In this document: positions 1 through 64,000 of the stretch, piece after piece
Layout: each line of letters starts with the position of its first letter
Numbering within the stretch: the first letter of the stretch is position 1
Sequence record: OZ335964.1
DNA length: 64,000 nt
DNA from: a phage
Strand: one strand, 5' to 3'
Position numbers and translations under genes: made by a program
Notes under the pieces: generated by a model
What the model saw: the letters and a program-made list of their open reading frames with translations, nothing else
What the model was told of the DNA's origin: nothing
Databases searched by the model: none

Positions 1-739
1 CACACCCGTTATCAATAAACAATGAATCGATCGGACCTTCTAAGAAATACACTGGTTTGCTCGGATCGGCGCGTTCAAGACCATAGACCTTACTCGCTAA
101 CTCATGAGTTTTAATCGTCATATATTTGGTCTTTCCGTAATCCTTTCTCAATGCTCGCCCCTGAATGGATTCTATCTTGTTCTCACGGTTAAAGATAGGA
201 ATCACTAAACGCGGTTCAGGTTGTGGATTCTTGAAAGTATCAGCTTTAATGTGATTTGCTACCTTTTGCCATTCTCTCGTGAAATACAGAAGATCCCATT
301 TATCGTGAGGAATACAGCGATCACTAACATACTTTACTATAGGATGATTAGCCGGAAGAGTATCTAATCTCTCGCAGAAAGGCAATGTTTGCACTTTCTT
401 AATCTCCGGCTTTTCTACCTTTTTCAGTGGCTTGAACGTGGTGTTCTTGTGGTCGCCTTGTTCCTTCCGTCTCTCCATAAGCCATTCCCTGAATAGGTCC
501 GGCTTATACTGTTTGAGAAATTCACCTAACGGCTGATTGTAGTTACAGTTGAAACAACCACAACGCAAACTATCCTTATAGGTATAGATACGGAATCGCG
601 CCATTGTGCTATTCTTTTTGGAATCTCCGCAGATCGGACAACTTGCTACTAACGTAAATGAGTTAGTATGTAACCGCTTGAAATTTCGTTCGCCGTATAA
701 TGCTTTTTCGGCTATTTCATAATCTGCGTAGTAAATCAT
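1..739 (-). CDS. 61: DNA primase gp61, partial (C-terminus cut by window edge; ATG at 737-739)
   Basis: Reverse translation from 739 gives MIYYADYEIAEKALYGERNFK...CPICGDSK...CFNCNY (zinc ribbon) and ...PRLVIPIFN...YFLEGPIDSLF, matching recalled T4 gp61; lies downstream of gene 41 as in T4. Not in ORF track because open at window edge. Confidence 0.85.
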   Translation of the reverse strand, partial: MIYYADYEIAEKALYGERNFKRLHTNSFTLVASCPICGDSKKNSTMARFRIYTYKDSLRCGCFNCNYNQPLGEFLKQYKPDLFREWLMERRKEQGDHKNTTFKPLKKVEKPEIKKVQTLPFCERLDTLPANHPIVKYVSDRCIPHDKWDLLYFTREWQKVANHIKADTFKNPQPEPRLVIPIFNRENKIESIQGRALRKDYGKTKYMTIKTHELASKVYGLERADPSKPVYFLEGPIDSLFIDNGC

Positions 740-746
740 AAGATCC

Positions 747-1310
747 TCACTGTATATTTTTACTTCTTTGCTTTCCTATCCAGATCCGTCTAACTGTTTC
801 CGCATTAACATCATATATTTTTGCGATCTTTGCCGCAGATCCGGTTCCTTTTAGAGTTTTGATTTCTTCAATCTGATCTTTGGTTAATTTAGCCCAATGG
901 TGTGCATCACCATAACACGAACTCAGACCGTGTGTCAATGCATGAATCTGATTTTCTGATTGTGTAACCCATTCAAGATTATATAGGTCATGGTTTCTTT
1001 TGTTTCCATCGATATGATTAACAAACGGCAAATTGTTTACGTTTGGTATAAACGCTTCTGCTTTTGCTCTGTGTATGTATATCGATAGAGATTTAACCCT
1101 AGACCCTGAACTAGTTTTATTACCGTAAGGATCTCTGATTCTTGCTACGGCGTATCCACCGCTTCTTCCGGCTACAGATTCTCTATAAATCTTTCCTGTT
1201 TTCTTGTTTCTAATGCGTCCATATGAGCTAACCTCGTAGCCTGGCATTTCGACGCCCATATAAACAAGGTCTTTCCATTCTTCTGGATGTTCGTCACAAT
1301 ACCGTTTCAT
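747..1310 (-). CDS. free-standing HNH homing endonuclease (HNH_3-type with C-terminal HTH)
   Basis: Motif FVNHIDGNKRNHDLYNLEWVTQSENQIHA plus C-terminal helix-turn-helix AKIAKIYDVNAETVRRIWIGK; sits between primase and the 61.x-region ORFs. Confidence 0.8.
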   Translation of the reverse strand: MKRYCDEHPEEWKDLVYMGVEMPGYEVSSYGRIRNKKTGKIYRESVAGRSGGYAVARIRDPYGNKTSSGSRVKSLSIYIHRAKAEAFIPNVNNLPFVNHIDGNKRNHDLYNLEWVTQSENQIHALTHGLSSCYGDAHHWAKLTKDQIEEIKTLKGTGSAAKIAKIYDVNAETVRRIWIGKQRSKNIQ

Positions 1311-1325
1311 GATGTTATTAACCTC

Positions 1326-1529
1326 TTATAGCTCAAATTTCATGAAAGTTCCTACACTTTCATTTTCATTCTCTCCGTTCTCATCTAAGCCAAATTTGTA
1401 GACACTACCATCTGGCGATGTGTAAGAGAATACACGAAAACGGCCTACCGGATCAAGTTCCATGAACTCATATTCTTTTCCGGCTTCAAACAGTGCATAT
1501 GTGCTCTTAAGACATTTCATCGTAATCAT
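1326..1529 (-). CDS. hypothetical protein (67 aa)
   Basis: Co-oriented ORF in 61-41 interval; no recognisable motif. Confidence 0.35.
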   Translation of the reverse strand: MITMKCLKSTYALFEAGKEYEFMELDPVGRFRVFSYTSPDGSVYKFGLDENGENENESVGTFMKFEL

Positions 1530-1717
1530 TTAAGTGCCACCGACAACAGAATGAGAACTACACCAACATACATTGTGATCTCGGATAACTTTTCTGTTTT
1601 TGTTTTGTGTCCAGATAATCCGAAAACAACAACACCGATAATAGCGGACAGCAAGCCAACGATAAACATGATGATACTAAGCACCGTCTTTCTCCTTCTT
1701 GCGTTTTTCTTTACCAA
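1526..1717 (-). CDS. small membrane protein (63 aa)
   Basis: Two hydrophobic stretches (LSIIMFIVGLLSAIIGVVVFGL; MYVGVVLILLSVAL); stop/start overlap with neighbour. Confidence 0.4.
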   Translation of the reverse strand: MVKKNARRRKTVLSIIMFIVGLLSAIIGVVVFGLSGHKTKTEKLSEITMYVGVVLILLSVALK

Positions 1718-1849
1718 CTACACTAGGTCCACGATTGGTAATAGATCCGCTCGTTTCCCCCGCTGCGATCTTCTCAGGATTGCCGCCAGCATCGCCAGCG
1801 GTCATATCTTCTTTGAGTTTATTTTCTTCAACAAACTGTTTAAAGCCAA

Positions 1850-2224
1850 TCATAGAATAATCTCTTTCAGTAAGTCAACAATCTGGTCTTTCGTCAGTTT
1901 ATCCTGATTCTCTACAATCTTGATGACACAAGCGTTAACATCTTTGCGAGTCACGCGGGAGATCGTTTTAATACGATGAAACGGTTCGTAGAAATATACT
2001 GCTTCATTATAGAGCGCAGCAATTTTTCGACGCATTTGATCTTTATCAGCCAGAAAAACAATTGCAGTTTTCGGATCTACGCCAGCCACATCATAAAGTT
2101 CGGCGACTCCCCAGCGTCCTTCCGGTTCAATCATTCCGGCGTGTTTACCGTCGATAAAAATAAGAATATCTCCGTTGAATGCGGTTTTGAATGCTACATC
2201 TTCCGGCGTAATCATATTTTTCAT
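1850..2224 (-). CDS. hypothetical protein (124 aa)
   Basis: Co-oriented ORF in 61-41 interval (T4 61.1-61.5 region by synteny). Confidence 0.45.
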   Translation of the reverse strand: MKNMITPEDVAFKTAFNGDILIFIDGKHAGMIEPEGRWGVAELYDVAGVDPKTAIVFLADKDQMRRKIAALYNEAVYFYEPFHRIKTISRVTRKDVNACVIKIVENQDKLTKDQIVDLLKEIIL

Positions 2225-2254
2225 AATATAGTCTCCTTAGAGTTTCATTATAGA

Positions 2255-2890
2255 TCAAGCGAATGTAGAAAGCAAATGTTTTGTTTCTTTCAGTTGTCGT
2301 TCAAGATCTTTGCGTTTCTCTTTAAGTTGCATTTTAGCATTGTTTCGCTGTTTTTCAACATCTTTATCGATGTGCTTAGTCCAATTATCAATATCAGAAT
2401 AAGTTGGCATACCCAATTCTAAGCCTAATGCGGTTGGATACAGGGTAACAGTCCATAAACCGCTAATCTTCTTAAATAGGTCGGGATGTAGTGTACTACC
2501 TACATCTTCCGGTGTCAACTCTTTTTCTTCTTTCAGTGGTGGGATCTCGTCATATGGTTCCAGCGCATTTACTTTAATATCAGATACCTCATCAAAGAAT
2601 CCGCGTACATCCGCAGGAAATACACAGGCAATTTCCCAACCGTGATCACGCAGAGAAGTAATATTTTTCACTCCCCCACCATGCGTGATGATTGATGTGA
2701 CATTGCCATCAAGGTCCACCGAATTTACGAGAAATGGCTTATCGTCTGTCAGATCATTATAAAACTGTGCTTCGGCTGTAGTCATCTCCAGAAACAGATC
2801 TCGGATCGGACGACCATCAGGTGCGTTACCTTCCTTGAGAGTATAAAAGCGACTTACGATCCATTTTGGCGGTAAAGCATTAGCGATCAT
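2255..2890 (-). CDS. hypothetical protein (211 aa), 61.x-region
   Basis: Co-oriented ORF immediately downstream of gene 41; coding-like composition; no motif recognised. Confidence 0.45.
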   Translation of the reverse strand: MIANALPPKWIVSRFYTLKEGNAPDGRPIRDLFLEMTTAEAQFYNDLTDDKPFLVNSVDLDGNVTSIITHGGGVKNITSLRDHGWEIACVFPADVRGFFDEVSDIKVNALEPYDEIPPLKEEKELTPEDVGSTLHPDLFKKISGLWTVTLYPTALGLELGMPTYSDIDNWTKHIDKDVEKQRNNAKMQLKEKRKDLERQLKETKHLLSTFA

Positions 2891-2940
2891 GTTATATCTC
2901 CTATCAAATCATTCACCAGCGCCCCGTAGGGCGCATTTTA

Positions 2941-4353
2941 TTAGAAAGTCATGTTATTTGCTAGCTCGTCGAGTTTTTCTCGTTTCTCGGCTTGCTGTGC
3001 GCTTTGTGGTTTAACTTGTGCATTCTCCTGATCTGCGATCTGGTTTGGAACTTCATACCAACGCTGATTTCCTTTTTTCACACCAACGTTAAACCGTGAA
3101 TAGTAGTTCTTATCGCCGTAACGAGACTTGATCTGCTTCATGAGTTGAACGCCCATTTTAGCAAGGTCTTCGGTTTCGATAACACCCAACATAAAATCGG
3201 CTGTAGCCGGAAGACCTGCTGATTCAGCGGTATCACTCATGTTAAGGTCTGACGCATCCCAACCCGCGCGGGTAGTCTGTGCCGCAGTCCAACCAACAAC
3301 ATCCCACTTAACAAAAAAACCTCGCAGTTCTTCCGCAATCGCCTTAACTAGTGTGTAACTATTTTCAGAGTATACACGCAAGCGAGACGATGCGCAAATC
3401 CCCAGATAGTCAACAATCACAACATCAGGTTTAAACTGTTTCTTGAGTCGCAATTCATTCATTAACGCCTCAAAGTGATTGGAGTTCGCGCCACCAGTCG
3501 GATACTGCTTGATCATCAATTTTCCAACCGGACGATCTCCGATCTTCTTATTCTTAACACGCTTCATACGTGCGGAATATTCCGCAAAAGAAACATTACC
3601 ATTATCCAATTCATCTAATGTAATGTCAAGCAAGTTTGCGTCAATACGTTTGGCTACGACATGCTCTGCCATCTCCATTGAGATATACAATACATCATAA
3701 CCACATTCCATATAATCCGCAGCAAGAGAACACAATCCAAGCGATTTACCAACATTTACACCAGCAAGCAACACATTTAGCGTTTTTCTTTCCGCCCCTC
3801 CTTTCGTGATTTTATTCAACATCGGCAGCTTAAACGGGATCTTATTCGCTTTAGTCTGATATAGCAAGAATCGTTTTTCAAAGTCATTAAACCAGTCATG
3901 ACCTACATCAGAATCAAACGTAATGGATAGTGCTTCCTGCATGATCTCAGGAATAGCTCCCTCACCCGGCAATTTCTTATTCTGTTTCTCTTTTGGTAGT
4001 TGTGCGTTCGCTTGAATCTCTAGCGCCCGTGACATTGCATTGTACATAGCGCGGTCGCGGATAAATTTTTCGGTTTCCTTCATTAACCAATCAAGGTCTT
4101 CCGGTGTATTCTCCAGCGAATCGAGAAGAGTTTTAGCCCCTTCATATGTTGTCTGATTGCCTCTCTCCTTGTCTAAAGCAATCTGTAATGCAGTTGGCGT
4201 AGGAATGTTGGAATATTCGTCTACGTGCTTTTTAATCAGCTTATAAATCAGTTTTTCTTCGTCTTCGGTGAAGTAGTCCGCTTTAAGATGAGGCCATACA
4301 TTCGTAAAGAATGCGCCATTGTAAATCAACTGTGAAAAGATAGTTTTAATCAT
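2941..4353 (-). CDS. 41: replicative DNA helicase gp41 (DnaB-like)
   Basis: 470 aa; Walker A LLAGVNVGKSLGLCS; strong collinear similarity to recalled T4 gp41 (e.g. ...QYPTGGA..., ...WTAAQ..., ...IKSRYGDKN...). Confidence 0.92.
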   Translation of the reverse strand: MIKTIFSQLIYNGAFFTNVWPHLKADYFTEDEEKLIYKLIKKHVDEYSNIPTPTALQIALDKERGNQTTYEGAKTLLDSLENTPEDLDWLMKETEKFIRDRAMYNAMSRALEIQANAQLPKEKQNKKLPGEGAIPEIMQEALSITFDSDVGHDWFNDFEKRFLLYQTKANKIPFKLPMLNKITKGGAERKTLNVLLAGVNVGKSLGLCSLAADYMECGYDVLYISMEMAEHVVAKRIDANLLDITLDELDNGNVSFAEYSARMKRVKNKKIGDRPVGKLMIKQYPTGGANSNHFEALMNELRLKKQFKPDVVIVDYLGICASSRLRVYSENSYTLVKAIAEELRGFFVKWDVVGWTAAQTTRAGWDASDLNMSDTAESAGLPATADFMLGVIETEDLAKMGVQLMKQIKSRYGDKNYYSRFNVGVKKGNQRWYEVPNQIADQENAQVKPQSAQQAEKREKLDELANNMTF

Positions 4354-4667
4354 ACATAGCCCCCAACTACACGCATAACAAAGGTCTTGAGTTTATACCA
4401 GAAAGTTTCTTTTTTCAACTTTTCTTCTGCTTCTTTGATTTGCGCTGTTAACGCCTTAATGACGTGAGGATATACCACATCACGATCTGACGGCGTGGAG
4501 TAGTCGACCACAATACCTTTAGTGTCTGGATCGTATTCAACATTATGAATATAGACAATATGATGTTCTCCCTCTTCATCAACAATTATCAATTCCTGAA
4601 TAACTGTCTTCATTGCTTCTTGAATCAAGCCGTGTGCTTCTTCTAAACTGGTTGGTTTCTTATCCAT
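4350..4667 (-). CDS. 40: gp40-like protein (head vertex assembly chaperone by synteny)
   Basis: 105 aa ORF between uvsX and 41 exactly as T4 gene 40; stop overlaps start of 41. Assignment by position only. Confidence 0.45.
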   Translation of the reverse strand: MDKKPTSLEEAHGLIQEAMKTVIQELIIVDEEGEHHIVYIHNVEYDPDTKGIVVDYSTPSDRDVVYPHVIKALTAQIKEAEEKLKKETFWYKLKTFVMRVVGGYV

Positions 4668-4687
4668 AATATAATCCTCTCTAGATA

Positions 4688-4710
4688 TGAAAAAGGGGCA
4701 CGTAGCCCCT
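4688..4710 (-). terminator. rho-independent terminator after uvsX
   Basis: Minus strand reads GGGGC-uacgu-GCCCC followed by UUUUUCAU directly after the uvsX stop. Confidence 0.55.
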
Positions 4711-4722
4711 TTACTACCATTG

Positions 4723-5793
4723 TTATGCTAACATATCTTCGATTTCTTTGTCAACTGCTTCGTCGCTGATCACTTGCCCCAGCTTATAATGATCGTTGAT
4801 TGCTTCGTTAAACTTATCGTTTGTCAGAAGTGGTTTCCAGAACTCAATGCTATTGGTTTCTTTAGCACGGAACTTGCGTTCTTCGGTTTCCATCTCTCCG
4901 GTCTCCGTATTCAGGATTGAACGAGAATACCAGCCGTTTGACGGTTTCACTACCCAACCTAACTCTACAGCCAACTCCAGCAAACCGGAATAAGGATCGA
5001 TGCCACCGCTAAACGTTACGCTAATCGGGAACTTAGATTTTTCTTTAACGGTTCGTGATTTTTCCGCATTCAGGATAAAATCATAGCCAGTAATTTCGGT
5101 TCCTTCTTTCTGCTGACGACGACCAATAATGAAAACTTCATTGGCTGAATACATCGCGCCCGTACCGCCGGACATAACGGTCTTACTAAACATTTCTTGC
5201 GTTTCGTAAGTGTGGTTAATAGCGATGCACGGGATATCATTCATAGTCAGATATGGCGTCACCATACGGAACAAGCCTTTAAGTGCTTTAGCTCGCGTCA
5301 TATCCTGTGCGGATTTCTCATTAATCGCGTCTTCAACTTCTTTTTTACTTGCTAAGTTACCGATTGAGTCAATAAAGATGATCACTTTATCTTCACGGGT
5401 AATTTGCTCAAGCTGGTTCATGATTTCAAATTTAAGTTCTTCGATGTTCTTGATTGGAACATGCACCACGCGATCAGGATCTACACCCATAGATTCAAGA
5501 TAAGCGGATGTAATACCGAACTCAGAATCAAAGAACAAACACGCCGCATCAGGATTCTGTTTCATGTATGCACTAACGCAAGTTAATCCCATGTTTGATT
5601 TAAAGTGCTTAGACGGACCAGCAAAGAAAATCAGACCAGATTGAAAGCCTTTTTTAAGATCACCGGAAAACGCAATATTCAGCATCGGGATCTTAGTGCG
5701 AGTATTTGTTTTTTCGTTAAAGAAGCTGGATTTAGACAGTACCGCAGTAGTTTTCAGGGTAGAGTTCTTTTTCAGTTTTTCCAGTACAGACAT
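4723..5793 (-). CDS. uvsX: recombinase UvsX (RecA-like)
   Basis: N-terminus ...FFNEKTNTRTKIPMLNIAFSGDLKKGFQSGLIFFAGPSKHFKSN... closely parallels recalled T4 UvsX; P-loop GPSKHFKS. Confidence 0.9.
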   Translation of the reverse strand: MSVLEKLKKNSTLKTTAVLSKSSFFNEKTNTRTKIPMLNIAFSGDLKKGFQSGLIFFAGPSKHFKSNMGLTCVSAYMKQNPDAACLFFDSEFGITSAYLESMGVDPDRVVHVPIKNIEELKFEIMNQLEQITREDKVIIFIDSIGNLASKKEVEDAINEKSAQDMTRAKALKGLFRMVTPYLTMNDIPCIAINHTYETQEMFSKTVMSGGTGAMYSANEVFIIGRRQQKEGTEITGYDFILNAEKSRTVKEKSKFPISVTFSGGIDPYSGLLELAVELGWVVKPSNGWYSRSILNTETGEMETEERKFRAKETNSIEFWKPLLTNDKFNEAINDHYKLGQVISDEAVDKEIEDMLA

Positions 5794-5804
5794 TATTAAT
5801 ACCT

Positions 5805-6032
5805 CTATTCAGTTAATCCGTAATACTTTAATTGCTTCATTGTTATTCGATCTTTGTAGTGCTCTTGAATTAACTTTTTCATCGCATCAACATCGATCGT
5901 CACAAATACTTCGTTGCTGTGATTTCCGTGAACTTTCTTGAAATGCTCTATGCCTTCCTCACGTTCACGTTTAATCTTTTCAATGTCTCTCATAGTATAT
6001 TTCTCACGTTGGCGGGTATCGTCACCCAACAC
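5805..6032 (-). CDS. hypothetical protein (75 aa)
   Basis: Only ORF between uvsX and polymerase; T4 carries beta-gt/42/imm here. Confidence 0.35.
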   Translation of the reverse strand: MLGDDTRQREKYTMRDIEKIKREREEGIEHFKKVHGNHSNEVFVTIDVDAMKKLIQEHYKDRITMKQLKYYGLTE

Positions 6033-6054
6033 CCGCCATTATACACACTTTATC

Positions 6055-7239
6055 TTAAATGTCAAACAGGTCAGTCAGAGAAGCAACTTTTTCATATTGC
6101 AGCTTTGCAGCCGTGGTAATGTTCTCCAGTGGTTTGACGAAAGTCTTATTAAACAACAAAGGCCAGTCTAACCACTTTAACACCTCGCTTTCAATTTCTG
6201 GAGGAATACGAGTACCGGACAACCAACCAAAACAGATTTCTCCAAACGGATTTCGATCTTTAAGCGGTACGATCATAACCTTCTCGCCTTCACGAATCGG
6301 ATCTAGTCCGAATTTTCGAGCATTACGATTATAACACAATACACTCTTAACCGCATACGGACAACCCTTAATCGGATACCCGTTTGAATCGCTGTATTTC
6401 TGTAGGTTGTTTGCAGATGATACCGCAGCAACCTCAAGATAGTCAAGTTTTCTAAACTCTTGCTCAAAAATACCGTAGTATTCCTGTAGCGATTCTTCCC
6501 CTTCCTGCAACATACGGCGAATACATTCTTTCAGTGATTTCTGACATGCTTTAGGGGTGGAGCTACGTTGCGTTTCCAAGCCCATGATTTTTAGCTTAGG
6601 TTCAGCAAAGCGCGTTCCTTCCATATCCCAAACATTAAGAGCATAACGCTTTTTGCCAGTCCAGAATCCACCGATACCCGCAGATTTCAACGGAGGACCA
6701 GCAATTGCCTCACGGTCCATAAACATCAAGTGCTCATAGTTATTCATGTACTCGCATAACTCGCGATATCCCTTGTCGATAATAGGTTCCATCCGATGTT
6801 TACCGAAATTATCAAGGAAGTCAACAAGTTTTTCGGTATCGTCGAAACGGTCTTCCCCGCCAACCTTATCAACAACATTGTTAACCAGCACATAAACGGA
6901 GTCAGTATCACAATAACGAACATATGCAAAATCAGTTGTTCCGCAAAGCTCGTTTAAGTATTCGTTAATCTTACGCTCAATCCATCTAATAGCGACCTGT
7001 CCAAATAGCGTAATCGCACTAGCATTACGCAGATCGTATAGGCGGAAACGTGGATTCCCAAGCGCGCCATAAAGGCTATTAATCAATACCTTACGAGAAA
7101 GCTGGTTTGTATTACATAAAACCGATTCGTTTTGACAATAGGTTAATAACTGCTTTAACTCATCTACAGACATTGACTCGAATTGTTCTAGCTGTTCGTC
7201 GGTGAAGTCTGAACGAACATCAATATTTTTAATATCCAA
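6055..7239 (-). CDS. 43: DNA polymerase gp43, C-terminal fragment (polymerase domain; '43B')
   Basis: 394 aa; starts just before KVLINSLYG (motif A), contains YCDTDS (motif C) and WTGKKRYA; collinear with the C-terminal ~390 aa of recalled T4 gp43. Probable TTG start preceded by GGGGGTGA SD. Confidence 0.9.
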   Translation of the reverse strand: MDIKNIDVRSDFTDEQLEQFESMSVDELKQLLTYCQNESVLCNTNQLSRKVLINSLYGALGNPRFRLYDLRNASAITLFGQVAIRWIERKINEYLNELCGTTDFAYVRYCDTDSVYVLVNNVVDKVGGEDRFDDTEKLVDFLDNFGKHRMEPIIDKGYRELCEYMNNYEHLMFMDREAIAGPPLKSAGIGGFWTGKKRYALNVWDMEGTRFAEPKLKIMGLETQRSSTPKACQKSLKECIRRMLQEGEESLQEYYGIFEQEFRKLDYLEVAAVSSANNLQKYSDSNGYPIKGCPYAVKSVLCYNRNARKFGLDPIREGEKVMIVPLKDRNPFGEICFGWLSGTRIPPEIESEVLKWLDWPLLFNKTFVKPLENITTAAKLQYEKVASLTDLFDI

Positions 7240-7259
7240 TATTTCACCCCCATCAACGA

Positions 7260-7817
7260 TTAATGTATAATTGCATATTCGCCATGATATTGTACTATAT
7301 GCCTATTATACGCGTCAATAGCTTCTTCTTCCGAATCAAAGTATCCTATATGATGCGTCTCGTGGTTTACTGTTATTCGAACACGCCATTTATCATAACC
7401 TCTCACCTTTGAGATTCCTTTGTATTTTGAAGTCCTTCCCTCAATAGAAATTGATCCATTGCTATTAATCTGATTTTCGTTATGAGAAGCCGCCCTTAAA
7501 TTTTCAATTCTATTATTGGTTCGAACTCTATCAACATGATCTATTTGAGTTTTTCCATTAATAGGTCTTTCCTTGCTAGGACAATGACCATGAAACATAT
7601 GGTATATCACACGATGAATTTTTCTAGCTTTGCCATCTATCCAAACTTTGCAATATCCTTGCTTGTCAGGAAACCTCCCGATCACCTGACCTTTTTGTGC
7701 TTGACTGCTGGTAGATATCTTTCTAATCAATATTCCATCGTCATATTGAAATAATCTGTGATAGAGTTCATAAAGTCTCTTATCTTCGTCATTGTAATGA
7801 ATAACTTGATACATCAC
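7260..7817 (-). CDS. HNH-AP2 homing endonuclease inserted within gene 43
   Basis: HNH motif QIDHVDRVRTNNRIENLRAASHNENQ followed by AP2-like DNA-binding module YKGISKVRGYDKWRVRITVNHETHHIGYFDSEEEAIDAYN; start overlaps stop of 43 N-fragment. Confidence 0.8.
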   Translation of the reverse strand: MMYQVIHYNDEDKRLYELYHRLFQYDDGILIRKISTSSQAQKGQVIGRFPDKQGYCKVWIDGKARKIHRVIYHMFHGHCPSKERPINGKTQIDHVDRVRTNNRIENLRAASHNENQINSNGSISIEGRTSKYKGISKVRGYDKWRVRITVNHETHHIGYFDSEEEAIDAYNRHIVQYHGEYAIIH

Positions 7818-9331
7818 AACTCACCTCGCTTCTTCAATATTTCTTTTATTCGTTCAGCATTACGGTCACACGCCAACATCATGTTTTTGTACTGCTTACG
7901 CTGATCGAATACTTTCTTGATCTCAATCGGTATAATTCCATGAATATCTTTACGATACATCCAACCGTTAGGAGAACACGAGTATTCATCGCTAGGTCGT
8001 GGTGCTGTCTTATTAACATAATCATCAATTGGCGCGGCTTCAAACGATCCAGCGATTGTTTCCGGCGAAATGTTAACCTGTCGAATAATAGATGGGTACA
8101 GACTTGTTAAGTCAAAGCTCATCATCCAACGGTAAGCATTAGGTACTGGCTCTTTTACGAATGCGCCCGGATAAGTCTGCTTAGGCTGTATCTTATTTTC
8201 CGGTACTACTTTACCCTCAGCTTTCAGAGATCCGAAGATAATAGCATCCCATACTTTCATCGGGTTATAAACATGGTTAAATTTAATCTTTGCATAGAAA
8301 CATAGACTATACACAAGATCGATAAATCCACGCTTTTTATCAATCGCCAGCACACGATCAACGTCGCCGATGTTATAATCGATGTAAAGTTGATGGTTAT
8401 CATCACGCAATTTCTTTAACGGACCATCATAATCAACCTTACCGATTCCTGTCTCATATTCAGCAACATAATCTAATGCATATGTTGGTTGAGTCGTAAA
8501 GCTAAATTTCTTGTATAAGTCAATGTAGTCAAGGCTTTCGATCCCCATGATCGTAAATGCTTCACGCTCGTTGCCAAAATCATCCTGTGAGATTCGGGAT
8601 TTAATCTTACCGCACGGGCTTAGACGGTTAGCGGTTCTACTTCCGAACTTATTACTGATACGTTTAATGATATATGGAATATCGAATGTTTCTGTGTTCC
8701 AGCCAGTGAAACCAACGGGTCGGTTTTCCTCAAAGAATCGGATGTATTCTAACAGCAATTCATCTTCTGTATCATAGACGTTATAAACAACGCGCTCTAC
8801 AATATCAGGTCGAAGAATAGACTTTCTTGCTTCCCAGATTTCACCGTTTTTTCCTTTCAAATCAAACACAAAGAAACGATCATGTACGGAATCATAATGC
8901 GTAATTGCATCGATAGGATATTTCGCTTCTTCTGGTTTAGGAAATTCCGGTGCAGTGACCTCGATATCAACCCATGCTACACGGATTTTATTTCGGTCAT
9001 ATCGAATCTCGCCTTTATATGTATCGGACAGATAGGAGATGATAAAATCATCCATCCCTAGCGCCTCTTGCCCCATTTCCCCCATCTTTTTACGCCATTT
9101 GTTGGCCTCGTTCATAGATGGGAATTTTTTAGCAATGCAAGGCTTGCCATAGATATCTTTATAATTTGTAACCATACCAGGCGCGGCATGATGAAATAAA
9201 GTTGGCGTATATTCAACGTAACGCTCTTGTTCTTGTCCAGCATCATCAATATAACGCTCGTAGATCTTATCACCTACTCGCTCACATGACAGAAAATACA
9301 TAATATAAACTCCTTCACTTACGAAAGACAC
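7814..9331 (-). CDS. 43: DNA polymerase gp43, N-terminal fragment (3'-5' exonuclease/N-terminal domains; '43A')
   Basis: 505 aa; collinear with N-terminal ~500 aa of recalled T4 gp43 (ERYIDD...REVEY.P..F, FTGWN.E.FDIPYI, LDYIDLYKKFSFT.QP.Y.LDY, MSFDLTSLYPSIIRQVNISPETIAG). Confidence 0.9.
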   Translation of the reverse strand: MSFVSEGVYIMYFLSCERVGDKIYERYIDDAGQEQERYVEYTPTLFHHAAPGMVTNYKDIYGKPCIAKKFPSMNEANKWRKKMGEMGQEALGMDDFIISYLSDTYKGEIRYDRNKIRVAWVDIEVTAPEFPKPEEAKYPIDAITHYDSVHDRFFVFDLKGKNGEIWEARKSILRPDIVERVVYNVYDTEDELLLEYIRFFEENRPVGFTGWNTETFDIPYIIKRISNKFGSRTANRLSPCGKIKSRISQDDFGNEREAFTIMGIESLDYIDLYKKFSFTTQPTYALDYVAEYETGIGKVDYDGPLKKLRDDNHQLYIDYNIGDVDRVLAIDKKRGFIDLVYSLCFYAKIKFNHVYNPMKVWDAIIFGSLKAEGKVVPENKIQPKQTYPGAFVKEPVPNAYRWMMSFDLTSLYPSIIRQVNISPETIAGSFEAAPIDDYVNKTAPRPSDEYSCSPNGWMYRKDIHGIIPIEIKKVFDQRKQYKNMMLACDRNAERIKEILKKRGEL

Positions 9332-9383
9332 TCATTATAGGGGAATCGACTTAGTTTGTCAATACCCCTATCCCATCAGTATC

Positions 9384-9746
9384 TTATCGCCCGATCTGAT
9401 ATTTCTCGATCAGCGTCCACTCTTCTTTCTGTTTAAAAGACAGTACACGGAAATTATTAACTTCTGTAGTTTCAAAATCACTATCAATCAGGGTGCATAG
9501 ATTCCACTGCGCAAGAAGTTTTGCAATATTATTACGGCGCAATTCATCTTCCCACGTCATCTTAACACTACGACCATCTAATTTCAACAACTCCTTGAAA
9601 TGAACGATGTAATAGCGCCCCTTCTTCTGGAGAATATGACAAGACTGATACAGTGTCTTGTCTCGATTGTTGGCAATGCCGCAGCGGGTTAAAGTCTCCT
9701 TAATTTTAAGGAAGTTTTCAGGATTAATCAAATTAATTTCAATCAT
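9384..9746 (-). CDS. regA: translational repressor RegA
   Basis: 120 aa; MIEINLINPENFLKIKETLTRCGIANNRDKTLYQSCHILQKKGRYYIVHFKE... nearly collinear with recalled T4 RegA. Confidence 0.9.
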   Translation of the reverse strand: MIEINLINPENFLKIKETLTRCGIANNRDKTLYQSCHILQKKGRYYIVHFKELLKLDGRSVKMTWEDELRRNNIAKLLAQWNLCTLIDSDFETTEVNNFRVLSFKQKEEWTLIEKYQIGR

Positions 9747-9747
9747 T

Positions 9748-10326
9748 TTACCACCTTTCTATAATCTTTTTAAGTCGTTTCCTTTCTGTCTGATTCTTAG
9801 TAACACCCGCCAAAAGTTCATCGGTCGCATACGGTTTAATGTGCTTCAATAACTTGTCCATATATCCCTTTTCATTAGCCAAATCGAGATAAAATCGGGC
9901 GTCATCCATATTTACACAATATGCTTTCGCCACTGCCATTAAAACCAATTTTTGGTCTAATTCTTCTGTTAGTTTAGCCCATTTACCGTATCGTTTCCCC
10001 TTAGAAATACTCTGTAAGAGATAATCAAAATGCATTTGATCTGGGAGGCCATGACCGATTAAATTCATCACATACGCGCTATATAGGCAATCTGCGTGCT
10101 GGGAAAGAGCGGTATTAATCCATCTCTGATTGTATGCAGAATTATTCCCAACATTAACGCGCTGTTTATCTAAGGTGATATGATCCATCAGAGCAAATAA
10201 TGCATTGTCGGTTTTCTCGGTGAATGTGTCCGCTAGTTCAGACACTTTTTCCCAATCACGAGAGCGCCATGCAATTTCATGCTCGTTTAATTGTGTATCA
10301 TCTTCACCGAAAAATTGACCTAACAT
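9748..10326 (-). CDS. 62: clamp loader small subunit gp62
   Basis: 192 aa; ...QLNEHEIAW.S.DW..., ...YVMNLIGHGL..., ...KGKRYGKWAKL... match recalled T4 gp62; between regA and 44. Confidence 0.85.
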   Translation of the reverse strand: MLGQFFGEDDTQLNEHEIAWRSRDWEKVSELADTFTEKTDNALFALMDHITLDKQRVNVGNNSAYNQRWINTALSQHADCLYSAYVMNLIGHGLPDQMHFDYLLQSISKGKRYGKWAKLTEELDQKLVLMAVAKAYCVNMDDARFYLDLANEKGYMDKLLKHIKPYATDELLAGVTKNQTERKRLKKIIERW

Positions 10327-11300
10327 TATACGAACTCCAATTCAACCATTAATTGCATTAACAAAAAGACAATGTGAATCTCTTTATCAGCCGCGTGCGC
10401 AAACATCTGATTATTTTCACCGATAATCTCGGTCAGTCGGATAATCGACGCTGGCTTAACTTGAGTATACAACTCATTATAAAGTTTCTTGACAAATTGA
10501 GCGTATGTGTTGGTATATCGCGGTGCTAGTTTACGCACATTAGCAAACTGTTTAGTTTTAAGTGCTTCCACCACATCGGTTACTTCGGTATTGCTACTTT
10601 CGATAACCATGCTCAATACGCCAGCATCAATTTTACCATGTTTAGCGTAGCGGTCCAAAAGTTTCATTACGCGCCGGAAGTCTGGGAAGTTCTGCTTAAC
10701 CAGTTCCGCCAATACGCGCATTTCTTCTACTGGCACACCTTCTTTATCAAGAATTGCTTTACACCGGACGATCATTTCTTTCATCATGCGAAGCTGATCA
10801 TCTTTGGTCGGAGATCCAAACGTGATTGGGTCAAATCGAGATCGCAACGCTGGGATAATACCTTCTAGATCATTTGCTGTAATGATGAATGTCACATTGT
10901 TTGAGTATGCCTCAGAGAAACTACGCAAGTGTCTTTGAGCATCAGCCAGCCCCGCTCGGTCATACTCATCGATAATAACAACTTTGCCTTTTTCTCGTTT
11001 TTCTTCATCGAGTGATACACTCTGCGCAAAGCGTGTAATCTCATCGCGGATAAAATCAATCTTACAATCTGCGCCGTTAACAAACAGATAATCAACACCC
11101 ACATCTTCGCAAAGCGCCTTAGCAACGGTTGTTTTACCAGTACCCGGCGATGGGCTATGCAGAATCATTGAAGGGATTCGGCCTTGCTTAACAATCTGCG
11201 CGAAGATCTTTTTATCTGCTTCCGGCAGAATACATTCAGAAATTGATTTCGGACGGTATTTCTGTTCCCACTGAAACTCATTTTCATTAACACTCAGCAT
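10326..11300 (-). CDS. 44: clamp loader large subunit gp44 (AAA+)
   Basis: Walker A HSPSPGTGKTTVAKALC; near-collinear with recalled T4 gp44; start taken at internal Met (MLSVNENE...), ORF track extends to 11315. Confidence 0.9.
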   Translation of the reverse strand: MLSVNENEFQWEQKYRPKSISECILPEADKKIFAQIVKQGRIPSMILHSPSPGTGKTTVAKALCEDVGVDYLFVNGADCKIDFIRDEITRFAQSVSLDEEKREKGKVVIIDEYDRAGLADAQRHLRSFSEAYSNNVTFIITANDLEGIIPALRSRFDPITFGSPTKDDQLRMMKEMIVRCKAILDKEGVPVEEMRVLAELVKQNFPDFRRVMKLLDRYAKHGKIDAGVLSMVIESSNTEVTDVVEALKTKQFANVRKLAPRYTNTYAQFVKKLYNELYTQVKPASIIRLTEIIGENNQMFAHAADKEIHIVFLLMQLMVELEFV

Positions 11301-11365
11301 ATAATCACCTCTCACAAATTACATCATTAAAACGGGGAGTATTTACACTCCCCACAAACATTATA

Positions 11366-12055
11366 TTAGTCGGTGTAGCTGGAGTCAAGGTCACACGCGA
11401 TCATATAAGATACGGTTTCACTTGCCAGCCATACAGCCTTACGGCGAGTGAAGCTCAGTTTGTAATCGCCGAAGTCAGTAGCAACCAGTTTCATGTTATC
11501 TTTACGAATAAAGAAATGGAAGTCTGCGGTTCCGGCATATTCGCCCATATCAAGACAAAACATCTCATTAGGATTATTTTTGTCAATCTCTTCCCAACCT
11601 TTGATCATCAGACGACCATCAATCGGTAGAAACTCAAGTCGATCCACTTTAAGCTGATTGCTCATTTTCATAAGCTGTTTCAGATCGTCGTTGCTCAGTT
11701 CGTAATCTACATCGCTTGCAGGTGGAGTAACTCTGCCTTTCGGTGATACGATAGCGGCAGCACTAGCACCAGGATAATTAATTTTCAGACGATCGTTAGA
11801 CACACGAATGTTACCAGTGCGGTTATCAACCGTAATATCTGCTTCATCACCTACCAGATTCAGAATACCCAGGAAAGAGTTAAGATCATAGATCCCGATT
11901 TCGTGTTCCAGTTCTTGATTCAGAGTCGCTTCACCATATACAACGTTTGTCATGTTTTTGGTGATCAGGACGTTTCCTTTTTTCAGGATGATACCTGGGT
12001 TAATAGCGGAAAAGTTTTTCAGGGTAGCAATGGTTTCTTTAGTCAGTTTCATCAA
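11366..12055 (-). CDS. 45: sliding clamp gp45
   Basis: 229 aa; ...LKNFSAINPGIILK..., ...IYDLNSFLGILNLV... match recalled T4 gp45. Confidence 0.9.
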   Translation of the reverse strand: MMKLTKETIATLKNFSAINPGIILKKGNVLITKNMTNVVYGEATLNQELEHEIGIYDLNSFLGILNLVGDEADITVDNRTGNIRVSNDRLKINYPGASAAAIVSPKGRVTPPASDVDYELSNDDLKQLMKMSNQLKVDRLEFLPIDGRLMIKGWEEIDKNNPNEMFCLDMGEYAGTADFHFFIRKDNMKLVATDFGDYKLSFTRRKAVWLASETVSYMIACDLDSSYTD

Positions 12056-12082
12056 ATCACCTTTATCATGTTAATCAATTAA

Positions 12083-12481
12083 TTACGGGTTTACTTCGTG
12101 CTCGTTTTGAATCTTTAGCATTCTTTCGATAAATTTTTTCTCGGCTTCCTTGTCGGAAGAGTGAGTATACTTCAATCCAATGTAAGCTGTCAAGTATTGT
12201 TGCAGAGCATAGACAGTAACAGGATTCTTTGCGGTCTTTTTGCCGTCGAGATATACCAGATCACCACGAACATCAAACGCAAGTTTACGACGAATTACAT
12301 CATCAACAAATTTATCTAGGACAAAATACCACTCAATACATTCTATCCCGTGACGGTAGTTCATTACATCATTATCTTTGATATAGTCAAACGGAATATG
12401 ACATAATTTACGATTTTGTAGGATGAATAGCATTTGTTCTTTTAAGCCCATACGTTTCATTCTATCACTTCCCATCAGCAA
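12083..12481 (-). CDS. hypothetical protein (132 aa), possibly RpbA by position
   Basis: Immediately upstream of gene 45, where T4 has rpbA; no sequence motif verified. Confidence 0.3.
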   Translation of the reverse strand: MLMGSDRMKRMGLKEQMLFILQNRKLCHIPFDYIKDNDVMNYRHGIECIEWYFVLDKFVDDVIRRKLAFDVRGDLVYLDGKKTAKNPVTVYALQQYLTAYIGLKYTHSSDKEAEKKFIERMLKIQNEHEVNP

Positions 12482-12857
12482 TTGCGATCAGACGAGTTAC
12501 TACTACGCTAGCGGCTTCAATCAGCAGTTCATCGGTGTCAATCTGATAACCCTTTTCGAGAATATCTTTACCACGAATAGTTTTAGCGCCTTTAGCAATT
12601 GAATCATCGTAATACTTGCGCATTGCCGCGATCCATTCTTTTTGCACCATATCATCAATATGCGCATACAGTTCAAAGCGTGCTTGCTGCGGGATAACCT
12701 TCATTTTAGCTTTCTCACTTTCCGGCATTTGCAGTACCCACGCTTTACGGATCTTGTTCATTGCTCGGTCAAATTCGAGGCTGGTTTTCTTGTTCTGAAT
12801 GTCTGCTACAGTAATTTTAGCCAGGTTTGCGGAAGTAGTCATAATATTAATCTCCAA
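12465..12857 (-). CDS. hypothetical protein (130 aa)
   Basis: Co-oriented ORF between 46 and 45. Confidence 0.4.
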   Translation of the reverse strand: MEINIMTTSANLAKITVADIQNKKTSLEFDRAMNKIRKAWVLQMPESEKAKMKVIPQQARFELYAHIDDMVQKEWIAAMRKYYDDSIAKGAKTIRGKDILEKGYQIDTDELLIEAASVVVTRLIAIADGK

Positions 12858-12872
12858 AATAAAATCAGTATA

Positions 12873-13103
12873 TCACGTTCTAAAGTTTGTTGCAACCCCA
12901 GCATCAGGGTAATCAAGTTTATCAAAGTTGGGGACCAGCATAAACTCATGATGACGACAAGACAACATTTTTGTTATGTCTTCATCGCTGTATATGCTGT
13001 TTTTCATATCCCCCATACTAACTACATATTCTTCACCGGAATATAGATTGATTAATGTATACAATTCTAACTCCGGCTGCGTTACTCTGTCAAATGTTAA
13101 CAT
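12873..13103 (-). CDS. hypothetical protein (76 aa)
   Basis: Co-oriented ORF, 45.2-like position. Confidence 0.35.
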   Translation of the reverse strand: MLTFDRVTQPELELYTLINLYSGEEYVVSMGDMKNSIYSDEDITKMLSCRHHEFMLVPNFDKLDYPDAGVATNFRT

Positions 13104-14787
13104 TCATTTCAGTGAATCGCCCACGTTTAACCATCTTGAGATGACGGCTAAAATCATCAGGGTTATGGTCACGATGGCTGATAATATACACGTTATCATC
13201 TAACTTGTCAATGATGGAATCAAGTGCTTTTACGCCTTGAACGTCGGTCGCTCCATCATAAATTTCGTCGAGTACCAACAAAGAAATATTAGTACCAGAT
13301 ACCTTACCAGCAACATCACGCCATGTAAAGAGCATCGCAAGATCAATACGTGCTTTTTCGCCTTGACTGAATGATGTATACGAAAACGATTCACGCCCCC
13401 GTGATTTGATTGTTTCGTTAAACTCTTCATCTAGCGTAAAGATATAATCTGCTTCCATGATATCAAGATAATACGCAATCCGATCATTGAAATATGGAAT
13501 ATATTTCTTGACGATAGACGCCTTAACACCGGAATCCTTCAACATTTCTGTTACAAATCCACGATGATATTTTTCAAGAACTAGCTTTGATTTTTCATTA
13601 GTAATCTCTACCAGTTCGTGTTCCAGTTTAGCAAGTTCTTCGGAATTGTCAACCCTTTCTTTTTGTAATTCCTGAATTGCTTTCTGGATCTGTTTAGCAC
13701 GACCTACAGATGCCGTTAAATTCGCTCTCTGTGACTCTATAGCGCGTTTAATTTCCAAGACCTTAGTTTGTGCTGTCTGGAAAGAATTGGCTTTCTCTGC
13801 GTATTCTACGCGTTTCTCGTCAATAAGAGACAGTTTATGTTCCGCTTGTGCTTTTTGTTCGCGTACAGCCTGATCATTACCCTGAATGATCGGTTGTGTG
13901 CACGTCGGGCAGACCCCGCCTTTCTCGTGCATATGGATAACACGATCAAAGTTCTGGATCTGTGCACCAATCTGTGCGATAGCCGTATTAATTTTAGCCA
14001 ATGCCGCGCTAGGATCTTCCGGCATAACAACAGCCAATAGCTCATCGGTCAAGCGCGTTTCTTCGGCTTTGAATGCTTTAGCCGATTCTACCTCTTTATC
14101 ATACATATTCTGCAAACGCTGTAGATTCTCGGCACTCGCCTTGCTAGCGTCTTCTATGTACTTTTTATGAGTGTTGATTTGTTGCTGAACGTGATTAGCT
14201 TTCATTTCCTGCATTTGGATATTCTGGGTAATCTCGCGCACATACGCTTTATTCAGTTTATCCATTTCGCCTAGCGTAGCAATATCAAGCAAATCCTCGA
14301 CCAGTTTACGGCGACCCGCTGCCGGAAGACTCATAAACGGAACATAACCAGCAGTACCTAAAACAACGATCTGTTTAAAGCTGGCTAGGTTCATGCCTAT
14401 GATACCTTCAAAATATTCCTGAAAGTCTTTGGTGCTTGCGCTCTCGTCGATCTTTTGACCGTCGCGATGCACTTCGAATACTTCCGGTTTTTGACCACGT
14501 TTGATATAAAACTCTTTCCCGTCCAGTTCAAACCAGACTTCGACTAACAGTTTCTTTTTGTTGACGCTGTTAATCAATTGGCCTTTCTTGATACTACGAA
14601 ACGGTTTACCGAACAACACAAAGCAAAGAGCCTCGATCATGGTCGATTTACCAGCACCGTTAACACCAGTGATTAGTGTCTTTTTGAATCCGTCTAGCTG
14701 AATCTCAACAGGTTCAGCACCCACGCTCATTATATTTTGATAGCGCAAGGTTTTAAAATTTAACTTTGCCATTAATCCACTCCGCAA
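13090..14787 (-). CDS. 46: recombination endonuclease subunit gp46 (SbcC/Rad50-like ATPase)
   Basis: 565 aa; Walker A GVNGAGKST at N-terminus, long coiled-coil centre, C-terminal ...LLVLDEI... signature/D-loop region. Confidence 0.9.
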   Translation of the reverse strand: MRSGLMAKLNFKTLRYQNIMSVGAEPVEIQLDGFKKTLITGVNGAGKSTMIEALCFVLFGKPFRSIKKGQLINSVNKKKLLVEVWFELDGKEFYIKRGQKPEVFEVHRDGQKIDESASTKDFQEYFEGIIGMNLASFKQIVVLGTAGYVPFMSLPAAGRRKLVEDLLDIATLGEMDKLNKAYVREITQNIQMQEMKANHVQQQINTHKKYIEDASKASAENLQRLQNMYDKEVESAKAFKAEETRLTDELLAVVMPEDPSAALAKINTAIAQIGAQIQNFDRVIHMHEKGGVCPTCTQPIIQGNDQAVREQKAQAEHKLSLIDEKRVEYAEKANSFQTAQTKVLEIKRAIESQRANLTASVGRAKQIQKAIQELQKERVDNSEELAKLEHELVEITNEKSKLVLEKYHRGFVTEMLKDSGVKASIVKKYIPYFNDRIAYYLDIMEADYIFTLDEEFNETIKSRGRESFSYTSFSQGEKARIDLAMLFTWRDVAGKVSGTNISLLVLDEIYDGATDVQGVKALDSIIDKLDDNVYIISHRDHNPDDFSRHLKMVKRGRFTEMNVNI

Positions 14788-15016
14788 TCACACATTCCAT
14801 AATATTAAATGCTAACACATCTTCATCAATGTTGTAAACACTTGCTGCCTTCACTTTAACTAATGTGTCTCTGCGATCTGGCAGCATGATCACATAATCC
14901 AGTGTCGCCGGATCATATGTCATAAAGGGATCAATGTAAATCCCTTTATTCAATGCCAGATATTCGCGAAGACCTTCTATAACCCTGTGTCTAAGGTAGG
15001 TCATCGATAGAATCAT
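14753..15016 (-). CDS. hypothetical protein (87 aa)
   Basis: Co-oriented ORF between 47 and 46. Confidence 0.4.
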   Translation of the reverse strand: MILSMTYLRHRVIEGLREYLALNKGIYIDPFMTYDPATLDYVIMLPDRRDTLVKVKAASVYNIDEDVLAFNIMECVIAEWINGKVKF

Positions 15017-15609
15017 TTTAGTTTATGTTCCTCTAAAAATTCTTCAATTTCACCTTGCAGGTCTTCCGCTTGTTGTTCCAGAATATCGCGAAATTCACCT
15101 ACAGTCAAGCGATAATCACACTTCACCAGTCGATGTGGGAGAATATACCCTTTATACATCGTCTCTGACGCTTCCAGGAATACCCCACTATGCATGACAG
15201 AGATCCAACCTGTTAGCGTCAATGGAGTATTCGGAAAATAATACTTGCTGGATTGTTTCCACTGGACGAAAGCACCATATACAATCGGATTATATTCACC
15301 AACCACACTCTTAATAATGGCTTCTACTTTGTCTTTTACAAATACGCCAATGTCCATAGTTACCATCAAATCCTGTGGATGAATCACTTTAAGGTAACGA
15401 CGATAACCGTCATCATACCACATCTTAACCACTGGCTGACCCCACATTTTAGCAATACGCGCTTTCAGATAGCCATAGATCGGATTCTTGCAATGTGATT
15501 GTTTTAGTGTGTATGTGTGCACCAATTCAATAAAATGTTCCATTACCAGCGAATCAGAATCAGCCGCGACCATAGTCGTATTCATAATATGTTCCTCGTT
15601 CAATTTCAT
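15013..15609 (-). CDS. hypothetical protein (198 aa)
   Basis: Co-oriented ORF between 47 and 46; stop/start overlap with neighbours. Confidence 0.45.
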   Translation of the reverse strand: MKLNEEHIMNTTMVAADSDSLVMEHFIELVHTYTLKQSHCKNPIYGYLKARIAKMWGQPVVKMWYDDGYRRYLKVIHPQDLMVTMDIGVFVKDKVEAIIKSVVGEYNPIVYGAFVQWKQSSKYYFPNTPLTLTGWISVMHSGVFLEASETMYKGYILPHRLVKCDYRLTVGEFRDILEQQAEDLQGEIEEFLEEHKLK

Positions 15610-15904
15610 ATTGTTTCAGGTCTTCTAAAAGCTCATCCATTGCTTGTTTCAGCGTATGACGTAGCGTAAAGTAATAGCTTTCATCAAATTCTATTTCTGC
15701 GCGAGGGATAGAGCGAAACTTACACTTAACGGTAGTATCAGTGAGTCGCTTTTCGACCATCATCCGAACTTCTTCATGCTCTTTGGAATACCATACATCA
15801 ACGGAGATCCCCTTACGTCGAGCAAACATAGGCAAAGCTGCATTAAATTCTACTACTTTTTGTGCAAGTGTTTTCATTTTACATACTCCACGATTCACGG
15901 GCAA
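15560..15904 (-). CDS. hypothetical protein (114 aa)
   Basis: Co-oriented ORF between 47 and 46. Confidence 0.4.
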   Translation of the reverse strand: MPVNRGVCKMKTLAQKVVEFNAALPMFARRKGISVDVWYSKEHEEVRMMVEKRLTDTTVKCKFRSIPRAEIEFDESYYFTLRHTLKQAMDELLEDLKQYEIERGTYYEYDYGRG

Positions 15905-16136
15905 TCACATTCTGGGTAATATCAGCAATCTTACGGGATACGATGTTTGTTAGCCCCTCTTTGGTGATATTTTCACGATCAAATGGGATTTCGTCATGAG
16001 TCCATAACCCAGAGTTAGACCGAAATGATAGCATATACTGACCATCTCGCACAACCTCAAATACATGGATCTTTGTGAACTTCGCTAAACCTTCGTTGAT
16101 TTCTTTCAGTGCATTAGTAATCATAACAACCTCCAA
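15879..16136 (-). CDS. hypothetical protein (85 aa)
   Basis: Co-oriented ORF between 47 and 46. Confidence 0.4.
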   Translation of the reverse strand: MEVVMITNALKEINEGLAKFTKIHVFEVVRDGQYMLSFRSNSGLWTHDEIPFDRENITKEGLTNIVSRKIADITQNVIARESWSM

Positions 16137-16179
16137 TCAATTTTTTAGAGAGTATAACGGGGATTTCTCCCCGCGTCAA

Positions 16180-17205
16180 CTAACTTTTTGCGCTATTTAC
16201 TTCGGCTAAAAGTTCATCAGAAATACGCTTGACCGCCGCAAGTTCTTCTGGTTCTAGGTTTTGTTCTTCCAGATATTCATAGACCATCTGAATAGTGCTT
16301 TTAACTTCAATAACACCTGTTTCCTGTGATGCGCTACTCTCCAGCTTATGGACCACTTTTAGCTTGTGCACAACGGCCTCTAACGCGCTTTCTAACTTAG
16401 TTAACCCATTATCAGCGACCGTTGCGATAAGACGCACACTAAGCCCCTTAAAGCGTTCTACATCGATTTTATCATCTGACGGGTAAGTAATACGCACATG
16501 ATAAGTTTTGTCATTCTGAATAAACTCTTTTTTGTGTGTATCGGTATCGAATACCCAAAAACCACGCGGATCGTTTTCGTCACCCGCCGTTAGTGTGTAT
16601 GGTGTACCAATATATGTTACGTTACCGCCATCGCTGATAGTATGAAAGTGACCGGAAAACACTTCACGGTATTTCTTGAGGAAGTCCGCGCTATAACCTT
16701 CGGATTTTAGCCCTTTATAGAAATAGTAACCGGACAATTCCCAATGGCCTACACAATATTCGCTGAATGAGTTTTGAATAAACTCTAAAATCTCTGATTT
16801 ATTGTCATCACAAAACCACGGGAACAGATCAAATGATACACCATCAAAGGTAACTGTTTCCGGCTTATCAATGACCTTAATGCAATCATACTGGCTTAAC
16901 ACTTCACGCGGTGCGTTAGGCTGGATCTTATTGCGCTTAAACATATCATGATTCCCGACCGTGATATAACAAGTAATACCAGCCTCTTCCAGTAACGGGA
17001 TGACCTTAGTACGGTTAAATTTCATGGTTTCATGAGTAATTGCTTTTCGGCAATCAAACCAATCCCCTGTTTGAATCCATGTCTTAATATTATGCTCTTT
17101 GGAGTATTCAACCGCTTTCTTGATGGTATCAAGAATATACTCATGCACCCACGGATCATCGCCACCGATACCAGTATGCAGATCACCTAAAAGCAAAATT
17201 TTCAT
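16180..17205 (-). CDS. 47: recombination endonuclease subunit gp47 (SbcD/Mre11-like phosphoesterase)
   Basis: 341 aa; N-terminal MKILLLGDLHTG and GNHD metallophosphatase motifs. Confidence 0.9.
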   Translation of the reverse strand: MKILLLGDLHTGIGGDDPWVHEYILDTIKKAVEYSKEHNIKTWIQTGDWFDCRKAITHETMKFNRTKVIPLLEEAGITCYITVGNHDMFKRNKIQPNAPREVLSQYDCIKVIDKPETVTFDGVSFDLFPWFCDDNKSEILEFIQNSFSEYCVGHWELSGYYFYKGLKSEGYSADFLKKYREVFSGHFHTISDGGNVTYIGTPYTLTAGDENDPRGFWVFDTDTHKKEFIQNDKTYHVRITYPSDDKIDVERFKGLSVRLIATVADNGLTKLESALEAVVHKLKVVHKLESSASQETGVIEVKSTIQMVYEYLEEQNLEPEELAAVKRISDELLAEVNSAKS

Positions 17206-17249
17206 AGTCTCTTCCTCTCTTCGTTTTCGATGCTCTCACTATATCACAG

Positions 17250-17285
17250 AAAAATAAAAAGGGAAACCCCTTTCGGAGTCTCCCT
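17250..17285 (-). terminator. putative terminator upstream of gene 47
   Basis: GC-rich imperfect hairpin (GGGAGACUCCGAAAGGGGUUUCCC on minus strand) followed by UUUUUAUUUUU. Confidence 0.45.
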
Positions 17286-17295
17286 TATAAAGCCA

Positions 17296-17583
17296 TTACA
17301 GCATACTTAATACCGTTTGCCGTGTACTGACCCACATAGCAGAAAGCAGTTCTGGCGTGTGTGGCTGTTTGTAGATATCACGTAACTTTCCGATAGCGTA
17401 GATATACGCATCACGGTTATCATCGATGATAGCTTGTTCAGCCCACCGCTTAAGGCGTGCAATCTCTCGCGAGTTCTTACGCAAGATCTTTTCCGCTTTC
17501 TTAGCGGCTTTCGCCTCTAGTTCTGCTTGAACTTTGTCTACTTCATTCACTACAATCTGGTCATGTTGTTCATCGTAAGTCAT
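17296..17583 (-). CDS. hypothetical protein (95 aa)
   Basis: Co-oriented ORF between 55 and 47 (T4 has alpha-gt here). Confidence 0.4.
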   Translation of the reverse strand: MTYDEQHDQIVVNEVDKVQAELEAKAAKKAEKILRKNSREIARLKRWAEQAIIDDNRDAYIYAIGKLRDIYKQPHTPELLSAMWVSTRQTVLSML

Positions 17584-17584
17584 A

Positions 17585-17818
17585 TTATTTTCCTTCTGGG
17601 ATATAGTCGATGATTAAAGAAAATTCATCTTCTGATACATTATAGCTATGTGAGATTGTACCCGTAAAGACCTCAAGATCCGGTGACTTGATATTACACG
17701 GATCGATAATCACCGGAACGCCGCAATCTCTCAAAAATAATTTGGCGAAATACGGCACAAGGTCAGTTTCAAACTCTGCTTCTTCCAGCAAACGGGAAAT
17801 GTTAATTTTCAATCTCAT
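17585..17818 (-). CDS. hypothetical protein (77 aa)
   Basis: Co-oriented ORF between 55 and 47. Confidence 0.4.
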
Positions 17819-18335
17819 AAAATTGGTCCAGGCTAGGCAATTCCTCGGTCAATACATCTTCAACCTTTGGCGCTTTCGGTTTATTGACCGATTCCTCGTA
17901 GTTGTTGATTTTATCGTAAATGTCCTGTATGAATGCCTCATCCGCAATCTGGCACATATCAGCGTCGCGTTCGTCATATACATGATGCACAAAATATTTG
18001 TATTTTGCGGCTGTCGCTGTTCTTTCTTTTTTAATGCGCTGCACAAAAGCATTAAAGCACGCTTGCGTAATGTAAGCATGAGGATTTTTATACTTTGTCT
18101 CGTCAAAATTAATCAAACCCTTGACCGCCGCTTCGATTCCGTCGTCGATCATTTCTTCGCGCCATGTTTGACTATAGCCAGAAAAGTTAAAACGCCGTGA
18201 TAGATTTTTAGAGATTTGCATAATTGCTAGACCGATTTGGTCGCTCATTGGCACTTGCCGACCTTCTGCTGCAATTCGTTGTTTCCAACGGCAAATTTCT
18301 TCGTAAAGCTCTTTATTGTTTACATAATCAGACAC
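17802..18335 (-). CDS. 55: late-transcription sigma factor gp55
   Basis: 177 aa; ...YVNNKEL..., [50 protein letters not shown] near-identical to recalled T4 gp55. Confidence 0.92.
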
Positions 18336-18375
18336 TTCGCACCCTCGCTATTATTTAGGAAATAACCCTTTCGGG

Positions 18376-19845
18376 CTATTCCCCATTACCATTATACTTT
18401 CTTTGCTTAGTTATCCACACTCTAACCATTTCTACTGATTCGCCGTCAGACGGATCAAGAGTTTTTCCTTTTTTCTTCATGCGGTACTTAAATCCGTTAA
18501 ATCTTGCATTCTCTTGCTCGTTAAAGTCGAACATCTTTTTAAATGATTTTCGCCCTTTACGCTCACCACATTCTAGCGGAATCATTCGGTCTGTTATTAC
18601 ATTGGCATTAGGTAGAAACGTTTTTAGATAATCCACCAACGCCCAATCAGGAACATATAGATTAACATTCTCCTTGCTCTCGTTGTCTCTCAGGTTACAA
18701 CGCAAACATAATTGAAATGCTGGTTCCAGATAATCAGACACATGACGCGCTTTCAAAAACTCGTTTGTCGGGAGATCACAACTATTAGCAAGACCTTTTA
18801 AAATATCAATCTCCCATCGTTGAGGGTTAAAGCTGAACATCACAGCAACATTTTTATGATGAATGTAAGAGTTAAGACCATAAGATCCGTAAGGTATCCG
18901 CTCACCAATACCATTTGTGCACGCTTCTCGGTCCCGATTCACGGTATAAATGAAGTCATCACCACATTCATTTTTAACCATATCAACAAGACGTTCAAAG
19001 GTATTGTTTGTTTCTGACTGGTGACGCGACCATCGTTCAGAGTCCGTCATAAGGATGATGTTAACTCTATCTGTATTTTTATACTCTTTGAAATATAGTC
19101 TGGATTCTAGCGCACTCGGAACAAAATCGCAATTTGCATAGTATCGTAGATACTTCCCACTATATGTATCAAAGAGATTTGCACATGCTATCGTAACCTT
19201 TTTAAAGTCTCCCCACGTACCGTGTTTGTTATCGTTCAAGAAAACAATTTTCGACCCATTCTTCCGGTGTCCTTCGTTATGTTTTACCATAACGTTGATT
19301 TTCTTCTCTAATAACGCCTCATAAAGCCCTCTAAGCGAAGAATCGATCATATCAGTACCATCCTTCGCACTTTCTATCTTTTCTTTGATAGCGGACTTCT
19401 CAGAGTCTTTTAGAACTAAGTTCTGTAGGCATTCCGATTCGTCGGCGATTGGTTCGCAATGCTTCGTGATAAGTTCAAGATTAGACTTAAACGGATACTC
19501 ATTAAATTCAACCAGTTGAGGAACTTCATCAATGTAAAGAGCATAATCACCAAACATTTTTGAACGTTCCATATTAGATAACGCTGTATGTGTAATGAAT
19601 ATCACATCAGCACCGTCTTTAACTGATTGCATTATCGACGCTTGCACTGTCTTAAGGCTTCTTAGTCGTGTGCTATCAATCAAGACAGCACGACCGCCCA
19701 TTCTTTTAAACTTATTGTAAGATTGTTCACTTAAAACACGAGATGGCGAAGCAATAACCGCTTTTTCTTTTGTCTCTAGGACGTGGGAAAGTATAGCATC
19801 AGTTTTCCCCGCCGCTGGCAATGCGATTAATGTTTCAATCTTCAT
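18376..19845 (-). CDS. P-loop NTPase, helicase-like (489 aa)
   Basis: N-terminal Walker A LPAAGKTDAIL and Walker B-like YIDEVPQ; no close T4 counterpart recalled. Confidence 0.45.
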   Translation of the reverse strand: MKIETLIALPAAGKTDAILSHVLETKEKAVIASPSRVLSEQSYNKFKRMGGRAVLIDSTRLRSLKTVQASIMQSVKDGADVIFITHTALSNMERSKMFGDYALYIDEVPQLVEFNEYPFKSNLELITKHCEPIADESECLQNLVLKDSEKSAIKEKIESAKDGTDMIDSSLRGLYEALLEKKINVMVKHNEGHRKNGSKIVFLNDNKHGTWGDFKKVTIACANLFDTYSGKYLRYYANCDFVPSALESRLYFKEYKNTDRVNIILMTDSERWSRHQSETNNTFERLVDMVKNECGDDFIYTVNRDREACTNGIGERIPYGSYGLNSYIHHKNVAVMFSFNPQRWEIDILKGLANSCDLPTNEFLKARHVSDYLEPAFQLCLRCNLRDNESKENVNLYVPDWALVDYLKTFLPNANVITDRMIPLECGERKGRKSFKKMFDFNEQENARFNGFKYRMKKKGKTLDPSDGESVEMVRVWITKQRKYNGNGE

Positions 19846-20150
19846 TAGAAACCCTTACGTCGTGCTTTCTGGCATTTCTTGATCATTTTATCAGAAATTT
19901 CGCGCTTAGGTGCAATCTCTTTCACACCGAAAGCACTAATGCCAAATTCAGAGAGAATATATTCAACCAACAATTCACGCACACGCGCTTTACCGATATT
20001 CACGCCGTTATTTTTCAGATATGTCTGGCCTTCGACTTGCATCAGATCTAAATCTGCGTCGGTAATATTGATTTCTTCCATGCGCCCAAATCGAGAATAA
20101 ACCATGTGTGCGATTGCATTGTGTACTAACATAATATATTCCTCACTCAA
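19845..20150 (-). CDS. hypothetical protein (101 aa)
   Basis: Co-oriented ORF. Confidence 0.4.
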   Translation of the reverse strand: MSEEYIMLVHNAIAHMVYSRFGRMEEINITDADLDLMQVEGQTYLKNNGVNIGKARVRELLVEYILSEFGISAFGVKEIAPKREISDKMIKKCQKARRKGF

Positions 20151-20154
20151 GAAT

Positions 20155-20301
20155 TACTTAATGATACTTACTTTACCAGATCCATGACAATGAGCGCAAC
20201 ACCCATCACCACGCAATCCTGTTCCGTTACAGTGTTTACACTTCTTCAACGGTAAAGCCATTATAGCAAATAAAGCAATAATGAATACCGAAACTAAATT
20301 C
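20155..20301 (-). CDS. small membrane-anchored zinc-finger peptide (~48 aa; below ORF-track cutoff)
   Basis: Reverse translation MIIENLVSVFIIALFAIMALPLKKCKHCNGTGLRGDGCCAHCHGSGKVSIIK: one TM helix plus two CxxCxGxG motifs. Confidence 0.3.
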
Positions 20302-20571
20302 TCAATAATCATAAATCGCCCTCAGTTCTTTATAGCCTCCAATGTGCTCGTTGTCAATGAATATCTGGGGGTATACAAACCGGAGGCTCTTTGAGTTCAG
20401 CCTCCCCGCCAGTTCTTCAATCATATCACGGTCGGGAATAATGTCAACCCCGACCTGCTTGAATACTGGTTTAAGTGTATACGGAATACCCAGATCATCC
20501 AGTAGCTTCATTGCACTAATACAACCATAACAATGATAAGCCTCTTTCGGTATACCGTATATCTCGATCAT
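20302..20571 (-). CDS. nrdH: glutaredoxin-like protein NrdH
   Basis: 89 aa thioredoxin fold with CYGC active site and YPQIFIDNEHIGG; adjacent to nrd genes. Confidence 0.7.
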   Translation of the reverse strand: MIEIYGIPKEAYHCYGCISAMKLLDDLGIPYTLKPVFKQVGVDIIPDRDMIEELAGRLNSKSLRFVYPQIFIDNEHIGGYKELRAIYDY

Positions 20572-21068
20572 TTCTCAGCCTTTAATCTTTCTAGTTCTTC
20601 TTCCAGTTCCTTGATCCGTTGGTCACGTTCAAAGTCACGCTGTAACTTAGTGGCGAATACTCGTTTAAACTGATTGTAATCATCGATTTTAAACACTTCT
20701 TCTTCGCCATAGCGACGCACAGAAACTTCGTAGTTATTGAAGAATTGTTGCATCATTGCTTCGGATGATAGCTCTGCTGATACCACTTTAAAATATTGAT
20801 CTTCTGTAGGCGAAAACCAATTACAAGCATAAAGATAAACCTTTTCATTGTCTGGACACTGGTAAGCCTTACCATCGATTTCAATCACAGAAACATATTC
20901 AGGTATACTAGATGAATCAATAGCTAAGACTTTAAACGCACGGTCCCCGATAAACTCGGAGATCACACGATTCGCATCACTGGTTGCAAATGCTTTACGC
21001 GCTTGTTCGTTTTTCCACTGATAGGTCATACCAACAACAAACATATTACCATCCTCGCTCTTTACCAA
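20568..21068 (-). CDS. paralog family A protein (166 aa)
   Basis: N-terminal domain VVGMTYQWKNEQA...IEIDGKAY...NWF related to WEVGKTYxWKD domain of three upstream neighbours; coiled-coil C-terminus. Confidence 0.5.
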   Translation of the reverse strand: MVKSEDGNMFVVGMTYQWKNEQARKAFATSDANRVISEFIGDRAFKVLAIDSSSIPEYVSVIEIDGKAYQCPDNEKVYLYACNWFSPTEDQYFKVVSAELSSEAMMQQFFNNYEVSVRRYGEEEVFKIDDYNQFKRVFATKLQRDFERDQRIKELEEELERLKAEK

Positions 21069-21870
21069 TCAAAAATTCAACTTCACGACGTTTAATGTCT
21101 TCTTGAAGGTCTTTAATCTTCTGGCGATCTTGCATGATTTCATCCATCTTGTCAAGTGCCGCAATGAAATCATCGAAACGTTCAAAGGTTTTACCTTCAT
21201 TTGCTTCGCCAAATTTAACCATTGTCAGTCCGTAACGACTACTAAACAGACGTTTCAACTGTCCAACGATCTTAGAATCAGTGGTTATAACTTCCAATTC
21301 TTCTACTTCACGAAAGAATTTTCTATCAGAATCAATAAACCAGCTAGTTCCTTTATGGTCTCTATCTTCGGTTGCGCTCATTAGAGTATGGTCTTTACCA
21401 TCAATTTCAATTACATCAATTTGCCCACATGGACTAACATTTTTAACAGTAAAAGGTCTATAATTTATTGCTCGTGCAATAACATAATTAAGGTTAGATA
21501 CGTTTTCAGCATAATGGCAGAAGTCGGTCATAGCATTCGCATCTTTCCAAGTATAAGTTTTACCAACTTCCCATTTCTGGGGAACTTCTTCAACTTCACG
21601 AAAGAATTTTCGATCGAATGGACTAAAGAAATATGTTGCAGTCCAAATGTCTTTTCCTGTAGCAGTTTTCGCCGTATGATAAACACCGTCTAGCTCTATT
21701 GCATTAATCCAACCGTTACCCTCGATCTCGATGATGGTAAATGGCTTGTCACCAATAGCTGCACTAATATCGCTGTTAAGTGGAGAAAGAACACCTTCTC
21801 CGTTAGTAATAAACTCAGTTTTAGCGTTTTCATCTTTCCAAGTGTAAGTTTTACCAATTTCCCATTTCAT
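21046..21870 (-). CDS. paralog family A protein with internal domain duplication (274 aa)
   Basis: Two copies of MKWEIGKTYTWKDENA.../...KWEVGKTYTWKDANA... each ending ...DRKFFREVEE. Confidence 0.55.
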   Translation of the reverse strand: MKWEIGKTYTWKDENAKTEFITNGEGVLSPLNSDISAAIGDKPFTIIEIEGNGWINAIELDGVYHTAKTATGKDIWTATYFFSPFDRKFFREVEEVPQKWEVGKTYTWKDANAMTDFCHYAENVSNLNYVIARAINYRPFTVKNVSPCGQIDVIEIDGKDHTLMSATEDRDHKGTSWFIDSDRKFFREVEELEVITTDSKIVGQLKRLFSSRYGLTMVKFGEANEGKTFERFDDFIAALDKMDEIMQDRQKIKDLQEDIKRREVEFLIGKERGW

Positions 21871-21882
21871 AATATATTCCCC

Positions 21883-22362
21883 TTAACCGATTTTATCAAG
21901 TTCGTTTAATGCTTTCTCTGCTTCCTGTATAGCTTGCACCCTTTCCGGCATTTTGTCAAGAAAATCTTTCAACTCTTCAAAACTGGAGATATGACGCAAG
22001 GCGTTAGCACCGATAGCCGCATGTGATTTGCATTCAAAGCGAATTTTATAATTATCCATCGCCAACTTGAGAAGATCAATTAGTTTAGATTCTTCTGGAA
22101 TACTAATTTCTTCAAATCTGCTACGGTCGTGATCCAGAAACCAACAAGATAGACCTACATCGGTTGAACTCATATAAGTTCCATCATGAAGATATACAGA
22201 TCGCACGTATCCTTTTTTCGCATCAACCGACGCAACTTTAAACGGTAATCGCAGATATTTCAAATAATCAACATCATACCATTTAAAAAATTGGTTTGCA
22301 TCTTTTACATCTTTCCACGCATAGGTCTTACCAACTTCCCATTTCATAATATCATCTCTCAT
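21883..22362 (-). CDS. paralog family A protein (159 aa)
   Basis: MKWEVGKTYAWKDVKDA... domain plus conserved C-terminal L..L..M..Y.I...MP.R module. Confidence 0.5.
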   Translation of the reverse strand: MRDDIMKWEVGKTYAWKDVKDANQFFKWYDVDYLKYLRLPFKVASVDAKKGYVRSVYLHDGTYMSSTDVGLSCWFLDHDRSRFEEISIPEESKLIDLLKLAMDNYKIRFECKSHAAIGANALRHISSFEELKDFLDKMPERVQAIQEAEKALNELDKIG

Positions 22363-22885
22363 TTTTGATACGTGATTCTAATTGGATCATACGGTCTCGC
22401 GTTTGCTTGTATTCACGGATATTGCCGATCCGGCTAGGCATACCATCAAGCACGCTCTTAATCCCTTCTAGGGTAGTGATTTTAGCAATGCTATTATGTA
22501 ACCCCATCTTATCGATCAACTGAATGTCGTAGGCTTCCATAAGCAGACCCAGACGTTCTAAAGTTAGGTCTTCTTTTTCTTCCGATTCTGGAATCTTAGG
22601 TTCAATAGTAACTTCGGTAAAGAAACGACGCTCACCAGCCCAAAACCACACACCGGAAAAGCCAATAGGGGATTCTTTTAACGTCATAGAGTCGTAACCA
22701 CTGCCGATAATAGTAATTTCTCTAACATCACCATCATCGTCAATGTCTTCTACCCTAAACGGGCGACCAGCCAACAAGTCCACAATACGTCTGTTAATAG
22801 ACGACGAAAATTTAGTCAGTTCGGCTTTCGACGCTTCGCATTCAATCTTGTAAGTTTTACCAACTTCCCATTCCATAATAATCAC
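22352..22885 (-). CDS. paralog family A protein (177 aa)
   Basis: MEWEVGKTYKIECEA... domain; C-terminal module as in 21883..22362. Confidence 0.5.
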   Translation of the reverse strand: MIIMEWEVGKTYKIECEASKAELTKFSSSINRRIVDLLAGRPFRVEDIDDDGDVREITIIGSGYDSMTLKESPIGFSGVWFWAGERRFFTEVTIEPKIPESEEKEDLTLERLGLLMEAYDIQLIDKMGLHNSIAKITTLEGIKSVLDGMPSRIGNIREYKQTRDRMIQLESRIKNER

Positions 22886-22886
22886 C

Positions 22887-23396
22887 TCAAATAATTTTCA
22901 CTGGAATACTATTAACAATCTTGTATTGTACTTGATTGTCAGACCCCCGCCACGGCTTCTTCGTTGGCATATCTTTAATATAACGCCCATCGATGAACAT
23001 GTCAACTGATTCTACAATTTTTCTTTGCTCATCATTCAATTGGTCAAGGGTATAACCGGACCATAGCCAAATATCTTTATTTGGCATCCATGATTTTACC
23101 TCATCGATGATCCGCTGTACACCCTTTAAATTGCGTTTATACAGTGGATCACCACCTAAGAATGTTAGCCCCTGAATAAAATCAGGTCTAAGCAGATCCA
23201 GAATCAATCCCATTGTATCATCGGTGAATGGTTCCCCGTTCTTAGGATTGAGTAGGCTAGCATTAAAGCAACCATCACATGCGTGTGAACATCCGGTAAC
23301 GTAAAGGGAGACTCTCACTCCCTCACCGTTAACCATATCACAATCTTTAATATCGGCATAGCGTAGTTTGCCGTATGTATCAGAACTCATATTCAA
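22887..23396 (-). CDS. nrdG: anaerobic ribonucleotide reductase activating protein NrdG (radical SAM)
   Basis: 169 aa; CSHACDGC cluster motif near N-terminus, small NrdG-type length. Confidence 0.88.
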   Translation of the reverse strand: MNMSSDTYGKLRYADIKDCDMVNGEGVRVSLYVTGCSHACDGCFNASLLNPKNGEPFTDDTMGLILDLLRPDFIQGLTFLGGDPLYKRNLKGVQRIIDEVKSWMPNKDIWLWSGYTLDQLNDEQRKIVESVDMFIDGRYIKDMPTKKPWRGSDNQVQYKIVNSIPVKII

Positions 23397-23532
23397 TTAC
23401 CCCGAACTCGTTTACAATCTGCGCTTTATAGTAACCACCGCGAGATGCCAATAGATAAGCTGGGCTTAGGTATTCGCATTCACGGATTTCTACTTGTGCG
23501 TTTTCAGTTTCCCAAATCAGTAAAGTCCACAT
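23380..23532 (-). CDS. small hypothetical protein (~50 aa; start refined from ORF-track 23607)
   Basis: Conserved SD AGGAGAATCAAA lies at 23533-23545, so Met at 23530-23532 (MWTLLIWETEN...) is the likely start; the track ORF runs through the promoter cassette. Confidence 0.3.
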   Translation of the reverse strand: MWTLLIWETENAQVEIRECEYLSPAYLLASRGGYYKAQIVNEFGVIEYEF

Positions 23533-23606
23533 ATTTGATTCTCCTGTAAAGTTGTATCTCGTCTTGATGAATATAGTATAGGGGATCTCGCGATCCCCGT
23601 CAAGCA
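23533..23606 (-). promoter_or_regulatory. early promoter-hairpin-leader cassette (PeSL-like)
   Basis: Minus strand: TTGACG - GGGGATCgcgaGATCCCC hairpin in 17-nt spacer - TATACT - leader - AGGAGAATCAAA - ATG. Confidence 0.6.
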
Positions 23607-23607
23607 T

Positions 23608-24156
23608 TTATTTTAAATTTTTTCGAATGTATTCAGACCATTCTCTGCCAGTAAGTTCGGTCCCATTCTGGAAACTGAAATACTCATACGGCATCGAGTC
23701 AAGATAAAACAGGATCATACATCGCGCCATATAATACCAATCACGATTAAAGTAAACTACGTTATCACCAGTACCATCAACCCCTTTATCATAACCATCG
23801 CGGGTACGGGCGACCCATTGAATAGTATCATTTTTCTCACGGATCGTAACAGGTTCCCAATATCCAGCACATCCAGCATGACCACACGAACAAGTAAGGA
23901 AATATTGACCTTTTGCTTTGTTGTCATCCCATTCACGATGGATTGGTTCGATCTCGTGAAACAGTGCTAAGCAATCATGATTATGCAACACTGGCTTACC
24001 ATCAATCAATGCATGGAATGTATACAAACGACCAGTAGACAAATAGCTATCCTCACGCTCAACCAGTTCAATAGCAATCTTTTTAGCTCGTTCTTTGTGT
24101 CGTTGTGCTTTACGCTTACGGTTTAATGATTTCATATTCACCTCACACATTATCAA
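23608..24156 (-). CDS. hypothetical protein (182 aa)
   Basis: Co-oriented ORF between nrdD and nrdG. Confidence 0.45.
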   Translation of the reverse strand: MIMCEVNMKSLNRKRKAQRHKERAKKIAIELVEREDSYLSTGRLYTFHALIDGKPVLHNHDCLALFHEIEPIHREWDDNKAKGQYFLTCSCGHAGCAGYWEPVTIREKNDTIQWVARTRDGYDKGVDGTGDNVVYFNRDWYYMARCMILFYLDSMPYEYFSFQNGTELTGREWSEYIRKNLK

Positions 24157-24695
24157 AGGTCGCGATATAGTACATTATGAAAATGAGAACTTGCATTACC
24201 AATATTGTAGATAATAAATTCTTCATCCGGCGCTTGCGCTACAAATTGAGTATGAGCAACCGCCACAACCTTAAAAATACGATCCGTGATCTTGTGTTTA
24301 ATTTCGGCTCCTACTTCCATAGGAACATATTCATGTGTTTCTGTTTCAGTCGCAAAACAGCCATCTTCTTCATAAGCACGAACAAATCGATCGCAATCAG
24401 TACGCTTAACAAATTCAAGAGTATACAATTCTCGTGAATTGTCGGTATAGACCAATACAGAATTATTATGATAGCGAATCACATACAGGTTATTATCATC
24501 GTCAATTACGCAAAAGCTACGGATTCCTTCGCCTATACTCCAGCAGATATTAACCACCGTTCCTCTAATAAAAAAACTTTCCTTTAAATTAAAACTAGTC
24601 AATGTGCTAGCGTGCATTTTAACAACAACACCATCGCCAATTTCCAGTTTACGAAGTTTAACTTCTTTGCTCAGTACACAAAACATCATCATCAT
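24153..24695 (-). CDS. hypothetical protein (180 aa)
   Basis: Co-oriented ORF directly downstream of a promoter cassette; stop overlaps start of next ORF. Confidence 0.45.
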   Translation of the reverse strand: MMMMFCVLSKEVKLRKLEIGDGVVVKMHASTLTSFNLKESFFIRGTVVNICWSIGEGIRSFCVIDDDNNLYVIRYHNNSVLVYTDNSRELYTLEFVKRTDCDRFVRAYEEDGCFATETETHEYVPMEVGAEIKHKITDRIFKVVAVAHTQFVAQAPDEEFIIYNIGNASSHFHNVLYRDL

Positions 24696-24753
24696 GTTGT
24701 CCTCTCGTTGTTTTCGATGTGAGCATTATACATTAGCTAATCATGTTGTCAAC
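24696..24753 (-). promoter_or_regulatory. sigma70-type early promoter with conserved leader
   Basis: Minus strand TTGACA-16 nt-TATAAT, then GAGAGGACAAC-ATG. Confidence 0.6.
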
Positions 24754-24757
24754 ACCC

Positions 24758-24790
24758 CAAAACGAAAAAGCCGACCCTTTCGGATCGGCT
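24758..24790 (-). terminator. rho-independent terminator after nrdD
   Basis: Minus strand AGCCGAUCC-GAAA-GGGUCGGCU followed by UUUUUCGUUUU. Confidence 0.65.
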
Positions 24791-24795
24791 AAAAA

Positions 24796-26658
24796 TTACA
24801 TGTGCTTAACGCGGTTTACCATCTCGGAGTGTTTCCCGTGGTTAAATGGACGCAGATCAACAGATCCAAGATATCCACTAACGCGCCGGATAACATTCAT
24901 CTTTTCCAGATTGTCATTGCCGCAATCAGGACAAACAAAACCAGACTCGGTCGCTCTCATTTCCTTAGTAGATCCGCATACATGACATACATCAGAAGGA
25001 GTATTAACACCGAAGTAATGCAATTTATCCATTGCATAGTCTACTACAGTTTCAAGACCTTTCAGGTTGTTTTTCATGTCTGGGAACTCAACATAAGAGA
25101 TCATGCCACCGGACGCCAGCCAGTGATAATCTTTCTCAAAGTCGATTTTCTCAAACGGTGTGACTTTCCGGTCTACGTCAAGATGGAATGAGTTGGTGTA
25201 CCAGTCTTTATCGGTAGCACCCTTAACAATACCAAATTGCTCTCGATCCAGTCGATTAAATCGATAGCAAAGGCTCTCGGCTGGCGTACCGTAAAGACTA
25301 AACCCAAGTCCGGTTTCGTCCTTCCATTTTTCAGTATAATGACGCAAGATCTTAAGAATATGTTTACCGTATCGCTGCGCATCTTCCGAATCAAACGGAT
25401 GAACACCAAACAGGACGCTCAATACCTCATGTAAACCAATATATCCAAGAGAGATACTAGCGCGACCATCTTTCAACACTTCCAAAATTTCATCGTTTTG
25501 ATGAATACGGAAAAATGCACCTTCTGTATACAGCACAGGAGCAACATTGGCTTTAGCCCCTTTTAAAGCGTCTACGCGACTCATCAGCGCATCAAAGCAA
25601 ATAGGCATACGATTAGCTAGCTCTTGTTCGAATAGCTCAATTCTGCGCATTACAGACGCTTTACCAGCACGACGCGCGGCAATAAGAGCAATACGCGGAA
25701 GATTCAGAGTCACAACACCTAAGTTATTACGTCCGTCTAATACTTCTTCGCCTTTCTCATTATGCCACACACCCAGGAAGCTACGACAACCCATCGGGCT
25801 AACCGGAACACTAGATCCAGTGATACTACGGTTATTCTTCGCAGAGATATAATCAGGGTAAAGACGCTTACTAGAACATTCCAATGCAAGTTGCTTAATG
25901 TCGTAGTTCGGATCTTCCGGTTTAAGGTTTAATCCTTCTTCTAAGAACATCACCAGCTTAGGAAACACCGGAGTGATACCATCTTTACCTAAACCTTTAG
26001 TTCGAACGTTCAGGATCGCTTTCTGAATCAGTTTTTCTTCCCAGCTAGTACCCATACCAAAGGTTAAAGTCACAAAAGGCGTTTGACCGTTGGTAGAGAA
26101 CAAAGTGTTGATCTCATATTCCAACGCCTGATATCCGTCTAACGTTTCTTTTTCTGTCTTCTCTTGTGCATAGAGAGTATCAGCTTTGATTCCGTAGGTT
26201 TCGGCATCAGCAAGGTGTTTATGATATGTTTTCTCAACATACGGTGCTAACACCTGATCGATGTTTGCAATTGTGGTCCCGCCATATTGATGACTTGCCA
26301 CCTGTGCGATAATTTGAGCGGTTACAGCACAAGCAACGCCGATTGATTTCGGACTTTCGATTTGTGCACTACCCAATTTAAAACCATTCTCTAACATGTC
26401 TTTGAGATTAACAAGACAGCAGTTAGTAAACGGCATAGCGGGTGCATAATCCATATCATGATAATGAATATCACCGTCTACATGCGCTTTATAGATGTGC
26501 TCAGGTAACACGGTTTTAGCAATCTGTTTAGACACAGCACCAGCAATCAGATCTCGACGTGTCGGGAATGTTCGCGCGTCTTTGTTCGCGTTCTCTTTGC
26601 TTACTTCGTTTTCTTTACCCGTTGCGATCTCTGTAATGTCTTTGATTAGTTTTTCCAT
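24796..26658 (-). CDS. nrdD: anaerobic ribonucleoside-triphosphate reductase NrdD
   Basis: 620 aa; C-terminal Zn ribbon CHVCGS...CPDCG and glycyl-radical motif RVSGYLG; appears uninterrupted. Confidence 0.92.
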   Translation of the reverse strand: MEKLIKDITEIATGKENEVSKENANKDARTFPTRRDLIAGAVSKQIAKTVLPEHIYKAHVDGDIHYHDMDYAPAMPFTNCCLVNLKDMLENGFKLGSAQIESPKSIGVACAVTAQIIAQVASHQYGGTTIANIDQVLAPYVEKTYHKHLADAETYGIKADTLYAQEKTEKETLDGYQALEYEINTLFSTNGQTPFVTLTFGMGTSWEEKLIQKAILNVRTKGLGKDGITPVFPKLVMFLEEGLNLKPEDPNYDIKQLALECSSKRLYPDYISAKNNRSITGSSVPVSPMGCRSFLGVWHNEKGEEVLDGRNNLGVVTLNLPRIALIAARRAGKASVMRRIELFEQELANRMPICFDALMSRVDALKGAKANVAPVLYTEGAFFRIHQNDEILEVLKDGRASISLGYIGLHEVLSVLFGVHPFDSEDAQRYGKHILKILRHYTEKWKDETGLGFSLYGTPAESLCYRFNRLDREQFGIVKGATDKDWYTNSFHLDVDRKVTPFEKIDFEKDYHWLASGGMISYVEFPDMKNNLKGLETVVDYAMDKLHYFGVNTPSDVCHVCGSTKEMRATESGFVCPDCGNDNLEKMNVIRRVSGYLGSVDLRPFNHGKHSEMVNRVKHM

Positions 26659-26702
26659 TGTATCACCTATGAAAAAGCGGGATTTCTCCCGCTCGTTGAT
26701 AG

Positions 26703-27197
26703 TTATTTTACCAGTTCTGCTAATTCTTTTTCCGCCGCTTCCAGTTCAGCTTTCAGTTGTTTGATCTCTTGTCGCTTCTTATTAGCGGCTTCCTGCTTAC
26801 TATTTCGGATAACCTGATCTAGATACAACTCCCAATCCTGAATATTTTTGATAATGTAGCCGTCAACGTTCAGAGCTTTAATATTAAGAACTTCTTCCAG
26901 CTTACTTAAAGAACGTTGTGTTTCTGGGAAGAAATAGTCATATTCACCTCGGTCAAACCAGTAGCTTATGCCAGCTTTATCTAAACGACGATGCAATTCA
27001 TAAAAATCTCTACCATCTTCGACGATGAGTTTGTCTACATCGCCATTACAGTTAACAGAGACTTTGAATCTAATATTATCAACCCCACCAAAAACATCAA
27101 TAAGGATAGTTCCGATCGTGTTATCCGCGCTTCCAGTATCCATAAAAGATTCTAGTTTTTCTTGATTAGTAACGTACCAAACATCTTGTTTCCACAT
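26703..27197 (-). CDS. paralog family B-related protein (164 aa)
   Basis: Beta-rich N-domain plus C-terminal coiled coil (KKRQEIKQLKAELEAAEKELAEL); leader GAGAGGATTATATTATG shared with neighbours. Confidence 0.45.
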   Translation of the reverse strand: MWKQDVWYVTNQEKLESFMDTGSADNTIGTILIDVFGGVDNIRFKVSVNCNGDVDKLIVEDGRDFYELHRRLDKAGISYWFDRGEYDYFFPETQRSLSKLEEVLNIKALNVDGYIIKNIQDWELYLDQVIRNSKQEAANKKRQEIKQLKAELEAAEKELAELVK

Positions 27198-27258
27198 AAT
27201 ATAATCCTCTCGTTGTTAAGTGGGAGTATTATAGCATACTCCCTTCGCATGTCAAGCA
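27198..27258 (-). promoter_or_regulatory. early promoter-hairpin-leader cassette (PeSL-like)
   Basis: TTGACA - 16 nt - TATAAT, with TATAAT inside loop of GGGAGUA/UACUCCC hairpin; stop codon of upstream gene lies inside the -35. Confidence 0.6.
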
Positions 27259-28430
27259 CTAACTTTTTTCTTTACTGCTTTCACCTTCTGGCGAATTGCT
27301 CGAATCTCTTCGATCTCTTTTTCAGTCTCTTTAACAATTTCTTTGCGATTCTGAATATCTGTATCGAGATTATCATCAAGTTTAGGCAGCATGTCAATCA
27401 AGAACTTTTTAAAGTCTTTCAGGTTTCTGATAACAGCACCTTCACCCATTACCGCCACCCCTACACCATCCGGCAGATCGCCAAACAGTTTAACCAGTTC
27501 AGACAGATGATCATGATCTTCTAGTGCTTCTTCCGGTTCAGATGGCAGTTCAACAAAGTTATAACGTTCATCATTGCTGATGATGTGATACCAGCAAAGC
27601 CCGAATGATTTCGGTGTATATTCTACACCATCAATTTCAACCGAGTCAACACTTCCATAATCATCTACTTTAGTTACCTTAAATCCTTGTCCCAGCTTTT
27701 GAACAATTTCAACAACATGACTTGATACAGTTTCAGCGGTAAACCAATATGGCAAATTATGCTGATTTGGCTTGTAGCGTTCACCTACTTTAAATCTCTG
27801 ACCAGCCGCTTGCATAGCATGAAATTGTTGTTTCGTGATTTCCGCGAAGTATTCAAATTCGCTACCATCAAACAAGCAATTCCATTGATCACAAAAACGA
27901 TCCGCCTTGACGGTTTCACCTTTCGCGGTGATCACGGTAGCTGATCCGTGCAATTCTTCTTCAACTAAAAAGCCATATTCGACAAAATCGACAAGTTTCA
28001 TGGCTTCTTTGTGCTCTGGATCATTCTCTCCCCAGAATCGCTTAAATTCTTGCAAACCTTCCGGGGTAAACGAATAACATTTACCTTTTTCAAAGTAAGT
28101 CGGCATTGCATCCTCTTTCTTGTTCATAGCTTCGTATGCCTCTTTTGAGATACGTTTAAAGTATTTGCGCTCATTGTGCATAATCATAGTAGCCCAATAA
28201 TAAACGATATCCTCAGCGGAATAAACTACATCTCCAGCTTCAATAGTAATAACATGACCGTGGTCATCTTTTTCTAATACTTTAAAGCCCTTTTCTACGA
28301 TTTCAGCAACCCGAATATGACCACGGCGCGAAGCATCGGTCAGAATAATTGAATAGCGAGAAAAGTCTAGAAACTCATCTTTACCGCCTTCACGGAATGC
28401 ATAGTAATGACCTTCAAAGAATTTAGCCAT
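27252..28430 (-). CDS. paralog family B protein with three tandem domains (392 aa)
   Basis: Three repeats of ~100-aa module (e.g. ...GFKVLEKDDHGHVITIEAGDVVY...HNERKYFKRISKEAYEAM); C-terminal coiled coil. Confidence 0.5.
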   Translation of the reverse strand: MAKFFEGHYYAFREGGKDEFLDFSRYSIILTDASRRGHIRVAEIVEKGFKVLEKDDHGHVITIEAGDVVYSAEDIVYYWATMIMHNERKYFKRISKEAYEAMNKKEDAMPTYFEKGKCYSFTPEGLQEFKRFWGENDPEHKEAMKLVDFVEYGFLVEEELHGSATVITAKGETVKADRFCDQWNCLFDGSEFEYFAEITKQQFHAMQAAGQRFKVGERYKPNQHNLPYWFTAETVSSHVVEIVQKLGQGFKVTKVDDYGSVDSVEIDGVEYTPKSFGLCWYHIISNDERYNFVELPSEPEEALEDHDHLSELVKLFGDLPDGVGVAVMGEGAVIRNLKDFKKFLIDMLPKLDDNLDTDIQNRKEIVKETEKEIEEIRAIRQKVKAVKKKVSA

Positions 28431-28492
28431 AATATAATCCTCTCGTTGTTTAGACGGGAGTATCTTACTACTCCCGTTTCATCATGTCAAGC
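28431..28492 (-). promoter_or_regulatory. early promoter-hairpin-leader cassette (PeSL-like)
   Basis: TTGACA - hairpin GGGAGUAguaagaUACUCCC - conserved leader GAGAGGATTATATT-ATG. Confidence 0.55.
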
Positions 28493-29052
28493 GTTAAATG
28501 ACTTTTGGATCTCTTTCAGTTCAGCTACTTTATCGGCGCTGAATTTAGCGTAGGTATCATGTCGAATAATTTCACTTTCAAGAAAGGTTTCCAGCCGAGA
28601 TCTATTTTCAATAAGGAACTCTTTCAGGTCTTCCGCGTTCTTGATAAAGATTTTATTGTCGGTAATGTCATCTTCAATCGCAAAGGAGATAGAGCGAACT
28701 TTACCAAACAAGTTAATCAGATCTTCCAGAGATTCTTCTTTCTTAACTGGTTTCATTTCTTCAAACTGCTTTTTAGTGATGCGTTTAAAGTATTTGCGCT
28801 CGTTTGCAGCAATCAGAACAGATGCACCTTCATACTCATGAGTTTCTACCAGATACACACGACCCATCGCATCAACAGTGAGAACTTTAAAGCCGTTACA
28901 AAGCACGTCATACAAGAACTTATTATGTTGCGGACATCGTTTGATAAATTCCTCTGCGGACTCAGCATTACGGAAAGTGTAATAACGACCTCGTTCAAAA
29001 ACAGCATCAGTTGAAGACTTAGCCGGATACAATTTATACGTTTTCTGTACCA
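28487..29052 (-). CDS. paralog family B protein (~188 aa; start at MVQKTY)
   Basis: ...NGFKVLTVDAMGRVYLVE...ANERKYFKRITKKQFEEM matches modules in 27252..28430; SD GAGGATTATATT precedes ATG near 29052. Confidence 0.5.
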
Positions 29053-29067
29053 TAATATAATCCTCTA

Positions 29068-29340
29068 TCATTTCACTAATTGAACAGCACGAAACAGAAT
29101 GCGGTCACACGGAAGAAGCATAAATTCCCAACGCGGATCAAAGTCTTTAGCGGTATATGTTTTCCCATCAACCGAGATTTCACTTACATAACCAATAGGT
29201 GACACTTTAAGAATAGTAAATCCATTCTTGATGACTTCGTAGGTATCTTTCAATCCTTCGTAGTCATCCTCTAGGAAGTCTTTACGTGCTTGCTCAGATT
29301 TAAAAACATAGGCCACACCGGATTTAAACATCTTACGCAT
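29068..29340 (-). CDS. paralog family B single-domain protein (90 aa)
   Basis: ...NGFTILKVSPIGYVSEISVDGKTYTA... is a short version of the family B module. Confidence 0.45.
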   Translation of the reverse strand: MRKMFKSGVAYVFKSEQARKDFLEDDYEGLKDTYEVIKNGFTILKVSPIGYVSEISVDGKTYTAKDFDPRWEFMLLPCDRILFRAVQLVK

Positions 29341-29402
29341 TGTTGATTCTCCTTCTTGATTAGATGGGAGTATTTTACTACTCCCATTTCATGCTGTCAA
29401 CT
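29341..29402 (-). promoter_or_regulatory. early promoter-hairpin-leader cassette (PeSL-like)
   Basis: TTGACA - 17 nt containing GGGAGUA/UACUCCC hairpin - TAAAAT - AAGGAGAATCAACA-ATG. Confidence 0.6.
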
Positions 29403-29403
29403 A

Positions 29404-29877
29404 CTATCTTAATCTTTGTATAAATTGTTTCTTATACTTCTTCGTGATCTCTTCTCTTGTATCCGCGTCACAATAATCGAAACCTTCTGCGTCCATAATA
29501 GCAACCATCTCCGCGCGTGTCAAGCGTGAAAATCGTTTTACTTTATCAACAGCATATTGAGGATGTAAATGATTGTTGGTGTAGTCTCCTTTGATGTAAT
29601 TAACATAGTTTGTAGCCCAAACAACGAAATCAGCACCTAAAGCACCAACACCAAACCGTTTAAAGTCTCCGGTCAACGATCCTTCTAGGCGGTTGCAACA
29701 CGAATGAAGCAATCCCCTTACGCGGCCTTGCCCTTTCCCATCTAGATCGTGGTCGTGGTCAAGATGGTTTTTGCTCATATCCTCAAAAAGTGGCAATTGA
29801 CAAAGGGGGCAAATGCCCCCCTGTTTTTCGAATAGTTCTTGTTTGTACTCTTTAGCACTCTTAGCAGTCAGTAACAT
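29404..29877 (-). CDS. 49: endonuclease VII (Holliday junction resolvase) gp49
   Basis: MLLTAKS...GGICPLCQ...NHLDHDHDLDG...VRGLLHSCCN parallels recalled T4 endo VII (MLLTGK...GKCLICQ...NHLDHDHELNG...VRGLLCNLCN); start taken at internal Met. Confidence 0.85.
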   Translation of the reverse strand: MLLTAKSAKEYKQELFEKQGGICPLCQLPLFEDMSKNHLDHDHDLDGKGQGRVRGLLHSCCNRLEGSLTGDFKRFGVGALGADFVVWATNYVNYIKGDYTNNHLHPQYAVDKVKRFSRLTRAEMVAIMDAEGFDYCDADTREEITKKYKKQFIQRLR

Positions 29878-29901
29878 AAATTCACCCTCCAAAGAAGGTA
29901 T

Positions 29902-30195
29902 TTAACCATTAATCTTGTTTTTGACTACAAAGGATCGGAACTCATCAAAGCCACCAATATAATCACCATTATAGAAAATCTGCGGCATGGTGGCAATAAC
30001 TTCTACCCCTGCGCGATCCTGAATATCGGCAATGATAGAATCAATCTTTACAGGGCGACCGTTTTCGTCAACACCATCATTAACCGGAATGTAGATGTAA
30101 GGGATCTTACGCGATTCACAAAGGCGCTTTGCATTCTGGCAATACTTACAGTTGTAACCTTCAAAACCAAAAATTTCTACCATATTATACCTCAA
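29902..30195 (-). CDS. nrdC: glutaredoxin/thioredoxin NrdC
   Basis: 97 aa; CKYC active site, ...NAKRL..., ...MPQIFYNGDYIGGFDEF... as in T4 thioredoxin. Confidence 0.75.
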   Translation of the reverse strand: MRYNMVEIFGFEGYNCKYCQNAKRLCESRKIPYIYIPVNDGVDENGRPVKIDSIIADIQDRAGVEVIATMPQIFYNGDYIGGFDEFRSFVVKNKING

Positions 30196-31004
30196 TCTAC
30201 GTTAGTTACATAAACTTCTTGTGTATCAGAAGACTTGCCTCCTGAACGATCTAGGCAATAGGTCTTATTCAACAGGACGCAGTTTAGATCATTCCTCTTG
30301 ATAAAGTCAAGAAGATGATCATTTACCTTTCCCTTATGATGCGTGACATTACTGATACCAAACTGAAAACCACGCACCATAATAGATTCCACCCACTGAT
30401 AGAATTTAATCTCTTCCTCGTCACTCCAGAACTTATTATATTCCGCAGAAGTGATAAGGTACGGCGGGTCCAAATAAACGAAATCGCCTGGCAAGATCTC
30501 GATCTCGTCATATCGTCCAGAAGTAAAATTGATTCGACCGTCTTTGTTTTCTTCTTTAAAATTCAGGACACGCTCTACCGCGTTTTCGTTAAAAGTCCGG
30601 CGACCAAAATTAGCATTAAATTCGCCCTTCCGGTTATGTCGGTTAATGTTGCTAAAACTATGCTGAATCAACACAAACAGCGATAGCGGATCTGGATTCT
30701 CGTTATACTTCTTACGGAATGTCATGTAAGCGTCTTTATCTTCGCGAGACAAACCATTCTCGGCAATAATCCGCTTGATCGTAGAAACCGGATCAGGACA
30801 CTCGTCAATGGCCTTGTAAGCGTCAATTAAACGATGGTCGTAGTCATTAGCCAGCACATCACCTTCGACGTACAGAGACACGCTCAAGCCACCACAAAAG
30901 GCATCGACAAAGCGGTTATAGTGCTTAGGGAAATACTTACTAACACCAGGCAATAACTTTTCCTTATTGCCCGTATAGGGAATTAAACCTAATGCTTTCT
31001 TCAT
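30192..31004 (-). CDS. dam: DNA adenine methyltransferase Dam
   Basis: 270 aa; FVDAFCGGLSVSL (AdoMet site) and DFVYLDPPYLITSAEYNKFWSDEEE (DPPY) near-identical in pattern to recalled T4 Dam. Confidence 0.9.
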   Translation of the reverse strand: MKKALGLIPYTGNKEKLLPGVSKYFPKHYNRFVDAFCGGLSVSLYVEGDVLANDYDHRLIDAYKAIDECPDPVSTIKRIIAENGLSREDKDAYMTFRKKYNENPDPLSLFVLIQHSFSNINRHNRKGEFNANFGRRTFNENAVERVLNFKEENKDGRINFTSGRYDEIEILPGDFVYLDPPYLITSAEYNKFWSDEEEIKFYQWVESIMVRGFQFGISNVTHHKGKVNDHLLDFIKRNDLNCVLLNKTYCLDRSGGKSSDTQEVYVTNVD

Positions 31005-31435
31005 TATCCCTTCCTCAAATACGTTCGCTCAATCTCTACCAGTTCGAAAAATTCTTGCCAACCGCAAGGAAAATTGCAGTTTCCAAAATGATCCTCTTTG
31101 TAAAGTTCTTTACCGGATGGCAGCTTAATATCTGTTACGCTGTAGTATCCGCAACAATCGCAATCACCCTCTGTATATTCTGTTTTAGTCGGAATATCCA
31201 TCATTGCCAGATACAAAGGTACATCGTCTTGCTCAAAGTTCATGTAACCTTCATGGTCAAACGAAACAAAATTGTCATCACCGCCGAAAGGGATATAATG
31301 GTCATAATCGGTTACAGGTTGACCGTGTAATTCCCATTCTACAATTTTAACATTACCGCTAAAATTGATACCCATAATTTCAACAAGAAAATGAGTATCG
31401 TCAATGTAAATCTTACTAGGAGTTGGATAAACCAT
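31004..31435 (-). CDS. hypothetical protein (143 aa)
   Basis: Co-oriented ORF; Cys cluster DCDCCGYY...CNFPCGW. Confidence 0.4.
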   Translation of the reverse strand: MVYPTPSKIYIDDTHFLVEIMGINFSGNVKIVEWELHGQPVTDYDHYIPFGGDDNFVSFDHEGYMNFEQDDVPLYLAMMDIPTKTEYTEGDCDCCGYYSVTDIKLPSGKELYKEDHFGNCNFPCGWQEFFELVEIERTYLRKG

Positions 31436-31445
31436 TATATAATCC

Positions 31446-31742
31446 TCATATCTCAGAGAATAGAATCTCTGTTAATCGCACTGACTGCTCTCTGAATGTT
31501 AGCGTATACTCGAAAGGAAAGTCAACACCTAATTTCAGAAGAGAATAGCCTACCGCCTCTTTATGCTTATCTGTTAGGGCAATCCTAACCAATTCCCGTT
31601 GAATCTCTTTAGGCGGTGAATGGATAGTAACACGGGTATCATGTAATGTCCAGTCACCATTTCGAATTAAGATTAACGGTTTATCATCATTGAAGATCAC
31701 CGACCCCTTTCCGGTCGGTGAGTGTTTTATACTAATCATCAA
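31446..31742 (-). CDS. hypothetical protein (98 aa)
   Basis: Co-oriented ORF. Confidence 0.4.
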   Translation of the reverse strand: MMISIKHSPTGKGSVIFNDDKPLILIRNGDWTLHDTRVTIHSPPKEIQRELVRIALTDKHKEAVGYSLLKLGVDFPFEYTLTFREQSVRLTEILFSEI

Positions 31743-31953
31743 ATTCTAAGAAATATTCTGGAACGATATAACCGTTAAAGTCATTGCACTTATAAAAATG
31801 TGGTGCATTTAATGCTGGATGAGCATTAGTAAAGAGTTTACCCTCTAGAAACAGAATGTAATTAATAGGTCTAATACCGACAGAATCAGGATCTAATCCC
31901 TTTTCTCTCAGTTCAGCCAGCGTTAAAACTCGTCCAGATCGTAACTTAGCCAT
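31732..31953 (-). CDS. hypothetical protein (73 aa)
   Basis: Co-oriented ORF. Confidence 0.35.
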   Translation of the reverse strand: MAKLRSGRVLTLAELREKGLDPDSVGIRPINYILFLEGKLFTNAHPALNAPHFYKCNDFNGYIVPEYFLEFDD

Positions 31954-32239
31954 GATTTACCCCAAATTCATCAAGATTGTGTCGCAGCATTTCAGAGTAT
32001 TTTTCTACTTCCTTGATCTTAGTGTGGATATCCACGATCTCATCTTCACTATCAGATAGTTTAATGGCAATCGCGAGCGTGCTTTTACCAGCTTTCATAG
32101 TCTCTTTCCGTTCAACCAATAGATCCGCGTGTTTCAATAGCAATTCTTCACGTCGAACATAAGCGACGGTCAAAGCCTCATCAGCAATTTCTAAAGCATT
32201 TTCAGCGACACCAACAACCATTTTACGAGTAGACAGCAT
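31946..32239 (-). CDS. hypothetical protein (97 aa)
   Basis: Co-oriented ORF. Confidence 0.4.
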   Translation of the reverse strand: MLSTRKMVVGVAENALEIADEALTVAYVRREELLLKHADLLVERKETMKAGKSTLAIAIKLSDSEDEIVDIHTKIKEVEKYSEMLRHNLDEFGVNHG

Positions 32240-32253
32240 AAATTCACCTCACA

Positions 32254-32562
32254 TTATTTCACGTTAACGCCGTCATCAATCCAGCCGACGCTATTTGGTT
32301 TAACAGTTTTACCATAGGATGCATACTTAATCAAGCATGGTTTAACATCGTTATCAAATCTTCCTAAACGTACTCCAAAATCAGGAATATCCATGTATGC
32401 GGCTTTATATCCCCATGTGCCATATTCAGAATCAATCTCAACCGGACGGCCTTTAAAAGCATACACTACACCGTGACGGTCAACGATAACATAGCAATAG
32501 CCAGCCGGAAGATACACAGTTTCGCCGTAAACTTTAACTGGAGTAGCAGAAGAGATAAACAT
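32254..32562 (-). CDS. hypothetical protein (102 aa)
   Basis: Co-oriented ORF with GAGGATTATATT-ATG leader. Confidence 0.4.
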   Translation of the reverse strand: MFISSATPVKVYGETVYLPAGYCYVIVDRHGVVYAFKGRPVEIDSEYGTWGYKAAYMDIPDFGVRLGRFDNDVKPCLIKYASYGKTVKPNSVGWIDDGVNVK

Positions 32563-32631
32563 AATATAATCCTCACATCGTTCATTTGATGCGGTTATTA
32601 TAGGATAACCGCATTTTCATGTCAACAGTTT

Positions 32632-33006
32632 TTAAAAATCTTCTTCCGGTTTATATCGACCGTCATCGACTGGTTTTGGACTGAATCCTGTATGTGTGCG
32701 CGGTTTAACTTCCGGTTTGCCAGCAATCATCAAACCAAAACATTTCAATCCTTTATAGCACATAACAATATTAACCACTGTCCACGTTATAGGCCATACG
32801 ATTGCAGCAATACAAAATGCTCCTGTATCGACCTCTTTGGTGTCCTTGTCGAATCTGGCGTACAAGCAGAATACTAGATACGAGATCATTGCACCTGTAG
32901 GCCAGATATAAAGCACATTAACAATATCTTGTGTTGTCACGTTATCCTCCTTACATGTCTTGCAGTGCATAAAAGCATTTTTCTTCGTAGTCATAGAAAA
33001 TGTCAA
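32632..33006 (-). CDS. membrane protein (<=124 aa; start probably internal)
   Basis: Two hydrophobic helices (AMISYLVFCLYA; AFCIAAIVWPITWTVVNIVM). Confidence 0.4.
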   Translation of the reverse strand: MTFSMTTKKNAFMHCKTCKEDNVTTQDIVNVLYIWPTGAMISYLVFCLYARFDKDTKEVDTGAFCIAAIVWPITWTVVNIVMCYKGLKCFGLMIAGKPEVKPRTHTGFSPKPVDDGRYKPEEDF

Positions 33007-33229
33007 AGTATGCTTTTTCTACATACTCGCCATTGATCCAAGCGGCAGTAACAATCAGAGTGGTCCAGTTAGATCCGCTCTCAACGGTAAAGGTTTTAAT
33101 ACCCAGCTTCGCTGCTAAGTCGAACGCAAACCGGACGCAACCACGGCAGGAAGTGATATTGGAAGTTTTGATTTTAAAGCCACCGCGAGTTTTAGAAATT
33201 TCTACTTTAGCGAAAGACAGGTTGCTCAT
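32951..33229 (-). CDS. hypothetical protein (92 aa)
   Basis: ORF directly downstream of a promoter cassette with AGGAGAATCAAA-ATG. Confidence 0.45.
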   Translation of the reverse strand: MSNLSFAKVEISKTRGGFKIKTSNITSCRGCVRFAFDLAAKLGIKTFTVESGSNWTTLIVTAAWINGEYVEKAYFDIFYDYEEKCFYALQDM

Positions 33230-33302
33230 TTTGATTCTCCTTAAGAAAGTGTGTTTCGTTTTGATGTGTGTAGTATAGGGGATCGGTGATCCCCTGTCAA
33301 CA
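33230..33302 (-). promoter_or_regulatory. early promoter-hairpin-leader cassette (PeSL-like)
   Basis: TTGACA - GGGGAUCaccGAUCCCC (17-nt spacer hairpin) - TATACT - leader CAUCAAAACGAAACACAC - AGGAGAATCAAA-ATG. Confidence 0.65.
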
Positions 33303-33309
33303 ACTTTTT

Positions 33310-33639
33310 TTATGAGTTTAGTGAATTAACTACTACATCAAAATGATGTACAGAGTACACCTTATTAAACACATACTCATCGTGTTTAGGAATAGCCCCT
33401 AATCGCTCTATTTCGCTCGCTAACACGATAAACCGTTTATCCGGTGCATTTACCTTATATGCTTCAACAACGCACGGGAAACGCGTTTCAGAGAGTTCTG
33501 GATAGTTTTCTGAATCCATCAGGACAATGAATACCCTGTTACATTGATTGTAGAATCCTGTTTTTGATTTCATCAAGTTTTCTTCTCTGTACAATTCGTG
33601 CAATCTTCCTTTCATGATTTCGTTGGTTCTTGTCTTCAC
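33310..33639 (-). CDS. hypothetical protein (start uncertain)
   Basis: ORF overlaps 33539..33880 by ~100 nt in another frame; true start probably an internal Met. Confidence 0.35.
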   Translation of the reverse strand: MKTRTNEIMKGRLHELYREENLMKSKTGFYNQCNRVFIVLMDSENYPELSETRFPCVVEAYKVNAPDKRFIVLASEIERLGAIPKHDEYVFNKVYSVHHFDVVVNSLNS

Positions 33640-33880
33640 AGTTTACCCACTCAACAAGATCTTTACCTAACTCGAAAGCCCATTCTCGGTCTTGCTTTAC
33701 GTTTTGTAGGTATGGACTTTCTGACACTCTACGAAGTGATGTTGTCGTAACAAGAATGATCCCAAGAATGGTCGGATGTTCCTTTCCATATACAATAGGA
33801 CGCGAGTCACTATCAATACCTTGTAAGAAGGTGTATCCTGAATCACTTAGAATCATATACTTTTTCATTTCACACATCAC
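33539..33880 (-). CDS. hypothetical protein (113 aa)
   Basis: Co-oriented ORF. Confidence 0.4.
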   Translation of the reverse strand: MMCEMKKYMILSDSGYTFLQGIDSDSRPIVYGKEHPTILGIILVTTTSLRRVSESPYLQNVKQDREWAFELGKDLVEWVNCEDKNQRNHERKIARIVQRRKLDEIKNRILQSM

Positions 33881-34134
33881 AGTTTCCTCAACCAGTTATT
33901 AAAGCGAGCAAACCATGATGCTTTTCGTGCTTCTTTTACTTTATGTGCACGAAAACCACTGAAACACCATTCATAATCATCACCGAAACATGATTCAACA
34001 GGAACACCCGCATTTCGTAGTTCTCTGGTCTTTATCATAAATCCTTGACATAAGGGGCGACCTTCAACAATGATAGGAAGTTTAACTTTTTCCATGAAAG
34101 TATACCCAGCACGGTCAATAATTTCAATTTTCAT
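33877..34134 (-). CDS. hypothetical protein (85 aa)
   Basis: Co-oriented ORF, stop/start overlaps. Confidence 0.4.
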   Translation of the reverse strand: MKIEIIDRAGYTFMEKVKLPIIVEGRPLCQGFMIKTRELRNAGVPVESCFGDDYEWCFSGFRAHKVKEARKASWFARFNNWLRKL

Positions 34135-34379
34135 TTTACATTGTCTCCATAGATCTTTCCATCAATATCAATTTCACCAGCACGAACATCTAGGATAAGA
34201 TGCGGTAGGTGTATGCAGTTTTCCCACCCTACGCGCTTCATTTCTTCTACGGTAACGTAAGCCCATCCGTTCGCTGTAATAAAGTCTACTTCAACCTTGA
34301 GAGGAAAGCAAGACTTTTTTATGTCTTCAAATCCGACAATGTGTTTTGTCGTTGAATATGGAATATATCCGGTGATCAT
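34131..34379 (-). CDS. hypothetical protein (82 aa)
   Basis: Co-oriented ORF. Confidence 0.4.
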   Translation of the reverse strand: MITGYIPYSTTKHIVGFEDIKKSCFPLKVEVDFITANGWAYVTVEEMKRVGWENCIHLPHLILDVRAGEIDIDGKIYGDNVK

Positions 34380-34837
34380 TTTGTGATCTCCTTATACTCA
34401 ACACACCATAAGCGGGTAGCCCATGATAAACGCTCATAACGCTGGCAGAAATCGGACCATAGATATTGTGTACCGTCTTGCATAGTTGAAATATGCGTTT
34501 TCTCTCCTACTTTCACGAATGAAGTATTCGATTTTGTGATCTCGACCGGAGTATATCCGAAAGCTGGTTCCAAGTCAACATCTGAACTAAATGCTAATTT
34601 AACAGAATTTGTTTTTCTGACCGCTGTCCGGTTTCCTTCTGGGTACAGCACAGCAGGTTTAGCGCCTAAGCGGATAAACTCAGTGTTTTTAATAAACAGA
34701 ATATCATGATAACCGTCATATTCCGACACTTCCATAGTAACAGGAAAATCGACATGTTCTAAACCCGGTAGATCTCGCATATCATGAAATGTAGCCATCA
34801 ACTTTTTCATTCTATATTCCTCACTCTTCTGTTTCAT
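34376..34837 (-). CDS. hypothetical protein (153 aa)
   Basis: Co-oriented ORF. Confidence 0.4.
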   Translation of the reverse strand: MKQKSEEYRMKKLMATFHDMRDLPGLEHVDFPVTMEVSEYDGYHDILFIKNTEFIRLGAKPAVLYPEGNRTAVRKTNSVKLAFSSDVDLEPAFGYTPVEITKSNTSFVKVGEKTHISTMQDGTQYLWSDFCQRYERLSWATRLWCVEYKEITK

Positions 34838-35057
34838 TTCTTTTATATGGTACTATAACAGGATTAATACAGCAAGCACCAATTACGTTATGAGCACCAC
34901 AATTTAAACATTTATAGTCATGGAACTTATTAAGGAATCGACCAAACTCATAACCGACTAGCGCCGCATGTACTTGAGTCTCGATCTCATCCATATCAGC
35001 CAATGTTTTAGCCTTCATAGTATAATCCTCAAACGGTAGTTTTGCGAAGATGGTCAT
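34821..35057 (-). CDS. hypothetical Cys-rich protein (78 aa)
   Basis: CLNCGAHNVIGACC cluster. Confidence 0.35.
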   Translation of the reverse strand: MTIFAKLPFEDYTMKAKTLADMDEIETQVHAALVGYEFGRFLNKFHDYKCLNCGAHNVIGACCINPVIVPYKRNETEE

Positions 35058-35319
35058 TACATGCTTTTAATGCATCAGTCGCGGTGTCATAGCGAGTATT
35101 ATCATAGCACCAGTAACCATCGGTCAACTGATAAATCAATCCATCCCTTTTAGCTTCGATGAAAGATAACTCTTTGAAAGTTTCTACTTTCTTTGCTGAT
35201 ACTCCACGGTCACGGCGCTTATAGAGTTTAGCTAAAATGCGTTCAGCTTGTTCCTCTTTATCACCAGACAGATCCCAAATAATGTTGCGGATATGTTTGA
35301 TTAATTGTTCAGTGGTCAT
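35029..35319 (-). CDS. hypothetical protein (96 aa)
   Basis: Directly downstream of promoter cassette at 35320-35378. Confidence 0.4.
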   Translation of the reverse strand: MTTEQLIKHIRNIIWDLSGDKEEQAERILAKLYKRRDRGVSAKKVETFKELSFIEAKRDGLIYQLTDGYWCYDNTRYDTATDALKACNDHLRKTTV

Positions 35320-35378
35320 CTTTGATTCTCCTTAGTTGGTATGTGTGCATTATAGCACTATGACTTTCATTGTCAACA
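35320..35378 (-). promoter_or_regulatory. sigma70-type early promoter with conserved leader
   Basis: TTGACA - 16 nt - TATAAT (flanked by GUGC/GCAC mini-hairpin) - AAGGAGAATCAAAG-ATG. Confidence 0.6.
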
Positions 35379-35380
35379 AC

Positions 35381-35412
35381 TAAAAACAAAAAAGGCTACC
35401 CCTAAGGATAGC
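35381..35412 (-). terminator. rho-independent terminator
   Basis: Minus strand GGGCUAUCC-UUAGG-GGUAGCC followed by UUUUUUGUUUUU, right after stop of 35421..36221. Confidence 0.6.
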
Positions 35413-35420
35413 CCATAAAA

Positions 35421-36221
35421 TTACACGCGAGCACCGTAGATCGTGCCTACTTTATCCCAGCGAGGGGCATTGCCAGTAACAGCCTTACCAGCTGCACCAG
35501 CACCACTGGCATTATAGTTTGATGTACGAACGGCAGCACCACCAGCCGCACCAACGTTACCACCAGCACCACTCATGTTATTACCATCAACGGTTACTTT
35601 ACCACCTGCGGCGGTTAACGATGCATTACCACCATTACCACGACCACCACGACCACCTGTACCGAAAGGACGACCACCACCGCCGCCTGCAACGCCAGCT
35701 AATGTGAAGTTATAGTCTATGGACCATCCGCCGCCGCCACCGCCACCGCCAGCAATTGCACCATTATTCGTAATACGTAAGCGTGTACCGATGCCATTAT
35801 TGATCGCTGTACCCCCGGCGGTCGCACGAACTAAAGCATCTCCAGATCCACCACTAGACCCAGATCCGTTACCGCCACGACCATATACAGTGACGCCGGA
35901 ATTAATGATAAGAGTTACATATTCATTAGTTAATGAGCTAGGGAAATCCAGACACGGAACACCAGCAGAATTAGAAACAAGATCCCCGGTAATAGTAACT
36001 ACTACCGGAGTAGACCCCTGTGATTTTAGATAGTTAATCAGAGTATCTTTATTGTAGTTGTGGTTTGCACCAATGCTATAATGAATCTCTTTAGAGCGTC
36101 CGACCATCGCCGACATATACGCCGGACGACCTAAGCGAACAGCTTGCATTGCGGCGCTCATCCACCGTTGACCAGTCTCAGCAACAGCCGATGATCCTAC
36201 CCAACCTGCTTTAATTGCCAT
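35421..36221 (-). CDS. glycine-rich protein resembling T2-type gp38 tail-fibre adhesin
   Basis: 266 aa; N-terminus WVGSSAVAETGQRWMSAAMQAVRLG...IGANHNYN...VVVTITGDLVS...VYGRGGNG then poly-Gly runs (AIAGGGGGGGGW, GGGGGRPFGTGGRGG), C-terminal WDKVGTIYGARV; matches my recollection of gp38 adhesin architecture. No alignment run. Confidence 0.5.
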   Translation of the reverse strand: MAIKAGWVGSSAVAETGQRWMSAAMQAVRLGRPAYMSAMVGRSKEIHYSIGANHNYNKDTLINYLKSQGSTPVVVTITGDLVSNSAGVPCLDFPSSLTNEYVTLIINSGVTVYGRGGNGSGSSGGSGDALVRATAGGTAINNGIGTRLRITNNGAIAGGGGGGGGWSIDYNFTLAGVAGGGGGRPFGTGGRGGRGNGGNASLTAAGGKVTVDGNNMSGAGGNVGAAGGAAVRTSNYNASGAGAAGKAVTGNAPRWDKVGTIYGARV

Positions 36222-36275
36222 AAGGTTTCCTCACAAGAAAAGCCCCATTTAAGGGGCATTGATTGATAATATTAC

Positions 36276-36497
36276 TTAGATGATCTCTGCTTCACCATTC
36301 AGGAAGAAAGACCATGTTTTGTTAGGATAGCGAAGCGCCCATGATTCAGCAGTTTTAACACCAGCTTCGAACAATTGACGGCTGGTCACTTTAGCCATAC
36401 CATCTTCGATGGCAACGTTTTCAATAATCATCGGGTACTTAGCTCCACGCATGAAACCGAAGCCAGCGGAAGATTTGATAATTTTAACAGTTGCCAT
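36276..36497 (-). CDS. hypothetical protein (73 aa)
   Basis: Downstream of promoter cassette at 36498-36575. Confidence 0.4.
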   Translation of the reverse strand: MATVKIIKSSAGFGFMRGAKYPMIIENVAIEDGMAKVTSRQLFEAGVKTAESWALRYPNKTWSFFLNGEAEII

Positions 36498-36575
36498 TTT
36501 TGATTCTCCTAGAAAGTGTATCTCGTTTCGATGGGTGTATTATGCAATAACACCGGATCGCTGTCAACACTTTCT
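36498..36575 (-). promoter_or_regulatory. early promoter-hairpin-leader cassette (PeSL-like)
   Basis: TTGACA - 17 nt - CATAAT within GGUGUuAU/AUaACACC hairpin - leader CAUCGAAACGAGAUACAC - AGGAGAATCAAA-ATG. Confidence 0.6.
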
Positions 36576-36585
36576 AAGAAAAATT

Positions 36586-36870
36586 TTAAATTAATCGAAT
36601 ATAGCCCAGAATTTCAGCACTTTTAGCCAGTCCTAAAACTTCCCATTCAAGGTCGCCGTAGTCATAATTTGCAACCATCAGTTCACCATTTTTCATGCAG
36701 CAATCATGAGAGAAAATTTGCCCCGCATAAACTACGATAGTGATAAACTTTCCTGATTCTGGCGGTGTGGAAGACAAAGCGACCATATGACCATTCAGCT
36801 TAGTCACCAGTGATGGAACAATAAAATTCGGGCTTACCTGAATACCGTTAAATTCGTTTGTGTCTTTCAT
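36586..36870 (-). CDS. hypothetical protein (94 aa)
   Basis: Co-oriented ORF. Confidence 0.4.
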   Translation of the reverse strand: MKDTNEFNGIQVSPNFIVPSLVTKLNGHMVALSSTPPESGKFITIVVYAGQIFSHDCCMKNGELMVANYDYGDLEWEVLGLAKSAEILGYIRLI

Positions 36871-37217
36871 GCCAGACCTCGCAAAACACTAATAGCATAA
36901 TCATGCTGGTTATTCATAATATCAATTGCATTGTGATAACGAGCTAAACCATCAAGAATAAATTCTTGTTTATCCTGTTTTAGCTTAGTATCACGCGCAG
37001 CCATAAGAGCATCAAGAACAGGTCCAAAGTGATTATCTAATTCATCTTCGGTTGCAATGTTTCCTATTGCCTCGTCGATCCGTGATTCTAATTCTTGCTT
37101 TTCGTTGATCACTTGCTGGGTATATTCCAACACATCAAGAATATCGCGGGTAACGTCGCCATGATAAGGTATTCCCGCATGAAGGTGATCAATTAGTCGT
37201 TGAATGTCAATGTTCAT
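36867..37217 (-). CDS. hypothetical protein (116 aa)
   Basis: Co-oriented ORF. Confidence 0.4.
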   Translation of the reverse strand: MNIDIQRLIDHLHAGIPYHGDVTRDILDVLEYTQQVINEKQELESRIDEAIGNIATEDELDNHFGPVLDALMAARDTKLKQDKQEFILDGLARYHNAIDIMNNQHDYAISVLRGLA

Positions 37218-37552
37218 TCGTAACCCTCCTCTGAAAGCACATCCCAGATCGTTGCGTCAAGGTGCATTAAATTCCACATAATAGAGTCATAACTACCGAA
37301 GCCAGAAGTAAAAATTACATCACACTGGCGATAGGTCTTATGAAAATCGGTGGCTGTCTCTGCATCAATCGGCATATCGTCACCGGAAAGCACCAGACAT
37401 TTAAGAATCATAACTCTGTTAGCCGTTGGCGCTTGCTTAGTCTTTTCAGCATATTTTTCGATGATCCGTTTTGCCTTTTCTTCTTTGATACGTCCAGAAT
37501 AGACACGGTTTCGGTATTGATTCATAATAACTTCAATTACATCATTTTGCAT
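37214..37552 (-). CDS. hypothetical protein (112 aa)
   Basis: Co-oriented ORF. Confidence 0.4.
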   Translation of the reverse strand: MQNDVIEVIMNQYRNRVYSGRIKEEKAKRIIEKYAEKTKQAPTANRVMILKCLVLSGDDMPIDAETATDFHKTYRQCDVIFTSGFGSYDSIMWNLMHLDATIWDVLSEEGYE

Positions 37553-37751
37553 TCTTCACGGTCTCCATAATTGTTTTGTAAGCCAGTTTAAGATGATCAC
37601 CGAAAAACTTTGCAGTGTTACCCTTCGGATCGCGAAGCATGGTTTCTACGATCTCATCGGCAGTAACAATTTCACCTTTCTTTGCTGCGTGTTCTACCAT
37701 ATACTTCAAAGTTTCTTCGGAAGCAAGTGCTGCGGCTACTGGATTAATCAT
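37542..37751 (-). CDS. hypothetical protein (69 aa)
   Basis: Downstream of promoter at 37752-37812. Confidence 0.4.
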   Translation of the reverse strand: MINPVAAALASEETLKYMVEHAAKKGEIVTADEIVETMLRDPKGNTAKFFGDHLKLAYKTIMETVKNAK

Positions 37752-37812
37752 TTTGGTTCTCCTTTGTTGTCGATGTGTGCATTATGCTATACCCTATTCT
37801 TGTTGTCAACAC
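37752..37812 (-). promoter_or_regulatory. sigma70-type early promoter with conserved leader
   Basis: TTGACA - 17 nt - CATAAT (GCAUaAUGC mini-hairpin) - leader - AGGAGAACCAAA-ATG. Confidence 0.6.
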
Positions 37813-37814
37813 CT

Positions 37815-37846
37815 AAAAACGAAAAAAGCCACCCTTTCGGATGGCT
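37815..37846 (-). terminator. rho-independent terminator (possibly bidirectional)
   Basis: AGCCAUCC-GAAA-GGGUGGCU then UUUUUUCGUUUUU on minus strand; plus strand also has hairpin + TTTTG. Confidence 0.65.
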
Positions 37847-37855
37847 TTTGATTAA

Positions 37856-39994
37856 TTAAGGATTTCGGCCAGGGTAATGCTTAAATCGACCGTAACCAGT
37901 TTCAATGCTCATATCTCGTTGACGCACAATCGCCCAATAACCGTTGCAGGAATCTTGAAGATATAGATCCTTACCTTTTAGGAACTCATTAAAAATAGTG
38001 ATCTGCCAATCATAATAGACCGCATCAGCAAGACTACCCATCCAACCGTGCGGATCTTCCATCAGTTCGACAAGTTCATCAATTACCCAATATGGACAAG
38101 GGCTAAATTTACCCTTACTAAAATCGCTGAACATAGTAACGATCTTGACTTCCGGTCGAGGCTGATCGGGAATATCTGGACGTTTGTTAACTACGACTTG
38201 CACATATTTTGTGTAGCCTACAATTTCACCTTCATCTAAGTTAGTGTTATTGTTTTTGTCGGCAAATGCAACAAATTTGTAAACACCAGAATCATTTAAT
38301 GTTGCATTAGCTTTACGATATACCGGAACACTGGAATCTGCAATAGGTAATTTAATACCACTTTTACTAAATTCATAGGTCGGCACATAGTTAGATGGCG
38401 GTTTAATCATGGTTGCTTCCAGCACCAACGGATCACCCTCAGTAATTTGCACCGGATGCGGACCGTCAAATTCCATATTAGGAATTACTTCAACTTTATA
38501 GGTTGCACGTCCTGCAATATCATATCCGGTATGCGCACTATGAGGATCTCGGCTAGGACTATCGCGATATTCATGCGACCAGATACCATTATGTTCTTTA
38601 TCCGCCGCATCAGTGATCTTATATTCTTTCGTTTCAATCGGCAATTCTGTTACAAGAACATCGTTTTTCAAAATTGCTAACGAACGAGTTTGAGTCGGAT
38701 CATTACTTGCTGGAGGTTCTGGATCAACAATTTTAATAACAATAGGTTCCCCAACCTCAATACCGCTATAATCATGCTCGACGTCATAGATATCTAACAT
38801 ACGGCGATCATAAAATAACGGGCGAGAAGTTGGAGTTCTCTGCGGATCATCATCACGCGCAGGAGCTACCAACAATTGCAGGGCTACACTATTATCATAT
38901 TGCAATTTCTCAAGACTAATACGGTCATAACCAGGATCACCATATTTCTTGCTTTGTAATTGCGTACCACCTAACATCCACGTAAAGTAGACATTATTTG
39001 TTAATAAACCATAATGTCGGTTCCATGAATTATCAACAGGGGAAACTGGCATATCAATACTAACAGAAGACCCAGAAGGATAACGAAATTCAATAGCAGA
39101 AAAATCTCGGCTAAAAAATTCGTTTTCCTTGACGTTAACGCGGAATCGATGGCGCTGACCTTCCAGATACGATTCACTACTACCAGGACCATTTTCAACC
39201 TTATAGGAACGAATACAAGCGACATAATCACCTGCATCTGCTTCGGTAGCATGTTTCGTCACATATAAAGTTTTATTCTTTGATTCATAAACCAAAGTAC
39301 CATCGCCACGTTCCAGACGATAACGAACTATGGTATGTTCAGCGTCATTTGGGGCATCGTCTTCTACAGTATAATAGGCAGGTGCATATTTTTGTACATT
39401 GAATACAGCTAAATTTTCTCGAATTGTTGCTGTAAACGGATATACAAATTTAACATCACCTGTTTCGTCGCTTAATTCCATTCGATAAAGACCGGAAAAT
39501 TCAGGCCATGCGAATTTTGCAATTTTAAATTCACGATGGTCCAATCCCAAATCACCATCTACGGAATCAACTAGACCATTATTATAATACAAGTCAACAG
39601 AGATATTAGCAGGAATATTACTACGAAAAACAATTTTCGCTTTAAGTTCATCACCAATATTAAATGATGTCGGAGGATATACATGTTCAACATATGGATT
39701 ATCAAATAACTTAAATGTAAAGTTTTCCGTGCCAATATCGATAGAATCACCACTAAATGATGTGTCGCCTAGCGCATAACCTCGAACGTTTACAGACCAT
39801 CCGGTAACATCGTCTTCTTTAACGGAATCCAATGTAAATGTCGGAGAGGCACTTGTTGCTATAATCTGGTCATTTTTCTTCCAGACATAACCTTTTTTCG
39901 GTTTTGTTGAATCAGGGCTTTCATCAACAATACAGCAGCTAAAATCGTGCGGCATCCAAATCATATTATTGACCGTGGTGTTTACTACTGCCAT
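37856..39994 (-). CDS. large beta-rich protein with Ig-like motifs (712 aa)
   Basis: At least two Ig-domain-type D-x-G-x-Y motifs (EADAGDYVACIRSY; LNDSGVYKFVAF); rich in N/D/Y/T; no catalytic motif recognised. Confidence 0.5.
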   Translation of the reverse strand: MAVVNTTVNNMIWMPHDFSCCIVDESPDSTKPKKGYVWKKNDQIIATSASPTFTLDSVKEDDVTGWSVNVRGYALGDTSFSGDSIDIGTENFTFKLFDNPYVEHVYPPTSFNIGDELKAKIVFRSNIPANISVDLYYNNGLVDSVDGDLGLDHREFKIAKFAWPEFSGLYRMELSDETGDVKFVYPFTATIRENLAVFNVQKYAPAYYTVEDDAPNDAEHTIVRYRLERGDGTLVYESKNKTLYVTKHATEADAGDYVACIRSYKVENGPGSSESYLEGQRHRFRVNVKENEFFSRDFSAIEFRYPSGSSVSIDMPVSPVDNSWNRHYGLLTNNVYFTWMLGGTQLQSKKYGDPGYDRISLEKLQYDNSVALQLLVAPARDDDPQRTPTSRPLFYDRRMLDIYDVEHDYSGIEVGEPIVIKIVDPEPPASNDPTQTRSLAILKNDVLVTELPIETKEYKITDAADKEHNGIWSHEYRDSPSRDPHSAHTGYDIAGRATYKVEVIPNMEFDGPHPVQITEGDPLVLEATMIKPPSNYVPTYEFSKSGIKLPIADSSVPVYRKANATLNDSGVYKFVAFADKNNNTNLDEGEIVGYTKYVQVVVNKRPDIPDQPRPEVKIVTMFSDFSKGKFSPCPYWVIDELVELMEDPHGWMGSLADAVYYDWQITIFNEFLKGKDLYLQDSCNGYWAIVRQRDMSIETGYGRFKHYPGRNP

Positions 39995-40015
39995 GAATCC
40001 TCCTTATAACTGACA

Positions 40016-40414
40016 TTAAGCCAGTCGAGTGAGTTTATAAATTGTTTTAAAGCATAAAACTTTAATATCGTCTAAAACGCTCTGCAAAGAGCTATCAACA
40101 TCATTATAAATCTCACTAGCCATTTGCGTTAATTCCTGCAAATAGGCAATTTCGTTAATCTCCTTACGGACGACCAACGTTGGTTGATACCGACCAGTGA
40201 TCCCAATATTGGTTTCTGTGAAATTATCAACCAATTCTTGCATTTCAAGATAGAACTCTTCTAGAGCCTTATGTTTTGAATAAGACCCAGGTCCAGTTAC
40301 CCCAAAATGCGCAGAATGCATATAAGTAACGCTCATTAGGCATTCACCAATAAAGCGGTCTACTTTATTAGCTTTTCCTCCCTCGGAAGTCTGCCTAAAT
40401 TCACTGAATTTCAT
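40016..40414 (-). CDS. hypothetical protein, possible ferritin/Dps-like fold (start at internal Met)
   Basis: Segment YMHSAHFGVTGPGSYSKHKALEEFYLEMQELVDNF loosely resembles the Dps helix-A/B signature; weak. Confidence 0.3.
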   Translation of the reverse strand: MKFSEFRQTSEGGKANKVDRFIGECLMSVTYMHSAHFGVTGPGSYSKHKALEEFYLEMQELVDNFTETNIGITGRYQPTLVVRKEINEIAYLQELTQMASEIYNDVDSSLQSVLDDIKVLCFKTIYKLTRLA

Positions 40415-40700
40415 TATATCGATTCTCCATTTTATTAAGCACAATAAATTGATTTGCGGCATACTCTCCCATCATGAAACAATGTTTAGCATCCATACAT
40501 TTACTACGTGCGTATGTTTTCATTATGTGGTCATGAAATTTTTGACTTGTCTCCACCGATGGTTGTATTTTGTTTATATACACGATCATAGCACCGTCGA
40601 AGTAATCAGTAAAGTCACCAACAGGACACTGATCGGCACTTACGCTACCAACTGCCATAACGCATATACCCGCAACGAGTGTTTTACGAATAAATGACAT
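40401..40700 (-). CDS. rI: lysis-inhibition antiholin RI-like periplasmic protein
   Basis: 99 aa with N-terminal signal-anchor (LVAGICVMAVGSVSA); C-terminal ...QKFHDHIMKTYARSKCMDAKHCFMMGEYAANQF... parallels recalled T4 RI (...EQFYSFMRTTYKNDPCSSDFECIERGAEMAQSY...); adjacent to tk as in T4. Confidence 0.65.
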   Translation of the reverse strand: MSFIRKTLVAGICVMAVGSVSADQCPVGDFTDYFDGAMIVYINKIQPSVETSQKFHDHIMKTYARSKCMDAKHCFMMGEYAANQFIVLNKMENRYNEIQ

Positions 40701-40732
40701 AAGTCATTCCCCCAGATTAAAAATTTCAAGTA

Positions 40733-40740
40733 TATTTATA
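40733..40740 (-). promoter_or_regulatory. late promoter TATAAATA upstream of rI
   Basis: Exact T4 late consensus on minus strand ~33 nt upstream of the rI ATG, inside the loop of a 9-bp inverted repeat (40711-40747). Confidence 0.5.
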
Positions 40741-40761
40741 ATCTGGGGATATATTTACGCC

Positions 40762-41358
40762 TTAGTGGGTAGATCCATCAATAAAATGTTTACGACAAAC
40801 AGAAATATATTTATCTTCCGCACCAATTTCGATTTGAGCACCATCGCGAATAACATTACCATCTTTATCTACGCGAAGGACCATAGTTGCTTTCTTTCCA
40901 CAATGACAAATACCCTTCATTTCGACCAGTTTATCAGCAAATGCCATCAATGCCGCAGATCCTTCAAATAGATTGCCCTGAAAGTCGGTGCGAAGGCCAT
41001 AGCACAGTACAGGGATATTTGCATCATCAACAAGCGCACACAAGCCTAAAACATGCTCTTTAGTCATAAATTGGGCTTCATCTACAAATACAGCATCAGG
41101 ACGCCATCGATCCGATCTACGCTTACCTAGTGATTCACGATAAACTAAGTCGAAAAGATCATCCGATTTAGTGAACGTAATAGCCGGAGCACTTAGACCA
41201 ATTCGGGAAACAACTTCACTATCTGAATCACGATTATCAATCGCTGGTTTAAGAATTAATACTCGCATATCACGTTCGGTATAGTTATAAGCACTTTGTA
41301 ACAGGGAAGTTGATTTGCCAGCGTTCATAGATGCATAGTAGAAATATAGTTGCGCCAT
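40762..41358 (-). CDS. tk: thymidine kinase
   Basis: 198 aa; MAQLYFYYASMNAGKSTSLLQSAYNY... and ...PVLCYGLRTDFQG...ISVCRKHF near-identical in pattern to E. coli/T4 Tdk. Confidence 0.95.
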   Translation of the reverse strand: MAQLYFYYASMNAGKSTSLLQSAYNYTERDMRVLILKPAIDNRDSDSEVVSRIGLSAPAITFTKSDDLFDLVYRESLGKRRSDRWRPDAVFVDEAQFMTKEHVLGLCALVDDANIPVLCYGLRTDFQGNLFEGSAALMAFADKLVEMKGICHCGKKATMVLRVDKDGNVIRDGAQIEIGAEDKYISVCRKHFIDGSTH

Positions 41359-41651
41359 TAATTAATCTCCAAAAATCCAGCAAGACCTAAACCAACATAA
41401 ACCCAGATGCAAAGGAAAAAGAAGCAAACACCCATAGCAAAGATAAATCCGCGTAGTGTCTTTGGATAACCTACCCAATATTCCCGACCATCTTCTAACC
41501 GGATCAGTTTATTGCCTTGAGAGTCCATGTCAATCACAACATGCTTATTTCGAGATTGCAATAGATATTGTTTTACAATCTCTACACCCGCCATAATAAC
41601 AATAACGAAATTAAAAGTCCACATAACAAGGTTAATGATAGTCTCAAGCAT
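41358..41651 (-). CDS. small membrane protein (97 aa)
   Basis: Hydrophobic helices at both ends. Confidence 0.4.
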   Translation of the reverse strand: MLETIINLVMWTFNFVIVIMAGVEIVKQYLLQSRNKHVVIDMDSQGNKLIRLEDGREYWVGYPKTLRGFIFAMGVCFFFLCIWVYVGLGLAGFLEIN

Positions 41652-41886
41652 TTTCTATCACCTCCACCCAATCAGGCGTTTCCTGAAATACTCCTTCGCC
41701 TTCGTGGTGGATGCATCCTTTATTGCTACAATACATCCACCAATCCCACATTCCCCACGGTAAACGCTGCATATCGTCGTTACAGCAAGTGAAGATGATA
41801 GGCCAACCACATCTAACACATCGGCAGTTTTCTTTCATGTGAGCGGTATTAGGCTTCTTCATAGATGACTCCAATATAATCGACAT
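41644..41886 (-). CDS. Cys/Trp-rich hypothetical protein (80 aa)
   Basis: CRCVRCGW...FTCCND...YCSNKGCIHHEG. Confidence 0.35.
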   Translation of the reverse strand: MSIILESSMKKPNTAHMKENCRCVRCGWPIIFTCCNDDMQRLPWGMWDWWMYCSNKGCIHHEGEGVFQETPDWVEVIENA

Positions 41887-42089
41887 TTACATTTAGGGCA
41901 ATGCGGTTCTTTAATATAATACCCGTCTGTCTTTGGAACACTAACAGGAGCGGTTTTTATATTGTATTCAGTGAAACAACGAAAACAAGTTACGTTTTCT
42001 ACAGACTGACGTTTCACCCAATCACCGGAATAGAGATCATTTTTATTTGTCATATTCAACCACCACAATGTTAATGTCTGGAGTAGCAA
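41859..42089 (-). CDS. zinc-ribbon hypothetical protein (76 aa)
   Basis: CFRCF...CPKCKC motifs. Confidence 0.35.
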   Translation of the reverse strand: MLLQTLTLWWLNMTNKNDLYSGDWVKRQSVENVTCFRCFTEYNIKTAPVSVPKTDGYYIKEPHCPKCKCRLYWSHL

Positions 42090-42498
42090 TATTAATGATC
42101 TCTTCTACACATTCCCACTCAAGGCCACCGATACCGCAACCGATTTTAGGAATATAGAAAGGCTGTATAGCACCTTCAAAAACATCATTGATAGTCTCAA
42201 ATCCTTTCAGGATAGCACCATATTCAGCATTTGGACCCGGTCGGAATTGGGTATAGAGATTCACCCCGCACCAGTTATAACCATTAACTTGATGCGTCCA
42301 GACACTAAACCCACCCAGCTTTTCTACCTTACCGCGAGAAGTTTGCTTGTCAATTTCTAACGCTTGCGGGAACTCTTTCGCGATATCCGCAGCAATACCA
42401 GCGCCCATAGTATGAAAACAATTACAACCATGAATTAAATGACCGTTTCCTTGTTTAAACAGGGCGATGAGATCGCCCTTTACAGTATCAATAATCAT
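42043..42498 (-). CDS. macro domain protein (TARG1/OARD1-like)
   Basis: 151 aa; GDLIALFKQGNGHLIHGCNCFHTMGAGIAADIAKEFP and C-terminal FYIPKIGCGIGGLEWECVEEIINI match the pattern of TARG1-type macrodomains as recalled. Confidence 0.55.
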   Translation of the reverse strand: MIIDTVKGDLIALFKQGNGHLIHGCNCFHTMGAGIAADIAKEFPQALEIDKQTSRGKVEKLGGFSVWTHQVNGYNWCGVNLYTQFRPGPNAEYGAILKGFETINDVFEGAIQPFYIPKIGCGIGGLEWECVEEIINIATPDINIVVVEYDK

Positions 42499-42513
42499 AA
42501 TATAAACCTCTCA

Positions 42514-42873
42514 TTAGTCACGGGAAGACAACCCAGCCATAAAACGGCTTAAAAGCGTGTCACGATAAGCAAAGCATAATTGCTTATCAGGGGCAGTATC
42601 ACACAGGTTGCGTTTTGTTTTAGCAAAGCTGGCAATACTCAGATCCCACGCTCGATTTTTTCGTTTTTCATCTCGACCTTGTTTGTATGCCTCGTCAAGT
42701 TCAAGTGCGATAAAATCGCTACACATGTTATCATCATCACAGAAGGTTTTAATGATCTTTTTGTTGATCTCAAATCCTTTGTATTCGACCTTTGGATAAG
42801 GGCGCTCATTACTAGCAAGCGCACCAGCCGAGAACATCATAGCAATCATAGCAATTATTGTCAACTTTTTCAT
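42514..42873 (-). CDS. secreted/periplasmic protein (119 aa)
   Basis: N-terminal signal peptide MKKLTIIAMIAMMFSAGALA. Confidence 0.45.
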   Translation of the reverse strand: MKKLTIIAMIAMMFSAGALASNERPYPKVEYKGFEINKKIIKTFCDDDNMCSDFIALELDEAYKQGRDEKRKNRAWDLSIASFAKTKRNLCDTAPDKQLCFAYRDTLLSRFMAGLSSRD

Positions 42874-42880
42874 ATATTCC

Positions 42881-43471
42881 TCAATAGCGTTTAGTTTTAA
42901 GAATGCCTTTACTCTTTAGATGGTTAGCCTTTTTTAGTACGTCATCAGCATAACCCAATCCGGCTTTATAGTTCCATCCAGCATTGTAAGAAGCTAGCGC
43001 GAGTCGGATATTACCGTTTCGAACATCCAGCCAGTATGCTAACTCATCCATCGCGTAGAATGCAGAAACCTCGCGATTCATGATAAATTTGATAGTCTGG
43101 CGATCACTCATTTTAACACCGCGCTTTGCATTTTTCGCTTTCACCGTTTTAAGGTAATTTTGAAATAATCCATAAGCATGATGATTTTTCTTTGGTGCTA
43201 AGTTTGCACCCGCGCTTGATTCTTGCCATGCTATACCCGCCAGGATGTGGCCTAAACCCTTTCCGTCATAGCGAATATTCGGATGGTCATTTTTCAACTT
43301 ACCGCTTTTCTCGAATTGTTCGCCATATTGATAGGCGAAATGTAAATTATCTAGTTGGTGTGCTGTAAAGTTGTCTATCGGCGCTTTTTTGATCGGTGCG
43401 CTAGTCGATGCGTGTGTAGCACCAACGGCTAGTGACAGACTCAATACTATCGCTTTTAGAACTTTTAACAT
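42881..43471 (-). CDS. secreted lytic transglycosylase (SLT-domain) protein
   Basis: Signal peptide LKAIVLSLSLAVGATHA; SLT motifs ILAGIAWQESS (catalytic Glu-Ser), YGLFQ, ASYNAGW. Confidence 0.55.
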   Translation of the reverse strand: MLKVLKAIVLSLSLAVGATHASTSAPIKKAPIDNFTAHQLDNLHFAYQYGEQFEKSGKLKNDHPNIRYDGKGLGHILAGIAWQESSAGANLAPKKNHHAYGLFQNYLKTVKAKNAKRGVKMSDRQTIKFIMNREVSAFYAMDELAYWLDVRNGNIRLALASYNAGWNYKAGLGYADDVLKKANHLKSKGILKTKRY

Positions 43472-43556
43472 TAATTTCTCCTGTTTGGCTTAACTTTCTG
43501 ATTCCATAATATAGCCCTATCACCAGAAAGTCAAGCATTATTTTAACCAATCTCCA

Positions 43557-43979
43557 TTATTGGTCCACTTTCAAAACAACAGCCGACATTTTACCCGCCA
43601 GTCGTTTTGGATTCTCTATAATCATTCGACAGCATAGACCGTGATATGGCTTGCCGTCTTCAATTAGGTCTACTGTCATCCCGATCCACATGTTACCGTC
43701 AGTAATTTCTAATCGATTAGGTCGGTCTTCCATTTTCAGGAAGTCGAAGATCTCCGGCAAACGAGTTTCTACCTTATTGAATAGTTCCATTGTCTTATGT
43801 TCATCGATATGACGATCGGTTAGACGGTCGATCATATGCGGACTAAAGCGAATGAAAATATACTCACCGTAACCATCATTCAAGCACTTTTCTTTGATCT
43901 GCGCATTGGTTTTGCGCATTTCGGTTTCGAAGAATCTACGCAGCTTACTACGGCGAACGTGTACATTAATTGTTTCCAT
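43557..43979 (-). CDS. regB: endoribonuclease RegB
   Basis: From internal Met: METINVHVRRSKLRRFFETE...RLEITDGNMWIGMTV...CCRMIIENPKRLAGKMSAVVLKV parallels recalled T4 RegB (...RLEITDGNLWLGFTV...CRMAIINSRRLPGKASKAVIKT). Confidence 0.75.
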   Translation of the reverse strand: METINVHVRRSKLRRFFETEMRKTNAQIKEKCLNDGYGEYIFIRFSPHMIDRLTDRHIDEHKTMELFNKVETRLPEIFDFLKMEDRPNRLEITDGNMWIGMTVDLIEDGKPYHGLCCRMIIENPKRLAGKMSAVVLKVDQ

Positions 43980-43980
43980 T

Positions 43981-44319
43981 TTATTCTCCTTTCTTAAACA
44001 AATTGCGAAGCCAGTATACAAACGGGATTTCTTTAAACTTGAACTTGTCAATAGTTAATTCTTTAGTAGCAAGATGAATACCATAAGCATCATGTGTCAC
44101 GATATGCCATTTTCTATAGCCCAAATGTGAACAACCGTCTGAATCTAGGTTAATAAGAGTTTCTCGCTCACTAGGATTATTTTTCCACAATTTTGTAACC
44201 GGGTCGCACATAATTCGACCTAGCGTACCATGAATAATCTCACAACGGTAAAGTTTTCCAGCAGTGAGATAGGCGCACCCGTCATAGTCGGTATAAACAA
44301 ACACTTCTTTAACACTCAT
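43981..44319 (-). CDS. paralog family C protein (start at MSVKEV)
   Basis: ...YTDYDGCAYLTAGKLYRC...DSDGCSHLGYRKWHIV; preceded by promoter cassette and SD. Confidence 0.45.
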   Translation of the reverse strand: MSVKEVFVYTDYDGCAYLTAGKLYRCEIIHGTLGRIMCDPVTKLWKNNPSERETLINLDSDGCSHLGYRKWHIVTHDAYGIHLATKELTIDKFKFKEIPFVYWLRNLFKKGE

Positions 44320-44380
44320 TTTAATACTCCTTTGTTGTTTCGATGGGGGTATATTACTACCCCCGATCATGTGTGTCAAC
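44320..44380 (-). promoter_or_regulatory. early promoter-hairpin-leader cassette (PeSL-like)
   Basis: TTGACA - 9 nt - GGGGGUAguaauauaCCCCC hairpin - leader CAUCGAAACAACA - AAGGAGTATTAAA-ATG. Confidence 0.6.
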
Positions 44381-44640
44381 TACTTTTTCAAGAATTTTTT
44401 AATTGCGTTCCAAAGACCTTTATTCTCAGGTTGTTTTGGTTCTTCGATCAGCGTCCATGTTCGACCGTCTAAGTGTGCACAATTTTTAAGGCAAATAAAA
44501 ATCTGGTGTCCCTTATCATCACGGATATAACCACTATTCGCAAATCTTTCATGTGGTGTATATTCATACAGTGTATTTGGTGTAATATACTTGCGGTTAC
44601 TATAAGGTGTCATCACATACATCATGGTACTAACTCCCAA
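44380..44640 (-). CDS. paralog family C protein (86 aa)
   Basis: ...NTLYEYTPHERFANSGYIRDDKGHQIFICLKNCAHLDGRTWTLI. Confidence 0.45.
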   Translation of the reverse strand: MGVSTMMYVMTPYSNRKYITPNTLYEYTPHERFANSGYIRDDKGHQIFICLKNCAHLDGRTWTLIEEPKQPENKGLWNAIKKFLKK

Positions 44641-44816
44641 CGATCACCGCGAAGATGAGAACATCCACCATCAAGAAGGATCGTAATACGAAACCCCGCA
44701 TCATCTTCAATATACCCGATAGTCGGTGGATGTTCGTCGTCTCGTGCCGGGGTAAAATCATACATCTTTCCGGGCGTAATATCTTGTCCTTTATTGCTAT
44801 TGGTATAAACTTGCAT
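44622..44816 (-). CDS. paralog family C protein (64 aa)
   Basis: ...GKMYDFTPARDDEHPPTIGYIEDDAGFRITILLDGGCSHLRGDRWELV. Confidence 0.45.
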   Translation of the reverse strand: MQVYTNSNKGQDITPGKMYDFTPARDDEHPPTIGYIEDDAGFRITILLDGGCSHLRGDRWELVP

Positions 44817-44837
44817 TTTCTTAATCTCCTATATTAA

Positions 44838-45536
44838 CTAACCACGGGTATAGTGTTCCAGAACAACGGTCAGATGAATATATTCTAATAAATCTTTCCA
44901 AAAGTCAACATCTGGTTCTTCCGGCATACCGTTTTTCTTTGCCTCTTCACGCGCGAGTTTAACACGCTCGTAGAGATCTTTCAATTCTTCCCGCACATTA
45001 TCAAAGGTTCTTTCTCCTAACTTACACGCTAAAATAGAAGAACGTCGCGCGAGTGGGAATTGTAGATCACCTGTCTGATAGATTTCAAGTAGCTGATAAC
45101 CAACACGCAGAGCATGAGAAAGATCTTTCCAGTTACTGAAATACTTTTCAGATTTTGCTACCTGCTTTTTGAGATAACCAGACAAACCCCACATCCCAAC
45201 ATGATAGAATTTATCGCGATGTGTTCGGATGTATTCCCATTCTCTGGAGGATTCAATCAACATGTTACTAGGCGCGTGCACCATGTCAATAGCGCCAATA
45301 TCACCTTTACATGCCAGATTGATAAACCGTTTTAGACTGAACATATTAACGTCAATATCGTCTTTGGTGTTCTTGATACCTTGACCGCTAGTGCTTTGGT
45401 CATAGTGTTCTTTCATCGTTCCTAAGATAATTTCTTTCGCAGTCGGAACAAAGATACCACGATAATCTTTATCGGAATTTTCAGTATCAAGACCGTATAA
45501 GTGAGATCCGAAGACCATTTTAACCATTGTATGCAT
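44838..45536 (-). CDS. nucleotidyltransferase-fold protein (Pol-beta superfamily, minimal NTase motif)
   Basis: N-terminal FGSHLYGLDTENSDKDYRGIFV fits GS-x3-G-x5-SD-x-D; 232 aa. Confidence 0.5.
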   Translation of the reverse strand: MHTMVKMVFGSHLYGLDTENSDKDYRGIFVPTAKEIILGTMKEHYDQSTSGQGIKNTKDDIDVNMFSLKRFINLACKGDIGAIDMVHAPSNMLIESSREWEYIRTHRDKFYHVGMWGLSGYLKKQVAKSEKYFSNWKDLSHALRVGYQLLEIYQTGDLQFPLARRSSILACKLGERTFDNVREELKDLYERVKLAREEAKKNGMPEEPDVDFWKDLLEYIHLTVVLEHYTRG

Positions 45537-45578
45537 AATTAAACCCTCAGTTGATTAAGAGATTGCATCATATCATCA

Positions 45579-45612
45579 TAAAACGAAAAAGCCAACCCTT
45601 TTCGGATTGGCT
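45579..45612 (-). terminator. rho-independent terminator
   Basis: AGCCAAUCC-GAAAA-GGGUUGGCU followed by UUUUUCGUUUU on minus strand. Confidence 0.65.
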
Positions 45613-45622
45613 TGATGAAAAA

Positions 45623-46039
45623 TTAGAGAGATTCGGTAAAGGTGCGCGAAATAACATCACGTTGTTGGTCTGGAGTCAGACTATTGAATCTTACGGCATA
45701 TCCGCTAACGCGAATGGTTAGTTGCGGATACTTATCAGGATTAGCAACCGCATCAAGAAGAAGATCGCGACTCATCACATTGATATTCGCGTGCTGACCT
45801 CCTTCGACAACCGGAGCACCAGTATCTACAATAACAGGACGGAAGCTAGTTGTGTGCAGTGCCAGCGAATCGACGTCTTCTGCGGTGATCACATGGTCTT
45901 CTGCGAAAGTTTTACTAACAATTACTTTAGCGCCGATCAGTGCTTTCGGTTCGGATACCAGAATCATAGGCGCGAAATGTCCACCAATAATAGTACCTTT
46001 ATGCTCACCTTTCATGATTTGAATTGCTTTAAATTCCAT
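45623..46039 (-). CDS. autonomous glycyl radical cofactor (GrcA/YfiD-like)
   Basis: C-terminal [11 protein letters not shown]...[35 protein letters not shown] nearly identical to E. coli GrcA C-terminus (glycyl radical motif RVSGY); a T4 homologue (Y06I) is described in the literature. Confidence 0.88.
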
Positions 46040-46174
46040 AATTCACCTCTTATAGATCAGGACGTTCGTCATTAATTTTACCAACCAAAACACCATAGAG
46101 TTTATCAGGTTGGACTTTACGATTCTTATTGATTGTAGCACGAAATCGACGAGCTACGCTATCTTTATTTTTCA

Positions 46175-46660
46175 TCAGTTGATACCTAAGCCAATGAAAA
46201 TAGGTTGGTCTTCTACATTACCCATTCCAACACTACGTCGATTTAATTCTAAAAACTGCAATACGCTGTCAGTAAATCCGCGCATGGTAGTATCTAGGAT
46301 AAAAATTGTTTTGTCAAGACTACGACCTCGCCAAGTGATCGGATTCAGGAAAGTTCGGATCGACGTGCAATCTACATTTGAAATGTTGACATTTTCACCG
46401 CGACCGCGATCTCGGATCGTTTTGGCATGTTCCCGCGTCGTTGAAACGATAAAGACACTATAGCCCTTTCGCGTATAATGGTCATATAACTTGATTGTAG
46501 CGTCTGTATGCCCTGTCTGACGGCCTAAATTGATTGAGACAATGGAATCTAGGTCATCAGCAAAATTGCGTCGCTTACGACGTTCTATGATGTCATTTAC
46601 GGCAGATACACACGCAGCATAAATCAAATCTTTACTTTCTAATTTTACATCAATATTCAT
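46175..46660 (-). CDS. hypothetical protein (161 aa)
   Basis: Co-oriented ORF. Confidence 0.4.
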   Translation of the reverse strand: MNIDVKLESKDLIYAACVSAVNDIIERRKRRNFADDLDSIVSINLGRQTGHTDATIKLYDHYTRKGYSVFIVSTTREHAKTIRDRGRGENVNISNVDCTSIRTFLNPITWRGRSLDKTIFILDTTMRGFTDSVLQFLELNRRSVGMGNVEDQPIFIGLGIN

Positions 46661-46722
46661 GGTAAAGTCTCCAGTGAACGGGGAGAGATCCTTAGATTGT
46701 CTCCCCGTTGATGGTTAATATT

Positions 46723-47112
46723 TTATTTTGGATCTGGGTATTTGCTGTGTGGCAATTGTAGATGAGGACCATCTTTAAACGATACCCAATCCCCACCCCA
46801 TTCAACAGGAACACCCAATTCTCGACCAGCTTGTTTAAATGCATCAGCGATCATGCGGTAATATTTCATGTTCCATGTATCCTTATCTTTCGGATACGCT
46901 ACAACGTCAACCGCGAAACCGTGAAGATGACGAGATTTCATAGTCTTAGATTTACCTTCCGCAACATATTTCTTTTGCGTTTCTAGACTACGCACACCTT
47001 CCGTAATACCAAAATCGACCGGAGTCAGTTCTAATGCACGATGAACGACTTTTACCAGGTCTGGATGTACACCAACAAGCCGATCTTTGCTTCTTTGAGA
47101 TAATTTAAACAT
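46723..47112 (-). CDS. peptidase M15-family cell-wall hydrolase (candidate endolysin)
   Basis: 129 aa; SRHLHGFAVDV (His...Asp zinc ligands) and DGPHLQL (third His) as in L-Ala-D-Glu/D-Ala-D-Ala peptidases; occupies the position of lysozyme e in T4 gene order. Confidence 0.6.
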   Translation of the reverse strand: MFKLSQRSKDRLVGVHPDLVKVVHRALELTPVDFGITEGVRSLETQKKYVAEGKSKTMKSRHLHGFAVDVVAYPKDKDTWNMKYYRMIADAFKQAGRELGVPVEWGGDWVSFKDGPHLQLPHSKYPDPK

Positions 47113-47140
47113 TATTCACCCCCTTTGTGAGTGATAATAT

Positions 47141-47332
47141 TTAGATTCCAGTGATCCTGCATAGAGTTCTTGTATTAGCACCAATCAGGATCGCATTAAC
47201 GACAACCATTCCCCAATCAACCCACTGATTATTATAAATGCTAAACCCGTTTGCAAGACCAAATACAAGCATTCCGGTACACATACTCAGAGCAATAATC
47301 AACATCACGGTAAAACCAAATGCAAATCTCAT
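47141..47332 (-). CDS. small membrane protein (63 aa)
   Basis: Two TM helices. Confidence 0.4.
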   Translation of the reverse strand: MRFAFGFTVMLIIALSMCTGMLVFGLANGFSIYNNQWVDWGMVVVNAILIGANTRTLCRITGI

Positions 47333-47333
47333 A

Positions 47334-47600
47334 TTATTTTCCTTTTCTCTGTTTACGTTTATAAAAGTAATACATTACCTCATCGCGTCCGGTGATCCAA
47401 CATGCTAGGGCGGTAAACAGGTTTACAATTCCCAACACACCTACGGATGCGGCGCTGTCAACAGACATAGGAACAGTAAAGGCCATAGCTAACATAGCAA
47501 CGCCACAAATGACATTAAGCACCATTATAATAAGACCGAAGAAAACCATTGTCAATCCTCCCAAATAAGAAAACCAACAATCACGCCAGTGATAAGACAT
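47334..47600 (-). CDS. small membrane protein (88 aa)
   Basis: Multiple TM helices; basic C-terminus KRKQRKGK. Confidence 0.4.
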   Translation of the reverse strand: MSYHWRDCWFSYLGGLTMVFFGLIIMVLNVICGVAMLAMAFTVPMSVDSAASVGVLGIVNLFTALACWITGRDEVMYYFYKRKQRKGK

Positions 47601-47743
47601 GATGCGCCGCTAATCAGACAACCCGCGCCAAGTGATTCCCACCAGATCAGAGAAGCGACAATAACGCAAATTCCCCAGACTACCGCAATCACAACATAGG
47701 CAATGGTCGCCAAAAACATATATTTGTTCATAATAAATCCCAT
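47552..47743 (-). CDS. small membrane protein (63 aa)
   Basis: Two TM helices. Confidence 0.4.
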   Translation of the reverse strand: MGFIMNKYMFLATIAYVVIAVVWGICVIVASLIWWESLGAGCLISGASCLITGVIVGFLIWED

Positions 47744-47916
47744 TCACCAAACAAATAAGAAAAAAGCCATATCAACAGAAACGAGGCAATTGATCCGGCA
47801 AGCAAAATGATATTAGAGAATCCACCGTTTATCCAGTTGACAAAACAGAATACGCCAGTATAGAAGCATAAACCCATTACAAAGCATACTATAAGCAACC
47901 ATAGATAAAACGCCAT
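47728..47916 (-). CDS. small membrane protein (62 aa)
   Basis: Two TM helices. Confidence 0.4.
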   Translation of the reverse strand: MAFYLWLLIVCFVMGLCFYTGVFCFVNWINGGFSNIILLAGSIASFLLIWLFSYLFGEWDLL

Positions 47917-48138
47917 AGAAAGCCCTCCAGCGAGATAAATTAGTGCGGGTAGGGGAATGTACTACCCGCTTTGTTAATCAACGCAGGGCTTGTTCTAGCG
48001 CGATCCCAAACCATCCACAAACAACGCCCATACAGACAGCTACAAGAAGATTCATTCTCTCTTTAGGGATCATTGCAATCATAACAACAACCATACAGAA
48101 AGCCATTACCATTGAAGTTAACATTTGTTCAACCATTA

Positions 48139-48477
48139 TCACACCTTTAAAGTCATAGACGCATAAACATTAACACCAGGCCAGTTAGGATCGCAATTAT
48201 ACTCAACATCCCACAAATAAAGCGGTTTAGATGTATCAGCCAAGTTTTTAAAATCTTCTACCCACATTTCAATGCTATATGATGGATAAACTAGGCTGTC
48301 ATATCCTCCGTAACGTTGGCCTACTGGTCGGTCAGTAAAAACTACCTCAAGATCCGGTAATTCTTTTTCAAGGATAACCGCCAGCGCATAAATCAGACGG
48401 TCTTCCTTGTTACGCTGCCGAAGGACCGTTGTCAGTTGGCTTTTCTGGTTCACTAGCAAGCACCTCCACATTTTCAC
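48139..48477 (-). CDS. hypothetical protein (112 aa)
   Basis: Co-oriented ORF. Confidence 0.4.
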   Translation of the reverse strand: MKMWRCLLVNQKSQLTTVLRQRNKEDRLIYALAVILEKELPDLEVVFTDRPVGQRYGGYDSLVYPSYSIEMWVEDFKNLADTSKPLYLWDVEYNCDPNWPGVNVYASMTLKV

Positions 48478-48730
48478 AGAATGAAATTTTCACAGACACA
48501 ATTTTACCATAAGTGAAGAATGAATATACATTATCGAGATATTCAACGTCACCTACAATCACATCAAACTGCGGATCAGCAACCGCCGCAACATATTCTA
48601 CCAGTTCATCAAGAGAATGCAACTTAATTTCATCAATTCGGCTGTATTTGGTTGCATCTTTGATTTTAAAACCACGTTCTTTCAGCTTATCAATTAGAAT
48701 TTCACGCGGAGTTTCAAACAGTTTGCTCAT
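48410..48730 (-). CDS. hypothetical protein (106 aa)
   Basis: Co-oriented ORF with GAGGATTATACT-ATG leader. Confidence 0.4.
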   Translation of the reverse strand: MSKLFETPREILIDKLKERGFKIKDATKYSRIDEIKLHSLDELVEYVAAVADPQFDVIVGDVEYLDNVYSFFTYGKIVSVKISFCENVEVLASEPEKPTDNGPSAA

Positions 48731-48752
48731 AGTATAATCCTCACATAGTTAA

Positions 48753-48947
48753 TCAATGGTCAATAATCTTGCACATTATAACAGAAAGAACAAAGACCGC
48801 AACCCACATATAGATCCCAGCAATCAATGCAATTTCAATATCACAATATCCAAGATATACAACAGGAATAAAAACAAACATACAGACCAGCGCAAAGAAA
48901 CTAGCAAAGGCGCTAGAAAATCCGATAGCAGTATTAGTAATATTCAT
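48753..48947 (-). CDS. small membrane protein (64 aa)
   Basis: Two TM helices. Confidence 0.4.
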   Translation of the reverse strand: MNITNTAIGFSSAFASFFALVCMFVFIPVVYLGYCDIEIALIAGIYMWVAVFVLSVIMCKIIDH

Positions 48948-48948
48948 A

Positions 48949-49131
48949 TTAACAATCCTCGCGGCTTAAGTCAACAGCAATTGCATACAGCATAATGAAT
49001 ATGCTAGCCGATCCGAGAATCAATACACCCTCACATTTTGAAACTCGCTCATCAAAATGTAACATTATCCAACCGAGGATGTTAAAGGCGCAGACCGCGC
49101 CTATGTTCGCTAACCAATTAATCTTTTTCAT
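48949..49131 (-). CDS. small membrane protein (60 aa)
   Basis: Two TM helices. Confidence 0.4.
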   Translation of the reverse strand: MKKINWLANIGAVCAFNILGWIMLHFDERVSKCEGVLILGSASIFIMLYAIAVDLSREDC

Positions 49132-49139
49132 AATATACC

Positions 49140-49466
49140 TTAGAAAGAAACAGTTTTCAAGAAATCCAGATTTTTAGTACCGAAAACAGAAAAGTAGTGT
49201 TTTCCTTTTTCGGTTTTAGAGAAAGCGATTGTCTTCTCTACATGGTGACGGAAGCCAGACAGACGATCACCCAGGTCAAGGCGGCAAGCGTAAGTAGTGC
49301 CGTTTTCGAAAGTAACCTCGATTTGAGTTTTGTCATATTCGCTTTCATAGGCTTTTGCTGCCGCGTCCTGTGCTTTACGCTCGAAGTCTTCGAAGTGGAA
49401 TACTTCGTTTGCGTTAGCGAATACAGAAGATTCAGAGAAGATAACTTTAACAGATACTGGTTTCAT
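49140..49466 (-). CDS. hypothetical protein (108 aa)
   Basis: Downstream of promoter cassette 49467-49545. Confidence 0.45.
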   Translation of the reverse strand: MKPVSVKVIFSESSVFANANEVFHFEDFERKAQDAAAKAYESEYDKTQIEVTFENGTTYACRLDLGDRLSGFRHHVEKTIAFSKTEKGKHYFSVFGTKNLDFLKTVSF

Positions 49467-49545
49467 TTTGATACTCCTTAGTAGTTCGTGTTTCGTTTCG
49501 ATGGGTGTATTATGCTATACACCCTCTCGCGTGTCAACAACTTTT
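49467..49545 (-). promoter_or_regulatory. early promoter-hairpin-leader cassette (PeSL-like)
   Basis: TTGACA - 17 nt - CATAAT inside GGGUGUA/UACACCC hairpin - leader CAUCGAAACGAAACACGAAC - AAGGAGTATCAAA-ATG. Confidence 0.65.
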
Positions 49546-49734
49546 TTAGTCTTTTTTCATAATTTCTAGAGCAGTTTCTACAGCACCTTTCCAACCTTCC
49601 CACATAATGGACATAGTAAGGAAGTTAAAGCACCCGCAGGAATCAACCTTTTTAGAGATAAACCATTCTACAAACGCTTCGCTCATACCATGCTCTTTAG
49701 CGGATTCGCGTAATTGTTCAATTTGGTCTTCCAT
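49546..49734 (-). CDS. hypothetical protein (62 aa)
   Basis: Co-oriented ORF. Confidence 0.35.
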   Translation of the reverse strand: MEDQIEQLRESAKEHGMSEAFVEWFISKKVDSCGCFNFLTMSIMWEGWKGAVETALEIMKKD

Positions 49735-49756
49735 AGTATCACCTCAACACTTAACG

Positions 49757-49951
49757 TTATTCAAACTCAAACGGTCTATTCAACCTATTGTAAAAGTACA
49801 TATAACAAGCAAAATTATGCTTTGGCTGTACCGTATCAGATAGACACGCTTTTACAGCCTCGCGGTCCGATGGGTCTACACCCTCAGCTTTAAGTAATGC
49901 TAAAATCTGGTTATAGCGTACTCTTAGTTGTACTAATGGTTTATCCCCCAT
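49757..49951 (-). CDS. hypothetical protein (64 aa)
   Basis: Co-oriented ORF. Confidence 0.35.
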   Translation of the reverse strand: MGDKPLVQLRVRYNQILALLKAEGVDPSDREAVKACLSDTVQPKHNFACYMYFYNRLNRPFEFE

Positions 49952-49960
49952 ATTACCCCC

Positions 49961-50188
49961 TTATAGTTGATCAGCAATGTATGCGGTGCATTTGCGGAGT
50001 TTAGCCATAGCACCACCTTTCATGTCGCTTGCGCCTACAATGTTCATGATCTCTAAGCGATCAGCCGGATTCAGTCTAGTAGCCCAGATCTGGTTAGCCA
50101 GTTCCATTTTACCCATCTGCGGTTCCATCTCAAACATTTCACGCTCAAAGTCGATAATTTCTTTTGCTGCGTCTTTAAAGTTAATCAT
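49961..50188 (-). CDS. hypothetical protein (75 aa)
   Basis: Downstream of promoter cassette 50189-50248. Confidence 0.4.
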   Translation of the reverse strand: MINFKDAAKEIIDFEREMFEMEPQMGKMELANQIWATRLNPADRLEIMNIVGASDMKGGAMAKLRKCTAYIADQL

Positions 50189-50248
50189 TTTGGTCCTCCC
50201 GTTTCGTTGATGGTTGTATTGTAGGGGAGTTATCCTCCCCTGTCAACA
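50189..50248 (-). promoter_or_regulatory. early promoter-hairpin-leader cassette (PeSL-like)
   Basis: TTGACA - GGGGAGgauaaCUCCCC (17-nt spacer hairpin) - TACAAT - leader - GGGAGGACCAAA-ATG. Confidence 0.6.
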
Positions 50249-50254
50249 CTTTTA

Positions 50255-50440
50255 TCAGAAATATGCAATATAGTTTGCCAGTCCTACAGAGTCATCATTC
50301 GGCATTGCTTTTACCGCCAGTTCAAACCCTGCTTCAACTTTCTGTTTAGCGGATTCTTCGTTATAACCCCAGATGACCAGAATAGCTACTACGTTTTCTT
50401 TGCTTACTGCTTTCAGTGCTTTAGTGATGCGACGTGCCAT
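50255..50440 (-). CDS. hypothetical protein (61 aa)
   Basis: Downstream of promoter cassette 50441-50517. Confidence 0.4.
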   Translation of the reverse strand: MARRITKALKAVSKENVVAILVIWGYNEESAKQKVEAGFELAVKAMPNDDSVGLANYIAYF

Positions 50441-50517
50441 AATTTGATTCTCCGTTTAAGAAAGTGTGTTTCGTTTCGATGGGTGTATTATGCTATAGGC
50501 GTGATCTGGTGTCAACA
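50441..50517 (-). promoter_or_regulatory. early promoter-hairpin-leader cassette (PeSL-like)
   Basis: TTGACA - ~17 nt - CATAAT/ATAATA - leader CAUCGAAACGAAACACAC - GGAGAATCAAA-ATG. Confidence 0.6.
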
Positions 50518-50540
50518 ACTTTTTTAAAAAATTTTAGGCA

Positions 50541-50569
50541 ATAAAAAAGCCACTCCGAAGAGTGGCTTA
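50541..50569 (-). terminator. rho-independent terminator
   Basis: AGCCACUC-UUCG-GAGUGGCU followed by UUUUUUAUU on minus strand. Confidence 0.6.
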
Positions 50570-50575
50570 TAGGGA

Positions 50576-50716
50576 AGGTAGCGAATCTTCCTTGTCTCCA
50601 ACCTGCTAGCGGCCTAGCAAGTGAATGCTTTAGCGTACCGGATCACCCCATACGCTGCAATAAATGCGGCTAGGTGACGTCCAAATCATTCTAACCGCGC
50701 TGTCTTTAGTTCACTA
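50576..50716 (-). ncRNA. candidate small structured RNA (ORF-free 140-nt interval)
   Basis: No ORF on either strand; several compact hairpins (GGAAG...CUUCC; GCUAG-gccg-CUAGC; GCGUA...UACGC; GCGGUUAG...CUAGCCGC); a terminator lies just downstream on the minus strand; T4 carries tRNAs/small stable RNAs at the syntenic e-57B interval. No tRNA T-loop signature found. Confidence 0.3.
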
Positions 50717-50935
50717 TTATTTATATCGCTTTCTCTCGCGACGTTTTTGATCTTCTTCCTTGATAGAGTTAAATGCATCAAAAAGACACATGACACTGAT
50801 AATGAACATAACCGTATTTTCTACGATATCCCACGGCTTCGCATCAGTACAGATCCCCCAAACGGTAAGAAATGCAAATAGTGCAGAAGAGATCACAAGC
50901 ATGATACTTGCTAAGATATAAAAAGTCATTTTCAT
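50717..50935 (-). CDS. small membrane protein (72 aa)
   Basis: Two TM helices, basic C-terminus. Confidence 0.4.
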   Translation of the reverse strand: MKMTFYILASIMLVISSALFAFLTVWGICTDAKPWDIVENTVMFIISVMCLFDAFNSIKEEDQKRRERKRYK

Positions 50936-51126
50936 GGTTTTACCTCAATTCTTCGATATTCATCACACATCCACGCAGTAAGCAAGAATCCCAGCACATA
51001 AGCAACAAAATACGTTAATGCTTCTTCTGGTTCTGTGCTGTGTATCATCATTAAACCAGCTAGAACGGTCTTAACAATTACATTTAAAATAATTAGCCAC
51101 GCAAATAATTTCATCGTTTGCCCCAT
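50932..51126 (-). CDS. small membrane protein (64 aa)
   Basis: Two TM helices. Confidence 0.4.
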   Translation of the reverse strand: MGQTMKLFAWLIILNVIVKTVLAGLMMIHSTEPEEALTYFVAYVLGFLLTAWMCDEYRRIEVKP

Positions 51127-51350
51127 TTCGGTCGAGTCTTTTCAAACTTATACATTCCGTAACAATCTCGAATCATCCACGTAACAAGAGCACCAGTCAA
51201 CACAGACAATACACAGAAGAAGTAAAACGGTCCGGTTGCATTATCAACATGAGCAAGCCAGGTAAAGAAAACACATGCTAAGAATGTGAAGAACATCATA
51301 AAACACAAGAAAGCAAAATATTTTATGCTACTCATAGCGCCACCATACAA
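51111..51350 (-). CDS. small membrane protein (79 aa)
   Basis: Two TM helices. Confidence 0.4.
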   Translation of the reverse strand: MYGGAMSSIKYFAFLCFMMFFTFLACVFFTWLAHVDNATGPFYFFCVLSVLTGALVTWMIRDCYGMYKFEKTRPKWGKR

Positions 51351-51438
51351 CAGATCATAAGAAACCCCAACGCAATAAGAATTGCATCAAATTTAGTGAA
51401 CTCAGGTCCACCTATCAACATCATTCGTTCCTGTTCAT

Positions 51439-51681
51439 TCATAGATCACAGAGCCATCTTAAAGCACCACATAAAGCGAGCAGAATACTAGGTATAAAAG
51501 AGACCAAAACAAGTTCGCAAAAATCATCTAAGGTAACACCGGAATAGCTACCTACTGTAACAACACCGATCATCAGACACAGAAAGAAAACAAATGCAAT
51601 CAGAAACAAAGTATTGCTAAACAGTTTAGTGATCATTAGACACCCCACGACGATCAATTTCAAAAACTTTTTTATCATCAA
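51439..51681 (-). CDS. small membrane protein (80 aa)
   Basis: Three hydrophobic stretches. Confidence 0.4.
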   Translation of the reverse strand: MMIKKFLKLIVVGCLMITKLFSNTLFLIAFVFFLCLMIGVVTVGSYSGVTLDDFCELVLVSFIPSILLALCGALRWLCDL

Positions 51682-51829
51682 CGAAGCATGTCACAACTGC
51701 CTCGTTGACTTCCGCAAATTGTTGTGTTACCCACTTAAGGTCAGATCGAAACAATGTTTTGTTAATAACAAATGTTTTACCGCTCTTATCCTTACCCATA
51801 AATTTTGCTTTAACCATATCCAATTCCAT
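51626..51829 (-). CDS. hypothetical protein (67 aa)
   Basis: Co-oriented ORF. Confidence 0.35.
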   Translation of the reverse strand: MELDMVKAKFMGKDKSGKTFVINKTLFRSDLKWVTQQFAEVNEAVVTCFVDDKKVFEIDRRGVSNDH

Positions 51830-51838
51830 ATTATCACC

Positions 51839-51997
51839 TTATTTGCTAATCGCTAAACCCAATCCGAAGAGAGCACCCGATGCTACAGTATACCCGAAAG
51901 TTTCAAATGCAGTAAAGATATCTAAGCCACCAGCTAACAGAGTTGCAGTAAACAGAGTACCAGCTACGAACATAAAAGTTTTACCGATAAATTTCAT
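51839..51997 (-). CDS. small membrane protein (52 aa; below ORF-track cutoff)
   Basis: Reverse translation MKFIGKTFMFVAGTLFTATLLAGGLDIFTAFETFGYTVASGALFGLGLAISK; immediately preceded by conserved SD and promoter cassette. Confidence 0.4.
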   Translation of the reverse strand: MKFIGKTFMFVAGTLFTATLLAGGLDIFTAFETFGYTVASGALFGLGLAISK

Positions 51998-52058
51998 TTT
52001 GATTCTCCTTTCGTTTGTTTGTGGGGGTATCTTACTACCCCCGTTTCATGTTGTCAAC
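51998..52058 (-). promoter_or_regulatory. early promoter-hairpin-leader cassette (PeSL-like)
   Basis: TTGACA - 9 nt - GGGGGUAguaagaUACCCCC hairpin - leader - AAGGAGAATCAAA-ATG. Confidence 0.6.
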
Positions 52059-52063
52059 TGTTT

Positions 52064-52438
52064 TTAAGAAAATTTTACTTCGTCTACAATGTCTTTCATG
52101 ACATTGATTTCCATTCCGGTCAGAACACGTTGGAACATGTGCTGCACATACGCTTTCAGATATTCATTTGATGGCTTGCTATCAAAAGTCTTTTTAGTAT
52201 AGTAGTCATCACCGAAAGCTACTGTAATTACATTTTCGTCGTCGTTCCAAGCGATATAAGCAAATTTGCCGTTATCCCAGAAGCGAGCACTAATTGCTAC
52301 TTTTGTTGAATCGAATCCTACTTCGCTGTGAGATTCAAGAACTACTTGCGTGCCAGTTTCTTTATGAATGTAGTAGCGGGATACTAAGTCAAAGTTACGA
52401 GTGTAGTGACATTCGAATTTATCTTTAAACATCATCAT
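52064..52438 (-). CDS. hypothetical protein (~124 aa; start at MMMFKDK)
   Basis: SD GGAGAATCAAAA lies at 52441-52452, so the triple-ATG at 52430-52438 is the start, not the upstream Met of the track ORF. Confidence 0.45.
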   Translation of the reverse strand: MMMFKDKFECHYTRNFDLVSRYYIHKETGTQVVLESHSEVGFDSTKVAISARFWDNGKFAYIAWNDDENVITVAFGDDYYTKKTFDSKPSNEYLKAYVQHMFQRVLTGMEINVMKDIVDEVKFS

Positions 52439-52440
52439 TT

Positions 52441-52508
52441 TTGATTCTCCTAGTGTGTTTCGTTTCGATATGTGCATTATGATATAGTCGTTTATGGTTG
52501 TCAACACC
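52441..52508 (-). promoter_or_regulatory. sigma70-type early promoter with conserved leader
   Basis: TTGACA - 17 nt - CATAAT - leader CAUAUCGAAACGAAACACAC - AGGAGAATCAAAA. Confidence 0.6.
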
Positions 52509-52539
52509 TAAAAACAAAAAACCCCGAAAAATTTTCGGG
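52509..52539 (-). terminator. rho-independent terminator (palindromic; possibly bidirectional)
   Basis: CCCCGAAAA-A-UUUUCGGGG followed by UUUUUUGUUUUU on minus strand, directly after stop of 52548..53018. Confidence 0.65.
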
Positions 52540-52547
52540 GTATAAAA

Positions 52548-53018
52548 TTACAGTTTGGTCGTCCACTCCAGGTCTAGATCTTCGACATACTCATGAGATC
52601 GGACAATCTCTAAATCGAACTCTAGGTCAGTGCCAAATTTACGCGCACCAACATCATAAGAAAGCGTGATATGCGGTACATATTCAGGATAATCCCACGT
52701 CGCGCCTAAAGCAGTTCCGATATCGTGTCTGAATTGCATGTAGTCGCTTTCAAATGCCAGCACAAGTGCATTAGTACCGGATTGAGTTTCAAACACTTTC
52801 AGATGACACAGAGAGCCTAAGAACTTTTCCCCTTCTTCTGGGATAAACGGAACATAGACACGAGAATATAAGATAGTGCTATGAAGTTTATCACGAGGAA
52901 CGGCATTAGGCAGATCGTAGAACTCCTGCAATTTTTCAATGCGGTCTAGTGTATCCTCAGTGAATTTAACCGCCGCATATGTACCTTTAACGGATTCTCG
53001 AAACGGGGTCATAATCAA
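52548..53018 (-). CDS. 57B: 2H phosphoesterase (gp57B/Acb1-like cyclic-nucleotide phosphodiesterase)
   Basis: 156 aa with two H-x-T/S-x motifs (LHSTILYS; PHITLSY); immediately downstream of 57A as T4 57B. Confidence 0.6.
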   Translation of the reverse strand: MIMTPFRESVKGTYAAVKFTEDTLDRIEKLQEFYDLPNAVPRDKLHSTILYSRVYVPFIPEEGEKFLGSLCHLKVFETQSGTNALVLAFESDYMQFRHDIGTALGATWDYPEYVPHITLSYDVGARKFGTDLEFDLEIVRSHEYVEDLDLEWTTKL

Positions 53019-53272
53019 GCCTCCGTGATCAGTTCTACTTCCTCTTCTGCGTCTTCGCCTTTAGGGAGAAGTGATTTCACTTCTTCGACAATAGCATCAA
53101 GGGAAACAGTGCCGTTTTCGTCTGGCTGAATACCCAGAATGCGTACCAGTTCCATCAATACACGCTCACGATCTTTCAGTTGGCCTTCTAAGAATGCGGC
53201 CTTTTCTTGAGTGTCAAACAGACGGACTTTCAGGACATTAATCATTTGTTCATGCTGATTGGACATATTCAC
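53015..53272 (-). CDS. 57A: gp57A-like tail-fibre assembly chaperone
   Basis: 85 aa coiled-coil ORF upstream of 57B and downstream of gene 1, as in T4; weak pattern match (...LFDTQEKAAFLEGQL...). Confidence 0.55.
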   Translation of the reverse strand: MNMSNQHEQMINVLKVRLFDTQEKAAFLEGQLKDRERVLMELVRILGIQPDENGTVSLDAIVEEVKSLLPKGEDAEEEVELITEA

Positions 53273-53299
53273 ATCTCCTACTTGTTGATAACTTTTTTA

Positions 53300-53956
53300 T
53301 TAAATGTTCGCGAGAATCGCGCTTTCAAATTCTTCTAATGTACCATTATTTATGATAATTGTTTCACCGTCAATAGGCACAATTCCTTTTTCGGTGGAGT
53401 GAGTAGATACAATACCAGTATCACGCTGAATATGCAACACCTTAGCACCCATAGAACGCATGAGAGCAATTTCAATAGGCTGGCGCACATCAACCACTAC
53501 AAAATACCCTTCTTCATTTTTGCGCTTCATAAACTCATTCACGAAGAGATTACACCAATAAAGCGGATTGATCAAGTTAACCATTATATCAGTACCGAGA
53601 GTGGTTAACATGAGACGAATAGACCAGACGTTATTATGTTTTTCGCCGATCTCATTAACGACCTTGTAAATCTCAGCCAGACGATCACAAGTAAAGGAAC
53701 TACCGCCATACTTCGAATCTAGCATAAGCAGACACTGAATAAACCACTTATGCGCGGTGTAGGTATCAATACCTAGATCGGCTTCTCTGTCACGCCCTAA
53801 CCCGTCAAAGTCAAGATAAGTCAGACCTAAGTCTGGTTGACATTCGCACAATATTTCTTTGATCGGTGCTGCCAGTTGATAACTATGTCCATCAATGATT
53901 AACGCGGCAGTGTCTTTTCCTACTCGCTTTTTACCACAAAGTGCAATCAATTTCAT
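53300..53956 (-). CDS. 1: deoxynucleoside monophosphate kinase gp1
   Basis: MKLIALCGKKRVGKDT P-loop start as T4 gp1 (MKLIFLSGVKRSGKDT); ...LMLTTLGTDIMVN... ~ T4 ...LMQALGTDLIVNN... Confidence 0.8.
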   Translation of the reverse strand: MKLIALCGKKRVGKDTAALIIDGHSYQLAAPIKEILCECQPDLGLTYLDFDGLGRDREADLGIDTYTAHKWFIQCLLMLDSKYGGSSFTCDRLAEIYKVVNEIGEKHNNVWSIRLMLTTLGTDIMVNLINPLYWCNLFVNEFMKRKNEEGYFVVVDVRQPIEIALMRSMGAKVLHIQRDTGIVSTHSTEKGIVPIDGETIIINNGTLEEFESAILANI

Positions 53957-53971
53957 TATATAAGCCTCTTA

Positions 53972-54562
53972 TTACTTTCTAAAAGCAGGGTGCATAGCTT
54001 TAATACCTTCCACCCGCTGACGATCCGCCGCCTGAATTGCAGGGCGAGGAACGATCAGTTGACCATCACGTTCAATGCTCATTGTTTTAAAGGGAAGAAT
54101 TGCAGTACACACCAGAGATTCATGCATATCATCGGTGTATGTTAACTCAAGTTCCCCCAATTGTGAACACCAACAACCATAAAAGTTAAAAGTGCACACA
54201 ATGTTACGGCGTTCGTTGTCCATCATGTGAACTTGAACGGCTTCCGGCATTGAATCCTTCCACGCAGTGGAGTTACCGTTATTGTAGTCTACTATAGAAA
54301 GCATCCATGTGTAAAGGTTTAGATAGCTTTCTAGATGTTCATCGACAATAAACCGAACGACCAACGGGTCAAACTCCACATGACTAGACGGATAATCAGC
54401 GACCGCCAAACCATATTGACCAGCAACTTGCTTAGTCGGTGGAATGGTTATAGCCGGAAGTGTAACACCTTGACAGTTTAAAGTAAAGCCTTTTGTTAGC
54501 TGTCCATCTGGAATATTGATCTGCCAGTTGCTAGGGTTAGCATAGTTAAAGAGATTAGACAT
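53972..54562 (-). CDS. 3: gp3-like tail completion/sheath stabiliser protein
   Basis: 196 aa ORF between genes 1 and 2, as T4 gene 3; by position and size. Confidence 0.5.
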   Translation of the reverse strand: MSNLFNYANPSNWQINIPDGQLTKGFTLNCQGVTLPAITIPPTKQVAGQYGLAVADYPSSHVEFDPLVVRFIVDEHLESYLNLYTWMLSIVDYNNGNSTAWKDSMPEAVQVHMMDNERRNIVCTFNFYGCWCSQLGELELTYTDDMHESLVCTAILPFKTMSIERDGQLIVPRPAIQAADRQRVEGIKAMHPAFRK

Positions 54563-54584
54563 TACTGATTCCTCAAATGAAAAT

Positions 54585-54592
54585 ATTTATTA
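54585..54592 (-). promoter_or_regulatory. late-promoter-like AATAAATA upstream of gene 3
   Basis: 7/8 match to TATAAATA on minus strand ~23 nt upstream of the gene 3 ATG in an AT-rich intergenic region. Confidence 0.35.
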
Positions 54593-54717
54593 ACAATTGT
54601 CGCTTCGCGACGTGCCGTAGGCACTGACTACTTTTTAACCGAAACAAATTTTTATTATTCTAAAGATCTTTCTTCGTTTTGGTTATGTTTTAACCAATAA
54701 CTATATTTTTATACAGT

Positions 54718-54725
54718 AATAAATA
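54718..54725 (+). promoter_or_regulatory. late-promoter-like AATAAATA upstream of plus-strand ORF
   Basis: 7/8 match to TATAAATA ~27 nt upstream of the ATG at 54752. Confidence 0.3.
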
Positions 54726-54751
54726 AAACGGGTACTATACGAGGACTTCTT

Positions 54752-55006
54752 ATGACAGAAGACATTTTGTTAAAACTCTATGATCGTTTGGATAACGAAT
54801 TAGCAACATTGCGGGGTGAAGTTCTCTATTTGTCTAAATGCAATACAGATCTGCTTAAGCAGATTGCAGAAAGGGATGATCAAATAAAATCCCTTTCAGG
54901 TGCATTACGTGATCGCGACAAGGCATTAGAGATTTTACAGCGTGTTACCAATAAGGAAGAATTAAAAGACTTCTTACATGGTTATGCTCATGCTATCGAT
55001 CTATAA
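54752..55006 (+). CDS. hypothetical coiled-coil protein (84 aa)
   Basis: Only plus-strand ORF in the early block with its own start, SD-like GAGGA and a following hairpin; convergent with the endonuclease-like gene. Confidence 0.4.
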   Translation: MTEDILLKLYDRLDNELATLRGEVLYLSKCNTDLLKQIAERDDQIKSLSGALRDRDKALEILQRVTNKEELKDFLHGYAHAIDL

Positions 55007-55009
55007 TAA

Positions 55010-55032
55010 AAAAGCCCGTCAATGACGGGCTT
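55010..55032 (-). terminator. terminator between convergent genes
   Basis: GCCCGUC-auu-GACGGGC followed by UUUUUUAUUAU on minus strand; weaker T-run on plus strand. Confidence 0.6.
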
Positions 55033-55036
55033 AATG

Positions 55037-56179
55037 TTAACTATTGATCATATCAATGACGTTTTGTAGCTCTGATATGGATAGCGTTTCTGTATATCCA
55101 TCGGGCATATCTTCTTTACTAACATAGAAACCTTTATACTTTTTCTTTATTGCACATTCCATAGAAAGAGCATCATCACCGTTATCGTATTTTTTATAAA
55201 ATGTCAACTCATGACGAAATATAGATTTTGAAGATTGGTTTTGTATTCTTTTTATTAATCTGTTGTTGGTTATACCAAATTTTATAGCAACCGCAACATC
55301 TTCTTTGTATAAAGTTTGTACATAAATGTATGCAGGTTTATTCCTCTTAAATCCATGATTGCTACACATAGGGCAACCGCTATTTTTTGATACGTAGTCT
55401 CCTAAGTTTGGCGTAAATTCATGTCCGCTACTACAACGCATTACCAATTTTGTTTTTAGCATTCCTCTATACTCACCGCCAACAAAATCAACAAATGTAT
55501 CACCTTTATCAATCGCCTTATCTGTTATTTCCTTTACTACTTGCTCAGTTGACTTCTTGTTTTTACCTGAACATAGTTTACATCTAGATCCATTAACTAA
55601 AAACGAGTGACCAGATGCAGTATATTCATGTCCATTAGGACATTTAACTAAGATATTTCTTTCATAAAAATCTTTATAATCAGACACATAGCCAATAACT
55701 TCGTGGTCTTTTTGGGCATTCCTCATCTCTGTTAGCAACTCTTCGCTATTCCAGCGTTTACCCTTAACGCAGAGACAACCATGACCTTGATAAAGATATA
55801 TAAATTTCTTAGTAAAGTTTTTGTTACAGTCAGGGCAGTGCATTAGTAATTCTGTCATTTGACCTGTATACCCTTTAGGAATATCGATCAATGTGTATTT
55901 TCCGCATATTGTCTTTAATGCATCATCTATTCTTTCTTTGGTCCAGCGTAAGCGACCAGTGCATTCATGACATTTTACACCCAGTCTAAGAGTATCTAAA
56001 CTAAATATAGTTGACGTATGTCCTTTATCACATTTTAACTTAAATCTAGTATCCTTTGCGTTGGTGTATTCTCCAACTAGACCATACCATTCATAACCAC
56101 ATGGGATATGTTCTTTTACCTTCTCTAGATATACACCGAACGGTCTAGGAACTGAATTAGGTTTTCTTTCTTTAGTCAT
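55037..56179 (-). CDS. zinc-ribbon-repeat protein with C-terminal T5orf172 (GIY-YIG-like) domain; putative free-standing endonuclease
   Basis: Four ~55-aa repeats each with G-H...C-x2-C (e.g. KCDKGHTS...KCHEC; KCPNGHEY...CKLC; RCSSGHEF...CPMC) then ...PAYIYVQTLYKEDVAVAIKFGITNNRLIKRIQ...; inserted between genes 3 and 2. Confidence 0.45.
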   Translation of the reverse strand: MTKERKPNSVPRPFGVYLEKVKEHIPCGYEWYGLVGEYTNAKDTRFKLKCDKGHTSTIFSLDTLRLGVKCHECTGRLRWTKERIDDALKTICGKYTLIDIPKGYTGQMTELLMHCPDCNKNFTKKFIYLYQGHGCLCVKGKRWNSEELLTEMRNAQKDHEVIGYVSDYKDFYERNILVKCPNGHEYTASGHSFLVNGSRCKLCSGKNKKSTEQVVKEITDKAIDKGDTFVDFVGGEYRGMLKTKLVMRCSSGHEFTPNLGDYVSKNSGCPMCSNHGFKRNKPAYIYVQTLYKEDVAVAIKFGITNNRLIKRIQNQSSKSIFRHELTFYKKYDNGDDALSMECAIKKKYKGFYVSKEDMPDGYTETLSISELQNVIDMINS

Positions 56180-56234
56180 ATTTTATATCCTGTAAATTAA
56201 AGCGCCGTCACCAGCGGCGCTATTTTTATAATCA

Positions 56235-57056
56235 TTAAAACAATTTCCACACCTTACGAGCATCATATTTCTTGTCTTTGCTCATAAACTGGTAGGTCGG
56301 AAGATACACGACCGTGCTCCAATCTTTTGGTGCGATCTCAATCAGTTTTGTTTGGATGTGTCCAGGCAAATATGCTTTGATCATGTGGTCTGCGCCTCTC
56401 ATACCTTTAACATCACTCCATTTAATTTTTAAACGAGTTTTATTACTAAGAGTAGGTGTACTCGCGTATTGTCGCAACAACGCTTCTAAGAACTGCTGGC
56501 GAGCTTTAGGTGGCGCATAGTGCAAGTTCAAACCTAGCATAATCTCGTTTCCCGCTTTAGATGTACCAAATCCTAGACAGATAATCAAGGGGTATCGGTC
56601 AAAGAATGGCAAAGAATCCCGATATTTTGGGTTATACGCATAAGTATAGATCCGTCCCACTTGTGGTTTTACTACCTGATGACCTTTTACACCCGCCTTG
56701 ATAGTCTTCATAAACCATTCTTGCGACTTCTCTTTAGGGCGACTCTTTGATACAGCACGCATAGACGCACGAAAATCATTAATCATCATCATTGCGCGTT
56801 GCTGCTTATTGAGACCCTTTGCGCCTTTCCCTTTTAGTTTTTCAACTTCTATTGCTGTTTTAATTTCGCTGGCATAACGAGACATACTTTTAGTGAAAGT
56901 TGCATAGGCTATTCCCTTAGAATCTGCAAATGCTTTAGCTGTCATGCCTTTGGCTTTTGCTTTCGCAAATTCTACACCCAATTCGACCCACTGTTTAGAC
57001 TTTCGTTTTTGGGGAGACGGCTTTTCGTCTTCTGTGATTATTTCAAATACGCTCAT
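56235..57056 (-). CDS. 2: gp2-like DNA end-protector protein
   Basis: 273 aa (T4 gp2 ~274 aa) immediately upstream of gene 4; assignment by synteny and size. Confidence 0.55.
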   Translation of the reverse strand: MSVFEIITEDEKPSPQKRKSKQWVELGVEFAKAKAKGMTAKAFADSKGIAYATFTKSMSRYASEIKTAIEVEKLKGKGAKGLNKQQRAMMMINDFRASMRAVSKSRPKEKSQEWFMKTIKAGVKGHQVVKPQVGRIYTYAYNPKYRDSLPFFDRYPLIICLGFGTSKAGNEIMLGLNLHYAPPKARQQFLEALLRQYASTPTLSNKTRLKIKWSDVKGMRGADHMIKAYLPGHIQTKLIEIAPKDWSTVVYLPTYQFMSKDKKYDARKVWKLF

Positions 57057-57067
57057 AATATTATCCT

Positions 57068-57541
57068 CTATTTGTTAAGCCCTTTAAAGCCAAATACTTT
57101 CTTTAATGCATGTTCGGTGATGATCTTAAACTCCATGTTATGCTTTTGGCATAATTTCACGGCAGCTAACCATTTTTCAGTATTTTTTGTGTACGTCCAT
57201 ACTTCATGCATATATCGTTGCTTTGTCTTTGCGGTCATTCTTTTTGGCTTTTCCGGTGGCCTTGTCTCTTTAGCTGGTTTAACTTCCCATAAATGCTCCT
57301 TGCCATCATCAAACTTAACGTAAAAATCCATAAAGTATCTGTGTCTTTTTCCGTCTGTTGATGACTCATAAGGAATTACTACGGTCTCAGATCCCCATTT
57401 TGCAACTCTAGGATTGCGGTCTAGCCACTGCATGATCCATCTTTCCCAGCTTGAACGGTATGTGATCTTACGTATATCCCCTTTATACTTTTCCTTATTC
57501 TCAGGAACATACTTACCCTTATAAGTGTTAGATCCTCCCAT
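57068..57541 (-). CDS. 4: gp4-like head completion protein
   Basis: 157 aa; divergent from gene 53 across a late-promoter region as in T4. Confidence 0.6.
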   Translation of the reverse strand: MGGSNTYKGKYVPENKEKYKGDIRKITYRSSWERWIMQWLDRNPRVAKWGSETVVIPYESSTDGKRHRYFMDFYVKFDDGKEHLWEVKPAKETRPPEKPKRMTAKTKQRYMHEVWTYTKNTEKWLAAVKLCQKHNMEFKIITEHALKKVFGFKGLNK

Positions 57542-57556
57542 TTTAGCACCCTTTAT

Positions 57557-57564
57557 TATAAATA
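57557..57564 (+). promoter_or_regulatory. late promoter TATAAATA for gene 53
   Basis: Exact consensus 32 nt upstream of the gene 53 ATG; a mirror-image GATAAATA on the minus strand (57573-57580) is 32 nt upstream of gene 4. Confidence 0.55.
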
Positions 57565-57596
57565 CATAATACTATTTATCAATTGAGGGTGCTAAA

Positions 57597-58151
57597 ATGC
57601 TCTTTTCTTTCTTCCCTGCCATTGAATACAACGGCAAGATGATTACTGACATTGTGCGCAATTACCGCGCATATTTCAACGCAATAATTTCTGATTATAA
57701 CATACAAACATATTACATTCAAGGTAGTCCACGACCGGAACAAGTTGCATATGAAGTATACGGAAACCAACAACTTTATTGGATCTTGCTGATGCTTAAT
57801 GACGTATACGATCCGTTCCATGACTGGATCACCGATCAAGAGACAGCATATGAATCAGCCGAACAACGATATGCAAACGTAGGAGGAAATCAAGTATTAT
57901 ACCACGTTGATATTGACGGAAACAAGTATTGGAATCTTACCGAATATCCGAAAGGATCAAGCAATTGGTATGATAAAGGGGATATTCATCACCGTTATTT
58001 GCAGTTTCATGGTGCATTATCGGCGGTAGACACACTGGAAGATGCGATCCTCCGCAATGAGGAACGACGCAAGATCAAGATCATAGATCCTACACAAATT
58101 AAACAATTTATTAACGCATTCATTCGAGAAATGGAAAAGGCTGATGTGTAA
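57597..58151 (+). CDS. 53: baseplate wedge protein gp53
   Basis: 184 aa; first late gene after divergent promoter, immediately upstream of gene 5. Confidence 0.65.
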   Translation: MLFSFFPAIEYNGKMITDIVRNYRAYFNAIISDYNIQTYYIQGSPRPEQVAYEVYGNQQLYWILLMLNDVYDPFHDWITDQETAYESAEQRYANVGGNQVLYHVDIDGNKYWNLTEYPKGSSNWYDKGDIHHRYLQFHGALSAVDTLEDAILRNEERRKIKIIDPTQIKQFINAFIREMEKADV

Positions 58152-58162
58152 GGTGATTAATT

Positions 58163-59962
58163 ATGCTAATGTTTAATAACTCCGTTAAATGGTTTACCGG
58201 AATTGTAGAAAACAGGGAAGACCCATTAATGCTGGGGCGCGTTCAGGTTAGGATTCATGGTATACATCCTTCGCTATCCGCACACGGTGACATTCAAGGT
58301 CTTCCAACCGAAGATCTATTATGGATTACGCCAGTACAAGATATTACAAGTGCGGCGATCTCCGGTATAGGTCAAAGCCCTACTGGTATTGTTGAAGGTT
58401 CAATGGTATTTGGTTTGGCTTTAGATGAACGTTATTTAAACTGCGTTATTCTTGGTACTATTGCCGGACAATATACAGAGAAACCACTCACGACAGAAGG
58501 TTTTTGTGACCCTTCTGGTGCATATCCTCGTTATATTGGTAATGATGTTAATATTCTTGCTCGTGGCGGTATTAACCCAGAAACCGGACAAACAACAAAA
58601 CCTGATAGTGTCTATATTCGAGATGAAAACACTGGAGTTGCCGTAAATCCAGACGACGAGCCATTAGACCAAATTCCGGTTGATGATAATCCTGATTTTA
58701 CAATAGAAAAAATGCTGCGGGGCGATGAGGGATATCGCGAGAAATGGTATCTTGATTCAGAAGGATATCCGACAATAGGCATCGGGCATTTGATCATTTA
58801 TAAGAAAACCAGTGATCTTGGTATTATCAATAATGAACTTTCTAAGCTGGTAGGGCGTGAAGTTACAAACGGAAGACTTACAGCCGAAGAAGTTAGTAAA
58901 GTATTTGCTGACGATATAGAAAAGACTCGTCGTGATATGCGCAAACATCCACGAATTGCACCTGTCTATAATAAATGTAATGCCTCACGTCGTATGGCAT
59001 TAGAAAATATGGCGTTTCAAATGGGTGTTGGTGGATTGGGTAAATTTAAGAATAGTCTTGCTGCGATGTTAGCGGAAGAATGGAAACAAGCCTATGATGG
59101 ATTACGTCAATCTGTATGGGCTAATCAAACTCCAGGACGCTCCAGCCGTGTTTCTAAAATTATTTTAACTGGTAACTTAGAATCATATGGCGTAATTGCT
59201 CCAAAGAAAGAGGAATCAATTTCGGATGATCCGCGAGCACGTTTAAGAAATGCCCGTATTGCTGCCTATAAGACACAGAGAGCAGAAGAAGACCCAGAAG
59301 CACCGTTTACCCCACAAGACACACGAATCATGTTTAAAGAGCCTAAGAGTTCGTATTCTGCAAGGTATCCTTATAACCATGTGTACGAGTCAGAGAGCGG
59401 TCATATTATCGAGATTGATGATACTCCTTCTCATGAGCGATATCATCGTAAACATCCTTCTGGTACATTTGAAGAAACCAGACCGGACGGAACGAGGGTA
59501 GAAAAGATTGAAGGTGATGATTATCTAATCGTTAAACAAGGCCGTAAAGTAAACGTTAAGGGTAATTTGCAAGTTGTTGTTGAAGGTGACGCGCAAGTTT
59601 ATTATATGGGTAATGTGATGCAAACCGTTGATGGTAACGTCACTGAATTTATTCGTGGCAATGTTAATCAGACCGTTGAAGGTACTGCTAACATGCATGT
59701 TGTCGGTGATGTTATCGCACAGCTTGACGCTAATTTGACGGCTAATGTCAAGGGTAATGCTGAATTAATGATCGAGGGTAACACTACAGAGACAATTAAA
59801 GGTAACTATGATTTAACCGTTGAGGGTAATTTTAATATGACCGTCAATGGCACTAAATCAGATCAGGTTAATGGTGACTGGTCCCGTAATTGTGGTGCAA
59901 GCGTTAAAGATATTGCATCTGGTACAGTTAAAATTGATGGTAGCCGTATTGATCTTGGGTGA
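58163..59962 (+). CDS. 5: baseplate hub/cell-puncturing protein gp5 with lysozyme domain
   Basis: N-terminal OB region, lysozyme domain YLDSEGYPTIGIGHLI and ENMAFQMGVGG (T4: WDTEGYPTIGIGHLI; ENMAFQMGVGG), C-terminal beta-helix repeats VxGNxxxx, ending DGSRIDLG (T4: DGSRIDIG). Confidence 0.95.
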   Translation: MLMFNNSVKWFTGIVENREDPLMLGRVQVRIHGIHPSLSAHGDIQGLPTEDLLWITPVQDITSAAISGIGQSPTGIVEGSMVFGLALDERYLNCVILGTIAGQYTEKPLTTEGFCDPSGAYPRYIGNDVNILARGGINPETGQTTKPDSVYIRDENTGVAVNPDDEPLDQIPVDDNPDFTIEKMLRGDEGYREKWYLDSEGYPTIGIGHLIIYKKTSDLGIINNELSKLVGREVTNGRLTAEEVSKVFADDIEKTRRDMRKHPRIAPVYNKCNASRRMALENMAFQMGVGGLGKFKNSLAAMLAEEWKQAYDGLRQSVWANQTPGRSSRVSKIILTGNLESYGVIAPKKEESISDDPRARLRNARIAAYKTQRAEEDPEAPFTPQDTRIMFKEPKSSYSARYPYNHVYESESGHIIEIDDTPSHERYHRKHPSGTFEETRPDGTRVEKIEGDDYLIVKQGRKVNVKGNLQVVVEGDAQVYYMGNVMQTVDGNVTEFIRGNVNQTVEGTANMHVVGDVIAQLDANLTANVKGNAELMIEGNTTETIKGNYDLTVEGNFNMTVNGTKSDQVNGDWSRNCGASVKDIASGTVKIDGSRIDLG

Positions 59963-59970
59963 GGTAACTA

Positions 59971-60537
59971 ATGGTTGAAATTCTTCCGATGAGTTCAAAA
60001 TTGGAGGATATCAGCGAGCGAGAAATCTTTGAGGTGGTGTTCTCTTATAAAGCAACGCCACCGGATGCAAATACCACATACACGATTAAAGAGTTTAAGA
60101 TCAGCGAGTATCGCCCTAATAAGGGCGTTACCGTTGAAGAAACTAAAATATCTGGTGAGTATCGGGATAGTTTTTCGCTTGGCGCGGATTCTCTTAAATA
60201 TATAACGAAAGATCGAATTAAAAAATCTGCCGGAAGTTTTGATGATTTACCAGATCCAACTACCGCAGATCTATATTATTTTAACGCTCCTACACGTCTA
60301 CAGGAGGTGTATACTTATAAAGTAACCCTAACCTATATCCAATCTGTTTCAGAGTCTTCTGGTGGTTCCGGTGAAGGAAATAGTGGTGGTTCCAATAGCC
60401 GAGAGGGTGCTGGTGAAACTAATCCGCCTCCGGTAGTAACCGAGCACACAATAGAGAAAGTTTATACTCAAACCGTTTTTGGAAATTGGGATGTGTGGGC
60501 GCAGCAACTAAGAGATTATGTACATAGGGGTGTTTAA
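59971..60537 (+). CDS. gp5.1-like baseplate-associated protein
   Basis: 188 aa ORF between 5 and 5.4; Gly/Ser-rich C-terminal stretch; assignment by position. Confidence 0.4.
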
Positions 60538-60830
60538 TGGCTGGATTATCCTACGATAAAGCTAAAACTACAGGGCACGGAAACTACCCACCTACGGTAA
60601 TTAATGCAACTCAATCTAAGGTATTTGTTGAGGGTATCCCTGTATTAGTCGAAGGAGACCCAATTACACCACATACAAAAACAACGAAGCCTTATGATAC
60701 ACACGGGGGAACTACGGTCGCCAGTACCCCGAAAGTATTTGTTACCGGAAAGAAAGCAATTCAAATGGCAGATCGTATTAGCTGTGGCGATACCGTCGCT
60801 GTGGCATCACCGAAGGTATTCATAAAATGA
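60537..60830 (+). CDS. 5.4: PAAR-repeat spike tip protein gp5.4
   Basis: 97 aa, repeated ...[10 protein letters not shown].../...PKVFVTGK.../...PKVFIK; same size and position as T4 gp5.4. Confidence 0.65.
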
Positions 60831-62731
60831 CAAAGCAAAAGATTACACAAATTCCTGATATTTTTAATGCTGCTACATTCGATGAAATTAAAAGCGCATT
60901 AACAGACTGGATGAGAAACCAGGAAGAATTTAAAGATTTTGATTTTAATGGTGCTGGTATTAACGTATTGATGGACTTGCTCGCATATAATACCCTTTAT
61001 ATTCAGCAATTCGCCAACGCCGCGCTATATGAATCTTTTATCAGAACAGCAATTAAGCGTAGTTCCGTTGTTCAAGCCGCGCAAGATTTAGGATATTTGC
61101 CAGCGAGTAAAACTAGTGCATCAACTACTATTATGTTGCACGTATCACATCCGCGAAATCCGGCAAGTATTCGAATCCCACGAGGAACTAAATTTATTGC
61201 AAGTGTGGATCGCCAGACGTCTTATCCGTTTGTGACTACAGAAGACGTTGTGAGCGTTTTAGGTTCAAATGGTTTATATACGCCTATGCTTAAAGTCGCA
61301 CAAGGTCGTATTGTTCGTACAGAAATGTTATTTGATCCGAAGAAACAAATTCTGATCCGTGATCCTGATATTGACCGCGCTCAGGTTAAATTGTGGGTGG
61401 ATGGTGCTGAATGGAAAGACTGGACACGAGAAAGCATTGTTAATGCAACTGGTGCAAGCAATATTTTCTATATGCGTGAAACCGTAGACGGTCATACAGA
61501 AATTTTCTTTGGTGAAGGTGAATCAACTTTATCTGCTGCTGGCGGTGCACTGGAAGCAAATTATATTGGTGGACTTAAACCGTCAACTGGTGCTAATATT
61601 GTTATCGAATATATCAGCACTAAAGGCGCGGAAGCTAACGGATCTGTCAATTTCACATACGCGGATACCCTTGCATCCATCTCTATTGTTAAAATTATTG
61701 AGAATCCGACAAATGACCGTGATTATGTAGGTGCTGATGGTGGCGGTGATCCTGAATCAATCGAACGTATTCGTGAACTTGCTCCGGTAATGCGTGAATC
61801 TCAGCGTCGTTGTGTAACTGCTTCCGACTACGAGGCTTTTGTGTCTAGCCGTTTTGGTAGTATTGTTCAGGCGGTACAATGTTTCACCGACCGAGAAAAA
61901 CCGGGTTATGCTTTTGTTGCTGTTAAGCCTAAATCTGGCTTGCGCTTGACAACTGTTCAAAAAGAAGATATGCGGGATTATCTGGCAAAATATAATCTTG
62001 CTCCTATCACGCCGAGCATCATTGACCCTAACTATCTGTATATTAAACAGAATATTAAAGTTTCCTATTCAATCAATGACTTGTCAGAATCAGAGCAGTG
62101 GTTGCGCGGTGCGGTTATTGATCAGATTGATGCATATTATACCGACGAAGTGGAAATTTTTAACCAGACCTTTAGTAAGTCTAAAATGCTTGCGCGTATT
62201 GACAAAGCTGATGTATCTGTGATAGGTTCTAGTGCAGAAATCGAGATGGTGCGAGAGATCGACAACTTCTATAAAGCACCGATGGCTGGAATCAAGTTTT
62301 TAAACCAGTATAAGAGCGGAATCAAGTCTAGTTCATTCAACTTCGAAAAGGACGACAAGCAATATCCGATCCATTATGTAAGTACAGAAATGAACAAAGA
62401 ATCCGGTTTAGCTAAATTGCTGGTTGGACCTTTCCCTGTTGGTTCTACAATCGCTTTACCGCACTATTCCGGCACTGATTTTGATAAAGAGGTTATCGAC
62501 GGTGCGGACCTATACTTTGAGGTTGGAGAGGTTCAGCATTATGAAGACCTTATTTCATGGGATCTGGGTAAACTGAATATCAATAGCGATCGCTTTACTG
62601 GTTCATATATTGAGTTGACAGCTAAACCGATTGCTGATAACATCTTTACTAAAGACGGTTCTTTGATCGTGTTTGAAAACGATCTCCGTCCTCAGTACAC
62701 AACTATTAGTCTGGAGGCAATTGCTCAATGA
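60827..62731 (+). CDS. 6: baseplate wedge protein gp6
   Basis: 634 aa; long collinear matches to recalled T4 gp6 ([68 protein letters not shown]). Confidence 0.92.
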
Positions 62732-64000
62732 TTAAAGCGCCTAGTGTAACTAGCTTGACAATAGAAAAATTGTCTGCTAATCAGGCGTATATCACATGGG
62801 ATGACGTAGGCGAAAACTTCTTTTATTTTGTGGAGTTAGCCGAAACCAGAACACGAGACGGGGAGATCATCCCCGTCGATGAGTTAAGCTGGGTAAACCT
62901 GGGATATACTGCCGACCAAAACTGGTTTGAGGATAAAAACCTTTTTCCAGAATATTATTACAAGTTTCGTGTAGCAGTAGCCGCAGAAGGATTTGAACAA
63001 AGTAAATGGGTTGAGACAGAAGAGTTTCAGACATTTAAAACAAACGCATATAATTTTTCTATGATGCGAGAGTTCAACCTTGCAAACGAGTTTATAAAGG
63101 AAAAATTTACATACGATAATAGAGAGTATGTCAAGTTTAATACCGACCTTATTCAAGCATCATTGATGAAGGAAGATTTTGTCTTTAGTCCTGAATATGC
63201 AAACATGACAAATATCTCAAACTACATTGTAGTTGATGAGAACTTTCATGAAATACAGGACCACATAGAAAAAGTTTGTACTGATATAAACCGCACAATG
63301 TTAGCGGAAATGAACGGTGTTTTGTACCTTTTCGAACGGTTCCAGCCGATCGTGAAAGTGTCAAATGATAAAGGTCAATCATGGAAAGCATACAAGGCTT
63401 TTAATGATCGTGTAGGCAATCCGGTTTCCCGTACATGCGTTTATCAGTCTAAAACCACTACTTACGTTTTAGGATATGACCGAATCTTTTACGGACGACA
63501 AGCTAGCGATACTCGATGGAGCGCGGACGATGTTCGATTTAGTGATGATACGATCACTTTTGCAAAGGTTGGTGACGAGAACGATTTAGGCTTTGATGTT
63601 GAGGTATTTGGCGTATTTTCCAGATTAACAGGTGATACCACAAAATACGCCGAAGCTATGGCGTGTAGCGATGACTATTTGTGGGTTGGTGCTAAAGATG
63701 TTATTCGCCGGATTCGTCTTAAGAATACTCCGGTTGATACCGTTCAGGGTTCGCCTACGTTTGGCGAAAAAATATTCGATCCTGATGTTATCCGAGTAAC
63801 AGGAAATGATAAAGCTGTCATTCAGAAAATGGATGTAATCGACGGTAAATTGCTTGTATTTGTTACTGGTGAAGTTAAACAGCGTTATCAAGATCCAACT
63901 AAACCGGAAAACGTTGTTCCGTCAGATGATGCGGGTGTATACTTAATCGGGAGTGATGGTCTGTCTTTTCAGAGAGTATTTGGCAACACTCCGCAGGAAA
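62728..64000 (+). CDS. 7: baseplate wedge protein gp7, partial (3' end beyond window)
   Basis: ATG overlaps gp6 stop (ATGA); translation [45 protein letters not shown]... matches recalled T4 gp7 N-terminus; open to window end. Confidence 0.9.
   Translation, partial: MIKAPSVTSLTIEKLSANQAYITWDDVGENFFYFVELAETRTRDGEIIPVDELSWVNLGYTADQNWFEDKNLFPEYYYKFRVAVAAEGFEQSKWVETEEFQTFKTNAYNFSMMREFNLANEFIKEKFTYDNREYVKFNTDLIQASLMKEDFVFSPEYANMTNISNYIVVDENFHEIQDHIEKVCTDINRTMLAEMNGVLYLFERFQPIVKVSNDKGQSWKAYKAFNDRVGNPVSRTCVYQSKTTTYVLGYDRIFYGRQASDTRWSADDVRFSDDTITFAKVGDENDLGFDVEVFGVFSRLTGDTTKYAEAMACSDDYLWVGAKDVIRRIRLKNTPVDTVQGSPTFGEKIFDPDVIRVTGNDKAVIQKMDVIDGKLLVFVTGEVKQRYQDPTKPENVVPSDDAGVYLIGSDGLSFQRVFGNTPQE

Follow-up and report, generated by a model that had tools for sequence, protein, structure and literature searches.

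What kind of proteins are encoded by a run of four small ORFs next to nrdD, and how did so many diverged copies of one domain come to stand in a single phage genome? Here, we analysed a window of 64,000 nucleotides (sequence record OZ335964.1), which belongs to a Krischvirus, i.e., an RB49-like coliphage of the T4 type. The four ORFs, B0 to B3 (cluster B), all lie on the minus strand, as do the other family members, the PeSLs, the leaders and the stem-loop described below, and their counterparts in the RB49 annotation are RB49p057-060. Cluster B probably consists of four paralogous genes, arrayed side by side and transcribed early, which belong to the GoF/Frd.2/MotB.1 family known from T4-like phages. 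Together with four genes across nrdG-nrdD (family A) and one gene beside gene 41, it makes up an expansion in Krischvirus to 9 genes with 12 modules, a count which is the same for the whole genome of RB49. A reading made from the sequence alone had counted about 8 genes and 11 domain copies flanking nrdG-nrdD; this is correct for that region, and the gene missed there is the ninth, with the 12th module, at 2255..2890. The match of one further ORF, 48410..48730, was weak and partial (E 1e-3 to 1e-2), and this ORF was left out of the count. The array ORFs can be regarded as real genes, since their dN/dS values are 0.11-0.41 (against 0.01-0.07 in the flanking core genes) and since they are conserved in 59 phage records, all nine being kept in nearly all of these Krischvirus records. 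Two of them already bear the label "goF" in RefSeq.

The most elaborate member of the cluster is B1 (27252..28430, 392 aa), which consists of three tandem modules of ~95 aa followed by a C-terminal domain. Module 1 covers aa 1-108 (28107..28430), module 2 aa 109-209 (27804..28106) and module 3 aa 210-302 (27525..27803), while the C-terminal domain (27252..27524) comprises a short helix and a 55-residue helix. The tandem arrangement had been proposed before and is borne out by three lines of evidence. An HMM trained without any B1 sequence and run against 425 ORF segments from the window recovered three domains in B1, with E-values of 2e-7, 1.9e-5 and 7e-11; phrog_622, an independent PHROG profile, matches B1 in three stretches; and in an AlphaFold2 model the unit beta1-alpha-alpha-beta2-beta3-beta4-alpha-beta5 occurs three times. 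The model is of moderate confidence (pLDDT 75.5, pTM 0.43) and its alignment contains paralogues. In databases B1 is represented by 8 clusters only, each at least 82% identical. The motifs quoted earlier for cluster B are present, and one of them, NERKYFKRI, is covered in B1 and B2 by a 53-nt DNA repeat.

The two genes upstream of B1 carry one module each, on which HMM and hhalign results agree. B2 (28487..29053, 188 aa, starting at 29053 and not at 29052) has its module at about aa 14-108, followed by a helical C-terminal domain. It was found by the leave-out HMM with an E-value of 1.4e-12, and its RB49 orthologue is annotated in RefSeq as "goF mRNA metabolism modulator". B3 (29068..29340, 90 aa) is a single GoF-like module without a C-terminal tail (leave-out E 2.7e-16), which matches phrog_16115 with cross-hits to phrog_5347 and phrog_622. 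The last gene, B0 (26703..27197, 164 aa), was previously described as a more distant member, and this description holds. Its divergent module (aa 1-96) is followed by a C-terminal helix, a hairpin and a 45-residue helix; the leave-out HMM found it at E 5e-4, and comparison with a family profile built without B0-class sequences gave an hhalign probability of 96.7% (E 3.5e-10; 3.5e-9 for the RB49 allele). A model of B0 made from an independent alignment runs beta1-alpha-alpha-beta2-beta3, with a helix in the expected beta4 position, and its weak Foldseek matches belong to the same phage family, a VR7 "GoF" being one of them.

Family A spans 20568..22876 and comprises A1 (20568..21044, 158 aa), A2 (21046..21870, 274 aa), A3 (21883..22347, 154 aa) and A4 (22352..22876, 174 aa, its start taken from the identical protein P0009). 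Each has one module and a tail except A2, which has two modules, 50% identical to each other, and a tail. The ninth member, X (2255..2890, 211 aa, one module and a tail), is an orthologue of RB49 "dc2" and sits just downstream of the gene 41 helicase gene. Although it was in no training set, it was found at E-values of about 1e-8 to 3e-9, and hhalign links it to the first A2 module at 94.9%.

Are all these modules homologous, or do they merely resemble each other? An HMM built from family A only finds B1 (2.6e-14), B3 (1.5e-10) and B2 (8e-6), and an HMM built from family B only finds A2, A1, A4 and A3. A profile-profile comparison, named beforehand as the test in which common descent of the repeats could fail, was run and detected homology: in comparisons between thin profiles, B3 is linked to A1 at 96.8%, to A2 at about 90-93% and to the third B1 module at 96.7%. 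The cross-family HMMs and these links support the view that families A and B form one superfamily with one divergent fold. The identity between paralogous modules is only 13-34%, and some pairwise profile comparisons are insignificant, e.g., B1 module 2 against module 3 (9%) or B0 against every single group, as one would expect if non-homologous domains were similar by chance. However, such an origin has next to no probability in view of leave-out E-values that reach 1e-7 to 1e-16, the recovery of the untrained ninth member at E 1e-8, and the threefold pattern in B1, seen both with the independent PHROG profile and in predicted secondary structure.

The module is predicted to be a small SH3/LSm-like five-stranded beta-barrel, that is, a bent antiparallel beta-sheet at the N-terminus, with a two-helix insert after beta1. 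The B0 model departs from the barrel in that a helix replaces beta4. Only five columns of the module alignment are invariant or nearly so (Y, F, F, F and G), i.e., core hydrophobic residues and one glycine, and Foldseek returned nothing outside proteins of T4-like phages. In the models of B1 and B0 the modules are followed by a flexible linker of low pLDDT and a helical C-terminal domain, and the same layout is recognised by sequence in B2, A1-A4 and X. The sequence-only reading had all members of both families end in coiled-coil tails. This does not apply to B3, which has no tail; the other tails are modelled as long, charged helices, but their heptad signal is weak: a crude test gave marginal values for B0, A3 and A4 and no significance elsewhere. 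A common origin of all C-terminal domains was considered and rejected: leave-out HMMs were not significant across the set except for B1 with B2, and hhalign supports only the pairs B1-B2, A3-A4 and B0-X. The helical C-terminal domains of all cluster members but B3 probably mediate self-association.

The family to which these modules belong is already known, which the earlier reading had missed. The array modules are very likely diverged members of the GoF/Frd.2/MotB.1 family. An HMM made from only the 12 window modules finds T4 GoF (1.5e-11), Frd.2 (2.2e-6) and MotB.1 (2.6e-4), with matches that span their whole N-terminal domains, and a wider family HMM finds them at 2.5e-18, 1.6e-11 and 9.3e-7, respectively. 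Moreover, phrog_622, which contains T4 GoF and Frd.2, matches not only the three stretches of B1 but also two of A2, as well as B2, B3, A1, A3 and A4; it does not match B0 and X, which are linked only through the profiles built in this analysis. Against Pfam PF03197 (FRD2), B1 reaches 17.5 bits, and its second module taken by itself 13.3 bits, below the gathering threshold of 29 bits (T4 Frd.2 scores 133 bits), and the matches of the proteins or modules to RecT, LYR, FRD2 and coiled-coil families are all below cut-off. A sequence search for a solved structure of the family found none.

Word-indexed homologue searches returned almost only Krischvirus orthologues, and the family became visible by exhaustive profile search, which yielded 87 representatives from 1.84 billion proteins, most of them small (76-392 aa). 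Giant proteins of 1,000-5,000 aa were also returned, but their matches cover no more than 20-40 profile positions, repeated many times; the three sampled ones (P0087, P0070 and P0133) are unrelated repetitive or cadherin/Ig-like proteins, and the whole class was treated as spurious. Among the Foldseek matches in BFVD every named organism is a phage, including T4-like JSE, Aeh1 and S16, while many rows are nameless. By the profile search and the named Foldseek matches, the family is restricted to T4-like phages. A three-module protein of 354 aa (P0076) has no match among isolate phages, and its metagenomic context was used instead; a multi-module gene array beside 49/nrdD was found in a metagenomic phage whose NrdD is only 59-67% identical. 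[quoted passage not shown] 2025, PMC12152347); that work mentions neither RB49-type phages nor tandem-module proteins.

How is the cluster expressed and delimited? RB49 and phi1 carry promoter-early stem-loop cassettes, PeSLs (Arbiol et al. 2010, PMC2839356; Comeau et al. 2014, PMC4122927), and three of the approximately 8 PeSLs of the 64-kb window fall within the 2.7 kb of cluster B. A near-consensus sigma-70 promoter, a stem-loop, a Shine-Dalgarno sequence and an ATG are found together at 29400, 28490 and 27255. The PeSL upstream of B3 (29341..29400) has TTGACA, a 17-nt spacer and TAAAAT; its 8-bp stem ATGGGAGT/ACTCCCAT surrounds the -10 box, and a ribosome-binding site and ATG stand at its end. 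The one upstream of B1 (28431..28490) has TTGACA, 17 nt and TAAGAT, the stem ACGGGAGT/ACTCCCGT and the leader GAGAGGATTATATT-ATG; the one upstream of B0 (27198..27255) has TTGACA, 16 nt and TATAAT, which is consensus at 12/12 positions, the stem GGGAGTAT/ATACTCCC and again the leader GAGAGGATTATATT-ATG. These promoters make early expression of the genes a reasonable candidate; promoter and terminator activities have been shown experimentally for other PeSLs (Arbiol et al. 2010, PMC2839356). The array genes themselves are not discussed in the PeSL paper. At the other end, between B0 and nrdD, a stem-loop followed by a T-run (26672..26692, GCGGGA-GAAA-TCCCGC then TTTTT) is likely to be an intrinsic terminator closing the cluster; it was read directly from the sequence and is absent from the stem-loop scan list.

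The sequence-only reading had proposed that three genes share an identical leader, that the genes are each separated by a PeSL, and that this points to cassette-mediated duplication. PeSLs do precede B3, B1 and B0; however, there is none between B3 and B2, where the B2 leader TAGAGGATTATATT (29054..29067) follows directly on the B3 stop codon with neither promoter nor stem-loop. The leader claim is literally true, in that B0, B1 and B2 all have the identical 16-mer AGAGGATTATATTATG upstream (the preceding base being G, G and T, respectively), but it is not specific to the cassettes. The 16-mer also stands exactly ahead of the unrelated gene 40 homologue, and it has 13 sites with at most 2 mismatches, against 0.05 expected by chance; by this distribution the AGAGGATTATATT-ATG leader is to be seen as a generic ribosome-binding site of this phage. 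Duplication by cassettes is not shown, because the paralogues are old, as follows from the 13-34% identity of their modules; in addition, the leader is generic, and no PeSL separates the genes of family A.

What related phages do show, as far as their junction sequences tell, is cassette-mediated loss and exchange, and the comparison of copy numbers suggested earlier revealed such cases along with gain or loss of a module. B2 is found in 57/59 Krischvirus records and is missing in KFS-EC and in the metagenome contig L006. KFS-EC lacks both B3 and B2, and a single chimeric PeSL remains at the junction, its 5' part matching the B3 PeSL and its 3' part the B1 PeSL. Contig L006 lacks B2 and its downstream PeSL; here the junction lies exactly at the repeated leader, so that the B2 leader runs directly into the B1 ATG. 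B0 is only 65% identical to its RB49 counterpart (dS 0.69) with neighbours at 97-99.7%, which indicates an allele replaced relative to RB49. Finally, A2 occurs in two forms, which are delimited by a 30-nt repeat, 93% identical, at the end of both modules: the second module is present in 54/59 records, and a one-module form of 184 aa occurs in contigs L004 and L005. It is likely that the array is reshaped in two ways. Whole genes would be lost, gained and replaced via homologous recombination at the repeated PeSL cassettes and the shared ribosome-binding leader, and modules would be gained or lost in frame through unequal recombination at short DNA repeats which encode conserved motifs at module ends.

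As for function, the modules are more probably than not non-enzymatic binding domains, which would be shown singly or in threes on helical stalks and whose targets, early in infection, would be macromolecules of the host or the phage. Binding rather than catalysis is proposed because nothing but the hydrophobic core and one glycine is conserved. The nature of the ligand is a harder question. The fold was called LSm-like, with Hfq among its neighbours (Kim et al. 2025, PMC12152347), and the sole phenotype in the family points to RNA: GoF(D25Y) stabilises an mRNA, lengthening the half-life of the gene 41 leader RNA post-transcriptionally. In addition, the modules of B2 and B3 have a basic pI (8.5 and 7.8), and one member adjoins gene 41. 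The proteins could be LSm-like RNA-binding proteins, i.e., RNA chaperones or modulators of mRNA stability, made multivalent by three modules or tailed oligomers in the manner of an Hfq ring. We consider this unlikely. We tentatively favour, at somewhat less than even chances, a protein ligand in RNA/nucleic-acid metabolism or defence, because most modules are acidic (pI 4.2-5.9) and because wild-type GoF and MotB.1 have no effect on RNA, the effect appearing only with the D25Y mutant. A metal (iron)-binding or regulatory role as FeoA/IdeR-type SH3-like domains is extremely improbable: the module alignment has no invariant His, Cys, Asp or Glu, GoF has no metal-ligand histidines (Kim et al. 2025, PMC12152347), and sequence identity is negligible (11-13%).

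The genes might also do nothing at all and persist only as passengers moved by PeSL cassettes and mini-circles. The region is indeed hyperplastic and rich in PeSLs, as the three within 2.7 kb attest, close relatives differ by gains and losses of genes, and the T4 homologues are dispensable in the laboratory. Nevertheless, dN/dS is clearly below 1, the nine genes are kept in nearly all records, a multi-module array stands at the same 49/nrdD position in a phage with a distant NrdD, and T4 GoF is present at about 20,000 copies per cell, which together make a lack of function very unlikely. A more ambitious version of the binding-domain proposal, which we regard as speculative and rather doubtful, is that the 12 modules are a diversified recognition repertoire against different host factors (degradosome, Rho, defence), with integron-like PeSLs and B1 as a multivalent scaffold. 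If so, PeSLs would swap alleles and copy number among co-infecting phages, and the array would be a counter-defence or host-takeover arsenal, giving the GoF family a function.

The array thus adds further members to a known family and reveals neither a new kind of system nor a function. What is new are two clean cases in which genes were lost at PeSLs or leaders, and one in which a module was gained or lost in frame; these cases support modular shuffling by PeSLs as modelled in the literature. The family is abundant in T4-like phages and present in high copy early in infection. RB49-type phages, with 12 diverged modules in 9 genes, offer a natural panel for binding-partner screens, suited also to mapping the conserved core against the variable surface, and combined deletions in them might reveal a phenotype masked by redundancy in T4.

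Compared with known systems, the modules share with Hfq and Sm/LSm proteins the small bent five-stranded antiparallel beta-sheet, as described for the T4 homologues (Kim et al. 2025, PMC12152347). Unlike in them, beta1 is followed by an insert of two helices, in place of a single N-terminal helix, most modules are acidic, Sm1/Sm2 motifs are lacking, and no protein or module matches Pfam LSM or Hfq at E up to 1; for the T4 proteins, no confident multimers and no ring oligomer were predicted (Kim et al. 2025, PMC12152347). They differ from FeoA and the C-terminal SH3-like domain of DtxR/IdeR in the absence of conserved metal ligands and in their setting, a putative early gene array of a phage. 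The PeSLs of cluster B resemble those of RB49 and phi1 in the near-consensus sigma-70 promoter, the G/C-rich stem-loop across the -10 box and the Shine-Dalgarno sequence with ATG at the 3' end, and one chimeric PeSL is left at deletion junctions as in the published ORF192 example; the L006 junction differs in that it falls within the leader only, its upstream side having neither promoter nor stem-loop. The closest relatives are the T4 GoF proteins, with which the array shares, by sequence profile, the N-terminal beta-barrel module of ~90 aa, FeoA and IdeR among the structural neighbours, a linker followed by a variable C-terminal domain (B3, with its module only, being the exception), and a place in dispensable regions of T4-like phages, to which both are confined; the T4 genes are early, and those of the array are predicted to be so. 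In contrast to the three genes described in T4, however, the Krischvirus genome holds 9 genes with 12 modules, some of its proteins join two or three modules in tandem, and where GoF and Frd.2 have short beta-alpha C-terminal domains, its proteins have long charged helical tails.

The four neighbouring minus-strand genes B3 (29068..29340, 90 aa), B2 (28487..29053, 188 aa), B1 (27252..28430, 392 aa) and B0 (26703..27197, 164 aa) lie in a region, 26600..29450, which is 92-98% identical to about 59 Krischvirus records (RB49-like T4-type coliphages). The gene order is that of RB49: gp49, four small genes, nrdD, three ORFs, nrdG, four small genes and nrdH. The ORFs at 26703..29340 named by the sequence-only reading are real genes, with the start of B2 at 29053 instead of 29052. 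Across nrdG-nrdD, "family A" comprises A4 (22352..22876), A3 (21883..22347), A2 (21046..21870, two modules) and A1 (20568..21044), all on the minus strand, with start codons corrected from identical database proteins and the RB49 annotation. A ninth member, X (2255..2890, minus strand, 211 aa; orthologue of RB49 "dc2"), is placed immediately downstream of the gene 41 helicase, the gene whose mRNA is concerned in the family's only known phenotype, that of T4 GoF(D25Y). Scanning the whole RB49 genome in six frames gave exactly these nine genes and 12 modules and none further. We also noted a 187-aa ORF (747..1310, minus strand) which by eye looks like an HNH/AP2-type homing endonuclease; since RB49 has its annotated HNH endonuclease (DNA-binding AP2 domain) elsewhere, between gene 47 and a-gt.4, this ORF may be a mobile element insertion.

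All proteins were split into modules of about 95 aa and aligned, and the common pattern was [FW]xxGxxY, a helical stretch ending in F, FKV, G.V..I, DG and ER.[FY]F. The window was divided into its 425 stop-to-stop segments, all of which were searched with leave-out HMMs. The HMM built without B1 separated three domains in it (2e-7, 1.9e-5 and 7e-11), in agreement with the three tandem modules proposed for this gene, and the modules assigned to B2 and B3 were recovered at 1.4e-12 and 2.7e-16 when these proteins were left out. A family A-only HMM matched B1 (2.6e-14), B3 (1.5e-10) and B2 (8e-6), a family B-only HMM matched A2 (6e-15) and also A1, A4 and A3, and X, outside the HMM training, was matched at E about 1e-8. 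Thin profile-profile comparisons relate B1 module 1 to module 2 (93%), module 3 (91%) and B2 (96%), B1 module 3 to B3 (96.7%), and B3 to A1 (96.8%) and A2 (90-93%); the module profiles link up into a connected network, through which B3 joins both "families". Clusters A and B are positional groups of one superfamily and not two clades, which upholds the main interpretation of the sequence-only reading, one divergent fold across both clusters. B0, described there as more distant, is so: its leave-out recovery was weak (4.9e-4), its orthologue group matched by hhalign (96.7% probability, E 3.5e-10, 88 columns) a family profile of 159 sequences with no B0-class sequence among them, and its RB49 allele scored 3.5e-9 against that profile. 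Elsewhere in the window, the module HMMs matched a 106-aa ORF (48410..48730, minus strand) weakly and over part of the profile (positions about 27-60, E 1e-3 to 1e-2); this ORF may be a remnant, or the match may be due to chance.

The AlphaFold2 model of B1 (mean pLDDT 75.5, module cores 80-92; alignment of 107 sequences, paralogues among them) repeats one unit three times, at residues 9-101, 118-208 and 218-295: beta1, two helices, beta2, beta3, beta4, a short helix and beta5. A short helix and a 55-residue helix follow. For independence of the test, B0 was modelled from B0-class sequences only (pLDDT 79.5). The model has beta1, two alpha helices, beta2 and beta3 as in the family, then diverges, with a helix (62-74) at the expected position of beta4 and a C-terminal domain in which a first helix and a hairpin precede a 45-residue helix; its Foldseek matches are weak and lie on the same phage proteins, one of them annotated GoF (phage VR7). 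Profiles and model together show B0 to be a divergent family member. All the proteins had been said to end in coiled-coil tails. This fails for B3, which has no tail; a charged helical C-terminal domain is present in the other eight of the nine proteins, and coiled coils are plausible there, the crude heptad test being marginal. Among these domains, only the pairs B1-B2, A3-A4 and B0-X have support for sequence homology.

A profile made from the window modules only matches the N-terminal domains of T4 GoF (1.5e-11), Frd.2 (2.2e-6) and MotB.1 (2.6e-4). Conversely, the phrog_622 profile, whose core is T4 GoF and Frd.2, has three matching stretches in B1 and two in A2, and also matches B2, B3, A1, A3 and A4; none of the family proteins reached the Pfam FRD2 threshold. 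Public annotation already flags the array in part, as the RB49 orthologues of B1 and B2 carry the RefSeq label "goF mRNA metabolism modulator" and B1 was named "frd.2" in the original RB49 annotation. [quoted passage not shown] 2025, PMC12152347). Its members begin with a five-stranded, LSm-like barrel of SH3 topology, which a linker connects to C-terminal domains that vary. T4 mutants in each of the three genes grow normally, and a cell contains about 20,000 copies of GoF. RB49-type phages, tandem modules and paralogue arrays are not mentioned by Kim et al. 2025 (PMC12152347), nor are RB49-type family members, tandem modules or paralogue arrays in the PeSL papers or the five-genome comparison. 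The array represents an expansion, specific to the lineage and including multi-module variants, of an already described protein family.

Whole-length B1 was found only in Krischvirus (8 clusters, each at least 82% identical). An exhaustive profile search of 1.84 billion proteins returned 87 family representatives, most of 120-280 aa with an N-terminal module; about a dozen have two modules, and three occur only in B1 and a 354-aa database protein. The latter comes from a 71-kb metagenomic phage contig (NrdD 59-67% identical to that of the window) with a run of five adjacent genes, each of two or three modules, that directly precedes a gene 49-like gene and nrdD, so multi-module GoF-like arrays beside 49/nrdD are not peculiar to Krischvirus. 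In this distant T4-like phage (contig L012, array region 5887..11566; SRR14300940) an I-HmuI-like endonuclease gene interrupts nrdD, and there are also promoters resembling those of PeSLs (the promoter-early stem-loop cassettes of RB49 and phi1), with a GAGGAATATATT-ATG leader.

We compared divergence between the window, RB49 and two metagenomic relatives. The flanking core genes gp55, nrdG, nrdD, gp49 and nrdC are 97-100% identical (dN/dS 0.01-0.07) and the family genes 62-98% (dN/dS 0.11-0.41), which points to purifying selection, relaxed several-fold; dS is much higher in some family genes than in these core genes. B0 is 65% identical to its RB49 allele (dS 0.69) between neighbours at 99.7% (nrdD) and 97.4% (B1), and this step in identity indicates that the allele was replaced. 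The replacement (26703..27197 against L001 9105..9599) is clean, with a PeSL at one edge and a terminator at the other. A 489-aa ORF beside gp55 (18376..19845, minus strand), whose relatives have a weak DEAD-helicase Pfam match, is 72% identical in contig L004 and 97.5-99.6% in RB49 and contig L006, and is another mosaic segment. The dam methyltransferase of L004 (7437..8238) is possibly disrupted, being called as separate ORFs of 49 aa and 177 aa and not as one of 270 aa.

As to function, the genes would be transcribed early from PeSL promoters, with the stem-loop and T-run at 26672..26692 presumably closing the B cluster. Conservation is confined to core hydrophobic residues and one glycine, for which reason the proteins would be non-enzymatic binding modules; the helical tails may mediate self-association, and we set beside this that GoF and MotB.1 migrate partly as dimers. 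We tentatively favour protein ligands over RNA. An acidic pI (4.2-5.9) is seen in ten of the 12 modules, SH3/Tudor-type interaction domains are the closest folds, and module surfaces evolve fast; the wild-type T4 members also lean this way, as a gene 41 leader RNA is stabilised by GoF(D25Y) but by neither GoF nor MotB.1 in their wild-type form. That the modules are RNA chaperones is a serious rival, albeit one we consider less likely: the family's only phenotype concerns mRNA stability, and the B2 and B3 modules are basic.

About 8 PeSLs are found in the window, 3 of them within the 2.7-kb B cluster. A terminator-promoter pair just downstream of nrdD, in which a strong stem-loop terminator (24725..24790, minus strand; 9 pairs and a T-run) is directly followed by a perfect TTGACA-16-TATAAT promoter, differs from them in layout. 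From an identical leader shared by three genes separated by PeSLs, cassette-mediated duplication had been suggested. We do not retain this suggestion. Paralogous modules share only 13-34% identity, so the duplications are old and, on this reading of the sequences, cannot be tied to cassettes. The AGAGGATTATATT-ATG leader also exactly precedes the gene 40 homologue, with 13 occurrences at up to 2 mismatches, and does not mark the GoF-like family; the 3' end of a PeSL includes the Shine-Dalgarno sequence and ATG (Arbiol et al. 2010, PMC2839356).

Modules themselves are gained and lost in frame. The two A2 modules are 50% identical to each other and both end in a 30-nt repeat (93% identical, 288 nt apart) encoding DRKFFREVEE; the second module occurs in 54 of 59 records, and contigs L004 and L005 carry A2 as a one-module form whose tail is unchanged. 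Other repeats were noted. B1 module 1 (28123..28175) and B2 (28752..28804) have in common, despite protein identity of about 34%, a 53-nt repeat in which about 20 bases are identical (GAGCGCAAATACTTTAAACG, coding for ERKYFKR, the core of the NERKYFKR motif); gene conversion may account for it, as may strong codon constraint. A 69-nt repeat (67-77% identical, KWEVGKTYTWKD motif) at the 5' end of four family A modules (21516..22881) is a potential substrate for unequal recombination.

Judging by the junctions, what the cassettes demonstrably mediate is gene loss, gain and exchange. B2 is present in 57 of 59 records. Contig L006 is devoid of B2 and of the PeSL after it; after the B3 stop codon come TAGAGGATTATATT and the B1 ATG, which places the crossover in the repeated leader. 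The related phage KFS-EC lacks both B3 and B2, and its junction is a single chimeric PeSL, the 5' part like the PeSL before B3 and the 3' part like that before B1. Such a single chimeric PeSL is the signature that recombination between PeSLs has been described to leave (Arbiol et al. 2010, PMC2839356).

Follow-up and report, generated by a model that had tools for sequence, protein, structure and literature searches.

Gene 38 of an RB49-like Krischvirus: a mosaic adhesin allele at the displaced early-region locus

Gene 38 and its surroundings

The DNA analysed here is a stretch of 64,000 nucleotides from phage record OZ335964.1, referred to below as the window. Its minus strand carries an ORF with an ATG start codon, assigned here to gene 38 (g38), together with a Shine-Dalgarno sequence and a short hairpin before it and a strong intrinsic terminator after it (Table 1). 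The gene is on the same strand as nrdC, dam, rI and tk and lies inside a minus-strand run of about 50 kb of replication and early genes (61, 41, uvsX, 43, 45, 46/47, 55, nrdD/G, 49, nrdC, dam, g38, rI, tk, vs, regB). The coordinates of the neighbouring genes bear out what a first, sequence-only reading of this DNA had noted, namely a location on the early strand between nrdC and tk.

The 2.2-kb stretch around g38 is matched by 74 phage records, almost all of them Escherichia or Shigella Krischviruses (RB49-like), with JK32 as the best match. Window and JK32 are collinear, with 95-98.6% identity over most of the approximately 50 kb compared; a few blocks fall to 84-94%, and the main departures from collinearity are the core of g38 and a few indels. 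We assign the window to Krischvirus, that is, to an RB49-like T4-type phage.

Table 1. Features of the g38 locus and its neighbourhood. Gene nucleotides (nt) and amino acids (aa) are counted from the g38 start codon.
Feature	Position	Strand	Basis or score
Gene 38, long-tail-fibre tip adhesin (receptor-recognising protein), 266 aa	35421..36221	minus	ORF, Pfam, PHROG, PDB, RB49/JK32 position
Segment A, nt 1-150 (aa 1-50), Krischvirus-type gp37-attachment domain (W7, W20, Y35)	36072..36221	minus	
Segment B, nt 151-330 (aa 51-110), beta-helix part and 5' transition zone	35892..36071	minus	
Segment C, nt 331-745 (aa 111-248), Gly-rich motifs and hypervariable loops, imported allele	35477..35891	minus	
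Segment D, nt 746-801, conserved C-terminus, Krischvirus type again	35421..35476	minus	
g38 cassette (hairpin, Shine-Dalgarno sequence, g38, terminator), 896 bp, present or absent as a unit in the genus	35380..36275	minus	MIZ5 empty site
Shine-Dalgarno sequence GAGG, 7 nt before ATG	36229..36232	minus	read from sequence
Short hairpin GCCCC-TTAAAT-GGGGC with TTTTCTT before the g38 Shine-Dalgarno sequence, weak terminator/attenuator	36235..36257	minus	-11.2 kcal/mol
Strong intrinsic terminator after g38, 9-bp stem and T-run	35383..35414	minus	-14.9 kcal/mol, z -3.65
Sigma-70-type early promoter TTGACA-16-TATAAT for the next ORF	35349..35376	minus	12/12 consensus matches
73-aa ORF upstream of g38	36276..36497	minus	
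Nearest upstream promoter, sigma-70-type TTGACA-17-CATAAT, before the 73-aa ORF	36539..36567	minus	11/12 consensus matches
T4-type late promoter motif nearest to g38, TATAAATA, between tk and rI (4.5 kb upstream)	40733..40740	minus	
nrdC	29902..30195	minus	
dam	30192..31004	minus	
rI	40401..40700	minus	
tk	40762..41358	minus	

The gene product is a gp38-type adhesin

All sequence features named in the sequence-only reading were found in the 266-aa ORF: GWVGSSAVAETGQRWM at aa 6-21, IGANHNYN at aa 50-57, ITGDLVS, VYGRGGNG, the glycine runs G158-G165 and G179-G183 and, at the C-terminus, WDKVGTIYGARV. In a Pfam scan the protein matched PF05268 (GP38; E 5.1e-70) over aa 45-266, covering profile positions 1-218 of 218, and PF21721 (Gp38_N; E 4.4e-18) over aa 1-40, again with the full profile covered. 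It also matched PHROG 2056 'tail fiber protein; host specificity' (E 1.2e-93), gp38 of phage S16 (6F45_D, aligned to aa 1-264; E 5.6e-49) and a GFP-gp38 fusion (9v85_A; E 2.1e-41). The glycine content is 22% in the whole protein and 34% in aa 111-248. A mere low-complexity likeness had been named as the outcome to check for. The strong full-profile family matches put the resemblance far beyond such a chance likeness: the homology to gp38 is significant and full-length, and the proposed gp38-type adhesin stands. We identify the ORF as a true T2/S16-type gp38 adhesin. The G+C content of the gene is 50%, compared with 40% for the window.

In an alignment of eight gp38 sequences, W7 and W20 of the attachment domain are invariant, and YGRGGNG, G158-G165, GGGGGRPFG, GAGGNVGAAGG, GAAGKAV and W255..VGTIYG are invariant or conserved. 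At the third attachment position, every Krischvirus-type sequence has Y35, the functional gp38 of RB49 included.

A T4-type gp38, that is, a tail-fibre assembly chaperone, was considered and is ruled out. The protein matches adhesin families only; at E values up to 1, the Pfam scan returned GP38 and Gp38_N and no chaperone family.

The displaced locus is the rule in RB49-like phages

In the RB49 record (AY343333) gene 38 occupies 45367-46143 on the complementary strand between RB49ORF078c and RB49ORF080c and is annotated as 'similar to T2 and RB69 gp38 adhesin'. The records of JK32 (JK32_00080), GEC-3S, Phi1, JSE and ECD7 have g38 annotated at the homologous position. The window g38 likewise lies between the homologues of RB49ORF078c and RB49ORF080c, with the same hairpin and terminator, and not where synteny usually places the family, directly after g37 on the late strand. 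Its flanks are 94-100% identical to those of RB49, JK32 and GEC-3S; in the wider comparison with JK32, RB49 and about 44 further Krischvirus records, in which g38 is annotated under the match, the identity is 94-98%. The g38 of RB49 has been described as 'displaced to a distant locus', with a small ORF filling its usual place (Trojet 2011, PMC3157838), and in the Krischviruses FL37 and FL38 gp38 is not near the holin (2025 paper, PMC12032242).

The displaced g38 is the normal and already published arrangement of RB49-like phages and not an anomaly of one genome. Thus the idea of a translocated, stranded adhesin gene was right in that the gene lies away from g37 on the early strand, but this has been in the literature since the description of the RB49 genome, and a g38 at this early locus should not be flagged as irregular. 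What is new here are three points: the exact limits of the cassette, the mosaic origin of the allele and its near-identity to a prophage gp38.

A precise empty site defines the cassette

At least eight Krischviruses (MIZ4, MIZ5, FL04, FL15, FL20, LF73P4, KMB43 and kvi) carry g38 at the canonical site. There it lies directly after g37 and upstream of a Dc5-like ORF and the holin gene. At the early locus, MIZ5 (L014, 8085-8145) reads ...ATTTAA/TTGTTGACA..., the slash marking the junction at which the stop codon of the 73-aa ORF is joined directly to the -35 element of the next early promoter. This exact empty site defines the limits of the 896-bp cassette, which is inserted in a hyperplastic region between these two elements. 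The same limits offer clean boundaries for engineered adhesin swaps.

With respect to the position of g38, the genus is dimorphic, with the gene either at the early-region locus or at the canonical site. The 3' end of g37 together with g38 in MIZ5-type phages is 91-93% identical to T6-like Tequatroviruses, and the last 12 nt of the RB49-type g37 (AAAAAGAATTAA) persist after the MIZ5 g38. From this remnant we infer that the canonical-site g38 is a secondary import and that, within the genus, RB49 represents the older arrangement.

On the downstream side, the terminator and the early promoter (35414..35349) form a complete PeSL-type unit, a stem-loop with a strong sigma-70 early promoter as defined by Arbiol et al. 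2010 (PMC2839356), which serves the next ORF. The RB49 homologue of the promoter is Pe:45336; that of the terminator (45339-45360) has a TransTerm confidence of 100 (Nolan 2006 supplement). We also considered g38 itself as a PeSL-ORF cassette and rejected this, because there is no promoter between the upstream hairpin (36257..36242) and the ATG. The paper on PeSL units makes no mention of g38.

A mosaic allele with an imported core

The allele was compared segment by segment, by nucleotide identity and by informative sites, with JK32 and RB49, with Tequatrovirus G8 and with an E. coli prophage (L008). Segment A is 97.3% identical to JK32 and 96.7% to RB49, 85% to the prophage and 58-64% to G8/SH-2 (G8 58%). 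Segment D gives 100% with JK32, 95% with RB49, 95% with the prophage and 67-70% with G8/SH-2 (G8 70%). Beyond the gene, the flanks are 98-100% identical to JK32 and 97-98% to RB49, and those of G8 and the prophage are unrelated. Segment C, which by analogy would form the polyglycine sandwich, the receptor-binding part of gp38, shares 52% with JK32 and 55% with RB49, but 89.4% with G8, 82% with SH-2 and 90.4% with the prophage, and nt 603-690 are 100% identical to G8. For segment B the values are 77% (JK32), 78% (RB49), 72% (G8/SH-2), 88.9% (prophage) and 98.9% (Krischvirus contig L009). The informative sites form an unbroken Krischvirus run to nt 154, are mixed from nt 154 to 322 and then form an unbroken G8-type run from nt 322 to 726; Krischvirus-type sites resume at nt 738, so that the 3' breakpoint falls between nt 726 and 738. 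The mosaic preserves the reading frame and all Gly-rich motifs.

At the protein level, the window, L009, G8/SH-2 and the prophage protein (P0002) share the Gly-rich motifs and loops of aa 120-245 except for a few substitutions; the loops of segment C likewise differ by few substitutions from those of L011, G8 and SH-2. The N-terminus, in contrast, is MAIKAGWVGSS...RPAYMS in Krischvirus and prophage gp38 and MAIVGVPGWIGES...VPGWMS in Tequatrovirus. As judged from these sequences, the type of the N-terminal attachment domain goes with the fibre partner and not with the core.

We interpret the window g38 as a recombinant mosaic with Krischvirus-type ends (aa 1-50 and 249-266), which would have to fit the Krischvirus gp37, and an imported core (aa 111-248). 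Modular shuffling of gp38 has been described before (Tetart 1998; Trojet 2011, PMC3157838), and the present allele is a case of it at the displaced locus. None of the Krischvirus records of the phage collection carries the window allele; it is present in one Logan contig, L009, also of Krischvirus, whose gp38 is 98% identical in amino acid sequence.

The core is shared across Tequatrovirus G8, FJ1 and SH-2 and the E. coli prophage, and host range follows the core, not the genus. Receptor predictions for therapeutic Krischviruses should thus use aa 111-248 only. Since its core is shared with G8, SH-2, Lutter and the prophage, the phage of the window should have their receptor specificity. Phage FJ1, with a gp38 of 85% identity, adsorbs in a periodate-sensitive manner, and none of the Keio mutants resisted it (bioRxiv 10.1101/2022.07.04.498734). 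This suggests that a carbohydrate could be the receptor for the imported core, but it is too weak to be made a claim.

Expression of g38

Between the 73-aa ORF and g38 there is only a 5-bp hairpin, whose stem (36257..36242) of five GC pairs is terminator-like, and no promoter-like site was found between this upstream ORF and the g38 start codon. The description of the upstream region as a terminator and a Shine-Dalgarno sequence only is therefore correct, the elements being a GC hairpin with a U tract and GAGG. The hairpin is conserved in JK32, RB49, GEC-3S and L009. Its RB49 homologue (46164-46179) is scored by TransTerm with a confidence of 90 (Nolan 2006 supplement), which counts against efficient read-through. 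A hairpin also stands at the same place before g38 in G8 (where the record annotates a terminator), SH-2, MIZ5 and the prophage, and in these four the approximately 70 nt preceding g38 likewise gave no promoter. With a hairpin and no promoter in all g38 contexts examined, this upstream arrangement appears to be a general property of g38 and not specific to the locus.

A hairpin that masks the Shine-Dalgarno sequence, as in T4 gene e, was also considered. Only a weak structure covers the Shine-Dalgarno sequence and AUG, and the 71 nt fold no better than shuffled sequences do (z -1.0), so this was rejected. An Rfam scan of the whole window found no family at gathering score.

RB49-like phages lack motA, and middle promoters have not been detected in them (PMC1524935). 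Probably, g38 is made by read-through of the weak upstream hairpin. Chances are about even that most of its transcripts would come from the sigma-70-type promoter 36567..36539 (Pe:46502 in RB49) together with promoters further upstream; the rI late promoter possibly adds late transcripts. Demand for gp38 would be low, with only six copies per virion.

A possible, though rather doubtful, alternative is that g38 is truly late, transcribed either from the rI late promoter (40740..40733) with about 4.5 kb of read-through or from a late promoter that departs from the consensus. The rI motif is on the same strand, corresponds to the predicted RB49 Pl:48756 and seems to drive a Hoc-like ORF in the phage of the window. 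In L009, g38 and its hairpin are intact although the 5' part of the 73-aa ORF is replaced and the sigma-70-type promoter before it is absent; hence this promoter is not indispensable. A search of the coding strand from 35000 to 41200 for TATAAATA, ATAAATA and one-mismatch variants gave nothing nearer than 40740 except the weak variant TATGAATA at 36918, the best such motif nearby. Two terminator-like hairpins, however, intervene between the rI motif and g38, the strong one at 37849..37824 (-16.6 kcal/mol) and that at 36257..36242, and (T/A)ATAAATA is absent within 0.7 kb upstream of g38. Nothing usable on Krischvirus g38 transcripts or the timing of its protein was found in the literature.

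A working and probably the only adhesin

Searches of related phage records with tblastn gave one gp38 place per Krischvirus genome, and the window contains no second gp38 copy. The g37 region of this phage lies outside the window, and the single-copy reading for that region is drawn from the relatives. In RB49 the order is g34, g35, g36, g37, a 79-aa ORF (ORF251w/Dc5) and t; only this 79-aa ORF, and no g38, lies between g37 and t. RB49 gp37 has a Peptidase_S74 domain (PF13884; E 1.4e-11) at aa 871-930, as expected of gp38-capped fibres, and the prophage fibre paired with gp38 also carries a C-terminal Peptidase_S74 chaperone domain. In RB49 host-range mutants the only changes were gp38 E230K or E230K together with Y231S (Golomidova et al. 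2022, PMC9569957). As these mutations map to g38, the gene encodes a functional fibre adhesin. A search of the literature for virion or proteome data on Krischvirus gp38 gave nothing usable.

Taken together, the ORF is very probably the Krischvirus gene 38 and the sole receptor-recognising adhesin of the genome, a working gene and neither a spare nor a decoy. By analogy with the S16 structure, and in line with the RB49 literature, the C-terminal chaperone domain of the gp37 trimer would be cleaved off first. With its N-terminal helical attachment domain, one gp38 monomer would then cap the tip of the fibre, and its polyglycine-sandwich domain would display the hypervariable loops for binding to the host receptor.

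The sequence-only reading had offered other roles. One was a spare cassette; as such it would be a second copy beside a canonical g38 after g37, used for an alternative host range or as a recombination donor. The surroundings would suit this: the hyperplastic region abounds in shuffled ORFs and in promoter/stem-loop units, and g38 does occur at the canonical site in some Krischviruses (MIZ5 type). Yet every Krischvirus record has exactly one gp38 place, the canonical-site genomes are precisely empty at the early site and RB49 has no g38 after g37. The two sites are alternatives and were never found together, which makes a spare copy very improbable. Of the proposed reservoir for host-range recombination, one part survives: the active gene has itself arisen by recombination, as a mosaic, but is no silent store.

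Still more remote is the role of a decoy or superinfection-exclusion factor, expressed early and masking receptors instead of entering the virion. It would agree with the early strand, a sigma-70-type promoter upstream and no late promoter nearby. However, gp38 has no signal-like or transmembrane segment (the highest Kyte-Doolittle mean over 19 aa is 1.32) and hence cannot reach outer-membrane receptors, its gp37-attachment domain is intact and of the resident type, and the RB49 host-range mutations lie in this very gene. A decaying, non-functional relic of a translocation is just as hard to credit: only the odd location speaks for it, against a full-length ORF with both Pfam domains end to end, a good Shine-Dalgarno sequence, conservation of g38 in about 44 related genomes and a mosaic that kept its frame and every Gly-rich motif.

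Comparison with known systems

The g38 genes of RB49, JK32, Phi1, JSE and GEC-3S share with the window g38 the locus, the flanking ORFs, the upstream hairpin, the downstream terminator and the strand. Identity to them is 93-100% in the flanks and in gene nt 1-150 and 746-801, whereas overall the window allele is only about 73% identical to theirs in nucleotides and 72-76% in amino acids.

The gp38 of Salmonella phage S16 (PDB 6F45 chain D), which serves as structural prototype for the T2-type adhesins, is homologous over the full length, with the same domain order and Gly-rich motifs, including the run of eight glycines (PMC6851490). It differs in the hypervariable loops and has Trp where the window gp38 has Tyr at the third attachment position; in S16, moreover, g38 comes after g37.

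T4 gp38, a tail-fibre assembly chaperone, is an unrelated protein with another role (PMC3157838, PMC6851490). It has in common with the window gp38 only the gene number and an old annotation string. In the RB49 and JSE records this string, 'distal long tail fiber assembly catalyst', labels the adhesin g38.

In Tequatrovirus G8, Lutter, FJ1, SH-1 and SH-2, gp38 is 84-86% identical to the window protein over aa 6-266, with hardly any difference in the Gly-rich motifs and hypervariable loops. Unlike the window g38, the gene of these phages occupies the canonical late-strand site (g37, g38, t); its N-terminal attachment domain is of the other type and its flanks are unrelated.

A close relative outside Krischvirus is found in an E. 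coli prophage (P0002; GCA_016113265.1, contig JAASOS010000034), whose gp38 is 96% identical over the whole protein. Nucleotide identity is about 89% from the gene start to about 44 nt past the stop codon, the same terminator included. The prophage gp38 has the Krischvirus-type N-terminus, and the fibre gene paired with it is 76-78% identical to Krischvirus g37. The element itself differs: this temperate, chromosomal prophage of siphovirus type has a lambda-type portal, an HK97-type capsid and a GpJ-like tip, and was found in 59 of the 5426 complete E. coli genomes. A 158-aa ORF annotated as 'phage tail protein' lies between its fibre gene and g38 and is probably the tail-tube gene. An 808-aa ORF in the tape-measure position has no family match.

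A prophage-like donor would explain segments B and C jointly better than one of G8 type, although transfer could have run either way. Tentatively, the 896-bp unit could be seen as a portable adhesin cassette that circulates among three kinds of E. coli phage, namely Krischviruses (hyperplastic region), Tequatroviruses (g37-g38 locus) and a chromosomal prophage of siphovirus type, with the prophage copy as the likely donor of the window allele during infection of a lysogen. The Krischvirus adhesin would then be expressed from early promoters and uncoupled in time from the late fibre genes, which could be tolerated because gp38 is a monomer needed in few copies.

Adhesin sites in Krischvirus and in an E. 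coli prophage

With respect to the site of its adhesin gene, Krischvirus is a dimorphic genus. In at least eight Krischvirus genomes a Tequatrovirus-like module of g37 tip and g38, the gene of the gp38 tail-fibre tip adhesin, occupies the canonical site, where g38 directly follows g37, and in these genomes the early-region site is exactly empty. The module at the canonical site and a g38 in the early region were never found together in one Krischvirus genome.

An adhesin slot is also present in a siphovirus-type prophage, which is carried on the chromosome by 59 of 5426 complete E. coli genomes and, apart from its fibre genes, was not closely matched by any record of the phage collection. There, a Krischvirus-like gp37 fibre gene is followed by a 158-aa ORF annotated as "phage tail protein" and then by the adhesin slot. 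In one strain this slot holds a gp38 with 96% identity to that of the window; in another strain it holds a 168-aa protein with Gp38_N as its only domain.

For gp38 of phage S16, three attachment tryptophans have been described (PMC6851490). At the third of these positions, every Krischvirus-type or prophage gp38 sequence has tyrosine, while the Tequatrovirus types have tryptophan. The tyrosine, at position 35 of the window's gp38, may reflect co-adaptation with the Krischvirus-type gp37 tip.

Features of the window and of the compared sequences
Feature	Sequence	Position	Strand	Remark
Gene 43, DNA polymerase	window	6055..9331	-	two ORFs
HNH endonuclease ORF, 185 aa	window	7260..7817		between both gene 43 ORFs
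PeSL-type unit	window	35349..35414	-	complete (terminator, sigma-70 promoter)
g38 codon 35	window	36117..36119	-	Tyr at third attachment-Trp position of S16 gp38
PeSL-type unit	window	37781..37849	-	complete (terminator, sigma-70 promoter)
712-aa ORF	window	37856..39994	-	counterpart JK32_00086
Adhesin-site dimorphism	MIZ5 (OR167181), piece L013	4980-5762
Adhesin-site dimorphism	MIZ5 (OR167181), piece L014	8085-8145
Siphovirus-type prophage	E. coli L011, GCA_016113265.1 contig JAASOS010000034	121385-142185
Siphovirus-type prophage	E. coli L015, chromosome of GN4741

The early-strand region around g38

The small-ORF block with g38 is flanked on both sides by PeSL-type units, a type described for RB49 and Phi1 (PMC2839356). 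ATAAATA, the core of the late promoter, is strongly depleted in the whole window (8 observed, 25 expected from shuffles; 100 of 100 shuffles reached at least 8), a pattern consistent with stray late promoters being selected against in an early region.

Downstream of the late promoter motif that precedes rI is a 712-aa ORF, which is shared with JK32 and the Krischvirus contig L009; RB49, GEC-3S and MIZ5 have no ORF at this place. Residues 510-693 weakly match the C-terminal region of Hoc-like head decoration proteins (PHROG 1149, E 4e-6), and there is a weak match to an Ig domain (E 0.008). Possibly, this ORF is a second virion-surface gene within the early-strand region.

Split DNA polymerase gene

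Gene 43 is divided into a 505-aa ORF, in which the exonuclease domain is followed by the beginning of the polymerase domain, and a 394-aa ORF with the remainder. A search with Rfam found no intron. At the same place in gene 43, JK32 has a NUMOD3 endonuclease ORF, which differs from the HNH ORF of the window.

Follow-up and report, generated by a model that had tools for sequence, protein, structure and literature searches.

The largest complete open reading frame (ORF) in the 64-kb window, that is, the whole stretch of phage DNA analysed here, lies on the minus strand at 37856..39994, starts with ATG and encodes an 80.8-kDa protein of 712 amino acids (aa). This protein is 100% identical to JK32_00086, a "hypothetical protein" of the RB49-like Shigella phage JK32 (Krischvirus), and is labelled hypothetical across all records retrieved. 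A preliminary description of this DNA had picked out the ORF for its size and had noted that it is co-oriented with early genes. The ORF is real, with a strong Shine-Dalgarno sequence before its start, and its neighbours tk, rI, regB, vs and the nrd genes do lie on the same strand. The features discussed below, all on the minus strand, are as follows:

40733..40740 (-): T4-type late promoter consensus TATAAATA, exact match, 32 nt ahead of the start codon of rI
40401..40700 (-): first cistron of the unit, rI, coding for an antiholin (annotated as rI in JK32; Pfam PF24205 Antiholin, E 1e-20)
40016..40414 (-): rI.-1 (DUF5856), second cistron (Pfam PF19174, E 2e-20)
39999..40005 (-): Shine-Dalgarno sequence AAGGAGG of the 712-aa ORF, strong, read directly from the sequence
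38186..39994 (-): six predicted tandem Ig-like beta-sandwich domains, codons 1-603 (AF2, Foldseek, weak Pfam matches, BLASTP)
37859..38179 (-): proline-rich linker and putative divergent Hoc-type C-terminal domain, codons 606-712 (profile and HMM comparisons)
37856..37858 (-): stop codon TAA of the 712-aa ORF
37814..37849 (-): terminator of the rI/rI.-1/ORF712 unit, of the intrinsic type, with an 11-bp stem (5 G-C pairs) and a T-run; it forms the stem-loop part of a PeSL cassette
37781..37809 (-): sigma-70-type early promoter TTGACA-17-CATAAT of the next unit, the promoter half of the PeSL (sequence; PMC2839356)

Transcription unit of the 712-aa gene

Judged from its sequence context, the 712-aa gene closes the rI operon as its last cistron, and a conserved late promoter stands in front of that operon. 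Exact TATAAATA sites occur three times in the window, and the one at 40733-40740 has the same geometry as six JK32 sites before gp22, gp23, gp24, uvsW and gp51. It is the single such site in the tk/rI gap of the loci L055 and L056-58, of Phi1 and of T4. Both the late promoter and the gene order are kept around homologues of the protein with 62% and 43% identity, and the order rI, rI.-1, ORF712 is kept in L055-L058. The rI.-1 stop codon lies 21 nt before the start of the 712-aa ORF, in which the scan for terminators flagged a single weak hairpin (3 G-C pairs, 39324-39299). The strong stem-loop of the terminator follows at 37849-37824 (-). This hairpin is nearly identical in Phi1 and RB49, an analogous hairpin stands after the homologue in L056, and PeSL stem-loops are effective terminators in RB49 and phi1 (PMC2839356). 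The early promoter at 37781..37809 marks the boundary of the unit.

The preliminary description had found no obvious late promoter belonging to the ORF itself. This stands for the sequence directly before the ORF, where the nearest TATAAA-like string (~40035) differs from the late consensus at two positions; given these mismatches and no conservation evidence, it was rejected as the ORF's own promoter. A sigma-70-like match inside rI.-1 (40132-40103) was likewise set aside, being weak and without conservation evidence. The claim does not stand for the unit as a whole, in which an exact TATAAATA precedes rI and a scan from that site (40733) to the ORF start found no terminator-like site.

The same description had regarded a decoration-type gene within an early block as an anomaly. 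However, the strand is no guide to timing here, because T4 hoc and the T4 rI operon also lie on the strand of the early genes. In Krischvirus, the gp38 adhesin gene is located within the same block. With the 712-aa gene placed at the end of an operon behind a late promoter, the anomaly dissolves. We infer from this arrangement that the protein would be made late. In T4, an early and a late promoter both drive the rI operon, the late one lying between tk and rI.1 (PMC2962797), and by analogy the 712-aa gene is probably also expressed by early read-through. Since read-through could come from upstream early promoters, its timing may not be purely late.

Ig-like domains and the putative Hoc-type anchor

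The AF2 model of the protein (mean pLDDT 79.7; mostly 75-94 in the Ig region) predicts a string of six Ig-like domains, with approximate limits at aa 1-97, 98-190, 191-290, 291-400, 401-504 and 505-603. With about 50 strands in aa 1-603, the model bears out the beta-rich character described before, and the structure prediction that had been proposed as a check returned Ig-like folds in both AF2 and Foldseek. The best Foldseek matches for the Ig region are six-Ig contactins (E down to 5.6e-18), and the multi-Ig matches comprise Ig1-6 of contactins, sidekick and DSCAM (E 1e-18 to 1e-10). At least two Ig-like D-x-G-x-Y motifs had been claimed; there are exactly two, DAGDY at 253 and DSGVY at 568, which fall on the F-strands of modelled domains 3 and 6. 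Two or more such motifs appear in just 2% of shuffles of the protein.

Pfam gave sub-threshold Ig matches only (weak Ig_3 and Ig_2), NCBIfam gave zero matches and PHROGs gave Hoc or Ig matches only. In agreement with the reported absence of an enzymatic motif, none of the three contained an enzyme or catalytic-domain match to the protein, and assignment to an enzyme or other curated family was rejected for want of any such match in Pfam or NCBIfam. The Ig region resembles the 846-aa JK32 Hoc JK32_00170 (BLASTP E 2e-6). The Ig-bearing tail PHROG 3995 is matched by Ig-like domain 6 alone (aa 509-576, E 3.8e-4) and also by canonical Hocs via their Ig domains; a tail-specific domain in addition to the Ig-like one is absent from the 712-aa protein.

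Profile comparison shows homology between the final ~100 aa and the C-terminal domain by which T4 Hoc binds the capsid. Hhalign paired this region with Hoc C-domains at 96.5% and 96.8% probability (E 7e-10 and 2e-10, 62-64 columns), and an HMM built from 45 Hoc C-domains scored 33.9 bits on it, whereas none of 5000 shuffles exceeded 9.8 bits. The single PHROG match of aa 606-712 is PHROG 1149, "Hoc-like head decoration" (E 7e-5), at the C-terminal end of the profile. T4 Hoc and both canonical JK32 Hocs match PHROG 1149 at E 1e-124 to 3.5e-52. The anchor shares about 25% identity with that of T4 Hoc, phmmer aligned the protein to T4 Hoc (5vf3_Z) residues 284-361 at E 0.033, and pairwise BLASTP against the two canonical JK32 Hocs detected the anchor only at E 0.012-0.15. 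In a tblastn search, aa 501-686 matched an annotated Klebsiella phage hoc (E 4e-6). A C-domain profile of the 712-aa family, searched against 1.84 billion representatives, returned its own family and one 118-aa remnant ORF but no canonical Hoc (E<=1e-3), so the homology is shown through profile-profile comparison and the reverse HMM. The T4 Hoc C-domain as homologue query returned 13 short fragments only, which served solely to widen the AF2 alignment.

The conserved features of the Hoc anchor include the helix-1 Trp-Trp, Asp313 and an E-S-R-N-G loop at the capsomer centre (PMC10385173, also the source for the roles of T4 Hoc anchor residues given here). The anchor of the 712-aa protein retains the YWVxDE (start of helix 1) and DSxNGY motifs. 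C633, Y635/W636, D639 and E640 match C307, W309/W310, D313 and E314 of T4 Hoc, and the loop D681-S682-x-N684-G685-Y686 matches E355-S-R-N-G-Y360. Y635-W636, D639, E640 and DSCNGY (681-686) are invariant in 16 homologues, except that residue 683 is Lys in P0016.

The VHPxPxR motif and Arg357 are missing: Tyr293, His295, Arg300 and Arg357 align to Ile618, Thr620, Phe625 and Cys683. Fokine et al. describe these four residues as highly or well conserved in Hoc; Tyr293, His295 and Arg300 contact gp23*, and Arg357 keeps the gp23-binding loop in shape via Asp313 (PMC10385173). Among 45 collected Hoc C-domains, 44 have VHPxPxR and only L053 lacks it. Since the missing residues are conserved, yet belong to no formal family definition, we file the 712-aa protein as a divergent variant and not as a canonical Hoc. 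The family also carries a C-terminal extension of ~25 aa beyond the length of T4 Hoc, with the invariant sequence AIVRQxxMSIETGYGRFKHY.

In the Hoc anchor, a three-helix bundle sits on a four-stranded beta-sheet (PMC10385173). The elements predicted for the C-domain, helices at 634-646, 648-653 and 662-672 followed by strands at 677-680, 687-691 and 696-700, have an order compatible with this fold at low pLDDT (35-65 in the full AF2 model, 64.8 when the domain was modelled alone). Foldseek of this low-confidence model against the PDB returned no significant match. Within the family, the C-domain is the most conserved part (mean identity 85%, versus 58-74% for the Ig domains) and the N-terminal Ig-like domain the most variable.

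Proposed role and alternative readings

JK32 already has two canonical Hocs, JK32_00169 (408 aa) and JK32_00170 (846 aa). Our results suggest that the 712-aa ORF probably encodes a third Hoc-type head-decoration fibre of this phage, with a divergent anchor. The preliminary description had hinted at a virion decoration type; the combination of six Ig-like domains with a C-domain homologous to the capsid-binding domain of Hoc gives this hint substance, and we infer from the sequence that the protein would bind the capsid. This reading adds modestly to a known kind of protein and invokes no new mechanism. A literature search found no publication on the virion proteomics of Krischvirus phages carrying the 712-aa gene.

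We then propose a model for such a fibre. Once the capsid has expanded, the C-domain would dock on gp23* capsomers in the way T4 Hoc docks at the centre of the hexamer. The string of six Ig-like domains would stick out by ~30 nm, in proportion to the 18-nm, four-domain T4 Hoc, and may help virions to adhere weakly to surfaces or glycans, or stop them from aggregating. The fibres may share capsid sites with the canonical Hocs or compete for them.

The protein might instead be virion-associated at another site, its anchor having been retargeted to another capsomer position, to vertex-proximal hexamers, to the neck or to the tail, where it would not compete with the canonical Hocs. Such a shift would be consistent with the replacement of the contact residues His295, Arg300 and Arg357, with the family's own Cys683 and invariant extension, with the failure of the subfamily profile to reach canonical Hoc, and with the presence of two canonical Hocs to fill the hexamer sites. 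However, the central gp23-contacting loop (DSxNGY) and YWVxDE are retained, L053 also lacks His295 and Arg300 and is nevertheless an accepted Hoc-like domain, and PHROGs gave no similarity to tail or neck proteins beyond generic Ig domains. We consider a different site unlikely.

A further, unlikely possibility is that the divergent anchor, with its loss of VHPxPxR/Arg357, its Cys633/Cys683 pair and its invariant extension, represents a second class of anchor within the Hoc type, which binds in a mode or at a site of its own. Phages of the JK32 type could then display three fibre types without competition, and expression would be tied to the rI lysis-timing operon and not to the head-gene cluster. 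Hoc anchors serve as display platforms in phage engineering. If the binding chemistry of the divergent anchor differs, it might serve as an orthogonal tag for display and help to explain how paralogues divide capsid decoration among themselves.

Of 59 Krischvirus records, 53 lack the 712-aa gene, RB49, Phi1 and JSE among them; RB49 and Phi1 carry different internal-deletion remnants. The gene is accessory and has been deleted repeatedly in relatives, and by this indirect measure it appears dispensable, like hoc. Such repeated loss fits an accessory, environment-dependent role. An IMG/VR locus search with the full 712-aa family gave pattern matches and zero confirmed loci.

This distribution also bears on whether the protein is an intracellular, non-virion factor of the rI lysis-inhibition/superinfection module, with a Hoc-like domain that does not serve capsid binding. 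Its operon with rI and rI.-1 is kept in all homologues examined, and the unit is probably transcribed early too (PMC2962797, for T4). However, rI and rI.-1 persist in the 53 records that lost the 712-aa gene, so the lysis-inhibition module can do without it. The site of RI action is the periplasm (PMC2962797), and the N-terminus of the 712-aa protein has no visible signal peptide or hydrophobic segment; in the model it forms a beta-strand of domain 1. In its architecture, charge and gradient of conservation, the protein also resembles Hoc. With the export signal absent and the rI genes persisting without the gene, a lysis-inhibition role was rejected as the main reading and is, in our judgement, quite improbable.

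That the gene is a decaying, functionless hoc paralogue on its way to loss, as the internal deletions in most Krischvirus genomes might suggest, is very improbable, because 16 protein clusters (43-100% identity) keep an intact full-length frame, the C-domain hardly varies, 193 columns are invariant in the family alignment and a strong Shine-Dalgarno sequence stands before the ORF, all of which points to purifying selection wherever the gene occurs. The preferred reading, a third Hoc-type fibre, would assign a probable function to a protein recorded as hypothetical and would give some RB49-type coliphages three fibres of the Hoc type.

Comparison with known decoration proteins

Among the closest known parallels is T4 Hoc (highly immunogenic outer capsid protein; PDB 5vf3_Z, 8t1x; PHROG 1149). 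Like the 712-aa protein, it consists of an N-terminal string of Ig domains and a C-domain (Hoc 284-361 aligned), and the two have C-x-[WY]-W-V-x-D-E and [DE]-S-x-N-G-Y in common. Both are acidic (the 712-aa protein has a pI of 4.9, Hocs of about 5; PMC10385173), and both appear to be non-essential products of an "early"-strand gene behind a late promoter. They differ in the number of Ig-like domains (six predicted versus three in T4 Hoc), in the anchor residues Tyr293, His295, Arg300 and Arg357, all four missing from the 712-aa protein, and in the C-terminal tail, which is ~25 aa longer and invariant in the 712-aa family. The gene place also differs, next to rI/rI.-1 as opposed to between inh and gene 24 for T4 hoc.

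The two canonical JK32 Hocs share the genome and the overall design of the 712-aa protein, with the anchor motif at the same relative position. Unlike it, they have the standard YVHPIPWR...ESRNGY anchor and match PHROG 1149 at E 3e-78 and 3.5e-52, compared with E 4e-6 for the full 712-aa protein. Their genes are some 60 kb distant from the 712-aa ORF, at the inh-hoc locus. The N-terminal domains of RB49 Hoc are those of PDB 3SHS.

More than one Hoc-anchor protein per genome, with a variable number of Ig-like domains, is also found in the multi-Hoc phages of Fokine et al. 2023, such as Serratia phage Muldoon with its 10-Ig and 2-Ig Hocs; in Enterobacter phage PG7, the Hoc anchor is fused to a GDSL lipase (PMC10385173). 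Comparable N-terminal-anchor proteins occur in the IMG/VR loci L039-L054. Fokine et al. identified these proteins in BLAST searches that used the anchor of T4 Hoc, and the anchors are thus canonical, whereas the 712-aa family is too divergent for such a search. Unlike in those phages, the putative third Hoc-type gene of JK32 lies in a different transcription unit.

T5 pb10, one of the Ig-bearing head decoration proteins, sits at the hexamer centre (PMC5292684), the site also proposed for the 712-aa protein. Its Ig-like domain (PDB 5lxk, 8zvi) is weakly similar to Ig-like domain 6 of the 712-aa protein (E 0.39-0.77), and no similarity to its capsid-binding domain was found. The putative anchor of the 712-aa protein is of the Hoc type, not of the pb10 type.

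Domain architecture and the Hoc-type anchor

Searches by tblastn and against a protein database identified the window as Shigella phage JK32 (MK962753.1; genus Krischvirus, RB49-like); subtracting 11595 from a JK32 position gives the window position. The 712-aa ORF, longer than any other complete ORF in the 64 kb, is JK32_00086, annotated as 'hypothetical protein'. The ORF and the two signals framing it are as follows.

37856-39994, minus strand: 712-aa ORF, ATG start, 712 codons
40733-40740, coding (minus) strand: exact T4-type late promoter TATAAATA, 32 nt upstream of the rI ATG
37849-37814, minus strand: G+C-rich 11-bp hairpin with a T-run, directly 3' of the 712-aa ORF

Coordinates, strand and length of the ORF agree with the preliminary description, which had also noted at least two D-x-G-x-Y motifs and no recognisable enzymatic motif. 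The two D-x-G-x-Y motifs lie at 253 (DAGDY) and 568 (DSGVY), and at least two occur in just 2% of shuffled versions of the protein; no enzyme family was matched in Pfam, NCBIfam or PHROGs. The protein is acidic (pI 4.9; 80.8 kDa). Its AlphaFold2 model, computed from an alignment of 16 homologues (43-100% identical), has a mean pLDDT of 79.7, with aa 1-603 forming six successive beta-sandwich domains of ~100 residues apiece (pLDDT mostly 75-94). Foldseek against the PDB returned multi-Ig proteins, the best being six-Ig contactin fragments (E 5.6e-18). Thus, the Ig-like fold, the absence of which would have refuted the earlier description, is present in six copies.

The C-terminal domain (aa 606-712) is homologous to the Hoc capsid anchor. 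The full protein matched the C-terminal end of PHROG 1149, 'Hoc-like head decoration' (E 4e-6), which was the sole match of aa 606-712 alone among 38,880 families (E 7e-5); for comparison, T4 Hoc scores E 1e-124 and the annotated JK32 Hocs E 3e-78 and 3.5e-52. Against PDB sequences, phmmer aligned aa 609-687 to T4 Hoc 284-361, the capsid-binding domain (E 0.033), and tblastn matched an annotated Klebsiella phage hoc across aa 501-686 (E 4e-6). With hhalign, the C-terminal profile of the homologue family matched four canonical Hoc C-domains (96.5% probability, E 7e-10) and 45 diverse ones drawn from IMG/VR (96.8%, E 2e-10). An HMM of these 45 domains gave the JK32 C-terminus 33.9 bits, versus 9.8 for the best of 5000 shuffles.

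Residue roles in the anchor follow the published structure of T4 Hoc (PMC10385173). T4 Hoc Cys307, helix-1 Trp309/Trp310, Asp313 and Glu314 are kept as Cys633, Tyr635/Trp636, Asp639 and Glu640, and the capsomer-centre loop Glu355-Ser-Arg-Asn-Gly-Tyr360 as Asp681-Ser-Cys-Asn-Gly-Tyr686. However, the protein has no equivalents of Tyr293, His295 and Arg300 of the VHPxPxR motif, present in all but one of the 45 collected Hoc domains, or of Arg357, and the invariant C-terminal tail of its family is longer than that of T4 Hoc. Mean pairwise identity within the family is 85% in the C-domain and 58-74% in the Ig domains, the N-terminal domain varying most; to the most distant homologue it is 74% versus 31-53%.

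A late promoter and a terminator frame the gene

Upstream of the 712-aa ORF lie tk, rI (Pfam Antiholin) and rI.-1 (DUF5856). The window holds only three exact copies of TATAAATA, one of them before rI. The JK32 structural region has six plus-strand copies, each 20-38 nt upstream of a start codon (gp22, gp23, an ORF, gp24, uvsW and gp51), and the motif in such geometry therefore marks real JK32 late promoters. A scan found no terminator-like site between the rI promoter and the 712-aa ORF, which has a strong ribosome-binding site (AAGGAGG); its single flag was a weak hairpin with three G-C pairs within the ORF (39324-39299). The order tk, TATAAATA, rI, rI.-1, homologue is kept in metagenomic relatives of 62% and 43% identity, the tk/rI copy being the sole one in each locus. 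This late promoter is also found in T4, in the tk/rI.1 interval; the T4 rI operon is known to be driven both by it and by an early promoter situated 3.3 kb upstream (PMC2962797).

The hairpin 3' of the ORF and the TTGACA-17-CATAAT promoter that follows are a PeSL cassette (37781-37849) of RB49-type phages, which bounds the feature at its 3' end; termination by PeSL stem-loops has been demonstrated experimentally (PMC2839356). The 62%-identity relative also has a terminator and early promoter downstream. The cassette at 37781-37849 is one of a set of minus-strand repeats, the others lying at 36539-36567, ~50480-50570 and ~50215-50255, laid out as terminator hairpin, GTTGACA-N17-CATAAT and a conserved leader starting ACACCCATCGAAACGA, in agreement with the promoter/stem-loop units of RB49 and phi1 (PMC2839356).

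Judged from the sequence, the 712-aa gene would be the last cistron of an rI unit expressed both early and late. The preliminary description had seen no obvious late promoter for this gene among early genes; the copy before rI would serve the unit, and the co-orientation stands without informing on timing, since T4 hoc shares its strand with tk and rI, and in Krischvirus the gp38 adhesin gene lies in the block that contains the ORF. Given the conserved late promoter, the lack of an intervening terminator and the T4 precedent, the early-strand anomaly vanishes.

This gp38, of T2/T6 type with glycine-rich motifs (35421-36221, minus), stands alone on the early strand, distant from other tail-fibre genes, and is annotated at the same position in JK32 and Phi1; the sequence ahead of it shows a hairpin and the preceding PeSL unit but no exact late promoter. 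A second exact TATAAATA (50718-50725, minus) overlaps the stop codon of a small ORF and is followed by ~170 non-coding nt up to an intrinsic terminator (~50540-50570). The stretch 50535-50725 (minus) folds at -65.6 kcal/mol (z = -3.6 vs shuffles), has no Rfam match and could encode a late-expressed small RNA.

Distribution and recurrent loss

The usual inh-hoc locus of JK32 already encodes a pair of canonical Hocs, of 408 and 846 aa, which makes the 712-aa ORF a third Hoc-type gene. The tandem canonical genes lie downstream of inh, outside the window (JK32 109926-113742; L003:14927-18743 in the retrieved locus). AATAAATA precedes inh, and no exact TATAAATA lies upstream of either hoc. Also outside the window, the JK32 gene 23-gene 24 interval holds ~5 kb of extra ORFs (JK32 101397-106447; L003:6398-11448), with TATAAATA ahead of the block; among them are genes for a 572-aa protein and for a 614-aa one annotated 'tropomyosin-like'.

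The gene is accessory: the full gene occurs in 6 of the 59 Krischvirus records matching the locus, and flanks alone in 53. Phi1 retains ~22 N-terminal codons joined to ~66 C-terminal codons, frameshifted (L004:3899-4210) and partly covered by the annotated ORF084.1. RB49 retains a different, frameshifted fragment set with other end points (L060:586-830). Another remnant, the 118-aa metagenomic ORF P0017, is joined to unrelated N-terminal sequence. The differing Phi1 and RB49 remnants indicate that the gene was ancestral to the group and lost through internal deletions with unlike end points. Repeated loss fits a non-essential decoration protein. A decaying pseudogene is argued against by the intact frame and nearly invariant anchor wherever the gene occurs.

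Proposed role and relation to known Hoc systems

The 712-aa protein is probably a Hoc-type virion decoration protein. Its promoter context predicts late synthesis, after which the C-domain may dock on gp23* capsomers once the capsid has expanded, by analogy with T4 Hoc. Scaled from T4 Hoc (18 nm, four domains; PMC10385173), a fibre of roughly 30 nm would project outward and might act in adherence or dispersion. Since contact residues are replaced, an altered binding mode, instead of competition with the canonical Hocs at the hexamer centre, is a real possibility, if an unlikely one.

In the IMG/VR T4-like contigs L039, L041, L042 and L045-L054, a Hoc capsid-binding domain is N-terminal and followed by other modules; several of these loci lie near the genome start in phages with a canonical hoc as well. 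Fokine et al. recorded the same phenomenon in PG7 (PMC10385173).

Several Hoc-type proteins per phage, with variable numbers of Ig-like domains, are on record for Muldoon and PG7 (PMC10385173), and thus the kind is already known. New here are a divergent subfamily of the anchor, unannotated and not linked to Hoc by ordinary searches; the attachment of this third copy to the rI operon, away from the hoc locus; and its recurrent deletion in relatives.
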